DNA from: an uncultured Nitrososphaerales archaeon
GTDB taxonomy: Archaea; Thermoproteota; Nitrososphaeria; Nitrososphaerales; Nitrososphaeraceae
Direction of reading: 5' to 3'
Length of the DNA stretch: 64,000 nt
Assembly (NCBI GenBank): GCA_963713605.1
Contig: CAVQMO010000010.1
Coordinates: forward strand, 672,001-736,000
Positions 1 through 64,000 of this stretch are shown here, piece after piece (positions within the stretch are counted from its first letter, which is position 1; the number at the start of each line of letters is the position of its first letter). Both the position numbers and the translations under genes were made by a program. Under the pieces are notes generated by a model. That model had not been told where the DNA came from. It ran no database searches and worked only from the letters and a program-made list of their open reading frames with translations.

Positions 1-740
1 TCCAATATGTCATAGCCAGCAATCGCTTGCAATAGCGCCGCCGTATCCCATGCAGTTCGTGCAATTGGCCCAACATGGTCGATCGATGGGGCCAACGGCA
101 TCACTCCATATTTGCTGACTCTCCCGTATGTGGGTTTTAAACCGAAAAGCCCACATAATGAGGAAGGAACTCGGATAGAACCACTGGTATCAGTTCCTAG
201 AGAGCCTACCGCCATCCCTGCGCTTACAGCAACTGCTGAACCACCACTGGAACCCCCTGACATTCTACTAGGATCCCATGGGTTCCTTGATGAGCCATAA
301 TGGGGATTTATGTTGGTAATTCCGCAAGCGAATTCATGAGTATTGTTCGTGCCCACTATAATTGCCCCAGCTTCCTTGAGTCTTTTCACTACAGTAGCAT
401 CATAGTCAGGCACAAAGTCTGAAAGTATCCTTGAGCCACTGGTACTTCTTACGCCCCTAACGTAAATTAGATCCTTCAAACTCACAGGGATTCCGTGCAA
501 TGGACCCAAGTATTTACCATCACGTATATCCACCTCCGCCTTTTTCGCTTCCTTTCTGGCAGAATCTCCTGTCACAGTTATGTATGCATGAACCTCTTCG
601 TTTAGGTCATTGATCCTCTCAAGTGTTTCTTCAACCAGATCGACCGGTGACAAAGACTTGGAAGAAATGAGCTTGGAGAGCTCATGAATACTGGATCCTA
701 CAGTTTTTGTACTTGTAAATTCCCGCACTAATCTATTCAT
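1..740 (-). CDS. Amidase-signature family enzyme (GatA/AtzE-like), truncated by window edge
   Basis: Manual minus-strand translation from ATG at 740: MNRLVREF...LHGIPVSLKDLI...NPWDPSRMSGGSSGGSAVAV...LGTDTSGSIRVPSSLCGLFGLKPTYGRVS. Lys-cisSer-Ser signature is present. Not in the ORF track because it runs off the edge. Confidence 0.92.
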   Translation of the reverse strand, partial: MNRLVREFTSTKTVGSSIHELSKLISSKSLSPVDLVEETLERINDLNEEVHAYITVTGDSARKEAKKAEVDIRDGKYLGPLHGIPVSLKDLIYVRGVRSTSGSRILSDFVPDYDATVVKRLKEAGAIIVGTNNTHEFACGITNINPHYGSSRNPWDPSRMSGGSSGGSAVAVSAGMAVGSLGTDTSGSIRVPSSLCGLFGLKPTYGRVSKYGVMPLAPSIDHVGPIARTAWDTAALLQAIAGYDIL

Positions 741-1131
741 TCTCCTGGTTGTCACTGGTGGCAGGAGTAACAGATTTTTCCATCATGATGTTGCAGCCTT
801 TTGACTCTCTTCCATGCCTCACTGTAACTTCGTGCAATGTTAGTTACTAATGTGTCGACTTAATATCCTTATTATATCATTTTGAAAAATCGTTACATAT
901 ATCAATAGAAGCAGCATTGTGGATATATGCAAACCATGAACATTGCTAACCAATTTTCATATTATTTACAACATCTAGGTACGCAACAATAAGGATGTGG
1001 ACAGATATTGTGGTTCGCTGTTAATTAGCAAGCTTACATTTAGCAAATCACCCGAGGTTACGCCTCACTTACTGGTGAAAGTTTAATATATATTTAAAAA
1101 TAAAATCTTATGTTATCAACCCTGTCGCTGT

Positions 1132-1686
1132 ATGAAATCAATATTGAAGCCCAGAAAAAGACGTTCAAAGGGCAATCAAGATAGTTTTTCAGGCCAGTCC
1201 TTGGTTTCGATCGTTGCACCATCAATTGAATTGTTCAACATAATTCATGAGGCGTGCTCGGTTTTAGAAAACTTTGGTATCCCATACGAGACTACCATTG
1301 TTGCCGCTCACAGATCACCTATCAGGGCAATCAAATATGCAAGTAATCTTGAAGTTAGGGGGATAGAAGTTGTCCTCGCTTGCGGAACCGGATCAGCACA
1401 TCTCCCTGGAATGATAGCTTCGTTTACCAACCTTCCTGTAATTGGAATACCTTTGGCACATGCTTCATCCCTATTGGGCGGTACGGATTCTTTGCTTTCT
1501 ATGATTCAGATGCCTCAAGGGGTGCCAGTTGCCACAGTAGGTTTAGGTTCCGCGTACAATGCTGCTCTTCTAGCCTGTCAGATTCTGAGTCTTAAATATC
1601 ATTTTTTAAGGGAAAGGCTTCAATTGCACAAGCAAAAGATGGAGGAGAAGGTAGAATCTGATCAAAGCTACTTAAAAGTTAGTTAA
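1132..1686 (+). CDS. purE: PurE (N5-CAIR mutase/AIR carboxylase) family paralogue with divergent N-terminal loop
   Basis: AAHRSP, AHLPGMIAS, PVIGIP and GGTDSLLSMIQMPQGVPVATV are present. The canonical MGSxSD loop is replaced by APSIEL. Confidence 0.85.
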   Translation: MKSILKPRKRRSKGNQDSFSGQSLVSIVAPSIELFNIIHEACSVLENFGIPYETTIVAAHRSPIRAIKYASNLEVRGIEVVLACGTGSAHLPGMIASFTNLPVIGIPLAHASSLLGGTDSLLSMIQMPQGVPVATVGLGSAYNAALLACQILSLKYHFLRERLQLHKQKMEEKVESDQSYLKVS

Positions 1687-1712
1687 CCATTTAAGATTGG
1701 AAGGCAATCGCT

Positions 1713-2676
1713 ATGAGAATCGCTAGAGTAGCAAAAGAAAATTTAGAGTCCAAGGAATCAGCAATGGCCGAAGAGATGGATGATAATAGAGCTGAGTCCT
1801 AGAGTAACGGCTATGTTACCTGACCCCCATTCTGTTACTTACGCGATTGTCAACAGAAATGGAGATGCAATCATAGCAGACGAAATTGAGTCTCAAACTA
1901 ATATTCAAATTCCTCCTACTTTAGAAGAATTCATCTTTGAAGGATATTCAGATCGAGTAGGAAAGGTTCTTGACGGTTTGAACCTTACTCACAATATCTT
2001 CAGTTTTCGTTTGCTCCCGCCAATAACTAGATCATTTAAAGTAATTTGTTTGGCATTTAATTACCAAGACCAAGACACTTGGTTACGTTTCGGAAAGTTT
2101 CCTCCAAAGGACCCTGTGATATATATGAAGGCCCGAACCAGTTTGACTGGGGCATTCGAAGATATAATCTGTCCCTCGTTTGTAAAGCAGCTTGATTATG
2201 AAGGAGAGTTAGCTTTAGTGATTGATAAGAAGTGCAGAGACGTAGAAATGAATAAGGCATTAGAATATGTAGGCGGATATTTCGTATTAAATGACATTTC
2301 AGCTAGAGATGTACAATTCATTGATAAACAATATAGTCGAGCCAAAAGCTTTGATTCATTTGGCCCATGTGGGCCATGGATAGTCACTCGCGATGAGATT
2401 CCTGATCCAAATGATTTACAATTGACCACAAAAGTGAACGAAGAAGTTAGACAGTATTCTTCTACTTCTAAGCTCGTTCTAAAAATTGAGAAAATAGTAA
2501 ATAGTCTAAGTAGTGTAATGACGCTGGAAGCAGGAGATATAATATCAACAGGAACTCCTAGCGGAACGGCTTTATCGAAGTCGTCACACCTTAAATATTT
2601 ACAACATGGAGACATTGTAGAAGTTGAGGTTGAGGGTATAGGCAAAATAAGAAATAAGGTGAAATTTGTTAACTAA
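1713..2676 (+). CDS. Fumarylacetoacetate hydrolase (FAH) family protein; probable frameshift near the 5' end
   Basis: ORF 1780-2676 has DYEGELALVI, NDISARD, RAKSFDSFGPCGP and GDIISTGTPSG. A typical MRIARV N-terminus starts at 1713 in another frame. Confidence 0.9.
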
Positions 2677-2784
2677 ATAACCTGTTGGGTTTGTGTGGGG
2701 TAACCCGAGATGAAAAATAAATCTTGGCCATTACCCTGAACTCAAGAACGGATCACCCTTTAGTAGCAGTAACAGCAGCCGATT

Positions 2785-3720
2785 CTATCTTTCTCCTCTC
2801 TTGTAGGGAGTTGCCAATGCAGCGGGAGCTACACTCTTCTTGTACATAACTGCCAGGATGGCGATTGGGAGTAAGTAAGGTAGCATGAGCAAAAACTGAA
2901 ATGGAATAGTCGTTCCTATTGACTGCAGCCCCAATGCAATAGCATTGACCATTCCGTAAACGAAAGCACCTAATACTATCCAAAAAGGTCTCCATCTGCC
3001 GAAGATTACAGCTGCAAGGGCAATCCATCCTTGTCCAGCGGCAATGCCTTCAGAAAAGGACCCAGTAGTTACCAAGGCGATATAGGCGCCTCCCAAACCT
3101 GCAAACGCCCCCCCGATGATTACCGACATGTAGCGAATCCTGTTTACGTTTACACCCAGCGTATCGGCCTGCTTTGGGTTCTCTCCCACCGTTCTTATCT
3201 TTAGACCAATGTTTGTCTTGAAGAGAAAAATATGAGTCAAAGGAATTAGCAAAAATGCAAGATAGATCATTGCGTCATGATGAAAAATGATAGGTCCCAA
3301 AACTGGAATCGAAGTCAAAAATGGGATGTCCACAAGAGGAATAGTAGGTACTGTGGGTGCCACCGTGACTACGCCAAAAGTCAATCGGTATAGCAGTGCA
3401 GCTAGGCCGACCCCTAAAAGCCAGATGGCTAAACCAGCAACCAACTGGTTTGTGCGTAAGCTTACACTTAGAAAAGCCATAAGAGCTGCCATGACCATCG
3501 GCCCAGAAACAGCAAATAATATTCCAATGATTATATTCCCTGTGACGAACGTTCCAATAAAGCCGGCAAATGCTCCGATTAACATCATTCCTTCAACCCC
3601 TAGATTGAGAACACCTGAACGTTCAGCTATATTTTCACCTAGCGCAGCAAAGAGCGAGGGTGTACTCATACGAATACCTGACGCAACTATTCCGATAATA
3701 AAATCAATCATTTCTACCAA
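2785..3720 (-). CDS. Nucleoside/purine ABC transporter permease (NupC/RnsD-like)
   Basis: AALGENIAERSGVLNLGVEGMML, VGENPKQADTLGVNV, GQGWIALAAVIFGRW; multiple TM helices. Confidence 0.92.
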   Translation of the reverse strand: MVEMIDFIIGIVASGIRMSTPSLFAALGENIAERSGVLNLGVEGMMLIGAFAGFIGTFVTGNIIIGILFAVSGPMVMAALMAFLSVSLRTNQLVAGLAIWLLGVGLAALLYRLTFGVVTVAPTVPTIPLVDIPFLTSIPVLGPIIFHHDAMIYLAFLLIPLTHIFLFKTNIGLKIRTVGENPKQADTLGVNVNRIRYMSVIIGGAFAGLGGAYIALVTTGSFSEGIAAGQGWIALAAVIFGRWRPFWIVLGAFVYGMVNAIALGLQSIGTTIPFQFLLMLPYLLPIAILAVMYKKSVAPAALATPYKRGER

Positions 3721-3729
3721 TTTGTCAAT

Positions 3730-4848
3730 TCACTCCATATTCCCCCTCTCCGCAGGCGCACCAATCTGCTTCCCATGGTTCTCTAATTTGTCTTCAACGA
3801 CTCTCTTGATTCTTTTTGGAAGGTGAATTCGGGTAAATACTTCTCCGATTAGAACGAAAACCAAAACGAGTGCCTGCAATGTTTGAGCAAAAGCAACTGG
3901 TATGCCTAGCGTTCTATACATAGATTCAGATCCTGCGAGCAAGACCGCAAAGAAGAAAGCGACAAGACAAACTCCCAAGGCATTTTCTCTCCCCAAAAGT
4001 GCAATGATCACAGCGATAAATCCATAACCAGGAGAGATACCCTCGATGAGTCGATGTTGGACGCCGGCTAGAAGCACTGCTCCAGTTAGTCCCGCCAGCC
4101 CTCCACTTATAGCCATGGTTATCAGGATACTTTTCGTTATGTTCATACCTGCATAACGTGCGGCTGAAATGTTCATGCCCACACTTTTCAATTCAAATCC
4201 AATCTTACTTTTCCATAGAAAATGGACAAAAATGGCGGCCAGAGCCGCTATGATTAGTCCTGCATGCAATCTAGTATGCTCTACCAAAATAGGCAGTTCA
4301 GACTCCGGAAAGATATCGGGACTGTAGGGCAAAAACCCTGGCGCTTTGATCGGCCCATGTAGAAGGTAAGAAATAAAGAGAAGTGCTACGAAATTGAGAA
4401 GAACGGTTACAATTATTTCACTTACACCCAATTTGACTTTGAGTACTGCTGGCACAAGACTGAACATTGCTCCAAATGCAATGCCCGCAATGAGGACGAT
4501 AATAACCGACACTACAGGAATCATACCCACCACAGCAATCCCAACCAGCAACCCTCCCAGAGCTCCCATGTAGAGTTGACCTTCAGCGCCGATATTCCAT
4601 AATTTGCACTTAAATGCGACAGCTACCGCAAGACCTGTAATGAGCAGCGATATAGTCTTTACAAGTGTATCTGCAATTGCACGCGTAGATCCAAGTGATC
4701 CCTTAATCAGTAAAGCATAGGCTTCCAGGGGATCCACACCTGCCGCATAAAGTATGATTCCTCCGACCAAAAAAGCCAGCCCCCCTGACAGGAACGGGAC
4801 GATGTGTTTAAAACTGAGTCTCTTTCCGAGTATGAGAGTTGTGGTCAA
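3730..4848 (-). CDS. Nucleoside/purine ABC transporter permease (NupB/RnsC-like)
   Basis: LWNIGAEGQLYMG, GFELKSVGMNISAARYAGM, GYGFIAVIIALLG. Confidence 0.92.
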   Translation of the reverse strand: MTTTLILGKRLSFKHIVPFLSGGLAFLVGGIILYAAGVDPLEAYALLIKGSLGSTRAIADTLVKTISLLITGLAVAVAFKCKLWNIGAEGQLYMGALGGLLVGIAVVGMIPVVSVIIVLIAGIAFGAMFSLVPAVLKVKLGVSEIIVTVLLNFVALLFISYLLHGPIKAPGFLPYSPDIFPESELPILVEHTRLHAGLIIAALAAIFVHFLWKSKIGFELKSVGMNISAARYAGMNITKSILITMAISGGLAGLTGAVLLAGVQHRLIEGISPGYGFIAVIIALLGRENALGVCLVAFFFAVLLAGSESMYRTLGIPVAFAQTLQALVLVFVLIGEVFTRIHLPKRIKRVVEDKLENHGKQIGAPAERGNME

Positions 4849-4896
4849 TTTTGCAGATCACAATCTCCTATATTTCCATAATCTTTAGGCATCATT

Positions 4897-6582
4897 TCAA
4901 GTACCAGCCTCCACTACATAGCCCCCCATTAACGGGCCTATTATATCGACGTCTGCTGTTGTCCTGTCAAATACCCCCATTATCCTACCGGCATATATCA
5001 CTGCTATCCTATCGCTGAGTAGTAGAATTTCATCTAAATCTAAGGACAACAGTAAAATTCCTACTCCAGAATCTCTTTGTTTAAAAAGTTGTTTGTGAAC
5101 ATATTCGGCAGCACCCACATCCAATCCTCGTGTAGGGTTATGAGCAATAAGCAGTTTATGTTCCTTTGACAATTCTCTTCCAAGTACGATTTTTTGTAAG
5201 TTACCACCCGATAAATAGCGCACTTGAATATCTAGACTTGGAGTTCTCACATCAAATTTTGTGACGATCTCTTCTGCAAATCTTTTCATTTCGTGTTTAT
5301 TTAAGAATATCTTGCCAGAGTACGGTCTGCTATACCACCGGTCCAAAATTAGGTTTTCAGCGATACTGTACTCTAGAATAAGACCAGTGTTGAGCCGATC
5401 TTCAGGTATGTAAGCGAGACCCCATTCTCTGATCTGCCTCGGTGACATTCCTTTTATGTCGCGTCCGTCAATGACTACCTGTCCACTCTGAATCTTCCTC
5501 AATCCCGAAATAATCTCTGCCAATTCGCTCTGACCATTGCCATCGACGCCTGCAATTCCCAATATCTCACCTTTTGGTACTGTTAATGACAGGTCCTTAA
5601 GCGCTTGAACCCCAGAGTTGTTCAAAGCAAACACATTTTTAAGTTCCAGCACCGTGGCAGGTTCAGCTGCGGGTTTTGCTTTAGACGATTTCTGAATTCC
5701 CACATGGATCTCTTCATGCCGCTGGCCTACACTTTGAGTGAGTGACCTTCCTATCATCAATTTTGCAAGTTCTGTCTCGGTTGTCTGTTCAGTAAATACC
5801 GTACCAACAACTTTTCCACCTCTAAGAACCGTTACACGTGTGCTTGCTTCCATGACTTCATTTAGCTTGTGCGTGATGAATATTATCGAAAGTCCGGCCT
5901 TTACCATAGCAGATAACGTCGAAAACAATGCCTTTTCTTCAACGGGGGTAAGCATCGAAGTAGGCTCATCGAGGATTAGAATATCAATATCCCTGTAGAG
6001 TGCTTTTATTATTTCTACCCGTTGTTGCTCGCCTACAGACAGGTCACCCACGATAGCTTTTGGGTCAATCTTAAGACCGTATTTCCTAGATAATTCCAAG
6101 ATCTTTCTTTCTGCTTCCGCCGTATTCAAGAAAATAGATCTTCCAGGTGACTTTAGCCCGACAATAATGTTCTCTGTAACTGTATGACTAGGTGTCAATA
6201 AGAAATGCTGATGAACCATAGCTATCCCAAGGCCTATGGCATGAAGAGGAGATTTTATGTCAACCTTTTTTCCCTTCACAAAAATTTCTCCCGCTTCTGG
6301 TTTGTAGAGTCCATACAGTACACTCATCAAAGTTGTCTTTCCAGCACCGTTTTCTCCAAGAAGACCATGAATTTCGCCTCTAAAAAGATCGAAGTCCACA
6401 TCGTTATTTGCTATAACCTCATTAAATCTGCACGTTATGCCGTTCATAGAAAGTATTGGTTGGTCATCTTGCGTTCTGGCCGGCGCTGATTGTGAGGGTT
6501 TCGGATTCGGAAGGGGGGAAGGAGCGAAAGCAGAGTGGTCAACATTTGAGTTTGTAAGAGGAGGAGAACCGGCATCAGACAT
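4897..6582 (-). CDS. ABC transporter ATP-binding protein with duplicated ATPase domains (NupA/RnsA-like)
   Basis: Walker A GENGAGKTT, LSVGEQQRVEI, ILDEPT; second domain GVDGNGQSEL, LSGGNLQK, PTRGLDVGA. Confidence 0.95.
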   Translation of the reverse strand: MSDAGSPPLTNSNVDHSAFAPSPLPNPKPSQSAPARTQDDQPILSMNGITCRFNEVIANNDVDFDLFRGEIHGLLGENGAGKTTLMSVLYGLYKPEAGEIFVKGKKVDIKSPLHAIGLGIAMVHQHFLLTPSHTVTENIIVGLKSPGRSIFLNTAEAERKILELSRKYGLKIDPKAIVGDLSVGEQQRVEIIKALYRDIDILILDEPTSMLTPVEEKALFSTLSAMVKAGLSIIFITHKLNEVMEASTRVTVLRGGKVVGTVFTEQTTETELAKLMIGRSLTQSVGQRHEEIHVGIQKSSKAKPAAEPATVLELKNVFALNNSGVQALKDLSLTVPKGEILGIAGVDGNGQSELAEIISGLRKIQSGQVVIDGRDIKGMSPRQIREWGLAYIPEDRLNTGLILEYSIAENLILDRWYSRPYSGKIFLNKHEMKRFAEEIVTKFDVRTPSLDIQVRYLSGGNLQKIVLGRELSKEHKLLIAHNPTRGLDVGAAEYVHKQLFKQRDSGVGILLLSLDLDEILLLSDRIAVIYAGRIMGVFDRTTADVDIIGPLMGGYVVEAGT

Positions 6583-6762
6583 ATTTAGCTAAATACCCCC
6601 TATTGCACTTGTATTGGAGGGTACAATGAAACAAAAAATAATCTTCCCAGTATTGACATCTTTCCTACTTTTTATCTCATGGCTGGAGAATTGACAATGA
6701 AGATAATCTACAAGGTTGTCATTTCCAATAATTCTAATTTGATCCTTTTTATGGAACAAAAA

Positions 6763-7822
6763 TTAGGACGACGCTTCTGTCCGCTCCGGAACTACGATCT
6801 TGCCACTTATTATATCTTGGACTATTTGGTTAAGCTTCTGTTTCACATCAGCGGGAACCTTGCTATCGAGATTATGGAATGGTGCAATGAATACGATACC
6901 ATCTCCGGAGGCGCCTTTTGCAGTCTCTAATCCCGGCTTATAAAGCTGACCACTAAAGTTACCATTCTGGACCATTTTTATTGCTCCGTCGAAGGCCTTT
7001 TCCATATCAAGTAACGAAAGAGGTCAGCACTGTATCCGGCGCAAGATTATGTTGATCTGCAACTACTCCTAGAGCATAAATGCCCTTTTCTTTTGCTGCT
7101 TGAATCACTCCCTGTCCTGACAGGTCGGCAACGTGAAACAGGAAATCAGCACCATTATTTATTAACGAGACTCCGGCTTCCTTTCCTCGAGCAGGATCAG
7201 TGAAAGTATCGATATATTGTCCTATTACCTTGATGTCAGGATTGATGGACCTAGCTCCCTGTTTATATCCCTCAAATATATTTATTATGTTAGGATATGC
7301 CTGACCACCTACAAAGCCAATTGTGCCTGTCTTTGACATCATTGCCGCCAATGCTCCAAGGACATATGATCCCTCTTGCTGCATTGGAAAGACAGATGCT
7401 ACATTACTACCGTTGGTTAGGCCTGTAAAGACTACAAACTTTGTATCAGGATAGTCGGCACCAACTCTCAGAGCTGGATCACCCCACTCAAACCCATGAG
7501 CGATAATAAGATTATTTCCTTGATCTGCAAAATCTCTCAAGGTTGGCTCTATATCAGGAATCGCAACATTCTCGACAGTGGTCAACTCCAAACCGTATTT
7601 TTCCTTTAAGGCCTGCGAAGCGTTATATGCTGTGGCACCCCATCCGCCATCGCTGAATAATGCATCAGTTAAAAGTGCCACCTTCAATGGTGTTCCTTCC
7701 TCTTGTGCCCAGACTCGTTCCAACGTCGGGTATGAAAAAGTAGACCCAGTGATCAAGACTACAGCAACCATAATTCCGGCTATAGCGCCCGTTAGTTTCC
7801 TTACATTAGATCTTTTGGACAT
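6763..7822 (-). CDS. BMP (PnrA/TmpC-like) purine/nucleoside-binding protein; split by a frameshift near 7006
   Basis: ORFs 7007-7822 and 6763-7005 abut. N-terminal signal/TM anchor, DGGWGATAY, IIAHGFEW, GTIGFVGG, GVIQAAKEKG. Confidence 0.9.
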
Positions 7823-7881
7823 ACTCCAACATTCATAGCGATTGCAGATCGTAATATAGTTTGTCTGATTTAAGCTAAAGA

Positions 7882-7899
7882 TTTATGATATATCATAAA
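7882..7899. promoter_or_regulatory. Perfect 18-bp palindrome TTTATGATA|TATCATAAA, putative operator before the ABC operon
   Basis: Seen in sequence about 60 bp upstream of the BMP start. Shares the format TTATGA-N4-TCATAA with the site at 8088-8103. Confidence 0.6.
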
Positions 7900-8087
7900 A
7901 AAGAAGGTTTACATTGAACTAGTGCCAGATCGAATGTCCGTGTTTTTTATGCTTTGGCACACAGTTTAGATATGTAAAATCTAATCTTTCTAAATACCTA
8001 TCTGACGAAGGCAAACTGAACCTCGCCTTCTAGGAAACCACCTTTCAATTATTACAATCTCGATCGCTGTAAATGAAAATCTACCGC

Positions 8088-8103
8088 TTATGATTATTCA
8101 TAA
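8088..8103. promoter_or_regulatory. Second TTATGA-N4-TCATAA palindrome, putative operator before fdrA
   Basis: TTATGA-TTAT-TCATAA about 105 bp upstream of the fdrA start. Confidence 0.55.
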
Positions 8104-8208
8104 CATCTACAATATTATATAATCAAATGATGACTGTATTTATGCGCATTTTTAGCTGAAAGCGCAACTATGCTTAAATACTATAGCTTTGAACGCTGAA
8201 CTACGAAA

Positions 8209-9933
8209 GTGAGCAAGTCCATACCTTCGGTGGATACTCATCAAAATGTTCTAGTTAAGCACAACTATTATAGAGATTCACTTGAACTTCTTAGATTGTC
8301 CGATGAGATTAAGCGATATCCTGGAATAATCGAAGCCTCTCTAGTAATGGGTACTAAAACTAACAAAGAAATCTTGATTAAATTAGGCTTCCCCACCCAA
8401 CATATTGCGAAGGCAGAAAGCTCAGATATGATAATTGCTTTGAGAGCTAAGGATGCCGCCTTGTTACTTGCAACAATCCCAAAAATCGAAGCCATTCTAC
8501 GTGGGACTGGCGGGGAGCAAATCCTAGAAATGGACCATTCCTCGACTAATGAGAGCCGTGATCTTGAGTCGGTGCTTAGATCTGTTAAGGACATTAATAT
8601 TGCATTAATTTCTGTTCCTGGCGAACATGTTAGAAGCTTGGCATTCAAATTGATCGATGAAGGAATTCACCAACAGATTTTCAGCGATCATGTGAGCATA
8701 GATGATGAGCTTGAGATAAAAAGACATGCACTGAAGAATCGTGTATTGATCTTGGGACCAGGTGCTGGGACGTCAATTATCAGCGGAAAAGGAATTGGGT
8801 TTTCAAATGCTGTTGCCACGGGCCCTGTCGGGATTGTAGCAGCAGCGGGTACAGGATTACAAGAGGTTTCCACATTACTAGATCGTTGTGGAATAGGTGT
8901 TAGGCATGGGTTGGGAGTTGGAGGAAACGATCCTAAAGAAAAGATCGGTGGTTTGATGATGTCAGAAGCGTTAAAGATGCTGGATGAATGTGAAGATATT
9001 GATGTGATAAATATTGTGTCAAAGCCTCCGGCAACAAGTGTCCAGCAGAGAATACTTAATCATGCAATTAAGCATGGAAAGAAAAAGTACGTGATGACCT
9101 TTATCGGGCAGCAGCGCATCTATCGAAAATACTAAAGTGAAAAAAATGAGCAGCAGCACCAAGAGGCGTACCAGACAATCAAACAAAATCATTATCGCCA
9201 ACACTCTTACCTCATCGGTCTTTGCAACAGCAAAACTTATCGCTAGCGTGAACAAGTCTGAATCGTCAATGGATCCTATTCATGTCAAGATTGAGGATCT
9301 CAAACGAATTGTAATGGCAGAACGGAAGCGCCTTAGCAATGAACAAAAGTACCTAAGGGCATTGTACACCGGTGGCACTTTTGCATATGAAACACAGGTT
9401 ATTCTTAATGGCCTCGCTATAAGGCCACTCTATTCTAACGCTCCCCTATCCAAGACGCAACTTCTACAAGACGCAATGAAAAGTTTCAAGAATTCAGTTA
9501 TCGATCTTGGTGAGGAAGAGTTTACTAAAGGCAGGGCACATCCAATGATAGACCCCACAATAAGAAAACTCAGAATAAGTGAAGAAGCATCGTATGACGA
9601 CGTTGCGGTAATAGTCCTCGATTTTGTACTTGGTTATGGATCAAATCCTGATCCAGTTGGCTCGGCTATTGATGAAATTAGAAATGCAAAGCTGCCTGGC
9701 CGCGAAAGCCAAGAGACACCTTAGCGTTGTAGCTCATGTCTGTGGGACGCGAAGAGACCCTCAAGGTTATGACCGATCTCTGACAAGATTGAAGGATGCA
9801 GGTGTTCTGGTTCTTCCTACCAATTCCTTCGTTGCAATAGCTGGCTGCAGGTATAGTGGCCAAAGGGCCTATCGACTTCCGAGAGGCATATTCACGGTTT
9901 ATTGGAGAAACCCATCAAGGTGAATTGACATAA
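8209..9933 (+). CDS. fdrA: FdrA/YahF family acyl-CoA synthetase-like protein (AllF homologue); several frameshifts
   Basis: YYRDSLELL, ALISVPGEHV, IFSDHVS, LGPGAGTSII, GIVAAAGTGLQEV, GVGGND, ALYTGGTFAYE, DLGEEEFTKGRAHPMIDP, LDFVLGYGS and HVCGTRRDPQG are spread over ORFs 8209-9135, 9137-9724 and 9624-9923. Confidence 0.9.
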
Positions 9934-10106
9934 TGTCCAACACACAAAAGAAATTATTAGATTCAGATTTAACAGTAATTAATATAGGTGTGAATATCTT
10001 TTATGATGCACTAAAGGTTCAAAATGTTAAAGTCATTCAAGTAGATTGGAAACCAGGTCCTGTGCTTGATAAGCTTAGTGAAGAGATTCTATCAAAAATC
10101 ATGTAA
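9933..10106 (+). CDS. Small FdrA-associated protein (57 aa), corresponding to the C-terminal module of bacterial FdrA
   Basis: Manual translation MSNTQKKLLDSDLTVINIGVNIFYDALKVQNVKVIQVDWKPGPVLDKLSEEILSKIM has the VINIG..F...L..Q...V.QVDW.P motif. Below the ORF-track size cutoff. Confidence 0.8.
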   Translation: MSNTQKKLLDSDLTVINIGVNIFYDALKVQNVKVIQVDWKPGPVLDKLSEEILSKIM

Positions 10107-10206
10107 TCTTATTCGAAGGCAAGAATGAATGACAAAACGTTAAGTGCTATACAATTTGATGTAAAGGAAGAGACTGACATGGCAATCAAATACATCGAGT
10201 GGAGAT

Positions 10207-11160
10207 ATGTCCACAACAGTGGTAAGCGATGACATGGTAGCCTTCAAGTGCGAGTGCATAGGAGTGTTGTACAAGGATATGCGCAAGTTTACAGCCAAGA
10301 AGTATCTAGTTGGTAAGGTCATAAGCTCGTTTCCCTCTAGTCTCAACATCAAGACTTCAAGAAACGAACTGTTGGTCATAAGTCTAAACAAGATACACTC
10401 TGCTATCACAGTAAATCTGAAGCCTCAATTTAGCAACTCCAATTTCGCGGGACTTATCGATTATGGAGATGATGTAGTCAAATTCCTGAATTCGGTCTCC
10501 ATTGGCGAAAGAATGGAATTGCTTACGGCGAAGAGTATTATCTTTAAAAACTGTTTTGTGGGGCCCACATCTGCTGGATTGTACAAAATTAGCGACGCTG
10601 CAGAAAGAATTTTGAGTTCCCTCATGGAATTAAGGAGGAATGGATGTCTGCTGGAACCGGAGATCACAAATCAAGGCCTTTTTCATCAATTCGTTGCCGA
10701 AACTTCAGAGAATAACATTAGGAACAAGGATAACACTAGATTTGTTAGGACGTTATCCCATTCATTGATGAAAATGTGCGGAAGGGGCCCCGGATTCACA
10801 CCGTCTGGAGATGATTTCATCTGCGGTTTTAGTTCCTTGTTTAATTGGCTATCGCAAAGTCTAAAATGTCCTCCTATATCGCTGCCAATGAAGAGAGTCA
10901 GCGATTTGACCACTTGGAACAGCTTCAAATTCATTGAATATTATCAGAAATTGATCGTTGATGAACAAATCCAAGGTTTGATCAATTCGATTGGGGAAGG
11001 GCGTATTGACCGGTTCATATCATTGTTATCTACGCTAAGCTGCAGAGGACACACATCCGGCATAGATATCAGTACAGGCCTATCTACAGCTTTGTTCACT
11101 TTTTGCGATCGGTTCCTTGGGACAGATCTCTTACCCAAAGTTCAAAGCTTTTCGGAGTAG
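10207..11160 (+). CDS. DUF2877 family protein (YlbF/YahE; AllH homologue)
   Basis: Family motifs GRGPGFTPSGDDFICG and GHTSGID; lies between fdrA and carbamate kinase. Confidence 0.85.
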   Translation: MSTTVVSDDMVAFKCECIGVLYKDMRKFTAKKYLVGKVISSFPSSLNIKTSRNELLVISLNKIHSAITVNLKPQFSNSNFAGLIDYGDDVVKFLNSVSIGERMELLTAKSIIFKNCFVGPTSAGLYKISDAAERILSSLMELRRNGCLLEPEITNQGLFHQFVAETSENNIRNKDNTRFVRTLSHSLMKMCGRGPGFTPSGDDFICGFSSLFNWLSQSLKCPPISLPMKRVSDLTTWNSFKFIEYYQKLIVDEQIQGLINSIGEGRIDRFISLLSTLSCRGHTSGIDISTGLSTALFTFCDRFLGTDLLPKVQSFSE

Positions 11161-11452
11161 AGAAATCGACAACAAGACCAATATCTGTAACGATGTCAAA
11201 AAGAGCGTGAGAGAATCGAAAATTTATCTTCATTCGAGAATGAAGTGAGTAAGGTGTCAATGTTTAGGAATTTGCTTTATCATCCACTGAAATCGAATCA
11301 GAGATATTAGATCGAATTCAAGAAGTGGTTGCAAGTTACATATCTTATTTTAGATAATTTATATATCAATGTATGCTAGTTTTATGATAAATGCATATTC
11401 TTAGATGTTCTGGGCATTAAATTTAAATAAGATATTCCTAGTTTAGTAACTC

Positions 11453-12427
11453 TTGAGTAATTCAAGATCAGATCTAATCGTTTTTGCTATTGGTGGGAAT
11501 GCTCTTGTGAGATCTGGTGAGAGAGGAACATTTGAAGAACAGTATCAAAACGTACAGATTGCTGTGAAGCAGATCGTTGAATTTATGAAGAGAGATAAAT
11601 GCAGAAACAGAATAGTTCTGACTCATGGTAACGGACCACAGGTGGGAGCAACCCTTGTAAGGCATAGTTTAGCTGACGAATACTGCCCTGCACTGCCATT
11701 ATACGTATGTACCGCAGAAACGCAGGGGTTTATAGGCTATATTATTGAACAAGCATTGCAAGATGAGCTAGACTGTTCAAAAATAAATAAAAATGTTACG
11801 ACCCTCCTTACTAGAGTAGTTGTTGATTCAAATGATAATGCATTTCTCAACCCAACTAAGCCTATCGGAGAAACATTTAGCGACGAAATGACCGAAGTCC
11901 TCTTGAAAAATGGAATAGTACATCTTGAAAAACGAAAGGTAGGCTCTGACGGCACAAAGTTCAAACTCGTAGTTCCATCACCAAAGCCTATCACCATTGT
12001 AAATTATGAAGCAATTCGTTCTCTAGTAGATGCTGGATTTATTGTCGTCGCATGCGGGGGCGGAGGAATTCCAGTGATGAAGGAGAATCGGAATACCTTA
12101 GGAGTCGATGCTGTGATAGACAAAGACCTTGCCAGTGAAAGACTAGCAACTTCAATAGGTGCCTCAACTTTGGTGTTACTAACCAACGTGGATGGAATAT
12201 ATAGGAACTATGGAAAGAAGAATCAAGAGCTTATAGGTACGGTCAGTATAGGAATGAATCTCGAACAGGAATTAGGGTCGCAGGACCTAGAAAGTGGTAG
12301 CATTGGTCCCAAAGTGCAAGCGGCCATCTCATTTATAAGAAACGGAGGAAAGGAGGCAATAGTCTGCTCTCTTCAACACCTTTCTGATGCATTAGCCGGT
12401 ATATCTGGGACACATTTCTTTAGATGA
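11453..12427 (+). CDS. arcC: Carbamate kinase
   Basis: AIGGNAL, THGNGPQVG, AETQGFIGY, NPTKPIG, VVPSPKP, CGGGGIPV, AVIDKDLAS, GSIGPKV. Confidence 0.96.
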   Translation: MSNSRSDLIVFAIGGNALVRSGERGTFEEQYQNVQIAVKQIVEFMKRDKCRNRIVLTHGNGPQVGATLVRHSLADEYCPALPLYVCTAETQGFIGYIIEQALQDELDCSKINKNVTTLLTRVVVDSNDNAFLNPTKPIGETFSDEMTEVLLKNGIVHLEKRKVGSDGTKFKLVVPSPKPITIVNYEAIRSLVDAGFIVVACGGGGIPVMKENRNTLGVDAVIDKDLASERLATSIGASTLVLLTNVDGIYRNYGKKNQELIGTVSIGMNLEQELGSQDLESGSIGPKVQAAISFIRNGGKEAIVCSLQHLSDALAGISGTHFFR

Positions 12428-12451
12428 CCTTTACTAGAGGGAATATTCACA

Positions 12452-13709
12452 ATGAACAATAAAACTAGAATCAAAGAGCGTATAGAAGAAGCTAACAGTA
12501 AGGCCCTCGAACGGATGCGTTTATCCAGGCCCACTCTTGTCGATATTAAATATGCAAGGGATATTCTGCCTCAAATGAAGAAGAATTCAATTTTTCATGC
12601 AGGTCCTCCCATTGATTGGGAAAGGATGTGTGGCCCATTGCGCGGAGCAATCGTTGGGACTATGATCTTTGAGGGATTAGCGACGACTTGGAATGATGCT
12701 GTAAAATTGATAAGGCAGGGCGACATCGAATTCTCCTCTAATCACGATCATGATGCAGTAGGTCCTATGGCAGGGGTAATCTCGCCATCGTTGCCTATTC
12801 TTGTTGTTAAAGATCAAAGTAATGGCAAGACCTGTTTTGCCCGATTCGTAGAAAACAGAGTGCAATTTGGACTTTTCGATAAGGAGTCAGTTGATGTTCT
12901 TAGATTTTGGTCTGAAAAACTATCCCCCTTATTGGGCAAAGCTATTCGTAAGAGTAGGGGAATCGATCTTAAACCGATAATGGCTAAAGCATTGCACATG
13001 GGAGACGAACTGCATAATAGGCCAGCCTGCAGGCACGTTACTATTTGAAAGTACCATATTACCTCATCTATTGGTAGTCTGTAGTCTAGATGAAGTAGGA
13101 GAGATTACAAGATATCTTTCAGAAAATGATATTTTTTTCCTGTGCGTGAGTATGGCTGCATGCAAAGCAATCACAAAAGCCGCTCATGGCATCCAATATA
13201 GTACGTTAGTAACAGTTATGGCAAGAAATGGAACTAACTTTGGAATAAAGGTGAGTGGTTTAGGGAATGACTGGTTTGTCGGAGAGGCAAACATGATTAA
13301 GGGATTGTATTTTCCGGGTTATGGCCCTGAAGATGCTAATCCTGATATTGGTGATAGTGCCATTACAGAGACTGCTGGTATTGGAGCATTCGCTCTGGCA
13401 GGATCTCCTGCAATATTGGCGCTCATTGGTGGATCTGCCGAAGATGCTATAAAGTACACATATGAGATGCGCAAAATTACGAATTCACTTAATGAAACAT
13501 TTACCTTGCCAATCATTAATTTTCAAGGTACTGCAACTGGTATTGATATCCGAAAAGTGATGAGAACCGGGATAACTCCTGTTATCGATACGGCTATAGC
13601 ACATAAACAAGCAGGAGGGGGCTACATTGGAGCAGGTCTAGTACGGGCACCTTTGGAGCCCTTCAAAAATGCTTTACACGCTTATGGTAAAAGATATAAA
13701 TTGGTTTGA
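12452..13709 (+). CDS. DUF1116 family protein (YlbE/YahG; AllG homologue); frameshift near 13030
   Basis: HAGPPIDWERMCGPLRGA, AVGPMAGVISPS and ALHMGDELHNR in the first ORF; MARNGTNFGI, NPDIGDSAITET, GIDIRKV and IAHKQAG in the second. Confidence 0.92.
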
Positions 13710-14215
13710 ATGCGCCGATGTCCATTTCTAAGAAATAATGCAAATTGTTCATGGCAACAAAGTTCTTGTGTTAGCAGTTTGTCAACCGAAACCGTATGAT
13801 AATGTACAAAATACGATACGAGTAGCGTCGTATAATATTTGTTAACAAGGGAGGAAGAGGCTATGGATTACTTCAAAACCAAATCAAGTTCCTTAATTAA
13901 TCAAATGCCAATTTGTCGTACTGTTTGATCCTAACCTCACACGATGGAAGGGTGGTTTTAGCAATTTCAAAGGACAACGAAGTTAGTGTTGTATCTCTTG
14001 CGCTTTCTAGCTATCTTCCAATTTATATTATGTCTGAGAAATCGAAATTCGAGGAATGCGTTTGTTCAGGGTGTTTGAAAGGCTCATGTCAGGAAACCAC
14101 CAAATAGATCCTACTGATATTCTCTGCATATACGGACTCGAAAGTTGCAATTTCCGTTAATAGTTGATTTCCCTTTTTTGAGTGTACAGGAATAGAATCC
14201 GCTGTAGCCAATCAA

Positions 14216-14434
14216 TCACTCCTTTTCAAAGCCCTCTTTATGGATCCAATAGTATGATATCCTGTCAGCACCAATCCAATATGTTTCGGTACTGGCGTCC
14301 ACAACTATCTCTTTAGTAGCATTTTCAAACTTCACATTATGCTTGTGTAGTTCAATCTTTTCACCGGTATCTAATCTAATCATTACCTCACCGTTTTTAT
14401 CCACGCTGGCTTTCAAAGCTTCGAAATTTGCCAT
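14216..14434 (-). CDS. Small beta-rich hypothetical protein (72 aa)
   Basis: Clean ORF with natural composition and a TATA-like TTAATA about 25 nt upstream. Confidence 0.7.
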   Translation of the reverse strand: MANFEALKASVDKNGEVMIRLDTGEKIELHKHNVKFENATKEIVVDASTETYWIGADRISYYWIHKEGFEKE

Positions 14435-14754
14435 ACTCTATTTCACGGTCAGTACCTATTAACCTTTGAATTGATTGACTTCAATCCATTAGAATCGGAA
14501 GCGACCCTTGCACAAGAAGTTAATGGGGATTGGGCTAGTAGGGTGACTCCTTCATGTTTGGGTTCTGGATGAGCCACAGAAAATATCACATGGGGAATGT
14601 CAGTCTAAAGATAAATCAGTGTCAATAGTTACACTTATGGGTGTATCCATGAATAAGATACCGATATATGACATTTATACGTATAATTCCCATAGTACAT
14701 TCGTCAGTGAAATACGTTCTTGACTCTTATATACACTAATCTATGTGAATAAGC

Positions 14755-16502
14755 GTGCTTAAAAGAAATTCTGTACAATCGTATATTCTAATAGCTATAG
14801 CACTTGGAGCAATAACACTCCACATAGTGCCAACGACTCAGGTATTCGCAAATTCTTCTGATTCAACAGAAGCAGCCGCAGCTGCCGCAGCAGCAGGTGA
14901 AGCAGCTGCAGCAGCTGCAGCGCAGCTGGTGGATCTGCAGCGCCGCGAGCAGCAGCTGGTGATGCAACGCAGCAGCAGCGGCAGCAGCTTCAAAGTATGG
15001 CTCGGCAGCCTCAGCAGCGGCAGCTGGACATGCAGCGCAGCAGCGGCAGCTGCGAGCAGGTGGATCAGCCAGCAGCGCAGCAGCAGCAGGTAGCGCAGCA
15101 GCCGCAGCAGCAGCAGGCGGATCAGCCGCAGCAGCAGCAGCGAGCAGGCAGTGCAGCAGCAGCAGCAGCGGCCGCAGGCAAATACGGCTCAGCCGCAGCC
15201 GCAGCAGCCGGCAGCGAGCAAGCGGTAGCGGTGCTTCAGCAGCCGCAGCGACGAGCAGCCGGCAAGGGAGCAGGCAGCAGCAGTAGGAGCAGCAGCGGGC
15301 TATTCCGCAGCTGCTGCTGCCGCCGCATCCTCTTCGGGACACCACGGATTAGCAGCAGGCAGCAGCTGGAGCCGCGTCAGGTGGAGGAGCAGCAGCAGCC
15401 GGAGCAGCAGCAGGCGGATCAGCCGGAGCGAGCAGCAGGAGCAGGCAGTGCGAGCAGCGAGCAGCAGCAGCTTCAGGAGGAGGTTCTGCAGCAGCAGGAG
15501 CAGCAGCAGGTAAGGGAGCAGCCAGCAGCGAGCAGCCACGCGGCAGGCGGATCAGCCGGCAGCAGGCAGCAGCAGCCGGTGGTGGAGCAGGAGCAGCAGC
15601 TCGCATCAGGTGGTTCTGCGGCAGCAGCGCAGCAGCCGGTCGGTGGAGCAGCAGGCAGCAGCGCAGCTTCAAGCGGAAATGGTGGTGCAGCGCAGCCCGC
15701 AGCCGCCTCAGGTGGCGACAATGGCTACAAGAACTATGGCAAAGACAAAGACAGTTCTTCAGCAGCTGCAGCTGCAGCAGCATCCGAAGATTCAGGACGC
15801 AGCAGCCGCAGCAGCAGGTGATGCAGCAGCAGCAGCAGCATCAGCAGCAGGTGGTTCTGCAGCAGCCGCAGCCGCGAGCAGGCGATGGAGCTGCAGCCGG
15901 GGCAGCGCGAGCCGGCGGAAACGGCGGATCTGCAGCGCAGCGCAGCCGCCTCAGGTGGCGACAATGGCTACAAGAACTATGGCAAAGACAAAGACAGTTC
16001 TTCAGCAGCCAGCCGCAGCGCAGCAGGAGCATCCGAGGATTCAGCAGCCGCAGCAGCCGGAGCATCCGAAGATTCAGCAGCGCACAGCGGCAGCAGCAGG
16101 CGCATCCGAAGATTCAGCAGCGCAGCAGCAGCAGCATCCGAAGATTCAGCAGCCGCAGCCGCAGCAGCAGGTGATGCAGGAGCAGCAGCAGCAGCTGCAG
16201 CAGGAGCCAGCGACGATCATGGTAAGAAGAGGTCTGGAGATGACAGCTCTTCAGCAACCGCAGCAGCGCAGCAGGAGATGACGCAGCAGCAGCAGCCGCA
16301 GCAGCTAGTGATGACAAAGATGAGAAGAAGAAGGGTGACCACAATGACGGAAAAGGATCTAAGGATGAATCTAGCAACAGATCTAATGATGGCGGTGAAG
16401 CGAATGATGGCGATAGCGAAGAAAGCAGTGGCGGCGAGGGGAGAAAGCAGTGGCGTCGAAGAAAGCAGTAGTAGTAGCAGCAGCAACAGCGACGACGAAT
16501 AA
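14755..16502 (+). CDS. Secreted low-complexity poly-Ala/Gly/Ser repeat protein with acidic Ser-rich tail; many apparent indels
   Basis: Signal peptide (MLKRNSVQSYILIAIALGAITLHIVPTTQVFA-N), then GCN-codon tracts giving (A)6-8-GGS-like units. Ends ...SSSSSSSNSDDE with stop at 16502. TATA (TTATATA) at 14727-14733. Confidence 0.75.
14868..16305 (+). repeat. GC-rich degenerate (GCA/GCC) trinucleotide repeat region containing a 68-bp exact direct repeat (15699-15766 = 15942-16009)
   Basis: Seen directly. The duplicated block encodes AASGGDNGYKNYGKDKDSSSA; several GCATCCGAAGATTCAG (ASEDS) units follow. Confidence 0.9.
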
Positions 16503-16514
16503 GACAATCTAAGA

Positions 16515-16540
16515 GGACTCGTAGTCCAATCCTTTTTTTT
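16515..16540 (+). terminator. Short hairpin plus oligo-T terminator
   Basis: GGACT-CGT-AGTCC followed by T8, just after the stop at 16502. Confidence 0.55.
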
Positions 16541-16809
16541 ACCTAATTATTATCCACTTTTTAAAACCGTTGGTTAATTGAGACGATTACTGAGTGACTG
16601 GCCTTTCTAACAAACTATTCAACATCGAATTAAGCTGAGATAGCAATTCATAATCTCCTGTTCAAGGAGAATATAACTGGTACGTGTATGAAATCTTATA
16701 CAAGTTCAATAATGCATGTTATTAGAGCTGATTCTGGAGAACGCATACTTGAAGAACCATACGTTTATGAACAACTCAACAATCAAATCCTATTCGGGGA
16801 ATAATATTC

Positions 16810-17977
16810 ATGAAGTTAGTTAAATGTAACACCTTGTTTGACGGGACCGAAGAAAAAAATGATTGCTACGTAGGATTTGAAGGTGATCAGATAAAATATG
16901 TCGGAAAGGATAAAACCCCAAAGCTAGAAGGGACCACTGAAAATAGCAATGAAATTATCGCAGAAGGAAACACGTATGCAATTACTCCTGGATTCGTTGA
17001 TGCACACAGTCACATAGGATTAGTCAGGTCTGGCGAACCGGATAGAGAAGAAGAGGCAAATGAGCGTTTCAACCCTATTTATCCGTTAGTAAATGCCTTA
17101 CACAGTATCTATATGGACGATCAATCCTTCACTGAATCAGTTGAAGGTGGAGTACTTTATTCGACTGTCTTACCAGGAAGTGGAAACATTATTGGCGGAA
17201 AAGCGGTTCTAATACGCAACTTCGCCAAAGACATTGGTGAAGCTTACATGACTGACGTTGGAATAAAGATGGCGTTAGGGTATAATCCCCGTAGCACAAC
17301 AGAATGGAAGGGCGATAGACCATCAACACGAATGGGAGCAATCGCGATGCTCCGCGAAAATTTGTTAAAGGCAAGAAAAATGCAACATCTGCTACAGGTG
17401 GAAAAAAAGGTTACTGACGAAGTAGAACCACTAACTGAGGTGTTCATGGATATACTTTCAAATAAATACAAACTGATGGTGCACCTTCACAAAGAAGATG
17501 ACGCAATGGTACTGATGCAACTAGTTAAGGAGTTTGGAATAAAGGCGATTGCAAATCATTGCGCTGATGTTCACAGGGAAGAAGTTTTCGCGGCATTGAA
17601 AGCCGACTTCAATACCTGTAGTTTATGGACCGCTGGACTCCTTTCCATACAAAGTAGAACTCAAACATGAAAGTTGGAGGAATGTAGAAAAACTAGTAGC
17701 GTCAAAGGCGAAATTCTCATTTATGAGCGACCACCCTGTAATTCTGCAAAGAAATCTTTTCTATACTTTAAGACATCTTCTCAGATTCGGTATGTCAAAA
17801 GCCAATGCTATATCTAAAATTAGTAAAGAAGCGGCCGAAATTATCGAAGTAAACGATATCGGTCAGGTAAAGGCAGGGTATAAGGCCTCATTTGTGGTTT
17901 GGAATGGTGATCCGTTCTCTTTGTCAAGTTACCCTGTGTTAGTAATCGCGGAAGGAACAACTGTGTACCAAGAATAA
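16810..17977 (+). CDS. Metal-dependent amidohydrolase (imidazolonepropionase-like superfamily); frameshift near 17605
   Basis: TPGFVDAHSHIG, LPGSGNIIGG, KMALGYNP, STRMG, VHLH, NHC; C-terminal part SDHPV...IGQVKAGYKASFVVWNGDP. Confidence 0.88.
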
Positions 17978-18076
17978 ATTACAGTTTCGCTGGTCAAAAT
18001 GACTTTTACCAAGATTTCTAAGCGGGCAAATCAATATGGTTAATGGATATCGGATGGATCATGTTGATAGAATGCG

Positions 18077-19213
18077 TTATTTAATAGGTTGAAGAGGGGC
18101 ATTAAGATTCAAATATTGCCCGTCCCTATATACGGTGAACATAATATTTTCCCCAATAGTTTTATTTTCCTGAACATAGGAGAGCAACCCTTCAATATCT
18201 ACAATACTATTACCATCCAAGGCTGTTATTACATCGCCACTCTGTCGTTGTCCATATTTGTCTGTGGTTGCAGCATCTATTCCAGCGATATCTGCAGTAC
18301 CTCCACGTACAACGGTGTCTACTAGAACTCCTTCCAAATCATCTGGGATATCATTAAACTGCTTTGCTAGATCTACAGTAAGGGTAGAGCCTACTATGCC
18401 AATTGCAGGATGTATGTATAATCCGTCTTGAATCAATCCAGTGGCAACTCTGCTGATTGTATTCGACGGAATAGCCACGCTCAATCCAGGAAATTGTGTG
18501 CCCGACGCAGGGGCAGTGGGATTTAACCTACCATATATCATTCCCACTACTTCCCCGTCCATGTTTATCAGAGGACCACCAGAATTCCCTGGGTTTACAG
18601 CTACATCAGTTTCAATTGTATTGGGCACTGAATAGCCGAGAAAAGGGAAATATAACAAATAGTCGGTTTGACCAATAATTCCTGCAGTCATGGCTATTTT
18701 TGAGGCAAAAGGATAGCCTATAGTTACAACTCGATCACCAATCTTAAGCAAAGAGGAATTACCAAGCGTTACTGGTCCAGAGGATCGAACACTCTTGGAA
18801 ACAATCGTATTATTGTTATCTATTATCTCTAACACCGCAGTATCTGTAAATGCGTCTCTTCCTACTACGTTGGCGTCATACCTGTCACCATCTTTGAAAA
18901 CGACGCTAACGTTATTCGCTCCAGCCAAAACGTGATTGGCAGTGACAATATGCCCTACGTCATCATAAATGAATCCCGCACCCACTTCGGTTGTATTCTG
19001 GGCTTGAGGATTTATGCTGAATAATGGGGGGGTTATGCTCACAATCTGCACTATTGAATCGCTCGCATTATCGAATATGGTTGAAAGGTCATCTGCCGTG
19101 GGTTCAACTGCGAACCCAGGGCTTGAACTAACGATTGTACCAACTGAAAATATGTAAAGCGAAATAAGGACCATGACTGCAAATCTTAATAGCATAAGCT
19201 TTGCAATATTCAT
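18077..19213 (-). CDS. Secreted HtrA/DegP-like trypsin serine protease with PDZ domain
   Basis: Signal/TM segment; catalytic triad in TANHV, DTAVL and NPGNSGGPL; C-terminal PDZ (GDVITALDG). Confidence 0.93.
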   Translation of the reverse strand: MNIAKLMLLRFAVMVLISLYIFSVGTIVSSSPGFAVEPTADDLSTIFDNASDSIVQIVSITPPLFSINPQAQNTTEVGAGFIYDDVGHIVTANHVLAGANNVSVVFKDGDRYDANVVGRDAFTDTAVLEIIDNNNTIVSKSVRSSGPVTLGNSSLLKIGDRVVTIGYPFASKIAMTAGIIGQTDYLLYFPFLGYSVPNTIETDVAVNPGNSGGPLINMDGEVVGMIYGRLNPTAPASGTQFPGLSVAIPSNTISRVATGLIQDGLYIHPAIGIVGSTLTVDLAKQFNDIPDDLEGVLVDTVVRGGTADIAGIDAATTDKYGQRQSGDVITALDGNSIVDIEGLLSYVQENKTIGENIMFTVYRDGQYLNLNAPLQPIK

Positions 19214-19655
19214 ACATGCATTTATCTTTTAGTTGATTAACATAGGTCTACATTGTCATACACATCAGGTTTGACTTACAATTTATAATATTGGTTCTTG
19301 TCTTTTTCGACAGAAAGCTGATGACAAAAGCTTAACAGGATCATTATATTCAGTGGATTCTTGTGGTATTCACTTTCTCCACGAATGTTATGACCAGTAG
19401 ATGCTCTCAGGAGTTAATAGCGGGTAGGAGGCTACAAGCCTGCACTCCTCCCAAATCAATTTGCTTTGACGACAATCATTGGTTCTGCCGTTGATAAACC
19501 ATGAATTAATACCGGTTCTGTTTCAGATGTTGTCGCTATTTCATCTTTACCGTTAATTCTTATACATATTACAGGTTAATGCCATAAGTGGATAGTATAT
19601 AATGGAAGTAGCATTTATATGACTACTATGTTACATCCTTATTGGTAACGATTAA

Positions 19656-20252
19656 ATGAAAACAATAGATTCTTCTGTTGATAAGGATACAGTGAAATCA
19701 CCTAGCTGGTTGCGGATGGCCCAAATTGGTTTGGGGGCTATCGCAGTTATACTATCGATAGCAATTATGGCAAATCCAGGTTTAACAGCCGTCTTGGTGG
19801 TGTTTACGGCTTCAATTCTTCTATTAATAGTAGGGATTGAAAGAGTTATTACTGGTTTATTTGTTCAAAGGAAAAACAGGTCTCGACTTGTTACTGTTGG
19901 ATTAGGAATATTAGTTATACTAATAGCAGCAGCAGCTTTGGCGTTCCCTATAGGAGCGACAGTATTGGTAACGCTAGTATTGGCAGTCGCATTACTATTT
20001 GATGGGATCTCAAGGATTGTACATGGTATTGGAGACAAAGAAAGTCAAAGATGGACTAAAGCACTTAGTATTGGTGTAGGCGGGATGGAAGTTGTATTAT
20101 CTGGACTAATAATGGTTTCTCCTGCATTTGGTGCAGCCACCATAGGTTTTCTAATAGGAATAGCACTTCTTCTGGCTGGAATACAAATTGTTGTAGCAGG
20201 AATATCAGGAAGAAGGAAACAAATGAAAATATTAGGAACGAGAAATGATTGA
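19656..20252 (+). CDS. HdeD/DUF308 family membrane protein
   Basis: Six hydrophobic helices in three repeated hairpins of the G...I....P...LL..GI type. Confidence 0.8.
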   Translation: MKTIDSSVDKDTVKSPSWLRMAQIGLGAIAVILSIAIMANPGLTAVLVVFTASILLLIVGIERVITGLFVQRKNRSRLVTVGLGILVILIAAAALAFPIGATVLVTLVLAVALLFDGISRIVHGIGDKESQRWTKALSIGVGGMEVVLSGLIMVSPAFGAATIGFLIGIALLLAGIQIVVAGISGRRKQMKILGTRND

Positions 20253-20516
20253 GAGCGGTGAAAAGCTGAGCTCAGCTCAACTAGTTACTTCATATTTTTT
20301 GTCGAAGTTTATTAGTAATTGGAAACATGATTTATTGTACAAGGATATAGTATGCGATCTAGATATTCCCAGTTGAAGGAACATTAATCATTGAAGCGAG
20401 AATCCAAGGAACTCGAGAAAAGAATGAAATACGCTTAATTTTTACTTTGTAAAATCCCCTCAGCTCAGAAATATCTCAAGCGCGTTTATATCTCTTTAAC
20501 ATAAAAACACTCATCT

Positions 20517-20642
20517 ATGGTTTCAGATTCCTAGTCAGGTGGAATTATATGTCCAAATTGTGGTAAGGATGTTGGTGATGTTAAGGTGCTACGAATCCAC
20601 AGATATGTGATCTCTTTAGTCCGGATCAAGCCAGAGAATTAA
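20517..20642 (+). pseudogene. Possible remnant of a small zinc-finger protein
   Basis: Manual translation MVSDS*SGGIICPNCGKDVGDVKVLRIHRYVISLVRIKPEN* has a CPxCG..L..H pattern and an in-frame stop. Confidence 0.35.
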
Positions 20643-21110
20643 GCAGGGTAAGAGGGCCAAATACGTTAGTGCTACATGATAAGGATCTTGCTACTGAATT
20701 TGGAACAAGGAGTAGTAGAGTATAGTCATGGTCTTCAATAGTCAAGATTCTAACGACTCAGCAACAGAAAGAGAACCATATATCTGCAGAAATGTTCAGA
20801 AAGAACGAATAGGATTTTATGATTCTGTCTGCTTTTCTTCATCTACAAAATATTAATCTGGATAAAGAAAGAATGACGATAGAAGAAGTATAGCAGTTGA
20901 TAAAATAGGCACAGTGATACTAATAAACTGAAACATGAGATAGCTTCCAAACAAGCTTAGGACTCAATCTATTTATCATGCAATTCTAAACAGACCAGAA
21001 GATATTTGTCAAACTCTTGCTGAACTTGACAGGGCTTTGATTTTTGCTTAACAATAAAAAAAGCTTATCGGTTTTTTGGAGTCTGGAGAGCCTGGAAATT
21101 ATGTGGACAA

Positions 21111-21602
21111 TTATAGCCGCAGCTTTTGAATTTCAGCAATTAAAGCTGGATGATCACACTCTACTTCTGTCGTTATGTATAAAAGATGATCATTACCTAG
21201 CGGAAGAGTAAGGCGTTTTACCTTTTCATATTCTGCTAATATGTACTTACCCTTCCCGATTTTTGGTGCGAGTTCTTCTCGGGTTTTCCATCCGTTGACT
21301 GCTAATTCTAGTGATTCTTTACTTTCTTTGGATGTGAGCAGATTTTTTACTCCCTCACGATGGCCGGAGTACATCATTTCGCCGTTTCGATCACAAATGG
21401 TGACAACTCTTACTTTTGGATCGAAGTTCATAATTGTTGCATGAATATGCTTATACTCTGTCCACTGATGATGTACAAACTGCTTGCTATGCCCCAGACG
21501 ACTGCATTGATCAGAACAATAATAATTTCCACAGCATGGACATTCTATGTCATAATCCTGTGATTTTTTACCACAGGTTACGCAGCTTTCACTCATATCC
21601 AT
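21111..21602 (-). CDS. Cys-rich zinc finger fused to a thaumarchaeal roadblock/profilin-like small domain (DUF6659-like)
   Basis: CVTC...CPCC...YCSDQC...H, then VRVVTICDRNG...REG...KIGKGKYILAEYEKVKRLTLPL. Start at ATG 21602 or 21596 is more plausible than 21722. Confidence 0.7.
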   Translation of the reverse strand: MDMSESCVTCGKKSQDYDIECPCCGNYYCSDQCSRLGHSKQFVHHQWTEYKHIHATIMNFDPKVRVVTICDRNGEMMYSGHREGVKNLLTSKESKESLELAVNGWKTREELAPKIGKGKYILAEYEKVKRLTLPLGNDHLLYITTEVECDHPALIAEIQKLRL

Positions 21603-22422
21603 GACATATTTAATGAGGAAGAAAGATAAAAGATTAGTTACTCGAGGATTGTCAAATGTCCTCCTAGTCAAGGGTGCAGATACCAAAAGACACAAGATTG
21701 CGACTTGGAGGAGGATTCTCAACTTCTATTATTTTATAAGCAGTCTTACCTAGCTGGATTGCCCAAGTCTAACCTATTTTTACTCAATTTTCAGTGACCC
21801 TCTATCTGATCTTTGTGTGTGGTAAGCAGTATTACTTTCTCATGCATATTCCTCGAAGGCTGAGTAAACAACGTCTGGTTTTTCATTGCTACTTTCATTA
21901 AACCTACAATGATTTATTCCTGGATTTGTTCAATTAAGATATGATATGGTTACACCCTGAAGTTTCCTGAACTGAATATTCAGCATATATTGGAAATAAG
22001 CAGGCATAGTACATGCATTTAGTGAGCATTCAGCTTAGATTCATAGTTCTCTCATTAACTTTTTGTGCGGTATTAACGGTAGAGTTAACTATTTCCTCTT
22101 TTTAGCTTTTTTCTTTTTCTCCACTTCTGCTTGGTTTAGCAGAATTCCTATTTAGATTTAGTAATGTTTCATGCATGATATCAATGAACTAGAAAATAGG
22201 TTTGGGAATGACGACCACTCATCATTGGATTGTTGTTGATTGCCCTCGAAAAAATAGTTACAATGCGTCCACTACTGCTACGGTGACTGTACTCATCCTT
22301 TCAATGGCTAACATATCTAGCAAGCGACGACTCGTGCAGGTTTATTTCTATCCCTTTAACTTGATAGAGCCAGCCACTATCGGAAAAAATGTGTGTGTGT
22401 GTGCGCGTGTGCGTATTCTTAT

Positions 22423-22955
22423 TTACTGTCCCCTAGTAGCAAACTGTTGCTGAACCGCTGAATAGGATGTTGCCCATGCTCGTGCTATATTAGAGTTAAA
22501 TTCAGATGTAGCTTCGACGGTCCTGCTAAAGTTTTTCACATTTTCTCTTAATGCATTTAATGCATTGATTGTTAGCTGATTGTTGATGTCTGCAATTCTA
22601 ATGATGTTGTTTGTAAAATCATTTAATTGTTTTACAAAGCCTTGAACATAGGGTGCCGCTGTGTCTGAGACGACGACGTTATTGGGATTGCTGCTGTTGC
22701 TGTTTGCAAATTGCTTCTCAACTGAAGTTATTGTCTGAATGGCGTTCCTAACCGCTTCTATGTATTCTTGCTGCAGATTGGAGATTGCTTGTGCATATTG
22801 TGGTTGAACCTTTCCAGCTTCATTTACCAATCTAGTGAAGTTTTCGTTTGCTGCATTGACTATGTGAGTTACATTGACTGCTGCTGTCGTGCTGCTGTCG
22901 CTGCTGTTGCTGCTGTTGCTTTTGAAGTTTTATTTTCTGCTGTTGACATACCCAT
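22423..22955 (-). CDS. Helical Gln/Asn/Ala-rich hypothetical protein (possibly phasin-like); frameshift in the 5' Ala/Thr repeat
   Basis: ORF 22423-22830 extends upstream in frame (AAVNVTHIVNAANENFTRL). MGMSTAENKTSKATAATAATAA starts at 22955, after a TATA near 22972-22979. Confidence 0.7.
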
Positions 22956-23824
22956 ATATAGCACTCATCTATATATAAACATTGGTATAAAGTGGCAATA
23001 AATGCCACTAATCACCCATCAATGGTTAGTACGCAGTTAACCTGACTGACTGATGATACAAATCGAGTCTTCCTTCAAAGCGTTAGAATAGGACACCAGA
23101 TGAACTCATGTATTGTTCAGAATATGGCGTAAGGATTAGAAGGAACATTTTTCTGCCCAGAGCCGTATCAATGTAGGCATCGACATAGTTCATCCTGTCC
23201 TCAGCAGGGCTATACTGAGGAGACAGGTTGTTTTCTCTGGTATCACACCCAGAGCTTACTGTATTCACCCTAACCATGACTATAGATGATTCTCTGGCAT
23301 CTTCACAGAATTGTATCGACATCGTTTCATCGGGACTAATCACGCCTTCTTTAATGGCAGCCTGAAAAATAGTTCGATTGGAATTAGTAACCTCTATCTA
23401 GAGGAATATCTTTTAAATAGGTCATCAGTTGTGCTAGTAGACGCTGTCTAAGGGTTCGATAGCCAAAGTATGTATGGCTAGTATTAGCCGAATTGAACCT
23501 GACAGTTAATCAACACATGAAAACTCTCGTCATCGGGAGGCCTTCGAGGTAGCCAGACGCCGGTAACTTAAATTATTCTTAAGTTCTTAATCATTTCGTC
23601 ATGTCTAGGCCATTTCGAGGCATGTCACAGCCACAAATGAGTCGTTTACGGTATAGTCTAGCCTAGAATATCCTTTCCGTCAAGAATTTTTGCATTCGTG
23701 GTATAGAACTGAAGTAAATTTTGAAAGTGTTGTGGTCAGCCTTACTGGCAAAATGAGCCTAATCGCTCCTCCTTTCGTATAACTCAACCGTTATTAAAAT
23801 TTAGAATATCAACTCTAAAGGTAA

Positions 23825-23897
23825 TGGACTGGGCGGGAGTTGAACCCGCGACCTTTCGATTGCGAATCGAACATTACTACCACTGAACTACCAGCCC
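23825..23897 (-). tRNA. tRNA-Ala (anticodon CGC)
   Basis: Reverse complement GGGCTGG...TTCGA-TTCGCAA-TCGAA...GGTTCAACTCC...CCAGTCCA folds as a cloverleaf with the G3:U70 alanine identity pair. CCA is not encoded. Confidence 0.93.
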
Positions 23898-24340
23898 TCT
23901 CCAAAGTTCTTATTCTCCAACAGGTACTCGGAAAGATATAATTATTTACAATGACTAACCCCGGAGTGCGACCAAGCTCAGGTTCTGAACAACAAAAACT
24001 AAAACTCTACGACGAGGGTGAAAGTGTTGCGAATGTTCCCGCTTCGGTCCAGGGAATGTCGTATTTTATATACTTTGAATGACCAACCAACTTTTTATGA
24101 TCATCGACATCAGAAGTAAAAATAAAACATATACCGCATTCAGAGCAGAGCCATATCTTCTTTAAATCATCTGGTTTCAAATTTGTTGCGAATACTAGTA
24201 GTGAATGTATCGTATTTAACTAATCAACCATCAAGTTATATTCGTTTTTAGTTTGTACAATTTCTAGAATTAACTGCATACATTATATTCTATAATAACA
24301 CAATATAACATTATGACATATGTTCCTTGGTTCTTAATAC

Positions 24341-24421
24341 GAACGAGCTGATAGGTAACAACATCGAAGGTCATCGGGGGTAATTTTCAACCGATAGGTA
24401 TGGGTACCTATCAGTTCGTTC
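24341..24421. promoter_or_regulatory. Nested inverted repeats built from GATAGGTA half-sites upstream of an RHH regulator
   Basis: 24341-24357 matches the reverse complement of 24405-24421 at 16/17 positions. 24389-24400 matches the reverse complement of 24405-24416 at 11/12. Confidence 0.6.
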
Positions 24422-24472
24422 TTCTAACAACAATCTTTTTAATGTCACAGTCCTGATCGAAATTGATATCCC

Positions 24473-25090
24473 TTGAGTGGCTATAGCAGGTACAGAAAGA
24501 GACCTATCGGGAGGAATGGAGAAATAGGTATCACCTCCTCAACCGCCGACAAAATAGCAAAAAGAACTCATCCTACTGAAACTATTACCTTTAGATTGCC
24601 CACTGCCCTACTAGAAGAGCTTCGAAAGGATGCGGAACTGGAAAAGATAAATCTAAATGCTTTTGTCACGCGAATTTTTTCTAATCACGTACAATGGGAA
24701 AGGTATGAACGGAAGATGGGCTTACTTCCTATGACCAAACCTTTTCTCAAGGAGGTCATTAACCAGCTAACAAATGAGCAGATCATGAATTTAGCACAAA
24801 AGATTGAAAAGGAAAATTTCAAAAATATTCTAATTTTTATGAATGAAAGCCATGATGTGGATGATTTCGTGGAAATTTTGAGGACATGGCTTACCGTATC
24901 CTGGATGCAACATAACATCGTCCTTAGAAATGGATCCTACCATTTTAACATCCAACATGATTTAGGATACAAATGGTCTCTGTACGTCCAAACTCTGGTT
25001 TCGGAGCTCTCAAATGATATACTCCAAAGAAGGGCTGAGATAAGAATAACTGACAATGTGATATCTATTGTATTTCCTAGGGATCGATAG
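24473..25090 (+). CDS. Ribbon-helix-helix DNA-binding protein with C-terminal domain (thaumarchaeal family)
   Basis: TETITFRLPTALLEELRKDAELEKINLNAFVTRIF is an RHH pattern; C-terminal FNIQHDLGYKWS. Confidence 0.8.
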   Translation: MSGYSRYRKRPIGRNGEIGITSSTADKIAKRTHPTETITFRLPTALLEELRKDAELEKINLNAFVTRIFSNHVQWERYERKMGLLPMTKPFLKEVINQLTNEQIMNLAQKIEKENFKNILIFMNESHDVDDFVEILRTWLTVSWMQHNIVLRNGSYHFNIQHDLGYKWSLYVQTLVSELSNDILQRRAEIRITDNVISIVFPRDR

Positions 25091-25274
25091 ACTGAAGAAG
25101 GTTTGATAAGATCAATTGAGAGCGCCGTAGTATTAGCTCTAAAGCACCTATGGTATAACAAATCTTAGGTCGGAATTGTTCTCCATCACCATAACATGAA
25201 TATATCCATTCGATCTAAATTGGTAGCCAAGTACAATGCTTTTTATCTAGGTTTATTGCGATAGAGTAATCAAG

Positions 25275-25733
25275 TTGGCAAGAAGCACAAGAGCAGCGCG
25301 CACGTCTCAAGATGAACCAGAAGCACTCCCCAAGTGGGCAGAAGATGAAATAAAATCTGTGAACTTTGAAGATCCTCAAATCGTATCCAGGACAGGTTAT
25401 ATTCTTGATATATACGAGAAGGACTTTAAGGTTGATATACAAGTATATGAACCTCTACCCGATGGGCGAACCATAGTAGAAGGTTTGGACGTTCCAACGG
25501 CCATGAAAATATCTGAATTTATGAAGGGTTTCGTTTATGAATTTAAGATTAAAATGTACATGGGTAAGCTAAGTTCAAAATTGGCTGATCTACTAAAGAG
25601 CAAATATGCTCTAGATATGGATAGCATATATCGCTTCGAAATGGAGAACCTGCAGATGTTGGACGTCGAATCTGATGTAACAGCTGGGAGTAACGAAAGC
25701 TCAGCAGACAGCGATGAGAATAGCTCAGATTAA
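25275..25733 (+). CDS. Hypothetical protein (beta-rich core, acidic tail)
   Basis: 152-aa ORF with natural composition and an upstream TTTTTAT box. Confidence 0.8.
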   Translation: MARSTRAARTSQDEPEALPKWAEDEIKSVNFEDPQIVSRTGYILDIYEKDFKVDIQVYEPLPDGRTIVEGLDVPTAMKISEFMKGFVYEFKIKMYMGKLSSKLADLLKSKYALDMDSIYRFEMENLQMLDVESDVTAGSNESSADSDENSSD

Positions 25734-25882
25734 ATTTTGTGGCCATCCAATTATTCTACCCAATCCAATCTGAACTAGGAAAAAGGATGATATGCAGGCT
25801 CATTTGCCAGCAGATCTAGAATAGGTCGCTGTAGTCTGGCTCGATTTGCGTTAATGTCTCTCTAATCATCTCTTACAGACAA

Positions 25883-27025
25883 TTATCCTTTACTATTGTT
25901 GGGTTTGCCTACGTTACACCCAAGATCGTCGTCCTCGGTGTGACGGTCAGCCACCTTCGAACCGGAGAGGCCAATTTTAGAATTCTTCTTCCGTAAAGGC
26001 ACTACGTCTTTGTTTATTGTGAGTTTCATCAATGCAATCCACATGATGACTAGGGGAACATGATATGACGCAATTCTCCAAACCACTATTACAGATAAGT
26101 GCGAATCGGTAACGAGATCCTGAAAGGAGGGTATAGAATTTAGATTTGCGACGTATGCCCAGATCCCTAATTCAGCTAAGCCAGAACCTCCCAATGTTAT
26201 GGGTACAGTGGCTAATACTGTAGAAGCAGATGTCGCCATAACAGAATCAAATAGGCTTATAGGAGGTATCTCGTTACCTACGGCGTTCACCAAGACCATA
26301 AATGAAATACCTTGTAAAACAAAGGCAACTACTGTTATTGCTATTCCTATCGCGAATGTCTTGATAACGACAGGAGAAGAAAATGTAAGGTTTTCTCTGC
26401 TCATTTGGCATAAATCTGCAATTGCTTTGTTCGTTGACGTGACCAGATTGCTTCCTCGTTCTCCTCTTAAAATTCTCTCTATAACTTTTTCTAACAGGTT
26501 TGGAAGTTTGAGGTTTCTTTTCGCAGAAAAGAACATCAGCAAGAACCAAAATGTAAGGGTGGGAATAGAGAGCAGTATGACAATTGTTCCAATAAGATAG
26601 CCTCCATTGAGAATTGCAAACACTCCAGAAATGATCCCTAATATGGTTCCTACAAAGACATCTGAGATTATTTCAATGGTTGTAATCCAAGCAGCCCTAC
26701 CAGGTGGAACTCCTCTCCGCGTCAACCATGCAATCCTTACTATTTCGCCGCCAATGTAGGATGGTGTCGTTTGTGAGACAAATTCTGAACCGAGTCTAGC
26801 AGAAATAGTCCTTGAAAAGTTGCTAACATCACGTCCTATAAATTTTCGAATAAAATACTTGAACCTATATGCCTGCAATAAGACCTTTCCGATTACAGCT
26901 GCAGAGGACAGAATAAATGGAATAACCCCTACGGACAAGAGGTCATCCACAGTTATGTGTGTGAAGAACACCATTAGGATTAATGGCACAATGCTTGCTG
27001 GTATCGCGAGCAAACGCCAGTTCAA
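25883..27025 (-). CDS. Lysylphosphatidylglycerol synthase TM/UPF0104 flippase-like membrane protein
   Basis: TPSYIGGEIVRIAWL, VPITLGGSGLAE and VWRIASYH motifs; multiple TM helices. Confidence 0.85.
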   Translation of the reverse strand: MNWRLLAIPASIVPLILMVFFTHITVDDLLSVGVIPFILSSAAVIGKVLLQAYRFKYFIRKFIGRDVSNFSRTISARLGSEFVSQTTPSYIGGEIVRIAWLTRRGVPPGRAAWITTIEIISDVFVGTILGIISGVFAILNGGYLIGTIVILLSIPTLTFWFLLMFFSAKRNLKLPNLLEKVIERILRGERGSNLVTSTNKAIADLCQMSRENLTFSSPVVIKTFAIGIAITVVAFVLQGISFMVLVNAVGNEIPPISLFDSVMATSASTVLATVPITLGGSGLAELGIWAYVANLNSIPSFQDLVTDSHLSVIVVWRIASYHVPLVIMWIALMKLTINKDVVPLRKKNSKIGLSGSKVADRHTEDDDLGCNVGKPNNSKG

Positions 27026-27235
27026 AATATTTCATCCGTCTGATAAGATGAGGCCATATAAAAACCCCGAGTGATCTACCAAATTCAGTATTACAAGATG
27101 CTGTTTAGCCACGATCACTCTTTGTTTCAGAAATATCCGGTGCGCCTTGCAAATGTGCATGCTCTCTTCTGAAGTGAATCTTCCTTGTATACACAAATAT
27201 ACTACGGAAGAGCAAAGTATCGCTTGTAATTTTTA

Positions 27236-27994
27236 ATGGACTCAATCTTCGTCACTGGAACGGCCGGCGCTGGGAAATCTGTTCTCGCTTCGAGACTACT
27301 CCAATGGTACTCTGACAATAGTTCATACCCAGTTTCCCTAAACCTAGATCCAGGTGCAGATAGTCTTCCATATGAACCAGACGTAGATGTCAGAGATTAT
27401 GTTGACATAAAAGCTATAATGGAGGATTATAATTTAGGCCCAAACGGATCTCTTATAATTGCAAGCGATCTTATATCTACTCATCTCGAAGAAATACAAA
27501 ATGAGGTAAATGAGCTGAACCCTGACATTGTCGTTATAGATACTCCTGGACAGATAGAACTGTTTGCATTTCGAGCCAGCGGCCCATACTTTGTAGGAAA
27601 TTTTCTTGCAGACGCTAAGATGAACATTTTTGTATTTGACGGAACCCTAGTTTCTTCCGCAATAAATTTTGTCTCTATCTCTTTGCTGGCCGCCTCTGTC
27701 ATGCTCCGATTGAAGACATCACAAGTAAACGTATTGAGTAAGAGCGACCTTATCATAGATAAGCTCCCGCAGATACTAGGATGGGCCTCCTCTAGCAAGA
27801 AACTTGAGGATAGTCTAAATCAAGAAAAAGAAGCAGAATATTCGCTATTAAGCAAGGAAGTATTAAGAGCTCTGACTATGGGTGGTTTTCTACAAGATCT
27901 AATAGCGGTTTCAGGTCTTACGATGAGCGGGATGATCAATCTAGTGGCAGCTATAGCGAGGATAGTCAGCCAAGGGGAGGACAGGAAAGGCTAG
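27236..27994 (+). CDS. GPN-loop GTPase
   Basis: GTAGAGKS, NLDPG, LGPNG, DTPGQIELF, SKSD. Confidence 0.93.
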   Translation: MDSIFVTGTAGAGKSVLASRLLQWYSDNSSYPVSLNLDPGADSLPYEPDVDVRDYVDIKAIMEDYNLGPNGSLIIASDLISTHLEEIQNEVNELNPDIVVIDTPGQIELFAFRASGPYFVGNFLADAKMNIFVFDGTLVSSAINFVSISLLAASVMLRLKTSQVNVLSKSDLIIDKLPQILGWASSSKKLEDSLNQEKEAEYSLLSKEVLRALTMGGFLQDLIAVSGLTMSGMINLVAAIARIVSQGEDRKG

Positions 27995-28096
27995 AAAGAT
28001 TTCTTGGTTCAGTTGATGTTGAGTCTATAAAACGAATTAATAAGGAACAGTAGGAATAATAATAATAGGTATAGGAAAAAATTAATCTCACTAAAC

Positions 28097-29131
28097 ATGG
28101 TAGATATGAGTGAACACCATCTAACATCACATTCGATTACTGCGGCAGCACCTTCATCAACTGCTAATCTTGGTCCTGGATTTGACATATTTGGGCTTGC
28201 AGTCGATGCATTCTATGATTATGTAACAATCAAGAGGTCCGTTACTCACTATCCTAATCATGGTAACATTGGCTCGCAAAAAACTACTGGCACCGATGAA
28301 TCTTCATCTCAAATTCGCATTGAGATGATTGGACAATATTCCGAATCCATCCCCGTAGAAGCGAGTAGAAATTCAGCGGGATTAGCCATTCAGAAGATCC
28401 TCAATGATTTTGATATTAAGGATTCATTCTCCGTTATAGTAAAAAAGAACATACCACCCGGTTTTGGAATGGGAAGTAGTGCGGCGTCAGCGGCCGCCGG
28501 TGTTATGGCAATCGATACTCTCCTAGATCTCCACATTCCAAAATCAGATCTTGTTCGATTTGCAGCAGAAGGTGAAAAAGCGAGTGCAGGGTCATTACAT
28601 TATGATAATGTTGCTGCATCGATACTGGGAGGTTTTGTTTTAGTCCGCCCGTTCTCAAGAATACCCGAGTTCATCCATATCGCTCCCCCAAAGAATTTGC
28701 ATCTCATTTTTGCAATCCCAAATCTAAAAGTCCCTGCAAAAAAAACCGAACTTGCGAGGAAGGTGTTACCAGAAAAAGTTCTGCTACGACATGTCGTTCA
28801 TAACCTTTCAAATGCTTCCACTGTCGTAGCAGGATTCTTTTCAAAGGATGTAAATATGATAGCAAGAGGTGTAGAAGATTTCATTGTGGAACCGGCTCGT
28901 AAGCACCTGATCCCTTGTTTTGACAATGTTAGAGCCAACGCGCTAGCTGCGGGGGCGTTAGCCGCTACAATTAGTGGGGCTGGTCCATCAATGGTCGCTA
29001 TCGCTTCCCATGTAGATCAGCTGGAGGTCATAGCAAATTCGATGATAACTGGTTTCAAACAATGTAATTTGACCTGCACTACGGTAAAGTGCTCGCCAAG
29101 CCAAGGAACAAGGATAGTAACTATAGAATAG
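28097..29131 (+). CDS. thrB: Homoserine kinase
   Basis: PSSTANLGPGFD, PPGFGMGSSAAS, HYDNVAA, ISGAGPS. Confidence 0.95.
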   Translation: MVDMSEHHLTSHSITAAAPSSTANLGPGFDIFGLAVDAFYDYVTIKRSVTHYPNHGNIGSQKTTGTDESSSQIRIEMIGQYSESIPVEASRNSAGLAIQKILNDFDIKDSFSVIVKKNIPPGFGMGSSAASAAAGVMAIDTLLDLHIPKSDLVRFAAEGEKASAGSLHYDNVAASILGGFVLVRPFSRIPEFIHIAPPKNLHLIFAIPNLKVPAKKTELARKVLPEKVLLRHVVHNLSNASTVVAGFFSKDVNMIARGVEDFIVEPARKHLIPCFDNVRANALAAGALAATISGAGPSMVAIASHVDQLEVIANSMITGFKQCNLTCTTVKCSPSQGTRIVTIE

Positions 29132-29365
29132 GGTTAATGACTGACTGCAAATAATTTAACTTTGATGCTGTATCAAGAAAGGCATTTCACCTTGGCCAGC
29201 TAGTTGTTGTCTTATCGTGTTCTCTAAATTTGAGTTTACCCGTGAATTCAATTCGAAGTGCTCGTTTTATCTCTCCTCATTACTATCGCTTTTTCAATCA
29301 GGTCTCAAGCTCTTGTCTCATGGATGCTGGATGAATATCCAGCTCAGGTCGCCTAATTGCACCCA

Positions 29366-30229
29366 TCATTTCTTGCTCTTGTTCAAGAACGCAGACATCA
29401 TTTTCTGTCTGTCTTCATGAGCAAAACATAAAGCCCATCCATAAATCTCTAACCGTAACCCTGTATCTAGATCTGTGTCCAGTGCCTTGTTAATCAGCGT
29501 CTTGCTTACCTTAATAGCTGTAAAGCCATTCTTTGTAATTTCCTTGGCAAGGGTAATACACTCATTTATCAATTTTCTATTGAGAATCTTTGCTATTTCA
29601 GCTGCACGTTCCTTCCCTTTCTTGGGATCTGACTTATCATCTACTTCTGGAGGTAATTGATCTTCATCACCCAAGCTTACTACTTTGTTAACCAAGCCAA
29701 TTTCATATGCCTCTTGTGCAGAAATCATCTTTCCAGTAAAGATTAGTTCTTTAGCCTTCGCCGGTCCCACCAATCTTACTAGACGCTGAGTACCTCCCCA
29801 ACCTGGTGGTATGCCGATGGTAACCTCTGGCTGGCCAATCTTTGCATTGCTCGATGCAATTCTCATATCGCAAACCATCGAAAGTTCACATCCTCCTCCC
29901 AATGCAAATCCATTGACGGCTGCTATGACGGGCTTATCGAGCTTTTCAATCTTGCTGAGGACGCCTTGCGCAGAAGTAGCATATTTCTCAGCCTTCATTG
30001 GATCAATGTTTACCATGTAAGCTATATCGGCGCCAGCACAGAACGATTTCTCTCCGGAGCCAGTGAGAATGACAACCTTAAATGAATCATCAAATCCAAC
30101 TATGTCAATAGATCTTGATAATTCGGCTATGACGTCCGTATTCATAGCGTTTAACGCCTCAGGTCTATTAATACGTAATAAACATATATCTTCAAGCGGT
30201 TCGATCTGAATATATTTCATCGTAGACAT
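29366..30229 (-). CDS. Enoyl-CoA hydratase; probably the 3-hydroxypropionyl-CoA dehydratase/crotonyl-CoA hydratase of the 3HP/4HB cycle
   Basis: INRPEALNAMN, FCAGADI, NGFALGGGCEL, GQPEVTIGIPPGWGGTQRL. The pathway role is inferred from the host type. Confidence 0.88.
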   Translation of the reverse strand: MSTMKYIQIEPLEDICLLRINRPEALNAMNTDVIAELSRSIDIVGFDDSFKVVILTGSGEKSFCAGADIAYMVNIDPMKAEKYATSAQGVLSKIEKLDKPVIAAVNGFALGGGCELSMVCDMRIASSNAKIGQPEVTIGIPPGWGGTQRLVRLVGPAKAKELIFTGKMISAQEAYEIGLVNKVVSLGDEDQLPPEVDDKSDPKKGKERAAEIAKILNRKLINECITLAKEITKNGFTAIKVSKTLINKALDTDLDTGLRLEIYGWALCFAHEDRQKMMSAFLNKSKK

Positions 30230-30354
30230 TATCGTAAAGCGATAGGTTGGTCAAATTAAACCTTGTGTAAATTTTAAATCTTTTTGACTGAGATTCGCAA
30301 GAATTGGCCCAACTTCATAATTAACACTGCACAACGGGCCATTAGATTATCTAT

Positions 30355-31127
30355 CTATCTATTTTCCGCATCAGCCCATAAATATTCAAAATAATCCTTG
30401 GCGAGACCAGCTAATCCCGAATGCTCCGCCCAAATTGCAATCGGTTCGAAACCATTACTCTCCATGATACCACCTTCGCCAAGCAGAAGCATTACTTGTC
30501 TGCTGTCGCCTATTACTCCACCGCCAAACATATGATCCTTGACTCTGACTTGAGCTATCCTTGATATTGCCCGAATTGTATCAGCGCTTGTCCTTCCAGA
30601 AGCAAGTACCGAAATGTTAACCCCCTTCTCATACAGAGTGCTCGTAACATCGGCTGGGCCGGTTTCGCGATATTTTCGGCGACCTCCGGAAGCGCAATTA
30701 GTAATTCAGCCTGACAATCAAGTATTATCTCGCTTACTTTCCCGACTATGTTATGTATTCCCCTAACGACCCATATTTCTGGTCGTTCCTTAATCCCTCT
30801 TTTTTTGTAAATTGGCAACAACTCACTCATGATCAAACTTTCGTTATCTTTGATCCCATTTTCCATCCGAATTCTCATCGCTGCTAGAGCACTTTGTGGA
30901 GATTTGGGAAAAAATTTCTGTGGCCTGGAGCTGCTTGATTCGAGCCAGCCTTTATCTTCCAGCGTATTGATGACCTCGTATATTTTAGAGTACGGAACAC
31001 CTGAAACCTTGCTTATTTCTGATGCAATAGCGGGCCCGCCCTCTAGGATAGAGAGGTAAACTTTGATTTCATAGCCCGTCAAGCCAAGGTTTTCCATTGC
31101 TTTCCTTGACTTGTCGCTAATAATCAT
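30355..31127 (-). CDS. TrmB family transcriptional regulator; frameshifted in the 3' part
   Basis: LGLTGYEIKVY...SGVPYSKIYEVINTLEDKGW. The C-terminus continues in another frame as ...MFGGGVIGDSRQVMLLL...AGLAKDYFEYLWADAENR*. Confidence 0.88.
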
Positions 31128-31358
31128 TAAAACCTTGAAAGGGATATTATAATTCTAATATATTCATTCCTCAAAGCTTCACTCATTGTGTGCAAGTATC
31201 ATCGGAAATGATCAGTATCTCGTCTATCGATGGAATTAGCTTGGTTTATGGATATTCAAGGGGTCAAAATATCCTTATCACCTTATGAATCGTAAGGTTA
31301 TGTTTATATATAATCCAGAGCGCATTGCCGTTTGTAGTTAGGATAAGGTTAGATAGAG

Positions 31359-33070
31359 ATGGAATTAATTCAAATAGCAAATCTTTCTAGTAAGAATACT
31401 GCCATTAAGAAAACGATTAGGTACACACAGAGCATTTGTCCAGATTGTAACATGATATTGGATGCAGAGGTTTTCGAAAGAGAAGGCAAGGTATACATGA
31501 CCAAAACCTGCCCGACTCATGGGGAGTGCGAAGAACTTTATTTTGGCTCCTACAAGATGTACCAAAAGTTTAGCACCTATTGGATGGACGGAAAAGGGGC
31601 ACATGCTCCAAATGTGATGGTCGATAAATGTGCTTGTCCCAATAATTGTGGACTTTGTACCAACCACTTATCTCATTCAGGACTTGCTAATATGATTGTC
31701 ACCAATAGATGTGACCTTACCTGTTGGTATTGTTTCTTTTACGTCAAGAAGGGGTTGGAAGGAGCGTATCTCTACGAACCTTCTCATGAACAAGTAAGAG
31801 CAATGATGAAGACTTTAAAGGCTGAACGACCTATCAGCTGGTAATTCTATACAGCTGACAGGGGGAGAGCCAATGCTCCGGGACGATATTACTGAGATAG
31901 TAAAGATCATTAAGGAAGAGGGAGTAGATCATGTCCAACTTAATACTAACGGCATAAAATTGGCATTGTCCCCTGAAACAATGCGCCAGGTTAGGGGAGC
32001 TGGTGTGAGTAATCTATATCTTTCTTTTGACGGAGTGACACCTAGGACTAATCCAAAGAATCACTGGGAGGTGCCGTATACTCTAGAATCTGCAAGAAAG
32101 TGTGGAATGACTGTTGTCTTTGTTCCAACTGTAATAAATTCAATAAATGACCATGAACTCGGAGGCATTATTAGGTATGCTCAAAAGAACATGGATGTGG
32201 TTCATGCCGTTAATTTCCAGCCAGTTTCATTAACTGGTCGAATGTCGAAGAAAGAACGAGAGAAATATAGAATAACTATTCCAGATTGCATCGAGAGGAT
32301 AGAAGAGCAGACTAATGGTGAAATCCCTTCAGATGGTTGGTTCCCGGTTCCATCATGCATGCCCATGACAAATGTCATTGAGGCATTTTCAAAGAAGCCG
32401 AAATACGAATTGTCCATACACTTTGCATGCGGAGCAGGAACTTATGTCTTTGAAGACAGTGAAACCAAGAACCTAGTGCCTCTCACTTCTTTCGTTGACA
32501 TTAAAGGTCTGCTAGAGTACTTTGAAGAGAAGGTTGACGAAATCAAGTCTGGCTCTAATAGGTATTGGAAAATGCTCGAAGTTTTAAGGAAGATAGGTCA
32601 ATTTGTTGACAAGAGCAAACAACCGAGAGGATTGGACTTGGCCAAGATGTTCTCCAGTATATTACTGAAACGGAACTTTGACTCGGTAGGTTCGTGGCAT
32701 GGCAGGTCTCTTTTCCTTGGAATGATGCATTTTCAGGATAAATACAATGAAGACTTGGAACGTCTGCAGAGATGTGACATACACTATCTGACACCGGATC
32801 TTAGGATAATACCTTTCTGTGCATTTAACGTAATACCTGAATGGTACAGGGACAGAATACAGAAGAAATACAGCATTCCGGTTGAAGATTGGGAAAAGGA
32901 ACACGGACAGACCCTCGAAGCCGGTCTTTACCGAGGAACAATGAGAAGAGGAAAATCACAAGCACAGATGGGTTGCGCAATGTCAGAGATGCATAAGGCC
33001 GGCAGCAGAGCTTTCAGCCGACGACGACCACAAGGGAGTAGAACTAAGAACGGGAATGGCTGGAGCCTAG
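31359..33070 (+). CDS. tes: Tetraether lipid (GDGT) synthase, radical SAM; frameshift near 31840 and probably near 33000
   Basis: N-terminal TQSICPDC...KTCPTHG, CPNNCGLCTNH, radical SAM motif NRCDLTCWYCF, QLTGGEP, NFQPVSLTGR, C-terminal RLQRCDIHY...IIPFCAFN. The track ORF ends at 33102. Confidence 0.88.
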
Positions 33071-33422
33071 CTCTTCGATACCCTCTTTATTGTCAAATTT
33101 AGTCATCATGTCATTATTTTATGAAGGTTAGTTTCGCCGAGACGTAGATCATTTCTAATAATGAATTCGCCTCAAAATTAAAGCAGTAAAGAGAATCTTC
33201 TCTATGATGTGATTCTTCAATACTAGATGACATTTAAATTATGTATAGTGCAATTATTCGTTGACAAACGATGACAAGGAAAACCTTCCGATATCAAATG
33301 TGACGAGGATCTTGAGTTTGGAGTTTGTCATTGCTTAAATTACTAAATATGTTGGATCCAAATCAATTCATATAACCTGTTCATAAACTTGATAAAGAGC
33401 TGAACCCATCTTATAATATGAA

Positions 33423-33954
33423 TTGGTTGTTATAGAAACTACTTCTTCTCTTGAGAGTTTTCGAAAGTTTATAATTGTTAGTACGTGTAGATCGTTTATT
33501 CCGGAAAGCTACCTCAAGGACTTTGAGGTATTTCCAGAAAGAGAAGAGGGTCCTGGAGCAATCTATATCGAAGCAGCAGATAAGGTAACATTGAAAAGAA
33601 TTAGAGAAATGACATTCGTGAATGCTAAAGAAATTCTGGGTATTATCTACTCATCAAAGAGTGGGAATACCAGACTGAAATGGAGACAAACAAGAAAGAA
33701 AATAGGTAAGGTGCAAGGAGATGCCTCGTCGAATGCGCTTGTAAATATGGTTGAGTCAGGAGTGTTAACCCAAGAGTGGGTAGACAACTACCTAAGGGCT
33801 TCTCATTCACGGAAAACCTCGCAAGATATTGATCAGACTTTGCAAACAGCTGACTGCAGATCCGACCACTCCTCATTCAACATCGTCAACTTCTCAAAGC
33901 CAGCCTCCCTCACCTTCATCTTCAACTCAATCTCCTACTTCCAATAGTCAGTAA
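33423..33954 (+). CDS. Hypothetical protein with Ser/Pro/Gln-rich tail
   Basis: Track ORF 33423-33947. The low-complexity tail reads PHSTSSTSQSQPPSPSSSTQSPTSNSQ* in an adjacent frame, suggesting an indel. Confidence 0.75.
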
Positions 33955-34005
33955 GTAGCTTACGATAGTACAATATCAACCCTCTTTGGTTGCGGAGACT
34001 GGCGT

Positions 34006-35097
34006 ATGATCGTCAAGGAAGTAAAGGGATCAGCAGGAAAGGCGTATTTTCTAGTTCCTCAAGACGCAGATGACCTATTCAGTATAAGAAGAATACTGTC
34101 ACGTGACGACCTAGTTGTAGCAAGTACCACTCGAATGATTAAACAAGAGAAAGAATATTCTCGCCCAGATAGAGGAGAGCGAATTAGTGTCAAAGTGTGG
34201 CTCCGCGTTGATAGTTTGGGATTCGACAAAATGGTTGACAGACTACGAATTAAGGGAATAATTTCCAATGCAAGCAGTGAACTCGTACCTAAAGGTTCTC
34301 ATCATTCACTAACTATTGGAATAGGGGACAACATTACCATTGAAAAGAAAAGGGACTGGCTACCGTACGAGAAAAATATTGTCCATAGGTTCTCCGATAC
34401 CTCACTCTATCTTCTTGTGGGTGTGGATCTTCAAGAATGCGCAGTAGCGAAATTGAGCGGAACACATCTGGGAATAGTCCCAAATATTTACTCCGGCCAA
34501 AGCGGAAAAAGATACCGCGTTCAGACCTCTAAGACTGCTGAACCCGAACAGTTCTTCGATGAAATATTTAAACTCATAAAATCACAGTTAAGCGTGGAAG
34601 ATGTTGATACAACTGATAAAGTGATCATTTTTGGGCCAGGGGAAACGAAAAAACGATTATATAACTTTCTTATACGAAAGGACAAGAACCTGGCAAATTT
34701 GGCCTCTGTTATCGAAGGAATAGATGTGGCAGGCGAAGACGGGATATTGTTATTCGTTCGTTCACCTAGGATGAAGGAAGTCATGGAAAACAGCAAGATC
34801 TCGACGGTCTTGTCATTGTTAGACGATATTATGATATTCGTAAGTAAGGGGGTGAATCGATTCGCCATGGGCTTCTCTGAGGTAGCAAAAGCTGCTTCTA
34901 TGCGTGCTGTAGAGTCAGTGATTTTCTCCAGCTCGATATTTGGAACTGTGGAGGAAAACGAGTTGGTTAAATTGCTAAATACGATAGAAAGTCAAGGTGC
35001 TTCAGCATTTGCTATAGACTCTTCCACGGACATTGGAATGAGAGTCTCGTCACTTGGAGGAATTGTTTCAGTTCTGCGATATCAAATTAGTACATGA
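34006..35097 (+). CDS. pelA: Pelota (Dom34) ribosome rescue factor
   Basis: PQDADDLFSI, DRLRIKG, GSHHSL, FGPGETK, SSLGGIVSVLRY. Confidence 0.9.
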   Translation: MIVKEVKGSAGKAYFLVPQDADDLFSIRRILSRDDLVVASTTRMIKQEKEYSRPDRGERISVKVWLRVDSLGFDKMVDRLRIKGIISNASSELVPKGSHHSLTIGIGDNITIEKKRDWLPYEKNIVHRFSDTSLYLLVGVDLQECAVAKLSGTHLGIVPNIYSGQSGKRYRVQTSKTAEPEQFFDEIFKLIKSQLSVEDVDTTDKVIIFGPGETKKRLYNFLIRKDKNLANLASVIEGIDVAGEDGILLFVRSPRMKEVMENSKISTVLSLLDDIMIFVSKGVNRFAMGFSEVAKAASMRAVESVIFSSSIFGTVEENELVKLLNTIESQGASAFAIDSSTDIGMRVSSLGGIVSVLRYQIST

Positions 35098-35193
35098 GAA
35101 CAGTATGAAACAGGGGGCATTTTGATTGACTCATTCTGATTAGGCTTAAGTGGCAACTATAGCGATAGAAATCCCTCAATCTTCTCTCAATAC

Positions 35194-35574
35194 TCATTGC
35201 GTTAATTGTTCTTTTCGTTTATCGCCCACAACGCTAATTGATGTAGACCCAATTAGCCACTTCAGATAAGGCTTGGATGCTTTATCTATATTTATTTCGA
35301 GGATTTCAGGAATGTCATACGGGTGCTGTTTTTCTAGTTTATTCATTAGCTCATTGGCTTTTTTTTTGGTTGTTTTGAACAACGCAATGAACTCTTCCTC
35401 CTCGTTTAGCTTATTCTCCCACCAATACAACGATCGCACCTTTGTGTAACTTACGCAGGCACATAATTTTGCATTCACTATCATTTCATGTGCAATTTCG
35501 CGTAAAGATTTTTCATTTGCAAATGTCGAAATAATAATTCTAGCTCCTGTGGTCAAATTCTTGTTGCGAACCAT
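35194..35574 (-). CDS. cutA: Divalent-cation tolerance protein CutA
   Basis: KLCACVS, SLYWWE, FKTT, HPYDIPEI, YLKWL. Confidence 0.93.
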   Translation of the reverse strand: MVRNKNLTTGARIIISTFANEKSLREIAHEMIVNAKLCACVSYTKVRSLYWWENKLNEEEEFIALFKTTKKKANELMNKLEKQHPYDIPEILEINIDKASKPYLKWLIGSTSISVVGDKRKEQLTQ

Positions 35575-35778
35575 AACGATGCTTCTGAAAATAACGTAAT
35601 GTTATCTTATATAGGCTACTTTTTATTGATTTAAGTTATGAGATTTGTCAATATTAATAATTACCAGTCCATTCTGAATAGGTTAGCTAACTAAAGACTA
35701 ATCTTTTAGTCACTAATACCATGACTTCTTGCCTTAAGTATTAGATTCGAATCATGAATCTGTAGTCTATTCCCGAAA

Positions 35779-36300
35779 TTGAACCAAGGAAAGAAGAAGA
35801 TAAAGATTGAAATGGAAGACGAAGAAGGTGGCAAATATAACCTCTCTTTAGAAGGTAGTATTTCAAAAACAAAGATTCTAAAACTATATGAATTCATGAA
35901 TATGCTAGATGGGAAGACAAGGAATTACGAGGGAAGTAGTCGTGGAGAAGGTGATTACTATTCCGGTTCAAATGGCAGGTTGGATGAAAATCGGCCTGTT
36001 TCGGTAGGTGACAAGATCTGGAGCGTCGTTGCAAACAAGTTTAGTTCAAACGCTTTCACTTCATCGGATATTCAAGAAATGTTCGAAGCAGAGTATGTTG
36101 AGCCAATACAGTTGAGCATTATTTCCACGTATCTCTCGAGATATTCAGAGAAAGGAAAACTCACAAGGATAAAGAAAGGAAAAGAATGGGTGTATAGGCT
36201 GGGTAATAGGCTACCAAGTAATACTTTGTTTCGACGAGAGCAACCATTTGATGCAAGTGATTTGAACCACAATATTGCCAAATCTGCAGAAGTAAATTAG
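35779..36300 (+). CDS. Hypothetical protein with probable winged-helix C-terminal domain
   Basis: FTSSDIQEMFEAEY...LSIISTYLSRYSEKGKLTRIKKGKEWVY resembles a wHTH with wing. Confidence 0.72.
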   Translation: MNQGKKKIKIEMEDEEGGKYNLSLEGSISKTKILKLYEFMNMLDGKTRNYEGSSRGEGDYYSGSNGRLDENRPVSVGDKIWSVVANKFSSNAFTSSDIQEMFEAEYVEPIQLSIISTYLSRYSEKGKLTRIKKGKEWVYRLGNRLPSNTLFRREQPFDASDLNHNIAKSAEVN

Positions 36301-36550
36301 TTAGCTATCGAAGGGTAGCATGGAACAGGAATTGGCCCTAAGTTGAATGTCGATTACAATAAGTTATGTAGCTAACCAGCCTTTTATTCCACTTCCACTT
36401 TTCACACAAGTGGAATTCACGCATCTAAATTTTGTCAAAATCTCCACACAGCGACATTCTTTTCGCTATTTCGTAATTTAGCTAGTTCGTTTCAATTGTT
36501 TACAACTGAATCATAACCAATTGCGGATAGACTTCAATTTGCACCAACAA

Positions 36551-36600
36551 CATACAACTATACAATATACAATATACAATATACAATATACAACATACAA
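36551..36600. repeat. Tandem 7-mer repeat: (TATACAA)5 flanked by CATACAA
   Basis: Seen directly in the intergenic region. Confidence 0.9.
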
Positions 36601-36838
36601 CATGGAAAAATTCACCTTCTCCCCACACGTCGTTCTCAATATCTACGACGATACATAACTCCCTCCTTTGCAGGAGGGGGGATATGTGTATCAAATAATG
36701 TAAAAAGTGGAGGCCTATTTGAAAATTAGCTTCAGATAACATTAGCATGACATGATCCGAGAACGACTCGTGACATGTTCATTGCAATATTCACCCCCCC
36801 ATATACTTTTTATTCACATTAGTTATCTGAGAATCATA

Positions 36839-37300
36839 ATGTCCGATTCCAGCCAACTTCTTGTTAGAAGAATCAAAGAGGGGACGGTCATCGATCATAT
36901 CGAATCCGGAAAAGCATTAACTGTCCTGCGAATATTGAATATCATGGGTACAGAAGGCAACGTAATTACAGTTGCATTAAATGTGCCAAGCAGTAAGCAC
37001 GCTAAAAAAGACATCATTAAAGTTGAAGATAGGTTTCTAAAAAAGGACGAAACTGACAAACTCGCACTTATTGCTCCAACTGCCACAATTAATATCATAA
37101 GCGATTACAAAGTGGTGGAAAAGAGAAGAATACAACTTCCTGACGCAATCATTGGAATATTTCGGTGTCCGAATCTTAAATGCGTAACCAATAGCGATGA
37201 CTACATTAGGCCGTCGATTGACATTATAGATAAACAGAATATTGTCCTAAAATGCAGATATTGCGCTCGAGTGGTTGGTATCAATGAACTCTTATCTTGA
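36839..37300 (+). CDS. pyrI: Aspartate carbamoyltransferase regulatory chain
   Basis: IKEGTVIDHI, KKDIIKVE, APTATINII, CPNLKCVTN, KCRYC. Start taken at MSDSS. Confidence 0.95.
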   Translation: MSDSSQLLVRRIKEGTVIDHIESGKALTVLRILNIMGTEGNVITVALNVPSSKHAKKDIIKVEDRFLKKDETDKLALIAPTATINIISDYKVVEKRRIQLPDAIIGIFRCPNLKCVTNSDDYIRPSIDIIDKQNIVLKCRYCARVVGINELLS

Positions 37301-37543
37301 GTTTCGCGGGTTATTCGTATGATGGGTTGTCAGGGATTCAGCCCCAGTTACATTACCCTAATATCAAAAAGCTTTACAAAAATAGGCAACCAGTATGCAT
37401 GACTTGGGTCATGTATTCAAAGGCAAATTATCTGCGATTGAAAATATCAAGAACGATACTCGGTTAAGGATAAATAAATGAAAGGAAAAAAGATGATCGG
37501 AAATAATAAAAAGTTCTGCTCAGTTATAAGAGCGTTTTTCCCG

Positions 37544-37804
37544 CTATTTATTCATCCTTAGGACATCTACTTGTCCACTGTGTAGCCAGTCCTTTAGCTC
37601 TTCGTGACTTGGCTTTGCGTCGTGTTTTCCTGCCAGATGGAGGTGCAGTAGTACATAATTAACCTGATTTAACAATGGTTTGTTATTTTCATCCCCTTTT
37701 CTAGTCTTTGTCTTCAAATCGGCCGGAACAGTGGCCCACCATTCCTCATAGGTCCTCTTTGCTCCACTCTTAGGTTGTTGACCAAATCCTTTTGGTAATG
37801 TCAT
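37544..37804 (-). CDS. Small soluble hypothetical protein beginning MTLPKGFG (same as AmoX)
   Basis: 86-aa ORF with a TATA-like TTAAAA about 28 nt upstream on the minus strand. Confidence 0.85.
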   Translation of the reverse strand: MTLPKGFGQQPKSGAKRTYEEWWATVPADLKTKTRKGDENNKPLLNQVNYVLLHLHLAGKHDAKPSHEELKDWLHSGQVDVLRMNK

Positions 37805-37996
37805 ATTGTGAATAATAATAAATCCTGGCTTTTTAAGCGTTTATGTCTGAACAGTAACTATGAATGGTATGAAATCACCCTTATTGGATTCAAAATCTGA
37901 TCACACCTCCACGCCAGGTAAGCTGCAATTGTCCTTCTACCCTAAAACGCTCGTGATACTTTTGGACCTCTCGGAAAAAAAATTATTCCAAACAAT

Positions 37997-38224
37997 CTAA
38001 TCCGACGTAACGAATTTTTTTGAGATCCGGTAACTTACTCCCATTCCAATAAAGAGAGTCAATAAACCAAGTGACGCTGTAATTAGTAAGTCTGCCTTAA
38101 CATAATAGTGCATCAAAAAAGTCACGAGTATTGCTGGGACTGCCATAATTAGTGCAATTAGGCTGCTTACTCCGAACAATCTTGTCTTGCTTAATGGAGT
38201 AGATTCATCATTCCCCCCTTTCAT
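37997..38224 (-). CDS. Small two-TM membrane protein
   Basis: Two hydrophobic helices ending in S.RISKK. Confidence 0.75.
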   Translation of the reverse strand: MKGGNDESTPLSKTRLFGVSSLIALIMAVPAILVTFLMHYYVKADLLITASLGLLTLFIGMGVSYRISKKFVTSD

Positions 38225-38449
38225 TATCTACAAATTCCTTCCTGCCCTTACCTGAGGATGAACATGTATTTGTTCATATCCATTAGTAGCCTGGATGTGT
38301 AAAGTCGAATACTACAATCTTTCTGATTGAAAAAAAAGGCTTTTGCTGCTAAATTGTCCTCACGCATATACCATCCATATTATTTTCTTAAACAAACTGA
38401 TGATGAAGCTGAAATAATTCTACGACCAATATTTATATTTCTTGGTTAA

Positions 38450-38731
38450 GTGAGAAATTATGATAAAAATTATATGCATTCCCCGCCCTCGAGGATTGTC
38501 TTTTCCTATAAGAATAGCAAGGTTATCTCCCCCGACGATTTAATAAAGTCGTTTTGGCTAAGCACGGCGATGGCCTTAGTTCTAGTTCTACCACCGCTAG
38601 CAATTTTTGTCGGGATAAACCACAACACGGAGGATATCCTCACTGCCTCACTCATAGGATTTGGAGTCCACTTTGTGATCCTAGCTTTCTCTGTTAGAAT
38701 TTGCTCACAGTTAGAGAGACTATTCAAGTAA
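38450..38731 (+). CDS. Small two-TM membrane protein, apparent paralogue of 37997-38224
   Basis: Same pattern: S...AL....P....(loop)D.L.AS..G...F....S.RI. Confidence 0.72.
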   Translation: MRNYDKNYMHSPPSRIVFSYKNSKVISPDDLIKSFWLSTAMALVLVLPPLAIFVGINHNTEDILTASLIGFGVHFVILAFSVRICSQLERLFK

Positions 38732-38879
38732 TGAGTACCTTAGAGGGTCATCCTACCTTACACCTGTCGAAGTTGAAGGGACCTTTAGTCTCAGTCTCAT
38801 TTTCCGTACTCATGAAGGGCTAGCTAAATGTTAAAATGCTAGTCACGGTACCAGTATTCACGGAGACTCTTGAGGTAAA

Positions 38880-39934
38880 ATGAGTTCTACTGTGAGTATG
38901 CCAAGTAAGATCTTTGGCACAGTGCTATCCCATGGATTAAGAGGACGCATGTTGTCTAAGAATGAGCTTCATACACTAGCCGAATCAAGGGATATAGATG
39001 AACTCGTTACAAGAATGAAGAACACCGTATATCTTGATGCACTAGCTAAGTTACCGAAGCCTTATACAGCAGAGAAAGCGGAGAGCGCACTTCGCGAGTA
39101 CCTCGTCAATGTCCATGCCAAGTTGGTAAATATCTCGGGGGGCTCAGGGATACTGTACACGTGTACTTTACAAAGTATATCACTTGGAATCTTAAATTGA
39201 TTTTAAAAGGAAAGGCCTTGGGCAAGTCATACGAGGAGCTCTTACCAAAAATTAATCTCCGAGCGGAAGAGTTAGTAGGGAGGCGAGATTTGATAGTAAA
39301 AGCATTAGTTGCCCAAGACTTTGACGAAGCAGTCTCTGTCCTGTCAGGTAGTGAATTCTTTGAACAGGCATCCAAAGCAGCTGCAGCTTATAAGGAGAAA
39401 AGGGACCTGAGGCTATTTGATATCTACCTAGACCATGTCTTCTACAAGACGCTCGATAAAGCCATGAAATCTGAGACACAGGATCCAGACATAAAGAGGG
39501 TGGTCTCAGTTGATATAGATTCGTATAACGTTTTAGCGGTGCTTAGAGGTAAGTATTGGAATTTGAGCCCTGCAGACATAAATGATTTAATTGTGACTAC
39601 TACTCCAAAGGTCACCAGAGAGACCCTACAAAAGCTCATGAACGCCGAAAAGATATCAGAGGCAGCTTCAGAGTTAGGGGATACAGTTTATAGGGAAATC
39701 ATTCCTCAGAACGTATCCGACGACATAGATATCATTATGCAATTAGAGGCAGGCTTTGAAGGGATAGGTTTGAAACGTGTTTTTAGTGCCTTTAGATCGG
39801 TTTTCAGCGTTGCCATCATGCTTGCAGCATTAAAGCTCATAATGATCGAAATAAGGAATCTTTCAGCGATTATTTCAGGTGTAGAGCAGAAAGTGTCCCA
39901 TGATCTTAATAGTCTCTCGACTTGTGACTCCTGA
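38880..39934 (+). CDS. atpC: A/V-type ATP synthase subunit C (d); frameshift near 39160
   Basis: LRGRMLS...LAESRDIDEL...TVY, WNLKLILKGK, LDHVFY, DIDSYNVLAVLRGK, EIRNLSAIISG. Confidence 0.88.
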
Positions 39935-40015
39935 CTGAGTCATCGTGGTCTACCATTAGGAACCCGAAGATTATCACGCTTAATTCGGTCTAATTGCACT
40001 ACTTTAGCCCTTCAC

Positions 40016-40612
40016 TCACTGGCGTAAATGAGTAAATAATGGGACGAGTGAATGAGTAAAGGGAATATTTTTTTCACTCTCTCGATTGAATCCCACCATC
40101 ACTACTCGGCCTAGCAAGGACTTGTGTAGATCTTTTACGATTTCCTGCTCTGTTAGTGGCCCATAAACCTGAAAGAAGTATTTCTCGTTATGAAACGAAA
40201 TATGTTGTATAATAGAGTCGGTGACAATAACTGGGTCTTTATAGAGTTTTTCTGATGCAGATCTTCCCTTCATTTCTACTGTAATCTGTAGCTGTCGTTT
40301 CAAGTATTTACTTCTGGTAAAATTGGAATCTATAGACAAAACATTCATTTTATACTGAGCAATAGCCTTGTCGAAATCGCGGACGGTCTTGCCACATAAT
40401 TGCAAAATCTGTGCTGTTTCTATCTCAGAAGATATCCCTTTCTGCTTCCCGAAAATGTAAAACAACCCGATGATCTCGTCTGCGGAGATATACGGAAATT
40501 CTTTTTCACCTGCCAAAAAAGCTTTAATTCTTTCGGGAAGATCTTCTGGAAAAAGTAGACCCATGTAAGAATTGGCAAATGCGGTCAACGTGTTCATTGA
40601 GTTTATTGGCAA
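40016..40612 (-). CDS. Hypothetical protein
   Basis: 198-aa ORF; no family recognised. Confidence 0.7.
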   Translation of the reverse strand: MPINSMNTLTAFANSYMGLLFPEDLPERIKAFLAGEKEFPYISADEIIGLFYIFGKQKGISSEIETAQILQLCGKTVRDFDKAIAQYKMNVLSIDSNFTRSKYLKRQLQITVEMKGRSASEKLYKDPVIVTDSIIQHISFHNEKYFFQVYGPLTEQEIVKDLHKSLLGRVVMVGFNRESEKNIPFTHSLVPLFTHLRQ

Positions 40613-40651
40613 ACACGTTTATACATTACCCTACATGATACAACTAGAATC

Positions 40652-40969
40652 ATGTCTGCAACAAGTCCACAGAACGCTACTGTTCATATCATTGTCCATG
40701 GAAGAATGGCCTTATTTGACAAAGTTAAAGATCTCCTGGGAAAGAGAGGATTTGATTTCCAGAAGATGAAGCTGGCAAGCCTGGAGGAAGCGGGCAAAAC
40801 AGGGGAATACGTTGCCATGCTGTGGCCTCCATGGGATCCTAAAGAACTCATCTTAAGTGAGATCACTAATTTGCCCGAACCATCCGATCAAAAGCAACCA
40901 GCGACTACAATGGCAATGGGTGCTTGGTCAACAGTTGGACAGAAAGAGATCTCTAGAATAGAGATTTGA
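40652..40969 (+). CDS. Hypothetical protein
   Basis: 105-aa ORF divergent from 40612, sharing an intergenic TTTATA box. Confidence 0.72.
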   Translation: MSATSPQNATVHIIVHGRMALFDKVKDLLGKRGFDFQKMKLASLEEAGKTGEYVAMLWPPWDPKELILSEITNLPEPSDQKQPATTMAMGAWSTVGQKEISRIEI

Positions 40970-41015
40970 AGTAGGGTTGAAACTTAGCCCGCAGTCATCC
41001 TCTACCTTGAGAGAG

Positions 41016-41819
41016 TTAGTCAAGCTTGGGTTGAATTGATGCTCTTCTGTAGCCGTGGCTGAAGTCTGGATCATATACCTTCGAAAATTGGTAACTTGTT
41101 GGTTTGACTACGTTACCAACAATAAATAACGCAGTCTTGGTTATGCGTGCTTTTTGAGTTTTGTCAGCAATATCTGCCAAATTCCCTGTAATAATGACCT
41201 CATCATCCCAAGTAGCTTTGTAAACGACTACCGCCGGAGTATTATCCGTATAAGCTCCTCCTTCCAACAACTGTTGGATTATTTGCTTAATCAGGTGAAC
41301 GCTCAGATAAAAGGCCATAGTTGAACCATGTGATGCAAGTTGGGAAATTTTTTCTCTTTCAGGAACAGGAGTTCTGAGCTCTGCTCTAGTAATAATTACG
41401 GTCTGAGTATTCCCAGGTAATGTTAATTCCATGTTCAAAGATGCAGCAGCTCCTAAAAGGGAAGTAACTCCAGGAATCATTTTACAAGTTATTCCATCTG
41501 CTTGTAGCTTGTCAACCTGTTCTTTAGTAGCACCATAAATATTTGGATCTCCATCATGCAATCTCATAACAAGTTGACCTGCCCAAGAAGCGTCTCTCAT
41601 TATTTCATAAATTTTTTCTCTATCTATCAATGAGGCGTCATACAGCATTGCATTCTTTTTCGTACATTCAAGTAATTTTGGATTTAATAAGGAGCCTGAA
41701 TAGACAATCGTATCCGCCATCACCAGCAATTTTTTTGCCTTCACTGTAATAAGATCAGGATCCCCAGGACCTGAGCCGGCGAAGTAAACTACAGGTTGCC
41801 TTGCTTTTGGCTGACTCAT
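41016..41819 (-). CDS. cobM: Precorrin-4 C11-methyltransferase
   Basis: GSGPGDPDLITVK, YSGSLLN, RLHDGDP, ELTLPGNTQTVIITR, VVYKATW. Confidence 0.95.
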   Translation of the reverse strand: MSQPKARQPVVYFAGSGPGDPDLITVKAKKLLVMADTIVYSGSLLNPKLLECTKKNAMLYDASLIDREKIYEIMRDASWAGQLVMRLHDGDPNIYGATKEQVDKLQADGITCKMIPGVTSLLGAAASLNMELTLPGNTQTVIITRAELRTPVPEREKISQLASHGSTMAFYLSVHLIKQIIQQLLEGGAYTDNTPAVVVYKATWDDEVIITGNLADIADKTQKARITKTALFIVGNVVKPTSYQFSKVYDPDFSHGYRRASIQPKLD

Positions 41820-42535
41820 TTCTTTTTCACAACCATTATCGAAAAATACTTTTCTCCTGTCTCAGTTACTTGCTGTAATTCTCGAAGTTGAGAAGTCCTG
41901 ATTGTCTGCTCATCGACGGAGACGTTCTGAGCTATAGTTACCATCGAATCATTACTAAATCCGGCATGCGGCAACATGTGTATCACCTTGCCGAAATATC
42001 TTCCGTCTTTTAGAAAAATTACAGTATCACATGTACTTGCCGTATTCCTTACTCTCTCGATGTCATAGCATGCTGGAATAATGCCCACTGTCTGCTCACC
42101 TTCAGCCAGACTCAATTTCGCTTCGGCTGCAAAGGAGAACATAGAAGTAATACCTGGAATGATCTCGATCTCGATATCGGGAAAACTTTCTCTCAACTCC
42201 TTGAATACATAAGCCCATGTACTATACAGAGATGGATCCCCAACAGTGAGATAAACCACATTCTTTCCTGAATAGACAGATTCGGCGATCTCGGCGGCGT
42301 TCTTTTTCCAATAAACCACCAATGATTCTTTGTCCTTTTTCATCGGGAAAACCATGGTTCTGACGGTTTGGTGTTCTCTATCGATATATCTCTCAACCAC
42401 ACCAATAGCAATGCTTGGTTTTCCCTCCATTGAAGTCGGACCGAATATAATGTCCGCCAATTTTAATCTCTCTAAAGCCTTGATCGTAAGTAACTCTGGA
42501 TCTCCTGGCCCGCATCCAATACAAGAAAGCCTCAT
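41816..42535 (-). CDS. cobI: Precorrin-2 C20-methyltransferase
   Basis: GCGPGDPELLTIKA, FPMKKD, LTVGDPSLYST, IPGITS, YFSIMVV. Start taken at MRLSCIG. Confidence 0.93.
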   Translation of the reverse strand: MRLSCIGCGPGDPELLTIKALERLKLADIIFGPTSMEGKPSIAIGVVERYIDREHQTVRTMVFPMKKDKESLVVYWKKNAAEIAESVYSGKNVVYLTVGDPSLYSTWAYVFKELRESFPDIEIEIIPGITSMFSFAAEAKLSLAEGEQTVGIIPACYDIERVRNTASTCDTVIFLKDGRYFGKVIHMLPHAGFSNDSMVTIAQNVSVDEQTIRTSQLRELQQVTETGEKYFSIMVVKKK

Positions 42536-42717
42536 TTTTCGAAAATGGACCAAGCAGTAATTTAAGTTACACTTTGGAATAAAGCAGATTAATGAATACT
42601 TTAGACGCACATTCAACTATCTTTCGCGTTCCATTCTAACACAAAAGAGAGAGGTGAGCCCAATTAATTAATAAAGGTTGCTCGATGGACAGATATTTCG
42701 TGCTAAATGTCACGAAG

Positions 42718-43320
42718 TCAGCAAGTAGGTTTGGTTGCCGAGATTATCAGAACTGGATTTCTTGCCAACATCATGGTCCCGGTCGCGACTTTCCTTGATT
42801 TTGAAATTGTGACTTGTGTCACATCTACCTCTTCAAGATTAGCACTATAAATTGTGGACAATGCTTCATACGCCGATTCTATTAGAATGGTATTAATAAC
42901 TAACCGGCCGTCCGTTTGCAATTTCGATATTCCCATTTCGATAATCTTTCTTGTATTGCTCCATGTCCCCCCCACAACTATAGAATTTGCCTGTGGAAGC
43001 CTGGGCAGCGCAACTTGCGCATCAGATAAGATGACCTCTGCTTTAAATCCAAATCGACTCAAATTCAGCCTTGTTAATTCTACTGCCTTTTCATCAAAAT
43101 CTATTGCGTAGGTTACTCCTCCCCTGATCTGATTGCAGATTTCAACAGTCAAGCTACCGCTACCACAACCAACATCAATTGCGGTAAAACCTTCCTTCAG
43201 CCTCATCTTGCTTATTGTTATTGCTCTAACTTCTTCCTTTGTTATGGGCACCTGCTCGGATCTTTCGAACAGCTCGTCAGGGATCCCTGGGGTATCATAT
43301 TTCCAACGTAAATTTGCCAA
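42718..43320 (-). CDS. cbiT: Cobalt-precorrin-6B C15-methyltransferase (decarboxylating)
   Basis: PGIPDELF, PITKEEVRA, DVGCGSGS, ARNPV. Confidence 0.93.
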   Translation of the reverse strand: MANLRWKYDTPGIPDELFERSEQVPITKEEVRAITISKMRLKEGFTAIDVGCGSGSLTVEICNQIRGGVTYAIDFDEKAVELTRLNLSRFGFKAEVILSDAQVALPRLPQANSIVVGGTWSNTRKIIEMGISKLQTDGRLVINTILIESAYEALSTIYSANLEEVDVTQVTISKSRKVATGTMMLARNPVLIISATKPTC

Positions 43321-43342
43321 GATTTTGGCATTTTCCCCTATT

Positions 43343-43678
43343 TTAATGTGCGAGACCTTGATGCAATCCTGTGTAAATAAAGATCATAAACATCAAAAGG
43401 AGGAAAATAAAGGGGAAAATGCCATTGGTTGCAAGCTTTCTCCTTTGTGGCTTCTGAACTGTTCGGCCAATCTTCTTAGATATACCATACGATAATAAAT
43501 AAAAGAACAGACCGATGAGAATGACAATGCCTATCACTGTCCCTTGGTCAGTACCTGGTACTATGACCAGGCCGGCAATTACTCCTCCAATGACACCAAG
43601 TACCGCACGCATGTAATAAATTTTATCGAACATTTCCATTCTATCGACTAGGTACAATACGATTATTACAGTCTTCAA
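43343..43678 (-). CDS. Three-TM membrane protein, EMC6/Rab5ip-like
   Basis: KIYYMRAVLGVIGGVIAG...FYLLSY...KLATNGIFPFIFLLL...IFIY pattern. The true start is probably an internal Met (MEMFDK). Confidence 0.6.
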   Translation of the reverse strand: MKTVIIVLYLVDRMEMFDKIYYMRAVLGVIGGVIAGLVIVPGTDQGTVIGIVILIGLFFYLLSYGISKKIGRTVQKPQRRKLATNGIFPFIFLLLMFMIFIYTGLHQGLAH

Positions 43679-43724
43679 GCATCCTGGTTTAATTCCTTAC
43701 GGTTTGCGTGGAAAAGTGTTATAA

Positions 43725-45764
43725 TTGGTTGTTGGTAGAGTCACGATGAAGGTCATGGAACTATCGGGTCTTGAATTACATTGCCTAATTGAAGATATCA
43801 ATCAGAAGTTAAATCAAGGATATTACGTGGGCGCTATATCCAGTATTTCACGATATTCGTTTTCCCTGAAAATGCGCCACCCTAATCTTTCTGATGTAAT
43901 GGTGGTACTTTCTACAGCTGGAATATGGATGACGAGGATGAACTTCCGTACTTTCGAAGATAGTCCAATTACTAGTAGTATGAAATCAGAGATAGAGAGA
44001 GCAAAGTTCGAGGGTATTGAACAGGTAGGGGATGAGCGTGTAGTCTATCTCAAGTTTAGACATCTTGACGGCCGTTTGAGAATCATAATAGCCGAATTCT
44101 TTCGTAAGGGAAACGTAATTGTGTGCGACGAAAACAATGTGATAATTACAATTTTGAATCCGGTTGAGGTTAGACATAGGATACTTAGAACTGGTATGAC
44201 TTACCAGTCACCTCCGCCCAGAGGCATTAACATATTTGATCTCTCAGTCAGTGATTTATTGGAATTGCGTGAGAAGGAGAAGGATCATAACATGGAAGTT
44301 GAGAAGTGGCTTGGCAGGAATATCTCGCTATCAAAAAAATATATCGAAGAAATAGTTGCCAGGGCCAAAATGAAGCATAGGAGATTAAGCGATACAACCC
44401 GAGAAGACATAGAAATAATCTTTGAATTGACCAGAAAGCTTGTATTTGACATATGTAATCCGTTAACGCATGAACCATTAGTGGTTTTAGACAATGCGGG
44501 ACGACCAATCAGCGTTATACCCTTTCGGCTAGAATCAATATCAGGGGGCGTGGAATATGTTCCTCATGAAACTCTGATGGAGGCTGTAGATGCTGTTTTT
44601 AGTAAACTGTTGACAGAAGAGGGTTCAAGCACACGTACGATTGAATTAGATAACAAAATTGATGTTCTAGAACATGACTACAGCCAACAGAATCAAGCCG
44701 AGTCACAAGTGATTGAGAAATCCAATGCAATTAGGAAATTGGCACAGGAATTTATGACGCTTCCTAATACTGTGACTAACATCCAAGACAAGTTACTATC
44801 TTCTGTTCTAGAGAAAAACTCCTCGAAGATCGTTACCATCGCTGGTAGAAAATTTCTTGAGATAGTCGATGAATCCATACCATTCGATCCACGCCTGCCA
44901 AGAACCTCCTCCTTACTATTTGACAGAGCAAAAGAATTAGAAAGGGGTTGTCAATCGATACGAAATGCAAAATCTAGACTAGTTGACCAAATTGAGGATC
45001 TAAGGCGAAAGGCTGATCTACTCCAAAAGAAAGCTGCAGTAAAACTCCAAGTTGAAAAAGAATGGTTTGAGAGATACAGGTGGTTTATAGGCAGTGAGGG
45101 GATTTTGTGCATCGGAGGAAGAGATGCTTCATCTAATTCCGCAATTATACGGAAGCACTTAACGGATCAAGACTTGGTATTTCATGCGGAAGTCCATGGA
45201 TCGCCGTTCTTTGTTCTCAAGAATGTACCGAGCAATGGCGCTGAGCAACTTCAAACAAGCCTATCGGAAGCCGCTCAGGCAACTGTATCGTTTAGTAGGG
45301 CTTGGAAGGATGGATTATCAGTTGCTGACGCTTATTGGGTCATTCCAGATCAGGTAAAGAAAGGCGCTCCCACTGGCCAGTTTCTGCCCAAAGGTTCCTT
45401 TGTCATACAAGGAAAGAGGAACTATGTCAAGGGTGTGGAAATTAAGTTGGCTTTGGGTGTGATAATCTTGGAAAAAAGATATGCCCTAATGTGTGGTCCT
45501 CAGGATGCGGTGAAAAAAAAATCAATTGCATATTGTGTACTTTTGCCAGGGGGAAACAATCCAACTAATATGGCTAAAAAATTTAAGCAGGAAATGGTGA
45601 GAATATGTACTGACGTTTCTGAAGAGTTCAAGGACCTTCTAGAGTACCTTAAGTCGATTTCAATTGACGAGATTGTTAAGACCATTCCCCACGGACAATC
45701 AAAGATTTTGATTACAAAAAAAGGCGATCTTCTAACCCAATCGATAGAAGAATTGCATTCCTAA
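43725..45764 (+). CDS. rqcH: Ribosome quality control factor Rqc2/NEMF (NFACT family)
   Basis: QVGDERVV, AEFFRKGNVI, WFERYRWF, IGGRDASSN, FHAEVHGSP, FSRAWK, GQFLPKGSFVIQGKRNY. Confidence 0.92.
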   Translation: MVVGRVTMKVMELSGLELHCLIEDINQKLNQGYYVGAISSISRYSFSLKMRHPNLSDVMVVLSTAGIWMTRMNFRTFEDSPITSSMKSEIERAKFEGIEQVGDERVVYLKFRHLDGRLRIIIAEFFRKGNVIVCDENNVIITILNPVEVRHRILRTGMTYQSPPPRGINIFDLSVSDLLELREKEKDHNMEVEKWLGRNISLSKKYIEEIVARAKMKHRRLSDTTREDIEIIFELTRKLVFDICNPLTHEPLVVLDNAGRPISVIPFRLESISGGVEYVPHETLMEAVDAVFSKLLTEEGSSTRTIELDNKIDVLEHDYSQQNQAESQVIEKSNAIRKLAQEFMTLPNTVTNIQDKLLSSVLEKNSSKIVTIAGRKFLEIVDESIPFDPRLPRTSSLLFDRAKELERGCQSIRNAKSRLVDQIEDLRRKADLLQKKAAVKLQVEKEWFERYRWFIGSEGILCIGGRDASSNSAIIRKHLTDQDLVFHAEVHGSPFFVLKNVPSNGAEQLQTSLSEAAQATVSFSRAWKDGLSVADAYWVIPDQVKKGAPTGQFLPKGSFVIQGKRNYVKGVEIKLALGVIILEKRYALMCGPQDAVKKKSIAYCVLLPGGNNPTNMAKKFKQEMVRICTDVSEEFKDLLEYLKSISIDEIVKTIPHGQSKILITKKGDLLTQSIEELHS

Positions 45765-45911
45765 TTAAAAGCGCTAAACAATTGCTAGTCATGTCAAACT
45801 TTCAAAAATGCAAACTGACAATTTCAGTTTCTAGCAAAGTAATTAAGTAAATCATAGTCTTCATCTATTGTGGCCGAAAGGGATTCCATAAGCAAGCACC
45901 GAGATGCAAAT

Positions 45912-46460
45912 ATGACTACTAGGGTTCTTGTAAGAGATATTATGAATAGTACCGTTGTTTCTTGTCATCCCGACGACTCGGTGAATGAAATCGCCAGGAA
46001 AATGAAGGACGAGAAAATAGGCAGCATAGTGATCATGAGAAATGAAAATCCGGTAGGGATAGTTACAGATTGGGACATAGTTACGAATACGGTTGTACAG
46101 GATGTCAAGCCTAGCATGATGAAAGGATCTGACATTATGAAACAGCTTTATACTATTGAAGGGGAAGAAAGTGTTACCGAAGCAGCTCGGCAGCTGAGGC
46201 AAAAAAATATCAAGAGATTGGGTGTGGTCTATAAAGGAAGGCTTGTTGGCATTATTTCTGCGTCAGACGTTATCGCCGTAACTCCAGAGCTGGTAGACGT
46301 AGTGTCCGAGAAGGCGTCGCTGATAAGAGGGGAGATTGGCCGGCCCATAGGCAATGTATCAGGGTATTGCGATGAATGTGGCGAATGGTCTGATTTGCTG
46401 CAGTACGTTCAAGGAACTTTTAATTGTGAAGAGTGTAGAGGCGAAGCAGCAGCCGTATAG
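45912..46460 (+). CDS. CBS-pair protein with C-terminal zinc ribbon
   Basis: VRDIM...GIVTDWDI, GIISASDV, GYCDECGE...CEEC. Confidence 0.9.
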   Translation: MTTRVLVRDIMNSTVVSCHPDDSVNEIARKMKDEKIGSIVIMRNENPVGIVTDWDIVTNTVVQDVKPSMMKGSDIMKQLYTIEGEESVTEAARQLRQKNIKRLGVVYKGRLVGIISASDVIAVTPELVDVVSEKASLIRGEIGRPIGNVSGYCDECGEWSDLLQYVQGTFNCEECRGEAAAV

Positions 46461-46956
46461 AGATCTAGCCTTTTTTGCCGACTCGATGCATGGAAGTCTG
46501 GCTCGGAAGCTTAGGATATTCGGAATGGATACCGCCTATAGTAGTTCGATTTCCGATGAACAATTACTCAGGGATTGTAGCGACCAACGACGAATTCTTT
46601 TAACATCTGATAAAGAATTATTCAAGAGATCTTTGAATAAAAGAATCGGGAGTGTACTTTTGCAAGGTCATTCAGACAAGGAAAATATGTTAAAAATCTT
46701 TGGAGAATGCAACATCAGGGAGATACTGTTTGATTCGGCATTTGCAAGATGTCCCACATGCAATCTGGAACTCGAGAAAAAAGAGAGAGGAGAGATAGAT
46801 CACCAAAACAACTTAATCCCTCCAAAATCTTATCTCCTTTATTCTCATTTTTATCAATGTAGTAGATGCAGGAAAATCTACTGGGAAGGGAGTCATAAAC
46901 CAGCGCTAGTTTCTCTAGCCGAATCGGTTACTCAAGAATTGTACAGGATATCTTGA
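46354..46956 (+). CDS. Mut7-C RNase domain protein (DUF82); true start probably near 46460
   Basis: FADSMHGSLARKLRIFGMDT, RILLTSDKEL, RCPTCN, CSRCRKIYWEGSH. Confidence 0.88.
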   Translation: MYQGIAMNVANGLICCSTFKELLIVKSVEAKQQPYRDLAFFADSMHGSLARKLRIFGMDTAYSSSISDEQLLRDCSDQRRILLTSDKELFKRSLNKRIGSVLLQGHSDKENMLKIFGECNIREILFDSAFARCPTCNLELEKKERGEIDHQNNLIPPKSYLLYSHFYQCSRCRKIYWEGSHKPALVSLAESVTQELYRIS

Positions 46957-47077
46957 TCTACTTAATTGATCAAACTTTCGTTTACTATATTCATGATTCT
47001 CAGTAACATGTAGGCCAATGATTGCGTAAAATTAGGAAAAGGTTAAAATCACGTATGCCGAAGAACTTCAGACCATA

Positions 47078-47689
47078 ATGAGTTCATCCTTGCCGCTAGA
47101 GAGGACTATTGACAAGGTTTTATCACAAAAGGAGAGTGAATTAATTTCAAAGTTAGATTCCGCCTATCAGGAATCACTGAAGAATCTAGAATCTTCTAAA
47201 AGTAAACTCAATTCTGAATACATGGCAATACTTGAAAATGCAAAGAAGCAGGCTGAAAATCTCAAGAGGCAGATCGTTGGTTCAAGTAGGCTCTCTGCAA
47301 GGAACAATCAGCTCATCCTAGTAGAGGATTCAGTCAAAACCGTTTTCGAGATGGCAAGGAAGAGATTGTTATCCCTGCACAAGGAACCGGATTATGAAAA
47401 GCTGATGAAGCAAGCCTTATTAAATAGTCTCAACGAAATCGGAAAGAACGACCTTATTATTGAATGTAACAAGACTGACTCTGGTTTGGTACGAAAACTT
47501 GTGGATTTCATTAACAAAGAAAAGGGAACAAAGCTGGCTGTGGCAGATAAGAATATTGACATCTTAGGAGGCATACGTGCCACGTCATCAGATGGAACAC
47601 TGACCTATGATGATTCTATTGATTCTAGAATAGAACGGCTCAAACCTTTAATAAGGAAACACATTGTCCAAATCTTGAGAAGGGAGTGA
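47078..47689 (+). CDS. atpE: A-type ATP synthase subunit E
   Basis: Long charged helix followed by ILGGIRATSSDG..YDDSIDSR; directly upstream of atpA. Confidence 0.9.
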   Translation: MSSSLPLERTIDKVLSQKESELISKLDSAYQESLKNLESSKSKLNSEYMAILENAKKQAENLKRQIVGSSRLSARNNQLILVEDSVKTVFEMARKRLLSLHKEPDYEKLMKQALLNSLNEIGKNDLIIECNKTDSGLVRKLVDFINKEKGTKLAVADKNIDILGGIRATSSDGTLTYDDSIDSRIERLKPLIRKHIVQILRRE

Positions 47690-47698
47690 AAGAGAAAG

Positions 47699-49489
47699 TT
47701 GGTCTCAAAAGGTAAAATAGTCTGGGTGAGCGGTCCAGCGGTCAGGGCCGACGGTATGTCATCTACTAAGATGTACGAAACAGTTGAGGTAGGTGAATCT
47801 AAACTAATCGGTGAAGTCATTAGACTTACCGGAGACGTAGCATTTATTCAGGTTTATGAGACAACCTCAGGTCTGAGACCTGGAGAACCTGTAGTTGGAA
47901 CAGGTCAACCACTATCCGTTACTCTTGGTCCAGGGATTATTGGCCAGATCTATGATGGGATACAAAGGCCATTAGGTGAAATGGCGAAGAAATCAGGCGA
48001 TTTCATCGGAAGGGGAATCGCAACAACACCAATAGATCTAAAGAAGAAGTACAAGTTTATTCCAGCGGTAAAGAAAGGAGATAATATTACTGGTGGTTCC
48101 ATTCTAGGCACGGTGGATGAAACCCCCTTGCTTACTCATAGCATTCTTGTGCCTCCAAATCATCGTGGAGGGGTGATAACTAACATGGTTGGTGAAGGTG
48201 AATATGACTTGGAACAAGTTTTGGCTGAGACACAAAAAGATGGTGGCTTTCAAACAGAACTAAAGATGTACCACAAATGGCCAGTTCGACATCCTAGACC
48301 TTACACCGCAAGATATGATCCTACAGTGCCTCTTGTCACCGGCCAGCGCATTATTGACACATATTTTCCCATCGCAAAGGGAGGGACCGGAGCCATTCCT
48401 GGTGGTTTTGGAACTGGCAAGACTGTAACACTACATCAGATAGCAAAATGGGCTGATTCAAAAGTTGTCGTTTACATTGGATGTGGCGAACGTGGAAATG
48501 AAATGACCGAGGTATTGGTGGAATTTCCTCACCTTCTTGACCCGCGTTCAGGCAGGCCATTGATGGAAAGAACAGTTCTCGTAGCGAACACTAGTAATAT
48601 GCCCGTGGCCGCCCGGGAAGCTTCTATTTACACAGGTGTGACTATTGCCGAGTATTACCGTGACATGGGTTTTGACACTGTCCTGGTCGCTGATTCCACA
48701 AGTCGGTGGGCTGAAGCTTTGAGAGAAATGTCAGGACGACTTGAAGAGATGCCTGCTGAAGAAGGTTATCCTTCTTACCTTGCGTCAAGGTTAGCCGAAT
48801 TTTATGAACGTGCTGGGCGAGTTAGGTCTTTGGGTCTGCCAGAAAGAAGCGGATCCGTGACACTGATAGGAGCTGTGTCTCCTTCAGGAGCCGATTTCAC
48901 GGAGCCCGTGACTACACATACCATCAGGTTCATCAAGACGTTCTGGGCGCTGGATACGAGACTTGCATACTCAAGGCATTATCCTTCGATTAACTGGATG
49001 CAGTCCTATTCGGGGTACTTGGAGGATGTTGCCAAGTGGTGGAAGGAGAACGTGAGCAGTGAATGGTTTGAGTTGAGAGGAGAGTCATATCACATTTTGC
49101 AGAGAGAGGATACGCTAAAAGAAATCGTGAGGCTTCTTGGACCGGAAGCGCTTCCTGACGAAGAAAAACTTATCTTAGAAGTTGCACGAATGATAAAAAT
49201 AGGAATTATTCCAGCAAAATTCCTTCGACACGGTTGATACCTATTGTAGTCCACAAAAGCAGGTGAAATTAGTCAAGCTAATGGTCAGATTTTACAAGGA
49301 GGCACTTAAGGCCTTAAGAGAGGGAACTTCCCTAGCCGATATAAGGGCAATGCGAATAATTACTCCCTATTAAAAGCAAAGTTTGAGATTCCTGACGAGG
49401 AGGTACAGCGACTAGACGGCCTCGAAAACGAAATGAATGAGCAGTTTAAAAAACTGCAAAGTAAAGAAGAGGTAAAAGTGGTTGTCTGA
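47699..49489 (+). CDS. atpA: A-type ATP synthase subunit A; frameshift near 49205
   Basis: Walker [40 protein letters not shown]. The C-terminus continues in a shifted frame ([13 protein letters not shown]...KVVV*). Confidence 0.97.
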
Positions 49490-50872
49490 ATCAGCTGCCA
49501 TCGAATATACTAAAATAGCCGAAATTAAAGGTCCTCTCATAATCATTGATGGGATCACTAAGGCGTCCTTCGATGAGCTAGTTGAAATCGAGACTTCAGA
49601 TTCCGACAGAAGACTCGGCAGAGTGCTCGAAGTCGGCCACGGAAAGGCTGTGGTGCAGGTATTTGAAGGTACTACGGGCCTAGCGATCAGTGGAACGAAA
49701 GCTAAATTCTTGGGTAGAACCATGACTATGCCAGTTTCTCCGGAACTCTTAGGTAGGGTATTCGATGGACTCGGCCGGCCTAATGACGGTCTCCCCGATC
49801 CTATAGCGGAGAAATTCCTCGATGTAAACGGGGAGCCAATGAACCCTGAACGAAGGGAATATCCTACCTCATTCATACAAACAGGGGTCTCTGTAATTGA
49901 CGGTATGCTTACGCTCGTCCGTGGCCAGAAACTTCCGATATTCTCTGGCTCCGGAATGCCACATAACATTGTGGCCAGCCCAAATAGCTAGGCAGGCAGC
50001 TGTTGTAGGAACAAAAGAAGATTTTGCCGTAGTCTTCGCAGACCATTGGAGTTCAATATTCGGAGGCTCAATACTTTAAACGAAGTCTCGAAGAGTCTGG
50101 CGCCCTGAGACGAAGCGTATTATTTCTTAATCTAGCAGATGATCCTGCCATCGAGCGAATCATAACCCCTAGGGTAGCTCTTACTGTAGCCGAATATCTG
50201 GCCTTTGAATTGGGAATGCATGTGCTAGCGGTATTGACAGACATGACTAACTATGCTGAGGCATTACGTGAAATTAGCGCTGCAAGAGAAGAAGTCCCTG
50301 GAAGGAAAGGATATCCAGGCTATCTGTACACCGATTTGGCAAACAACTACGAGCGTGCTGGGCGTATACGAGGCAAAAATGGCAGTGTAACTCAGGTGCC
50401 GATACTATCCATGCCCGCTGATGATATAACGCACCCTATTCCGGATCTTACTGGTTACATTACTGAAGGTCAAATAGTGTTAGGAAGAGATCTCTTCCGA
50501 AAAGGCGTGTATCCGCCTGTGAACGTTCTCATGTCCCTTTCAAGACTTATGAAAGACGGTGTTGGGGAGGGAAAAACGAGATCGGATCACATGGAAGTTG
50601 GTAATCAGCTATACGATGCTTATTCTCGAGCTCAAGAAGTAAGGGCTCTTGCTGAAATCGTAGGAAGATCAGGACTGACCGGCGTAGACCTCAAGTATTT
50701 GGATGCAGGCGATATGTTTGAGAATCATTTTCTAAAACAAGGACAAGACGAGAATAGGGGATTAGAAGAGACACTTTCAAGGGCATGGGACATACTCTCA
50801 ACTTTACCAGAGGGAGAGCTCACGAAGATAAAAGAAAAGCATGTGAGACAATACTACAAGGAGACAAAATGA
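49482..50872 (+). CDS. atpB: A-type ATP synthase subunit B; frameshifts near 49978 and 50040
   Basis: [54 protein letters not shown]. Confidence 0.96.
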
Positions 50873-50882
50873 ACTTTTAATC

Positions 50883-51522
50883 ATGTCATTTGGGGGAAGG
50901 GTTACTGCTACAAAGATTGAACTAATCAAGATCCGTCGTTCCATGCAGGTAGGAAAGATGGTTCACAAGATCCTTGATGATAAACGGGAGGTTCTGTTAA
51001 AAAAGATAGACGAAATGATCGAGGAGGCTAACAAGGCCAGAGGGGACATCTGGTCACCATTAGCGGAGATCTACTCTGCCGTATATGATTCCTACATGTC
51101 CCTTGGAACAACAACGCTAGAATCAATTGCTGATTCTACTCCCAGTATCATGGAGGTTGAAGTAAATGTACGTAGAGTTGTGGACGTAAGGATCCCGACT
51201 CTCCACGTTAGCAATAAACAGGGGGGGCAGGAATTATCGTATGGTTTCGTGGAAACCAACGCTTCGGTAGATAAAGGAGCGAAACTAATAAAGAATATAC
51301 TCCCACAAATTTGCAAAGCGAGCCGAATACGAGAATGCAATATTTAGTTTAGCAAAGGAACTCGAGAGAACTCAGAAGTTGATTAACGCGTTGGAGTACG
51401 TGATAATTCCACAGTATGAGAATGCGATAGCATTTATCCGGGCTACTCTCGAAGAACGAGAAAGAGAAGATTTCGTGAGACTCAAAAAAGTTAAAGCAGT
51501 ACTAGAAAGGAAAAAGCTTTAA
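50883..51522 (+). CDS. atpD: A-type ATP synthase subunit D; frameshift near 51320
   Basis: ATKIELIK...ILDDKREVL; shifted frame gives ELERTQKLINALEYVIIP...LEEREREDFVRLKKVK. Confidence 0.93.
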
Positions 51523-51556
51523 TACTGTCGGGATTGTTTTGGGAACTCATCGGGAA

Positions 51557-51688
51557 ATGAGCGAGAATATTATCACAAGCTTTTTCGAGGAATCAAGAGA
51601 TGTTCTCAAGAAAGAATATGAAACTATGGTAGAGCAAACGAAAGTGATGCTTGGTGAATGTAAACGCAAAGCACTCTCCAAAATATAG
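51557..51688 (+). CDS. 43-aa charged helical protein within the ATP synthase cluster
   Basis: Manual translation MSENIITSFFEESRDVLKKEYETMVEQTKVMLGECKRKALSKI, between atpD and atpK. Confidence 0.55.
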   Translation: MSENIITSFFEESRDVLKKEYETMVEQTKVMLGECKRKALSKI

Positions 51689-51800
51689 TTCATTTATCCT
51701 GGTTTCTTGGTTAGTAACAATCCTTTGTAATTCTTTTTAATATATAGAATTATCCGTTTGCCGAGATATCATTAAATAGGGCGTCCCATCTCGAACCCCT

Positions 51801-52139
51801 ATGAAGAAAGGAAAGGGAGGACGTATTTTTATCCCGGTTATCGTGGCTCTGACCACAATAACTTTCATAACCGTAAGTTCCATGGGGTCTATAGCACATG
51901 CTCAGGAAGAGGCTGCTGCTGGTGATGCAAGCTCGTTCAAATTGATAGGTGCAGGAATGGCGTTTGGTTTGGCCGCTCTTGGCGCGGGTATCGGACTTGG
52001 TTACGTTGGAGCTGCCGGCTTAGCAGCAATTAGCGATAATCCTAAAATGCAGTCCAGGGTTTTCATCATTGTAGGTATGGTAGAGTCAATTGCAATTTAC
52101 GGAATCGTCATGATGTTCATCATACTCGGTCAAGCGTGA
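51801..52139 (+). CDS. atpK: A-type ATP synthase subunit K (c, proteolipid), single hairpin with N-terminal signal-like extension
   Basis: GAGMAFGLAALGAGIGLG...P...VGMVESIAIYG carries the essential Glu; AHA-Q cleavage-like site. Confidence 0.94.
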   Translation: MKKGKGGRIFIPVIVALTTITFITVSSMGSIAHAQEEAAAGDASSFKLIGAGMAFGLAALGAGIGLGYVGAAGLAAISDNPKMQSRVFIIVGMVESIAIYGIVMMFIILGQA

Positions 52140-52203
52140 CCTAAATCAGGAGATTCCTGATCGGCGCCTCTATCTGAGAGGATAACGGATGGACTGGGAC
52201 TAA

Positions 52204-54396
52204 ATGGGAACCGCTAAATTACTAAAAACCACGCTCGTTCTACCTAGGACTGAGACGCAGCAAGTTGTAAGCAGACTTGCTCAACTTGAATGGTTTCATT
52301 CATTACAACATGCATCTGAGTACGTTAACCCCTATTATGACGACCTATTATTGAAGGCGCAGAGGCTCTTCCAAGAAATTGATGATGTAGTCAAGGCTTT
52401 GGGAGTACCTCTAGAAACGGGCGTAATGGATACGATGTTTAAAGGTGCTCCGAAGGAGCACACATCCTACGAGATTGAAGATATTCAAGGCTTTATAGTT
52501 GATTTGGAGGGGAGAAGTGCTGCTCTCCTGGATGAGCCTAAAAGGATTCTTTTGGAACAGAATCAGGTATCAAAACAGTTGGAGGAATACCGTACGATAG
52601 CTTTGACCTTGGAAATGGCAGCGGATTTGAATTTAGATCTTCGAATTTTCTCTAAATTGAAAATATTCTATGCTGCAACTTTTATCATTGAAAATAGCGA
52701 CCAAGACGAGATCAAGAAAAGCTTGGGAGATCTGCCGATGCAGATTGTTAAATTAAATGAGCACAAATCTGCCTTAATCATTTTTGGTTCAGCTGACAGC
52801 GACGCTGATAGAATAATCAAAGTTCTGAGAAGCTTCGGAGTGCACCCCTTGCAAGTACCCCCTAACATGCCCCAGAATCCTCATTTGGCATATGCTGAGT
52901 CTAAAGCCAAAATAAAGGAATTGGAGAAGCAAAGTACAGCTCTAAGCAAGAAGGTTGAGAAATTGAAATTATCTCTCACTACGAAGCTACTATCATTACA
53001 CGAAGCTTCTCAAGTGGCAAAGGATGTTTTAGAAGCAACTAGGAAGCCAGGTGGCACCAAGAATTTCGCTATGATTGAGGGCTTTATCCCTGAGCAAATG
53101 CAAAATATATTCAAGAATTTGACAAGCGACTACGTTTCCGTGATGGATGTTCCTGAACGCTTGGCTACTGATGAAAGTCACGCTGAAGATCACGATGAGA
53201 AGCTTCCTACGCTCCTAAAAAATAAAAAGTATATCCGTACTTTCGAAATCATTACAGAGACACAGGGATTACCTAACTATGACGAGAGAGACCCTACGTC
53301 CATTATTGCCTTCGTGTGGCCTCTGTTCTATGGATTGATGTTTGCAGATTTAGGACACGGCATATTGCTCTTTGGTCTAGGGATGCTTTTCAGATACCGC
53401 GGCAACGGATCTCTTACCACATGGGGAACTTTAATAGCGGCGAGTGGAGCGGCCGCAGCCATTGCCGGCCTGGGGACGGGAGAATTATTTGGTTTTCATG
53501 CTATAGAGCTACCGATTCTGGCGCCCATTGCTGAACAATTAGGATTTGTGGGAATGTTAAGTGTGTCAGAGCTAACCTTTGAAGAGGTAGTCAAGATTTT
53601 GGAAATATCAATTGCTATAGGGGTGGTGCATATCTTGCTGGCTTTCTTCCTGAGGCTCTGGGCAGATATCAAAAAACATGATAAACTTATGATCTATTAT
53701 CATGATATCCCAACTATAGTACAATACTTTGCGGTGGTAAGCCTTATCCTCGCAGCAATAGGTTCTGGATATGATATCATCGGCATGTTCGGCATTACAG
53801 GAGTCACCCATAACGAACCAGTGCCTTGGCTGACGGTCGTTTTCGGAGACTGGGTCACCGTAGACTTGGTTGCAAAAGTAGCCCCCCTTGTAATCATTGG
53901 TACTGTGATAACTATGATCATCGGTGGCATGAAGGAAGAGAAACACCTCAAGAAACTTGGGAAGGATGAGGGTGGTGGATTGGTGGGTATAGTGGTGGAG
54001 GTGATAATGGTACGAATCATTGAAATGCTTTCAAACACAATAAGTTATTCTCGACTCGGCATAATGCTATTGGTTCATGCCGCACTGCTTGTAACGGTTA
54101 TCGATTCATTCGAATCGTTGGGTGGCACAGTTGGAGGATATGCTGTCCTTATCGGCGGAAATATTGGTATAATGTTGATCGAAGGATTGATAGTATACAT
54201 TCAAACAATTAGGTTACACTTATACGAATGGTTTCCTAAATGGTATATCGGCCAAGGTATTGACTTCAAACGCCTCGTTCCCAAGATGCTCTATTCCAAA
54301 TTTGTATGGCAGACTAGAGCCATTGATCATAGCTTGGACTATAATCGGGTAGGGGATAAGAGAAGCTCTCGCGAAGAAGTAATTGGGAGGTCATGA
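52204..54396 (+). CDS. atpI: A-type ATP synthase subunit I (a)
   Basis: PTLLKN, PNYDERDPT, YGLMFADLGHG, SNTISYSRL, IQTIRLHLYEWF. Confidence 0.95.
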   Translation: MGTAKLLKTTLVLPRTETQQVVSRLAQLEWFHSLQHASEYVNPYYDDLLLKAQRLFQEIDDVVKALGVPLETGVMDTMFKGAPKEHTSYEIEDIQGFIVDLEGRSAALLDEPKRILLEQNQVSKQLEEYRTIALTLEMAADLNLDLRIFSKLKIFYAATFIIENSDQDEIKKSLGDLPMQIVKLNEHKSALIIFGSADSDADRIIKVLRSFGVHPLQVPPNMPQNPHLAYAESKAKIKELEKQSTALSKKVEKLKLSLTTKLLSLHEASQVAKDVLEATRKPGGTKNFAMIEGFIPEQMQNIFKNLTSDYVSVMDVPERLATDESHAEDHDEKLPTLLKNKKYIRTFEIITETQGLPNYDERDPTSIIAFVWPLFYGLMFADLGHGILLFGLGMLFRYRGNGSLTTWGTLIAASGAAAAIAGLGTGELFGFHAIELPILAPIAEQLGFVGMLSVSELTFEEVVKILEISIAIGVVHILLAFFLRLWADIKKHDKLMIYYHDIPTIVQYFAVVSLILAAIGSGYDIIGMFGITGVTHNEPVPWLTVVFGDWVTVDLVAKVAPLVIIGTVITMIIGGMKEEKHLKKLGKDEGGGLVGIVVEVIMVRIIEMLSNTISYSRLGIMLLVHAALLVTVIDSFESLGGTVGGYAVLIGGNIGIMLIEGLIVYIQTIRLHLYEWFPKWYIGQGIDFKRLVPKMLYSKFVWQTRAIDHSLDYNRVGDKRSSREEVIGRS

Positions 54397-54649
54397 TAGC
54401 AAAATATATTCAGCTAAGGTCTTTGACGACGACCTAATAACTACCACCAATCGTAGAGCTAAATCAAGATTTGTTGGGGTAACTAACAGCTGTATTTTCT
54501 TATCAACAATGTATAGATTAATGTATGGGGCTGAGCCTTGTCTCCAAGTCGATAGCTGCTGCAATCCTGGTCACCAGGTCACGTATGACTAGTTATGATT
54601 CCTTTAGAGATTGTGACCTATGTACCAATGTTCTTTGGTGATTTTTAAG

Positions 54650-55453
54650 TTGCTAGAGAATCCGATTGCAGTTTTTGACTCGGGCCTGGGTTCCTTATCT
54701 GTAATAAAACAATTACGCAGGCAATTACCGACTGAAAATCTATTGTACCTTGCAGATGAGCAACACTTTCCATATGGTAACAAGACAAGGCAAGAACTTC
54801 TAACCATAATCCTTGATATCCTACGATATCTTGATCGATATAAGCCAAAATTGGTAGTTGTTGCTTCAATTACTCCTTCAGTTCAGATTCTAGAAGAAGT
54901 CAAACGCTTATCTAAAATGGGCGTCGTGGGAATTATCCCTCCACTCAAGACCGCCTCTAAGCTCACGAAGAAAAAGCATATTGGAATATTGGCTACCGCA
55001 AGTACGATTAAGAGCAGAGAGTTGGGCGATTTGATTAAGTCCCAAGTCCCACAGAATATACTTGTAACCAGATTTGATGCATCAGAAATTATAAGCTTGG
55101 TTGAGAATGGTGAATATATCACCAATGAGCGGAAGACATTTGATGCAATTTCTAAAGCAATAGAGTATCGCGAAGATCTTGAATCACACATAGATGTGAT
55201 GGTTTTGGCAAGTACCCACCTACCCTTTGTCTCGAATTATCTCGTCTCTTTACTGCCAACCATCAGGTTGATTGACCCTGTAAAACTTCTCGCAAATGAT
55301 GTAAGGAAATATCTATCTACCAATCATATGGCCAAAAAGAAAGGGGTGGGTCGAACTGAAATTCTAATTACGTCGAACAAATCTAGATTTGAAGGAATAA
55401 TTAGAGAATTAGGCATTAGAGAACCAGTAAAGGAAATCTTTCTTGCCCTCTAA
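54650..55453 (+). CDS. murI: Glutamate racemase (MurI)-like protein with both catalytic cysteines replaced by serine
   Basis: AVFDSGLGSLSV, YLADEQHFPYGNK, GILATASTI. ACNT reads ASIT and GCTH reads ASTH. The track ORF starts at 54620. Confidence 0.85.
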   Translation: MLENPIAVFDSGLGSLSVIKQLRRQLPTENLLYLADEQHFPYGNKTRQELLTIILDILRYLDRYKPKLVVVASITPSVQILEEVKRLSKMGVVGIIPPLKTASKLTKKKHIGILATASTIKSRELGDLIKSQVPQNILVTRFDASEIISLVENGEYITNERKTFDAISKAIEYREDLESHIDVMVLASTHLPFVSNYLVSLLPTIRLIDPVKLLANDVRKYLSTNHMAKKKGVGRTEILITSNKSRFEGIIRELGIREPVKEIFLAL

Positions 55454-55580
55454 GGGAAACGACATTCCAATACCTCTAATCGCTGTGAAAATTGGCAGAT
55501 TGCTTGAACCATTTCAATAGAACCACTATGAATATGAATATTAGGTAGATTTACCTTAGACTAGGACTTACTAGTCCTGT

Positions 55581-56499
55581 ATGGATCTGAGAATCGTTTT
55601 CTTGGGCACTTCAGCAGACCACCCCAACTGATGATCGAGGACTCTCTTCTATCGCAATTGCTCGAGGAAATGAGATTCTTCTTTTCGATGCGGGGGAAGG
55701 TATGCAAAGAAATTTTGTAAGATCAAGTCTCCGGATGAATTGCAAAATGAAAGTCTTTGTCACCCACATGCATGCCGACCACTCACTGGGAATCCTGGGA
55801 TTACTCCAAACACTATCGCTTAATGGCAGGACCCTACCTGTTGATATCTATGGTGAACCAAGACTCGCAGAATTCATAAAGTTTAGTACAAGACTGATTG
55901 GTTTCGGGCTTTCCTTTGATGTAAATCTTCACAATATAGAATCTGAGGGATTGCTGGTTCGTGAGGATGATTATGAAGTAACATGTTGCGAAGCAGATCA
56001 TAATGTACCTGCTTACTCATTCTGTCTGACAGAGTTGGATAGACCTGGGATTTTTGATATCAAAAGAGCCGTACAATTAGGAATACCAGAAGGGAAATTA
56101 TACAAACAGCTTCAGTCAGGGATGGATATTGTAATCAACGGAAGTATAGTAAGATCATCTGATGTGGTAGGGTCAAGACGCCCTGGGAGGAAGATTGGAA
56201 TCTCCGGTGATACAAGACCAACCGAAAAGCTTGGTAAATTTTTCGAAAATTGCGATCTACTCATTTTTGAGTCAACATATGGTGAAGGGCTCCGACATAA
56301 GGCGATCGAAAACTTTCATGCTACTGCTGCCGAAGCTGCAAAGCTAGCGAATCAGTTTGGTGCTAGGAAGCTTGTATTAACTCATTTTAGTACCAGATAC
56401 CGGCAGAGCAGTCAATTGCTCGCAGAAGCGCGTCTCATCCATGAAAACGTAGATGATGCACATGATCTGAAAATAATACACCTCCCATACCGTCAATGA
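55581..56499 (+). CDS. rnz: Ribonuclease Z; frameshift near 55617
   Basis: MDLRIVFLGTSA...PT..RGLSS...LFDAGEG, THMHADHSLG, SGDTRP, ESTY, HATA, LTHFSTRY. Confidence 0.93.
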
Positions 56500-56787
56500 T
56501 TCCTCTGAACAACTTCGAGCCAACTCGATATTTAATAATTCTATTACAAATTTATAACTGGAGCATACCATTCTTTGCAGGGGATGAAGTGAATAATCGC
56601 TGCTCCAGGCAGAGCCAGAAGCTATGATGACCTCGCGACGAACAGACCCCAAACAACTAGGTCTAGGTCCAAGTCTGCATCAGTTCCAAGCATGACTTCC
56701 GTAATTAGTCACCATGTAAAGCAATAGAGCTTCAATTGCAGTTGTTTCAAACTCTTTTCAATAGATTGACCGGACATTCTAAAAATA

Positions 56788-57729
56788 ATGACCTTTTCAA
56801 TCCACAACATATACATTATTCATGGGACACTATTTCTTAAAATCTTGGAAGAATTAGTATACAATTATCCTCTTTACAGACCCCCTTCTGAGGCAAACTC
56901 AACGATCTTACAGGTCACGTTGGGATGCTCGTTTAATCACTGCTCATTCTGCAGCATGTACCGAACAAAATCCTATCAAGAGAGGTCATTAGAGGAGATC
57001 AAGTTCGAAATAGATTTGGTTTCCAGATACCAACCCCTAACCGAAAAAATCTTTCTTGCCGATGGGGATGCATTAAATGTTAAGACCGAAAGGTTGGTTG
57101 AAATATTAGACTATTTGAATCTCAAATTTAAGAGTCTTAAGAGAATTTCATGCTATGCAATGCCAAGGAATCTGATCCAGAAAAAGGACTCAGAACTTGA
57201 ACGGTTACGAGATCGAGGATTAAGCATGTTATATGTTGGGATAGAGAGTGGCAATGACGTAGTGCTGCAAAAAGTCACAAAGGGTGCATCTTCCTCAATG
57301 ATTATTGAGAGTTGTGAGAAAGCAATTGATCACCAATTCACACTCTCTTGCATGGTCATTCTCGGCTTGGGCGGCAGAACATATACTGATGCACACATAT
57401 CTGATACCGCCAAGGTTGTGAGCCAAATTAGCCCGCACTATCTTGCCGCTCTTAACCTCCAACTCGACGAAACCGTTCGTACTGAGTTCATGTTCAAGTT
57501 TAAGGAGCCATTTTCCTGGTTAACTGATTTGGAGATCTTGAATGAACTAGAAAGGCTAATTGTGCTTTTCAATCCGATTAGAGAAGTAATCTTTAGAGCA
57601 AACCATGCTTCAAATGTATACAGTATTGGCGGGACTCTACCATCTGAAAAATCAAAGCTTCAGAGACTAATTCATGAATTGAAAAGTCACCCTGAAATGT
57701 TAAGACCAAAGATTGTTCGAAGATTCTGA
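56788..57729 (+). CDS. Radical SAM protein of unknown function
   Basis: YRPPSEA, GCSFNHCSFCSMY, FLADGDAL, YVGIESG, FRANHASN. Confidence 0.9.
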   Translation: MTFSIHNIYIIHGTLFLKILEELVYNYPLYRPPSEANSTILQVTLGCSFNHCSFCSMYRTKSYQERSLEEIKFEIDLVSRYQPLTEKIFLADGDALNVKTERLVEILDYLNLKFKSLKRISCYAMPRNLIQKKDSELERLRDRGLSMLYVGIESGNDVVLQKVTKGASSSMIIESCEKAIDHQFTLSCMVILGLGGRTYTDAHISDTAKVVSQISPHYLAALNLQLDETVRTEFMFKFKEPFSWLTDLEILNELERLIVLFNPIREVIFRANHASNVYSIGGTLPSEKSKLQRLIHELKSHPEMLRPKIVRRF

Positions 57730-57884
57730 CCATGTGCGGGTATTCGGTTATTGTTCTGCCAACTTTAACTTCTAACGTCGTAGCCGAAGAAAACGTAGAT
57801 GACTAAATCATAACACCAAAAAACGCTATCCTTTCAGAATTTAAGAAAAAACAAATAAAAGGAATTTTTGAGTAGTCAGTCACG

Positions 57885-58163
57885 TTACCAGTGGTGCTTT
57901 TCGTCCGGAATAAGACCTATCTGCTCACGCTCGAAGTAAGTCTCCAATTCTTGAGTCCATTTTTCTTTAGCCGAACCTCCTCCAAGTCCCTTTCGTCTGA
58001 GCCAAAATGCAATTACACTCAGGAGGAAAACTGCGAAAAGCATAGTCCCAAATATGTATACCATTACATCGAAGAACAATGGGTCGTATGCTGGTCCTAC
58101 TTGTTTCAGAAGACTCTCCAATCCGGTGCTGAACATTCCCACAAGGCTTAGAATGGCGCTCAT
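57885..58163 (-). CDS. amoY: Probable ammonia monooxygenase accessory subunit AmoY (single TM)
   Basis: PLFFDVMVYIFGT...AFWLRRKG matches my recollection of the AOA-specific family. Tandem with the AmoZ candidate and divergent from rps15, near amoB. Confidence 0.68.
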   Translation of the reverse strand: MSAILSLVGMFSTGLESLLKQVGPAYDPLFFDVMVYIFGTMLFAVFLLSVIAFWLRRKGLGGGSAKEKWTQELETYFEREQIGLIPDEKHHW

Positions 58164-58357
58164 ATTACGATATAATCCAAATAAAATCTATGATATATAC
58201 ATTTTGGTTCACACCGCCGGATCAGCAATAGATATAACGAAATTACTACATTTGCTCAGACCCGATAAATACGTATTTCTAGCAAAAAAATGCCCTAGTG
58301 TATGTATTAAAAAGTAACTAATCTTCAAAAAGAAGGAAAGGTGTTGTTTAAGTATTT

Positions 58358-58780
58358 CTATCTATTTTGATTTCTTTTCATAGCTTCAAGTTCATCTTTG
58401 TATCTCTGAGCTTCTAACTTCCAATCTGGTTCACTATGCCGTGTAGATTCTGTAGTGGCGGCCCTTCTCGCCCCTCTGGACTTTGCGAAGAATGCACCTG
58501 CCACCCCTCCGAATATTACTACAAGTATTATAATAAATAGTACAGTGCTGTCAAGGGTAGCGCTAAGCATAGAAGTACCGGAGCCGTATGCACCTTGCTG
58601 CTCAGCAAGTGATGTTTTCTCTCTAGCAAGTTTCAGCTGCTCCTCAATACTGCTTGATGTGGTTCCGGCGCCCCCGCCGCCTGTGTACTGCGCATTAGCT
58701 GTCTGAATACCAGGCAAAATAAATGCAGCTGCCATGAGTACTGCCATAGTGGATAGAGCCGGTAGGTAGGCTTTATTCAT
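58358..58780 (-). CDS. amoZ: Probable ammonia monooxygenase accessory subunit AmoZ (signal peptide, helical ectodomain, one TM)
   Basis: Signal MNKAYLPAL...ANA-Q, then SIEEQLKLAREK, GSGT and TM ...FGGVAGAFF; syntenic with rps15 and amo genes. Confidence 0.68.
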   Translation of the reverse strand: MNKAYLPALSTMAVLMAAAFILPGIQTANAQYTGGGGAGTTSSSIEEQLKLAREKTSLAEQQGAYGSGTSMLSATLDSTVLFIIILVVIFGGVAGAFFAKSRGARRAATTESTRHSEPDWKLEAQRYKDELEAMKRNQNR

Positions 58781-58884
58781 ATGTTCAGTTTTCGAATCTC
58801 GATTATTTAACTTTTTTGTAAAGTTCAGTTCGCTCTTCAATGTCCGTAACATTTAGATGTCGACCCTCAGAACGTTGTCTATCA

Positions 58885-59337
58885 ATGGCACGAATGCATG
58901 CACATACTCGCGGCAAGTCTCATTCAACCCGTCCTACGTCCAAGAGTGTGCCTACTTGGGTTAGCATCAGTCATTCAGACCTTACATCTATTATCATCAA
59001 AATGTATAATGAAGATGGCTTAACTGCTTCCCAGATTGGTATCATTCTCAGAGATGAGTATGGGATACCACTAGTGAAACCAATTTTGGGAAAAACCATA
59101 ACCGATGTTTTGAGAGAGAACGGTGTTAAGCAGGATATGCCAGAGGATCTAGACAGGTTAGTGAAAAAGGCCCTTGGTTTACAAAGGCATCTCAGAACTC
59201 ACAACAGCGATAGAAGAAACGTTCGTTCCCTAGAACTGATTGAATCGAAGATACATCGTCTATCAAGATATTACAAGATAAAGGACAGAATCGACAAGAA
59301 TTGGAAATATGCTGCGGTTATAGCACAGGCTCAATAG
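58885..59337 (+). CDS. rps15: 30S ribosomal protein S15 (uS15)
   Basis: MARMHAHTRGKSHSTRP, SQIGIILRDEYGIP, PEDL, LELIESKIHRLSRYY. Confidence 0.97.
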   Translation: MARMHAHTRGKSHSTRPTSKSVPTWVSISHSDLTSIIIKMYNEDGLTASQIGIILRDEYGIPLVKPILGKTITDVLRENGVKQDMPEDLDRLVKKALGLQRHLRTHNSDRRNVRSLELIESKIHRLSRYYKIKDRIDKNWKYAAVIAQAQ

Positions 59338-59352
59338 ACTCACGACTTCTCG

Positions 59353-60805
59353 ATGAACCCACGAAATAGGCTAGATGATGATCTCAAGTCTATTTCAGAT
59401 ATTATTGGGGACCTCGTAAGAAAAGAGGGTAAGTTCCTTATTCTATCGAGCCCATCCCCAGATGGAATAGCAGCAAGTAGTATAGTCTTCCAAACTCTTG
59501 CAAGATTAAACGCCAAATGCATATTGAGAAGCACTTCGAGTATAACAGATTCTTTACATATTGGAAACTCAGTTTCCAATGAATATGATTTATGCTTGCT
59601 GTTAGATTTCGAACATGAGTCAGTCGAAAAGCTTGACAAGAGCCTTCAAAACAAGTGGTTGCTGATCAGGCACCTATCAGATGAGATAGTTCCCGAAGCT
59701 AACAAAGCATATGACCAACGCGTTCTGAACATTAATAGGTACGAGCTCAATGGCTGGTCAGAAATAACCACTGCAGGGATATGCTATCTATTGTCGATAG
59801 CATTAGACACTAAAAATACAGATCTTTCTGTGCTGGCTGTACTTTCTTCGCTTGGCGAGAGACAGGATTGTGGAGAAGGTAGGTCACTTTTGGGAATAAA
59901 CGCTGAAATAGCCAAGGTTGGTGAATCCCAAGGTCTGCTGCAAAGCCAACCAGACGACCTTCTCATAGTAGGACACGAATGGAGGCCAATACACGAAGCA
60001 ATCGCTTTGACTCGTTTTCCATACATTGAAGGATTAACATGGAATTTAGAGAGGGCTAGGTCAATAGTGGAAAATTCTGGGATCAAGTTGAAGGAAAATG
60101 GGAAATGGCGAGTCTTCACCGATCTTCTGGATCAAGAGAAATGGTCAATCTATGAAGGGATTGCAAAATTCGTTGCCACTAATTCTGGCGCAGAGGTATA
60201 TTCCTTTAGAAGGTATACGTGGGATCAGCTACACCTTACTTAAGGAAGACAGGGGAACTCCACTTCGTGACGCGAGAGAGTATTCAGATCTCCTCAGAAT
60301 TTGCGGTAAAGCGCAAAAATCGGGAGTAGCAATATCAGTATGCCTTGGTGACCGCTTCAAGATGCTGGAAAAAGCTGAAGAAACAGTCGATCGTTATCTT
60401 GACATTCAGAGAAGATCTTTAAGCACTATATTCGCAGAGAAATGGAGGATTTGGGTTGACAGAGACATGGTCTTCATGAACGGGGAAGGGGCGGTGGCAG
60501 AGAATTCCCTCGAGGATATCATGACTCTTCTTGAATCCTCCCCACAATTCTTGCGCAAGATCATTGTTGGCAGGACGGTTACACAAACAGGTGCATACAA
60601 GTATTGTTGTCGAGTCAGTGACTTGCCTAAATTCACAGAGTTGGCATCAGCGATACGGAAATGTTATGGCGTTTCTAATGTATTACCCCATCCATTTGAG
60701 CCCTATGTGCTGTGTTGCGAAGTCCTTCCTAGCGATTTAGAAAACTTTGTCTCATGTTTGAAGGCTGCACCCAGGACCAGTGAATATGCAAGAGCCTCTC
60801 GTTGA
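59353..60805 (+). CDS. DHH/RecJ-like phosphoesterase family protein with degenerate metal motifs; frameshift near 60205
   Basis: DGIAASSI, EITTAGICY, LGERQD, GINAEI, LRDAREYSDLLRICG; conserved rps15-DHH-pcc1-serS order. Confidence 0.8.
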
Positions 60806-61049
60806 TAAAATCACTGTATATATAGAACTAGATCTAGAAGATGAAGGCAAAAGAGATGCAATAATGAAATCACTCGTTGCTGATAACATCAATTTCCCAC
60901 CCGGCTTAGAAATGCAAATGCATTCTCTTTCAGAGAACATACTTTCGATAGAGTTCCATAGCGATGGTTCTATAGAGACGATTTCCAATACAGTAGACGA
61001 AGTCTTGAGTCATATTTCGATTGGGAAAATGGTGTTAAATGATGATTGA
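60780..61049 (+). CDS. pcc1: KEOPS complex subunit Pcc1
   Basis: AIMKSLVADN...ISNTVDEVL; size and synteny fit. Confidence 0.78.
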   Translation: MNMQEPLVDKITVYIELDLEDEGKRDAIMKSLVADNINFPPGLEMQMHSLSENILSIEFHSDGSIETISNTVDEVLSHISIGKMVLNDD

Positions 61050-62313
61050 TCCTCGACTACTAAAAGACGATCCAGAACGGATACGGCAAATGCTTTTTCA
61101 AAGAAATCTGTCTTTTCCATTAAATGAGTTATTGGTGCTGGATAAGAGAAGACGCACGCTAATTTCCGAGAGCGATTTGTTAAGACATCGAAAGAATGTG
61201 ATCGCTCAAACAATTGCGAGAAAGATGAAAACTAGAGTGGACAGTTCGGAAGAGCTCAGGGAGATGAAATCCCTTGGCGATAGAATCCTCAAACTGGGTA
61301 AAGATCTTGAAGAAACAGATTCAAATTTCAAACATTTGATGATGAGTCTACCTAATCTGGTCAGTAGCTCTGTACCTGTAGGTGCGAATCAGCGAGATAA
61401 TGTGGTAGTTAGATCGATAGGAACACCTAACAAGTTCGATTTTGCACCTCTTGATCACGTTGATCTCGGAACAAAGTTGGATCTGTTTGATTTAGAACGG
61501 GCTGCAAAAATTTCTGGCTCTCGTTTTTACTTCTTGAAGAATGTGCTGGTAAAGCTGAATATTGGACTCCTCCAATTTGCTCTGGATTATTTGCAAGATC
61601 AAGGATACATACTTGTGCAACCTCCTTACATGATAAGAAGAGAGCCAATGGAAGGTGCTGTTATATTGGACGATTTTGAACATGTCATTTACAAAATCCA
61701 TGGAGAAGATTTACACATGATTGGCACCTCCGAGCATGCGATGGCGGCAATGCATATGGATGAAATTCTAGAAGGAGCTTCTCTCCCGTTAAAATATGCT
61801 GGTATTAGTCCGTGTTTTAGAAAAGAAGCTGGTGCGCACGGGAAAGATACGAAAGGCATCTTTCGAGTGCATCACTTTGACAAGGTTGAGCAATTTGTAT
61901 TCACACGTCCAGAGGATTCAGAAAAAGAGCATCAGAAAATGGTAGAATTGGCCGAGAAATTTTATGAAAAATTGGGAATCCCAATTCGAACTGTACTCCT
62001 GTGTACGGGGGACATGGGTAAGACCTCCTCAATAACTTATGATATAGAAGCTTGGATGCCAGGACAAGACTGTTATAGAGAGATAGTCTCGAGCTCGAAT
62101 TGTTTAGACTATCAGTCTAGAAGATTAAGAGTAAGATTTAGAGATCGCCCTGATGAAGAGACTCGTTTGGTTCATACCCTAAACAGCACTCTGGTCGCGA
62201 CCGGAAGAACATTAGTTGCAATTATTGAAAACTTTCAGCGCGCTGACGGAACGATAGAGGTTCCCGATCCCTTGAAGAAATTTGTAGGAACTGACGAGAT
62301 TTCCGCCCAATAA
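61039..62313 (+). CDS. serS: Serine--tRNA ligase
   Basis: KISGSRFY, IGTSEH, CFRKEAGAHGKDTKGIFRVHHFDKVEQF, EIVSSSNCLDYQSRR, HTLNST. Confidence 0.97.
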   Translation: MMIDPRLLKDDPERIRQMLFQRNLSFPLNELLVLDKRRRTLISESDLLRHRKNVIAQTIARKMKTRVDSSEELREMKSLGDRILKLGKDLEETDSNFKHLMMSLPNLVSSSVPVGANQRDNVVVRSIGTPNKFDFAPLDHVDLGTKLDLFDLERAAKISGSRFYFLKNVLVKLNIGLLQFALDYLQDQGYILVQPPYMIRREPMEGAVILDDFEHVIYKIHGEDLHMIGTSEHAMAAMHMDEILEGASLPLKYAGISPCFRKEAGAHGKDTKGIFRVHHFDKVEQFVFTRPEDSEKEHQKMVELAEKFYEKLGIPIRTVLLCTGDMGKTSSITYDIEAWMPGQDCYREIVSSSNCLDYQSRRLRVRFRDRPDEETRLVHTLNSTLVATGRTLVAIIENFQRADGTIEVPDPLKKFVGTDEISAQ

Positions 62314-62410
62314 AAGTTTCAAGAATTTAACGACGATTATTTTCTAGATAATACTCTAGTTAGTGATATGAAATACAAAAATGAGGGAAGTTAGTTTGCG
62401 TGTGTGACTT

Positions 62411-62965
62411 CTAGATCACTTGCCACGGTCTCGTTGCAAATGTTACGCCTAAGCCTGCTCCTATCACCATTACTTGATATATCACATTCGTCCATGGAAC
62501 CGGTTTGAATATCGGTTCGCCTGTCACTTGAACGGTTTGTCCTGGACCAAGTCCTGGGCCAATGGTCTGAATATTGAGCTGTGTATGGACATGATAAATA
62601 CCTGGTTCCAACGCTCTGACGGTTAGTGAGTATGGAATTGTTGCTTCTGGTTCGATGTCAAAGACGTTGCCGGGTGGATCACGAGCTATGAACTCCCATC
62701 TGTTGCCTGCATTTGTTGATTCACTGAAAAGCGACAACCACGCTCTAAGTGGTCTGTTCACCAAGCTCTGTAGTGTACCAGTTACCGTTAGCTCATCACC
62801 AGTCTGAATTGTCTGACCAGAAAAAGATTCATCTTGAATTCTCACAAACCTACTCTGGAGTTGGGCCTGAACACCATGTCCCTCTACAGAAGGCATAAAT
62901 GCGAATGCACTAGACATTACTAATACCGCAGCCAATCCTGTCAAGACTATAGCCTTGTTAATCAT
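62411..62965 (-). CDS. amoB: Ammonia monooxygenase subunit B
   Basis: Signal peptide then HGVQAQLQSRFV, ESTNAGNRWE, YHVHTQLN, GPGLGPG, FATRPWQVI. Confidence 0.98.
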   Translation of the reverse strand: MINKAIVLTGLAAVLVMSSAFAFMPSVEGHGVQAQLQSRFVRIQDESFSGQTIQTGDELTVTGTLQSLVNRPLRAWLSLFSESTNAGNRWEFIARDPPGNVFDIEPEATIPYSLTVRALEPGIYHVHTQLNIQTIGPGLGPGQTVQVTGEPIFKPVPWTNVIYQVMVIGAGLGVTFATRPWQVI

Positions 62966-63206
62966 TTGTAGTTTCTAAGCGATACCAGAAGAAACAAAGA
63001 TATATATTTTGCTGTAACCGATGAGCCAACTTAAGGCTCCTGCTTGAAGTAATCCTTAGTTTTTGATAAAGTCCTCAAAATGGATTCATAATTGCTTAAG
63101 CAATCCCTTTCAATGTAACTGATCCGGAATGTGGGATCTATTTCCGCAACCCGTATTAGTAACAGCAAAATTTAAAAAGGAAAGGACTCATCAAATATTG
63201 TATAAG

Positions 63207-63506
63207 ATGACATTACCAAAGGGATTCGGACCTGGTGGAAGACGAGTTGAAGGTGGCGGTAGTAGGGACGACATAGAAAAGATGATTGGGCGCAGAGTCG
63301 AAAATATGAAAGGTATCTTAGTTCTAGGCCTTGCATTGTGCTGGGCTGCAACAGCTGGTGGTGTTTACGTAGGCGTAACTGTTTATCCTTGGGCCTATCC
63401 CTTGCCAAGTGGAATATATGCCCTATCTGTGCTTACTGTTATCGAAGCTCTAGGCTTCTTCTGGATGTGGAAGATCTCAACAGAAAAACCTCTACGTCCG
63501 TACTGA
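63207..63506 (+). CDS. amoX: Ammonia monooxygenase subunit X
   Basis: MTLPKGFG...EKMIGRRVENM, YPWAYPLPSG, two TM helices, immediately upstream of amoA. TATA (TTTAAA) at 63171-63176 supports the 63207 start. Confidence 0.9.
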   Translation: MTLPKGFGPGGRRVEGGGSRDDIEKMIGRRVENMKGILVLGLALCWAATAGGVYVGVTVYPWAYPLPSGIYALSVLTVIEALGFFWMWKISTEKPLRPY

Positions 63507-63590
63507 TTTATCTTCTATATTTTTTAGCAACAAATTGCGTGTTGCAATCTAACTTTATTTATCTCAAAATAATTTTTGTGAGTAGATAAA

Positions 63591-63602
63591 TTTTATATAT
63601 AA
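63591..63602 (+). promoter_or_regulatory. TATA box of amoA (probably leaderless transcript)
   Basis: TTTTATATATAA about 21-32 nt upstream of ATG 63623. Confidence 0.65.
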
Positions 63603-63622
63603 CCTCTAGGAGAAAGTTGTTA

Positions 63623-64000
63623 ATGGTCTGGCTAAGACGTACAACGCATTATCTGTTCATAGTTGTCGTAGCTGTTAACAGCACGCTGCTGACTATTAAT
63701 GCAGGAGACTACATATTCTACACTGATTGGGCTTGGACTTCATTCGTCGTGTTCTCCATAGCGCAATCAACGATGCTTGTTGTAGGTGCCATCTATTACA
63801 TGTTGTTTACGGGAGTGCCAGGGACTGCGACCTACTACGCCACTATAATGACGATTTATACTTGGGTTGCGAAAGGGGCTTGGTTTGCTCTTGGATATCC
63901 ATACGACTTCGTTACGGTACCGGTGTGGATACCATCTGCAATGTTGCTGGACCTGTCTTACTGGGCAACAAGAAGGAACAAACACGCGGCGATACTAATA
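63623..64000 (+). CDS. amoA: Ammonia monooxygenase subunit A, truncated by window edge
   Basis: Manual translation MVWLRRTTHYLFIVVVAVNSTLLTINAGDYIFYTDWAWTSFVVFSIAQSTMLVVGAIYYMLFTGVPGTATYYATIMTIYTWVAKGAWFALGYPYDF... Confidence 0.99.
   Translation, partial: MVWLRRTTHYLFIVVVAVNSTLLTINAGDYIFYTDWAWTSFVVFSIAQSTMLVVGAIYYMLFTGVPGTATYYATIMTIYTWVAKGAWFALGYPYDFVTVPVWIPSAMLLDLSYWATRRNKHAAILI

Follow-up and report, generated by a model that had tools for sequence, protein, structure and literature searches.

A predicted nitrogen-scavenging island with a biuret hydrolase and an AllFGH/YahFGE-like trio in a Nitrososphaeraceae ammonia oxidiser

We have analysed a 64-kb stretch of DNA (the window) from an uncultured archaeon of the family Nitrososphaeraceae, together with the sequence to its left. 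All the genes listed in the initial annotation, the four-gene BMP-type transporter included, are present where it placed them and have Pfam support (Table 1). The host is identified as an ammonia oxidiser by amoB, a probable amoX and amoA, which lie on the same contig as had been claimed, about 49 kb from the cluster and outside it; amoB and amoA were recognised by Pfam, and an ORF occupies the amoX position. The GC content of the cluster (39–45%) is like that of most of the window. The purE-like gene was correctly taken for a paralogue, as a higher-scoring canonical purE is found on contig C1.

Table 1. Genes of the cluster and amo genes; positions refer to the window unless a contig position is given.
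Feature	Position	Strand	Evidence
biuH-type biuret hydrolase, 290 aa, intact	C10:670114-670986, 1014-1886 bases left of position 1	-	
GatA-like amidase-signature enzyme	1..755, leftward to C10:671275	-	PF01425
PurE paralogue (AIRC/PurE)	1132..1686	+	PF00731
FAH-family hydrolase	1780..2676	+	PF01557
NupC-type ABC permease (BPD_transp_2)	2785..3720	-	PF02653
NupB-type ABC permease (BPD_transp_2)	3730..4848	-	PF02653
NupA-type double-domain ABC ATPase	4897..6582	-	PF00005 x2
BMP/PnrA-family ligand-binding protein, +1 insertion near 7012	6763..7822	-	PF02608
AllF/YahF (FdrA)-like subunit, +1 insertions near 9105, 9695, 9843	8209..9923	+	PF02629/PF00549
Small ORF, 57 aa, split off from the AllF/AllG pair	9933..10106	+	BLAST, FdrA model match
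AllH/YahE (DUF2877)-like subunit, intact	10207..11160	+	PF11392
Carbamate kinase (AA_kinase), 324 aa, intact	11453..12427	+	PDB 1E19, PRK12352
AllG/YahG (DUF1116)-like subunit, +1 insertion near 13025	12452..13709	+	PF06545 in both halves
amoB	62411..62965	-	PF04744
Probable amoX, 125-aa ORF	between amoB and amoA		no Pfam match
amoA	63617 to window end	+	PF12942

The same gene set has been described in ammonia-oxidising archaea (AOA) by Rasmussen et al. 2025 (PMC12625717). Our locus contains every element of the cluster defined there (in an archaeon with amo genes, biuH next to a gatA-like amidase, purE, FAH, bmpA-nupABC and allFGHK) and belongs to the same host group, with no difference in kind. 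The accessible text of that work names Nitrososphaera viennensis as a cultured carrier, proposes that the AOA cluster feeds ammonia oxidation, takes the trio as oxalurate-specific and, in its supplement, names ATP from AllK. The cluster, the ammonia argument and the AllK ATP, presented as new in the initial annotation, are thus already in print, with the cluster characterised in AOA at the genomic level, and therefore the window adds one more genome. The same portion of the text contains no discussion of YahG, of fusions or of an altered PurE loop. What we add to the published picture is the relation of the trio to YahFG, the co-occurrence of allG with biuH, the failure to find oxalurate-forming enzymes in a genome that is 87% complete, and the altered PurE loop. 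The genome (87.5% complete) is frameshifted, and this is the scope of the gene absences given for it below.

It had been suggested that purine ring-opening enzymes may lie to the left of the window, but the gene found there, downstream of the amidase, is instead strongly supported as a BiuH-type biuret hydrolase, predicted to convert biuret to allophanate and NH3. Its best PDB match is 6AZO (E 4e-71), against E 2e-44 for TrtA (6XIX). Alignment mapping of the reference residues (the Asp36-Lys142-Cys175 triad, Phe41, Lys145 and Gln215) recovers the triad as D85/K196/C229, together with F90, K199 and Q269, and the catalytic and binding residues of the BiuH enzymes of Rhizobium leguminosarum and Herbaspirillum (PMC5806882, PMC7948467) are conserved; the AOA protein differs from them by an N-terminal extension of about 55 aa, and its cluster by the added AllFGH-like trio. 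Five of the six positions that discriminate BiuH from TrtA are BiuH-type (Y96, Y102, D227, T254, V272), while the sixth, A201, is TrtA-type, the swap at the equivalent position being the one reported as harmless to TrtA. The protein scores 281 bits against NCBIfam NF050097, a model that is its best by far although the cut-off is 370, and AOA proteins of this type are filed as biuH in PMC12625717. The amidase carries the Lys, GGSSGGS and Ser motifs. Of the PDB enzymes GatA, AtzE and AtzF, its orthologue in genome G235 is nearest to GatA, with AtzF ranking last, and the orthologue in G465 stays under all NCBIfam cut-offs (232 of the 511 bits needed for the AtzF model TIGR02713). Despite missing the AtzF cut-off, the amidase is a candidate allophanate hydrolase; no allophanate hydrolase over cut-off was found in the 87.5%-complete genome. 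In contrast to the trtA-trtB-biuH-atzF pathway for triuret (PMC5806882, PMC7948467), no match to the AtzH/TrtB families was found in the same incomplete genome.

The PurE paralogues keep His45 and the AHLPG motif of class I PurE (N5-CAIR mutase) in all 15 aligned sequences, but the N-terminal GS.SD loop is missing from each of the 14 that cover it, whereas the canonical purE of the same genome retains it. We take the role of this loop to be the binding of ribose-phosphate. The FAH protein reaches no NCBIfam equivalog cut-off, and in relatives it is about 320 aa long, from a start further upstream.

Regarding the importer, the BMP protein matches PDB structures 7X0R, 9Q1U and AtzT (6PI5). AtzT, a BMP from Pseudomonas sp. 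ADP that binds guanine and hydroxyatrazine (PMC6834077), belongs to the same family, and its aromatic sandwich is retained in the AOA protein (Y45 to W, W194 to F/W), but the hydrogen-bonding residues are changed (S97 to G, E165 to N), and therefore guanine specificity is not transferable to the AOA BMP. The assignment as a purine/nucleoside importer (PnrA/NupABC) is a family-level match, the pocket being different from that of AtzT. Homologues of the BMP that share its pocket motifs were found in 59 of the 120 family genomes. Many of these genomes lack biuH or allG, and a polyurea is therefore not a necessary ligand; the same count contradicts the idea that this BMP is restricted to allFGH carriers. 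At 11 of 12 loci outside the cluster the BMP gene adjoins a full histidine kinase, the 12th being cut at a contig end. A BMP-type importer also adjoins the clusters of bacterial nitrifiers (PMC12625717).

All three subunits of the trio (families FdrA, DUF1116 and DUF2877) are present, the AllF-like one matching PDB 3DMY, so that the AOA cluster has the same three-subunit set plus carbamate kinase as E. coli AllFGH and AllK (PMC11326118; see also PMC9843812). The AOA proteins are 30–41% identical to E. coli AllF and AllG, and no allB/allC/allD context was seen around them. The 'small partner' of the initial annotation turned out not to be a new subunit: this 57-aa ORF is 47% identical to residues 3–38 of E. 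coli YahG and 33% identical to residues 510–539 of AllF, matches positions 503–551 of the FdrA model, and is a piece homologous to the YahG N-terminus and the AllF C-terminus, encoded here as a separate gene. A PDB sequence search with it gave no match. In BLAST, most of the AOA proteins score higher against the E. coli yahEFGI products than against the All paralogues (AllG 347 bits to YahG and 299 to AllG; AllF 281 to YahF and 240 to AllF; the kinase 206 to YahI and 181 to AllK; the small ORF likewise), while AllH is weak against both paralogues. A quick maximum-likelihood tree of AllG, which took in 43 of 107 rows after 15 near-identical Bradyrhizobium loci had been dropped, places the AOA sequences and those of family f4 across a branch of 95% SH-aLRT from both E. 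coli paralogues, YahG thus lying outside the AOA clade. Neither comparison singles out E. coli AllG as the orthologue, and by sequence the trio stands as near to YahFG, which are uncharacterised, as to AllFG or nearer. No bacterial donor of AllG could be named from the contig scan and the trees, in which the AOA AllG groups with two f4 sequences; among the matches listed, 93 protein clusters share 82–99% identity with the protein of locus L067 at a coverage of at least 94%. The kinase has conserved motifs, its best PDB match is 1E19 (E 2e-68), and it passes the cut-off of PRK12352 (302 over 266 bits) and falls below that of arcC (336 under 358). Its predicted reaction, from carbamoyl phosphate to ATP, NH3 and CO2, is well supported by homology. 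The BMP insert found in the kinase of genus g6 is absent from the window kinase. An AlphaFold model of the kinase-BMP fusion had a mean pLDDT of 58.5, too low to be used, and was set aside.

The distribution of these genes was followed in 117 genomes (a family sample of 120 minus three unpublished ones), with allG in 20, biuH in 36 and the ABC permease in 21. biuH is present in 19 of the 20 allG genomes, the exception being 59% complete (one of the allG matches lies below its cut-off), and in all 21 permease genomes; nine of the 17 biuH genomes without allG have a CodB-like permease instead. The permease, found in 19 of the 20, tracks allG among the family genomes, which the BMP does not. This nesting of allG within biuH may reflect linkage rather than chemistry, because kin share genes and both modules sit on one island. 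allFG also adjoins biuH in an f4 genome (L244) and BiuH-like genes in two Bacillota (L160 and L182), and in a Bathyarchaeota record (L154) it directly precedes a gene that passes the cut-off for cyanuric acid hydrolase. Outside AOA the link is nevertheless weak. Close homologues of allG were compared at 70 non-AOA loci; 18 of these have a cysteine hydrolase nearby, most of the 18 being near-identical Bradyrhizobium loci. The two cysteine hydrolases scanned (L183, L223) fit RutB marginally better than BiuH, and L160 and L182 were the only clearly BiuH-like cases. At many of the loci the companions of allG are CoA-transferases or other genes, and shadow ORFs in high-GC DNA disturbed the clustering of bacterial neighbours, so that some genes may have been missed.

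What could be the role of the cluster? We consider it probable that soil Nitrososphaeraceae use it as an accessory island for scavenging nitrogen, built from two modules, one formed by biuH, the amidase, the PurE paralogue and FAH, and the other by the BMP-ABC importer, the trio and the carbamate kinase. The ABC system would import a planar, nitrogen-rich ureide or heterocycle; the trio, by analogy with E. coli AllFGH, would use phosphate to remove a terminal carbamoyl group as carbamoyl phosphate, which the kinase would turn into ATP, NH3 and CO2. BiuH, as its residues strongly suggest, would hydrolyse biuret, and the putative amidase, as proposed in print, would release 2 NH3 and 2 CO2 from allophanate. 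The cell would gain ammonia, to be oxidised by AMO or assimilated. In its core the initial annotation holds, since importer, trio and kinase are predicted probably to free ammonia from a ureide.

Regarding the substrate of the trio, we tentatively place first a polyurea, in which case trio and BiuH would belong to a single pathway (triuret giving biuret and carbamoyl phosphate, or carboxybiuret giving allophanate and carbamoyl phosphate). Oxalurate, as published, is possible, and another N-acylurea somewhat more doubtful. The linked polyurea pathway and the published reading are of roughly equal likelihood because of the YahFG relation, the co-occurrence of allG and biuH, the failure to find oxalurate-forming enzymes in the incomplete genome and the loss of the PurE loop. 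In its full form, more speculative when all its parts are taken jointly, our hypothesis is that the trio may be a polyurea carbamoyltransferase, a second AllFGH/YahFGE activity, acting on triuret or 1-carboxybiuret and passing its product to BiuH and the amidase, with up to 4 NH3 and 1 ATP per triuret without TrtA/TrtB; that the loop-altered PurE may be a non-nucleotide N-carboxy decarboxylase replacing TrtB/AtzH; and that across the family the same BMP ligand may be read by the importer, a Cache-domain histidine kinase and a circularly permuted insert in the carbamate kinase. In favour of a polyurea, comammox clusters with allFGHK are reported to lack trtB (PMC12625717); against it, triuret phosphorolysis would be redundant in comammox, which carry a putative trtA in addition to allFGHK.

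Its closest competitor, which we regard as possible, is that one importer serves two separate routes, BiuH and the amidase acting on biuret, and AllFGH and AllK on oxalurate supplied by neighbours. This reading is the one proposed in PMC12625717; three subunits and the kinase are all in place, and the interconversion of oxamate and oxalurate is, in the accessible text of PMC11326118, the only activity shown for the family. Against it stand the preference for YahF, YahG and YahI, the split of the AOA and f4 AllG from both E. coli paralogues in the quick tree, and the fact that allG almost never occurs without biuH. Moreover, the ureidoglycolate dehydrogenase (AllD) family was not found in the 87.5%-complete genome. 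The xanthine dehydrogenase and uricase families were not found there either, and an allantoinase-like match on contig C1 stays below cut-off. An AtzD search gave no match, but neither did its positive control, which makes it uninformative.

That the trio mainly makes carbamoyl phosphate for building pyrimidines and arginine, with the kinase as an overflow valve, is unlikely. CarAB spends 2 ATP, which such a supply would spare, and the ligand-binding domain inserted in the genus g6 kinase could gate that enzyme; but the window kinase lacks the insert, a carB over cut-off is present in the genome, and pyr or arg genes were not seen in the cluster. Still less probable is the gain of substrate-level ATP without O2 that the initial annotation saw for the ammonia oxidiser. 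ABC import costs about 2 ATP per transport cycle. Since the permease accompanies allG so closely, the substrate probably enters by this costly route, and the claim is weak because import probably consumes no less ATP than the single one that each carbamoyl group yields, so that the kinase would at best refund the cost of import. In its favour are the intact kinase with its conserved motifs and the anaerobic operation of the E. coli pathway (PMC11326118); the enterics discussed there are urease-negative, whereas the AOA host has urease.

A decaying pseudogene island, suggested by seven frameshifts across four genes (amidase, bmp, allF and allG), is very improbable. All seven breaks (at about -431, -250, 7012, 9105, 9695, 9843 and 13025, the first two within the amidase, left of position 1) are single-base +1 insertions without counterpart in relatives: bmp is unbroken in four of four close metagenome contigs spanning it (352–357 aa), allF in four of four spanning relatives (565–572 aa) and allG in the three that span the whole gene (418 aa). 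They are most likely assembly errors, because of this absence from relatives and because purF (three breaks), purQ, the gene for a peptide-ABC binding protein and those for ATP-synthase subunits in the window are broken in the same manner. An insert due to chimerism or contamination, which the patchy distribution (allG in six of 13 same-genus genomes other than the host) might suggest, has next to no likelihood and is already contradicted by independent same-genus assemblies, G465 (colinear from -1887 to 12827 at 83% nucleotide identity, with the same Ala-rich gene in its left flank) and G499 (colinear from -1343 to 14501 and onward through 16753–18725), in which both flanks recur; the GC content and the grouping of AllG with Nitrososphaeraceae-labelled records also speak against it.

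Biuret and triuret are fertiliser impurities and products of urate oxidation (PMC7948467). Polyureas, and not oxalurate alone, merit assay in view of how allG and biuH co-occur, of the AllG tree and of the change in the PurE loop. According to an idea already in print, soil AOA would nitrify biuret or triuret if the pathway works, which would widen the range of organic nitrogen feeding nitrification.

The gene cluster that joins a BMP-type ABC importer to an AllFGH-like trio and a carbamate kinase, together with biuH, an amidase, a PurE paralogue and an FAH-family gene, is real and probably functional, and is a further instance of the kind described in 2025. All the genes named in the initial annotation were found, each with Pfam support. 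Its claim of novelty in ammonia-oxidising archaea (AOA) falls, since the accessible text of Rasmussen et al. 2025 (PMC12625717) has the same gene set in AOA (biuH, gatA-like amidase, purE, FAH, bmpA-nupABC, codB and allFGHK), with ammonia and ATP formed by AllK according to its supplement. In the same portions of that paper, the gatA-like amidase is proposed to be an allophanate hydrolase, upstream purine genes are stated not to have been found, and N. viennensis is named as a cultured carrier. In the literature covered, which took in few subscription papers and bioRxiv supplements, nothing was found that reports testing these AOA proteins by growth or in enzyme assays.

In this assembly, the amidase, bmp, allF and allG genes are broken at seven sites together, each a +1 insertion relative to close relatives of 81-90% nucleotide identity. 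The bmp and allF genes are unbroken in all four spanning metagenome contigs and allG in three of three, while the amidase is unbroken in two genomes of the same genus, G465 and G499, the latter having its own breaks at other places. Among the matches listed, 93 protein clusters are 82-99% identical to the AllG of an intact relative locus, L067, and cover 94% or more of that protein; close AllG relatives carry the source label Nitrososphaeraceae. Housekeeping genes are likewise broken, purF three times and purQ once, as are genes for A-type ATP synthase subunits. Since all the insertions are +1 against intact relatives and housekeeping genes are broken alike, we conclude from these comparisons that the seven breaks are most likely assembly errors; with essential genes broken, split ORFs anywhere in the assembly therefore call for caution. 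A chimeric junction, which the initial annotation had raised against itself, appears very unlikely from colinearity across the cluster: G465 follows the source contig from -1887 to 12827 (positions before the window are negative), and G499 does so from -1343 to 14501, continuing through 16753-18725.

Each flank of the cluster carries one of two Ala-rich, low-complexity paralogous genes with probably secreted products; recombination between the two could let the island be gained or lost. Between the left one and biuH lies an ORF of tandem Cys/Pro-rich repeats, each about 21 aa long, and 15 kb left of the window there is a multicopper-protein-like ORF, presumably resembling archaeal NirK.

Coordinates of features in the window, on contigs C10 and C1 of the source assembly, and at comparison loci (L-numbers); the window itself spans C10:672001-736000 of assembly G000
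Feature	Location	Remark
Cysteine hydrolase	C10:670114-670986	290 aa; a short way left of window
Small ORF	window 9933-10106	57 aa
amoB and amoA	window 62411-64000
A-type ATP synthase subunit genes	window 38880-39934, 47699-51347	frameshifted or truncated
purF and purQ	C1:1024596-1029042	broken
Ala-rich genes	C10:665931-668040; window 14755-16502	cluster flanks
Cys/Pro-rich repeat ORF	C10:668428-669523	left of window
Multicopper-protein-like ORF	C10:656207-657442
Cyclic amidohydrolase	C1:438222-439650 (L225)	frameshifted
Stand-alone BMP paralogue loci	L249-L256, L258-L260	e.g. L256:7585-12008, L260:7417-11827
Kinase-BMP fusions	L030:15811-17721, L035:11674-13590, L037:8297-10207, L152:7937-9850	636-638 aa

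Purine ring-opening enzymes had been suggested to lie left of the window. What lies there is a cysteine hydrolase whose best solved relative is the biuret hydrolase BiuH (6AZO, E 4e-71; TrtA, E 2e-44). With the residues named in the accessible parts of PMC5806882 and PMC7948467 mapped onto the alignment with BiuH, it has the full catalytic triad, the full binding set, and BiuH-type residues at five of the six positions discriminating BiuH from TrtA; at 281 bits, it falls short of the 370 bits that the NCBIfam model for BiuH requires. Across the source assembly (4.09 Mb, 15 contigs, 87.5% complete), ureidoglycolate dehydrogenase, uricase, xanthine dehydrogenase and the AtzH/TrtB families were not found, the matches to allantoinase and AtzF are below the thresholds of those models, and urease and carB are present. 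The cyclic amidohydrolase on C1 reaches 180 bits on the allantoinase model (cut-off 358).

The purE of the window is a paralogue, the canonical gene being on contig C1. His45 and AHLPG are kept in 15 of 15 copies of the paralogue, and the GS.SD loop, which in PurE probably holds ribose phosphate, is missing from all 14 copies covering that region; we infer from these motifs that the substrate may be a non-nucleotide N-carboxy compound. The small ORF resembles E. coli YahG at its N-terminal end, with 47% identity over 36 aa, and also the C-terminal end of AllF, matching FdrA model positions 503-551, and is thus a detached piece of the known complex.

AllG is present in 35 of 301 genomes of the class. 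The family sample of 120 genomes became 117 after G444, G484 and G495 (flagged unpublished) were left out; of these, 20 have allG, 36 biuH, 21 the ABC permease, 22 the kinase and 12 a CodB-like permease. Nineteen of the 20 allG genomes have biuH, and the same number holds for the ABC permease and for the kinase, while the 17 biuH genomes lacking allG have CodB (9), the ABC permease (2) or neither (6). Near 20 family biuH loci, several ended by contig edges, there are purE (15), FAH (15) and amidase (12) genes. These counts point to two modules, with the one made of importer, trio and kinase riding on the one that holds biuH; given the kinship of the genomes and the linkage of the genes, this is no more than suggestive. 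In another family, f2, one of 180 genomes (G281, L033-L034) has allG; the gene is intact, and around it are transposase-like ORFs that recur and a permease in fragments.

Which compound does the trio act on? Like oxalurate, the compounds triuret, carboxybiuret and allophanate belong to the N-acylureas, so that phosphorolysis of a polyurea by the trio would supply a substrate for BiuH or the amidase. We tentatively favour a polyurea as a possible substrate. In G425, a genome of family f4, allFG adjoins biuH; two Bacillota have it next to BiuH-like genes, and one Bathyarchaeota record has it directly ahead of a cyanuric acid hydrolase gene. Against this reading, most of the 70 non-AOA loci have other gene contexts, two Bradyrhizobium-type hydrolases scanned score slightly higher as RutB than as BiuH, and comammox also has a putative trtA, according to the accessible text of PMC12625717. 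The one activity demonstrated for the AllFGH family, going by the available part of PMC11326118, is oxamate/oxalurate transcarbamoylation. As the substrate here, oxalurate seems somewhat less likely than a polyurea: E. coli YahF/YahG/YahI give the AOA proteins better scores than AllF/AllG/AllK do, and a quick ML tree places both E. coli paralogues outside the AOA and f4 side (95% SH-aLRT). No donor emerged. At L183, L196, L214, L223, L185 and L180 (Bradyrhizobium, Pandoraea and related loci) each cluster has at least two allG-like genes, accompanied by a BMP importer and by a cysteine hydrolase, RutB-like in the two cases scanned.

Compared with AtzT, the cluster BMP keeps the aromatic sandwich and has different hydrogen-bonding residues. 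Close paralogues occur in 59 of the 120 family genomes; of 12 loci examined outside the cluster, 11 have next to the paralogue a histidine kinase whose sensor domain is Cache-like. The stand-alone paralogues are 50-67% identical to the cluster BMP, with the same pocket motifs; a receiver-domain gene is sometimes present, and glutamine synthetase is adjacent twice. Paralogue and kinase together may form an archaeal binding-protein-plus-kinase nitrogen sensor. In genus g6 and a Nitrososphaera-labelled record, a circularly permuted BMP copy sits in the middle of carbamate kinase, and both domains are present in 78 of the first 79 proteins among the matches listed. This fusion, of which our literature search found no report, looks like a ligand-gated enzyme. 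The pocket motifs are common to the importer BMP, the histidine-kinase-linked BMP and the carbamate kinase insert; the carbamate kinase of the window lacks the insert.

Substrate-level ATP made without O2 had been put forward as a benefit of the pathway. ABC import costs about 2 ATP per transport cycle, a textbook figure, against one ATP per carbamoyl group; the cluster is therefore unlikely to be an O2-free ATP supply, and what the organism gains from it is ammonia.

Follow-up and report, generated by a model that had tools for sequence, protein, structure and literature searches.

The octapeptide that opens both an 86-residue soluble protein of a Nitrososphaerales archaeon and the AMO membrane subunit AmoX belongs to a conserved N-terminal tag, M-T-[LM]-P-K-G-aromatic, which recurs in otherwise unrelated proteins of AOA. 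Our tentative preference, held at a little under even confidence, is that the tag is a portable linear docking motif read by one putative cytoplasmic receptor at or near AMO.

The common start of AmoX and the 86-residue protein

The window, that is, the whole stretch of 64,000 nucleotides analyzed here, contains both genes (Table 1). As the first-pass annotation had observed, both proteins begin with MTLPKGFG, with synonymous differences at codons 5, 7, and 8 and with 21 of the 24 nucleotides identical. A six-frame translation of the 4.09-Mb genome contained LPKGFG at these two sites only, and a tblastn comparison aligned residues 1-8 only, in agreement with the earlier view that the remainder of the two proteins is unrelated. 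The chance of such an octapeptide match is about 3e-9 per gene pair, 7e-6 for ~70 genes, and 0.024 for all pairs of 4000 genes; given the last value, the single-genome match is suggestive only, and we accepted it as real because the motif is conserved in the homologues of both proteins.

Table 1. Features of the two tagged genes and of the amo locus in the window.
Feature	Position	Strand	Basis or remark
86-residue protein gene	37544..37804	-	tagged paralogue of AOA-signature four-helix protein
N-terminal tag, residues 1-8, consensus M-T-[LM]-P-K-G-[FYH]-[GS]	37781..37804	-	sequence, homologue alignment
Linker, residues 9-16, polar/basic, variable	37757..37780	-	1.7-2.7 bits at six positions; pLDDT <50 at residues 12-14
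Core domain, residues 17-86, predicted helices 19-23, 28-35, 45-57, 67-76	37547..37756	-	alignment, model
TATA-like box, -33..-26 from ATG of 86-residue gene	37830..37837	-	read in sequence; position recurs in orthologues
amoX (AmoD in 2026 preprint), 99 residues	63207..63506	+	between amoB and amoA
Same tag at AmoX N-terminus, then Gly-rich linker	63207..63230	+	sequence, homologue alignment
TATA-like box of amoX, -36..-29 from 63207	63171..63178	+	read in sequence
amoB (context)	62411..62965	-	PF04744 match
amoA (context), cut by window end	63623..64000	+	downstream of amoX

The start codons of both genes were supported. Twelve open codons precede the 86-residue gene without any alternative in-frame start, and many orthologues of the tagged genes have an in-frame stop only a few codons upstream. 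The amoX frame contains an earlier ATG at 63129; the TATA-like box lies downstream of that ATG, and the accessible part of PMC3379541 reports a common ATG and TATA element across amoX genes. The upstream frames and the TATA-like boxes thus back both starts, and the concern raised beforehand that the real starts might differ was not borne out. From the position of its TATA-like box, the transcript of the 86-residue gene is probably leaderless or nearly leaderless.

The conservation of the tag was examined in the best 120 of 425 core homologues and the best 120 of 1090 AmoX homologues, both ranked by similarity to tagged queries. The core set consisted of 27 short calls, 2 over-long calls, and 91 proteins with an N-terminal extension, and all 91 opened with the motif: P4 and G6 were found in 91/91 and K5 in 90/91, position 3 was L or M, and position 7 was F, Y, or H. 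MTLPKG opened 119 of the 120 AmoX homologues, with M-T-L, K, and G present in all 120. Loss of the motif in orthologues, which had been named as grounds for abandoning the proposal, was therefore not what we found. What is conserved is M-T-[LM]-P-K-G-aromatic, not the exact octapeptide; identity over all eight residues holds in this genome, and the octapeptides of AmoX and the tagged core were identical in 10 of the 39 genomes in which both were read, their genes having been picked by the tag pattern itself, and position 7 of the two proteins did not co-vary. P4 and G6 are invariant while the linker drifts, and synonymous codons vary at tag positions 2-6, which upholds the earlier suggestion of selection at the protein level.

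Carriers of the tag and distribution of the core domain

A degenerate tag pattern gave 133 matches in 61 Nitrososphaeraceae genomes (family assigned by named records; one genome, G321, unpublished), versus 5 for the reversed control. Among the 81 matches that were classified, all from genes picked by the pattern itself, 35 were AmoX, 25 tagged core, 10 phasin-like, 6 repeat-stalk, and 5 short or uncertain, so that the motif, proposed as common to two proteins, is also carried by two more protein types. Each genome had 1-8 carriers, and the tagged core, phasin-like, and repeat-stalk proteins occurred in 15, 4, and 2 genera, respectively. In every carrier type the tag was at residue 1, followed by a variable linker or a low-complexity stalk. 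The tag is accordingly a conserved island in a variable, low-confidence region, as judged from the alignment and model pLDDT, and it recurs in unrelated proteins (AmoX, core, phasin-like, and repeat-stalk), both of which are marks of a short linear motif. In the literature searched, neither the motif nor the N-terminal tag of AmoX was found in print; subscription papers and supplements may name the core family.

In the tagged phasin-like proteins (10 loci, four genera), the spacer is long and acidic, and at least one of them ends in a DUF2795 domain. Their nearest Atlas clusters are putative phasins (score 0.89) and neither Pfam nor NCBIfam gave a phasin model match, so we treat the label as a lead only. 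About 15 strong matches to the phasin-like domain, on contigs C1, C2, C3, C10, C12, and C13, were seen in this genome, all without the tag and several in pieces; both this family and the core family thus have untagged paralogues here. The repeat-stalk carriers (nine loci, two genera) consist of 8-residue charged repeats in variable number, and their intact frames end in a short aromatic-rich C-terminal segment, the C-termini not being clearly related between the two genera. No kinship of the two repeat-stalk groups with each other or with the phasin-like family was demonstrable by hhalign (<=1.3%).

Beyond the Nitrososphaeraceae, the pattern identified the AmoX tag in 22 of 23 genomes of a second family, probably Nitrosopumilaceae to judge by its gene order and its AmoX of three helices; the 23rd bears the tag with a TTG start. 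One Nitrososphaeraceae genus has Tyr at tag position 3 of AmoX. At 4/4 loci read from two further families, probably early-branching AOA, AmoX has no tag, so that AMO can work without it. Outside AOA, the pattern matched 5 times in 84 genomes, once at a real gene start, that of an aldehyde:ferredoxin oxidoreductase with the same six residues followed by Tyr (L268:3-1517 (-), genome G342); the string can therefore arise independently of AMO. Viral contigs gave one weak core match and one chance tag match.

The distribution of the 70-residue core domain was more uniform. Among 151 genomes of the order, 65 had the core and amoA, 1 (96% complete) the core alone, 1 (67% complete) amoA alone, and 84 neither. 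Presence in all AOA and absence from non-oxidizers, two criteria for AMO subunits in the accessible text of PMC10030591, are approached closely by the domain, which 66 of the 67 genomes of four AOA families and 0 of the 84 amoA-lacking genomes contained. A class-wide search with a single-protein query found the core in 229 of 301 genomes, three of them unpublished and none of these three the sole support of any claim here, and in 0 of 64 genomes of other orders. As related genomes are not independent, this distribution makes the core a marker of the clade; it does not prove that the core is linked to AMO. On the question posed in the first-pass annotation, whether the protein is universal in and exclusive to AOA, the domain is universal in AOA, but the tagged copy was seen in Nitrososphaeraceae only; the usual core copy has no tag. 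This genome has eight core matches including the 86-residue protein, one a fragment, and only the window copy is tagged. At G044:C4:63970-64435, two core copies are arranged tail to tail, and one of them has diverged strongly. In a quick tree of 92 cores and 72 columns, tagged and untagged copies interleaved (6 changes, at least 2 forced), so that the tree does not fix how often the tag was gained.

From an alignment of 81 sequences, AlphaFold2 gave a model of mean pLDDT 81.6, with four helices that cover 36 of residues 17-86 and a low-confidence N-terminus. The core gave no sequence match in Pfam, NCBIfam, or PDB and no Foldseek match in PDB or BFVD; the best VIA hit (Z 4.4, rmsd 2.8 over 58 residues) was tied with unrelated rows, and the best Atlas score was 0.79. 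For the YqgQ/DUF910, SAP/HeH, and Xis-like HTH folds, the profile and fold comparisons gave no more than such weak scores, and Xis-like HTH was absent among the 25 listed of 28 Pfam families. A resemblance between the last helix and the ends of Xis/BldC-type HTH domains gained no support beyond such scores, and neither did one between the first helix and the p53 motif (P53_TAD, best E 0.004, 17/81 members). A profile search of 1.84 billion representatives gave 134 matches, mostly small stand-alone proteins or fragments. The few fusions, to a C-terminal rhodanese, to a 701-residue membrane protein, and to others (P0331, P0287, P0308, P0339), suggest that the core may itself be a portable module, although some may be assembly artefacts. 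Large repeat proteins with a unit resembling the first half of the core were also observed (P0297, P0330, P0367).

The 86-residue gene lies 25 kb from amoX and adjoins pyrI, and in other genomes the neighbors of core genes are a ferredoxin gene, an RNase-like gene, or variable. The 86-residue gene has a small hydrophobic ORF on either side, at 37997-38224 (-) and 38450-38731 (+), neither of which matched Pfam, and similar ORFs flank the tagged gene at two other loci (L035, L047). Elsewhere in the window, a frameshift or assembly error has divided an ATP synthase C/AC39 subunit gene at 38880-39934 (+) between two overlapping frames (Pfam positions 6-84 and 87-334), and a DHH-CID-containing ORF followed by an overlapping ORF in another frame at 59353-60805 (+) is possibly one gene broken by a frameshift.

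Possible roles of the tag

If the tag is a docking motif, M-T-[LM]-P-K-G-[FYWH] would act at the extreme N-terminus on a flexible tether, and the acetylated peptide would adopt a small turn and fit into a pocket of a single cytoplasmic receptor common to the carriers. This receptor would be AMO's own cytoplasmic cap or, somewhat more probably, another cytoplasmic protein. The tag would have arisen on AmoX and later been gained by duplicated genes in Nitrososphaeraceae, sending their products to the same place. On this view, the 86-residue protein would be no structural AMO subunit but a housekeeping AOA protein of which one copy has been given a new address.

The processing of the tag is documented for AmoX of N. 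viennensis in the published AMO-band cross-link table, in which the AmoX peptide starts at acetylated Thr2 with Met removed (PMC10030591). Among the first 28 of 48 matches (27 rows; PMC10030591, Dataset S1), the links of AmoX Lys5 were mostly within AmoX (4 rows, 141 spectra), and the others led to the S-layer protein (8 rows, 14 spectra), AmoY (4, 11), AmoC (3, 9), AmoZ (1, 3), AtpI (2, 2), four other proteins including Amt1 and oligosaccharyl transferase, and one decoy. The links to AmoC and AmoY reach their C-termini. Such promiscuous linking makes Lys5 look like an exposed, mobile residue and not like one held inside a socket. The N-terminus of AmoC is also acetylated, though it has no tag, and acetylation is therefore not tag-specific (PMC10030591). 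The table thus confirms the AmoX start and a free, exposed lysine near cytoplasmic termini, but it stops short of showing a socket.

A signal for N-terminal processing or turnover, which would set the level or lifetime of a protein and not its location, is an unlikely alternative; the tag would be, for example, a site read by an acetyltransferase, a protease, or a proteasome adaptor, or would act on leaderless mRNAs as a nascent-peptide enhancer. Its constant position at residue 1, the processing of AmoX, and the structurally unrelated carriers all agree with such a signal, as do the TATA-like boxes about 30 nt upstream of the tagged genes (69/69, 76/90, 10/10, and 5/7 across the sets, by a loose pattern and without a shuffle control) and the rarity of SD-like sites (0/90 tagged core and 3/69 amoX genes). 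However, a general signal should have more than 1-8 carriers per genome, AmoC undergoes acetylation although it has no tag, and the long flexible linkers behind the tag suit a tether.

A more specific form of the docking reading involves AmoH, a cytoplasmic, loop-rich trimer of N. maritimus AMO whose gene is unidentified and which was modeled as poly-Ala; it contacts the C-termini of AmoC, AmoY, and AmoZ (accessible text of bioRxiv 10.64898/2026.08.31.748207). The AmoX sequence finds no PDB chain, and the AmoH density is deposited as PDB 9XJ2. The core, predicted to be helical, fits the loop-rich description poorly; the AmoX tail is a better candidate for part of this density. The acetylated tag might plug into a socket in the AMO cap, the AmoX copy being part of the AmoH density, and soil AOA might have grafted this plug onto ferredoxin-linked, phasin-like, and stalk proteins. 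By docking on AMO or competing for it, these proteins would link ammonia oxidation physically to the supply of reductant and to granules that store carbon. We consider this elaboration decidedly unlikely.

We give still less credence to a membrane-surface anchor that needs no protein receptor, with Leu, Pro, and the aromatic in the headgroup layer and Lys/Arg on tetraether-lipid phosphate. Lipid anchors usually need less sequence specificity than the invariant T, P, K, and G imply; moreover, His replaces the aromatic in 17 of the 91 extended core homologues, and the AmoX linkers of the Nitrosopumilaceae type are not basic. In favor of an anchor are the basic residues that follow the tag in the core, the phasin-like proteins, and many AmoX tails, the enrichment of phosphate headgroups at the cytoplasmic face of AMO seen by cryo-EM (bioRxiv 10.64898/2026.08.31.748207), and the promiscuous cross-links of AmoX to membrane proteins (PMC10030591).

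The first-pass annotation had cast the 86-residue protein as a possible AMO regulator, assembly factor, or electron link. The broader possibility that the core family is itself an AMO subunit, regulator, or electron link, possibly AmoH and perhaps bridging ferredoxin to AMO, appears very doubtful, and the 86-residue protein as an AMO subunit is not supported. Co-occurrence of the core with amoA (65 of the 67 AOA genomes, 0 of the 84 others) speaks for it, but many AOA-only genes will show the same distribution, and the tagged copy is not universal. Moreover, the gene next downstream of the core encodes a 2x[4Fe-4S] ferredoxin at 5/5 untagged loci from three other families and, within Nitrososphaeraceae, at 5/7 untagged versus 2/70 tagged loci, so that the arrangement is present in all four AOA families. 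In this genome, an untagged paralogue (contig C1, 99732-99950) precedes the gene of a 97-residue 2x[4Fe-4S] ferredoxin (100076-100369); yet between the two lies a T-rich terminator followed by what looks like a separate TATA-like box for the ferredoxin gene, and the core has no Cys and no metal motif conserved across families. AmoH is cytoplasmic and modeled as poly-Ala, which leaves room for the core, but AmoH is loop-rich and the core is predicted to be mostly helical. Synteny with amo, another criterion in PMC10030591, was seen for neither the 86-residue gene nor core genes in other genomes. No hydrophobic span was evident in the 86-residue protein on sequence inspection, and the model is a small helical domain, at variance with the transmembrane helix that PMC10030591 lists among the criteria for AMO subunits. 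When the published AMO-band cross-link data were re-mined as the annotation had proposed, none of five core-family peptides was present in the four supplementary files, in which bracket notation could hide three, and the strain may not have a tagged copy. A complex prediction of AmoA, AmoC, AmoX (18-99), and the 86-residue protein scored 0.00 twice, without controls, and counts neither way.

It is very improbable that the start region of amoX was captured as an expression cassette and that the tag spread in this way, with no shared binding role. The near-identity of the two starts in this genome and the many duplicated, decayed core copies in Nitrososphaeraceae genomes would fit such a capture, but little common sequence apart from a TATA-like box is visible by eye upstream of the amoX, tagged core, and phasin-like genes, and codon 2 differs, being ACA in 86/90 tagged core genes and ACT in 53/69 amoX genes (all picked by the pattern itself). 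This explanation is already weakened by the constancy of the tag residues in 15 genera, next to a linker that drifts. That the four-helix core is the tag receptor, with the tagged paralogue a ligand-receptor fusion that self-caps or polymerizes, is hardly credible: the domain is present wherever tagged AmoX is, and residues 4-11 reach pLDDT >=50 in the monomer model, but the domain is also universal in two families with untagged AmoX, and residues 1-10 average a pLDDT of only 49.

Relation to known systems and biological meaning

As a putative docking motif, the tag would work like known short linear motifs. Prokaryotic docking motifs on flexible termini include encapsulin cargo-loading peptides, the SSB C-terminal tail, and the PCNA PIP box. 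The tag resembles these in being a short conserved peptide at a flexible terminus that is reused by unrelated proteins; it differs in sequence, in its strict position at residue 1, in its acetylation on AmoX, and in that its receptor is putative. Among AMO components, AmoX has the same motif on a flexible tail, and both the AmoX and core families are confined to AOA in the genomes searched, whereas AmoX, a membrane subunit encoded beside amoA, has no similarity to the 86-residue protein past residue 8. The accessible text of PMC10030591 and of bioRxiv 10.64898/2026.08.31.748207 gives no function for the AmoX tail. Like the 86-residue protein, AmoH is cytoplasmic, and it touches the AmoC and AmoY C-termini, to which AmoX Lys5 cross-links in N. 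viennensis; in contrast to the predicted helical core, it is a loop-rich trimer, and the Nitrosopumilaceae-type core copy has no tag. Likeness to phasins (PhaP-like granule proteins) belongs to the second tagged family and not to the 86-residue protein.

The tag bears on the open question of how AMO is put together, controlled, and fed with electrons on its cytoplasmic side, where the new archaeal structure shows a chain without an assigned gene. Should the tag prove to be no more than a signal for turnover or for lipid, our finding is of modest significance. The 70-residue core is in any case an uncharacterized marker that tracks amoA almost perfectly. The tag gives a specific sequence to thread into the existing AMO map, and, as seven residues common to AmoX and several soluble proteins, it offers a cheap synthetic bait for its putative partner in organisms in which routine genetics is absent.
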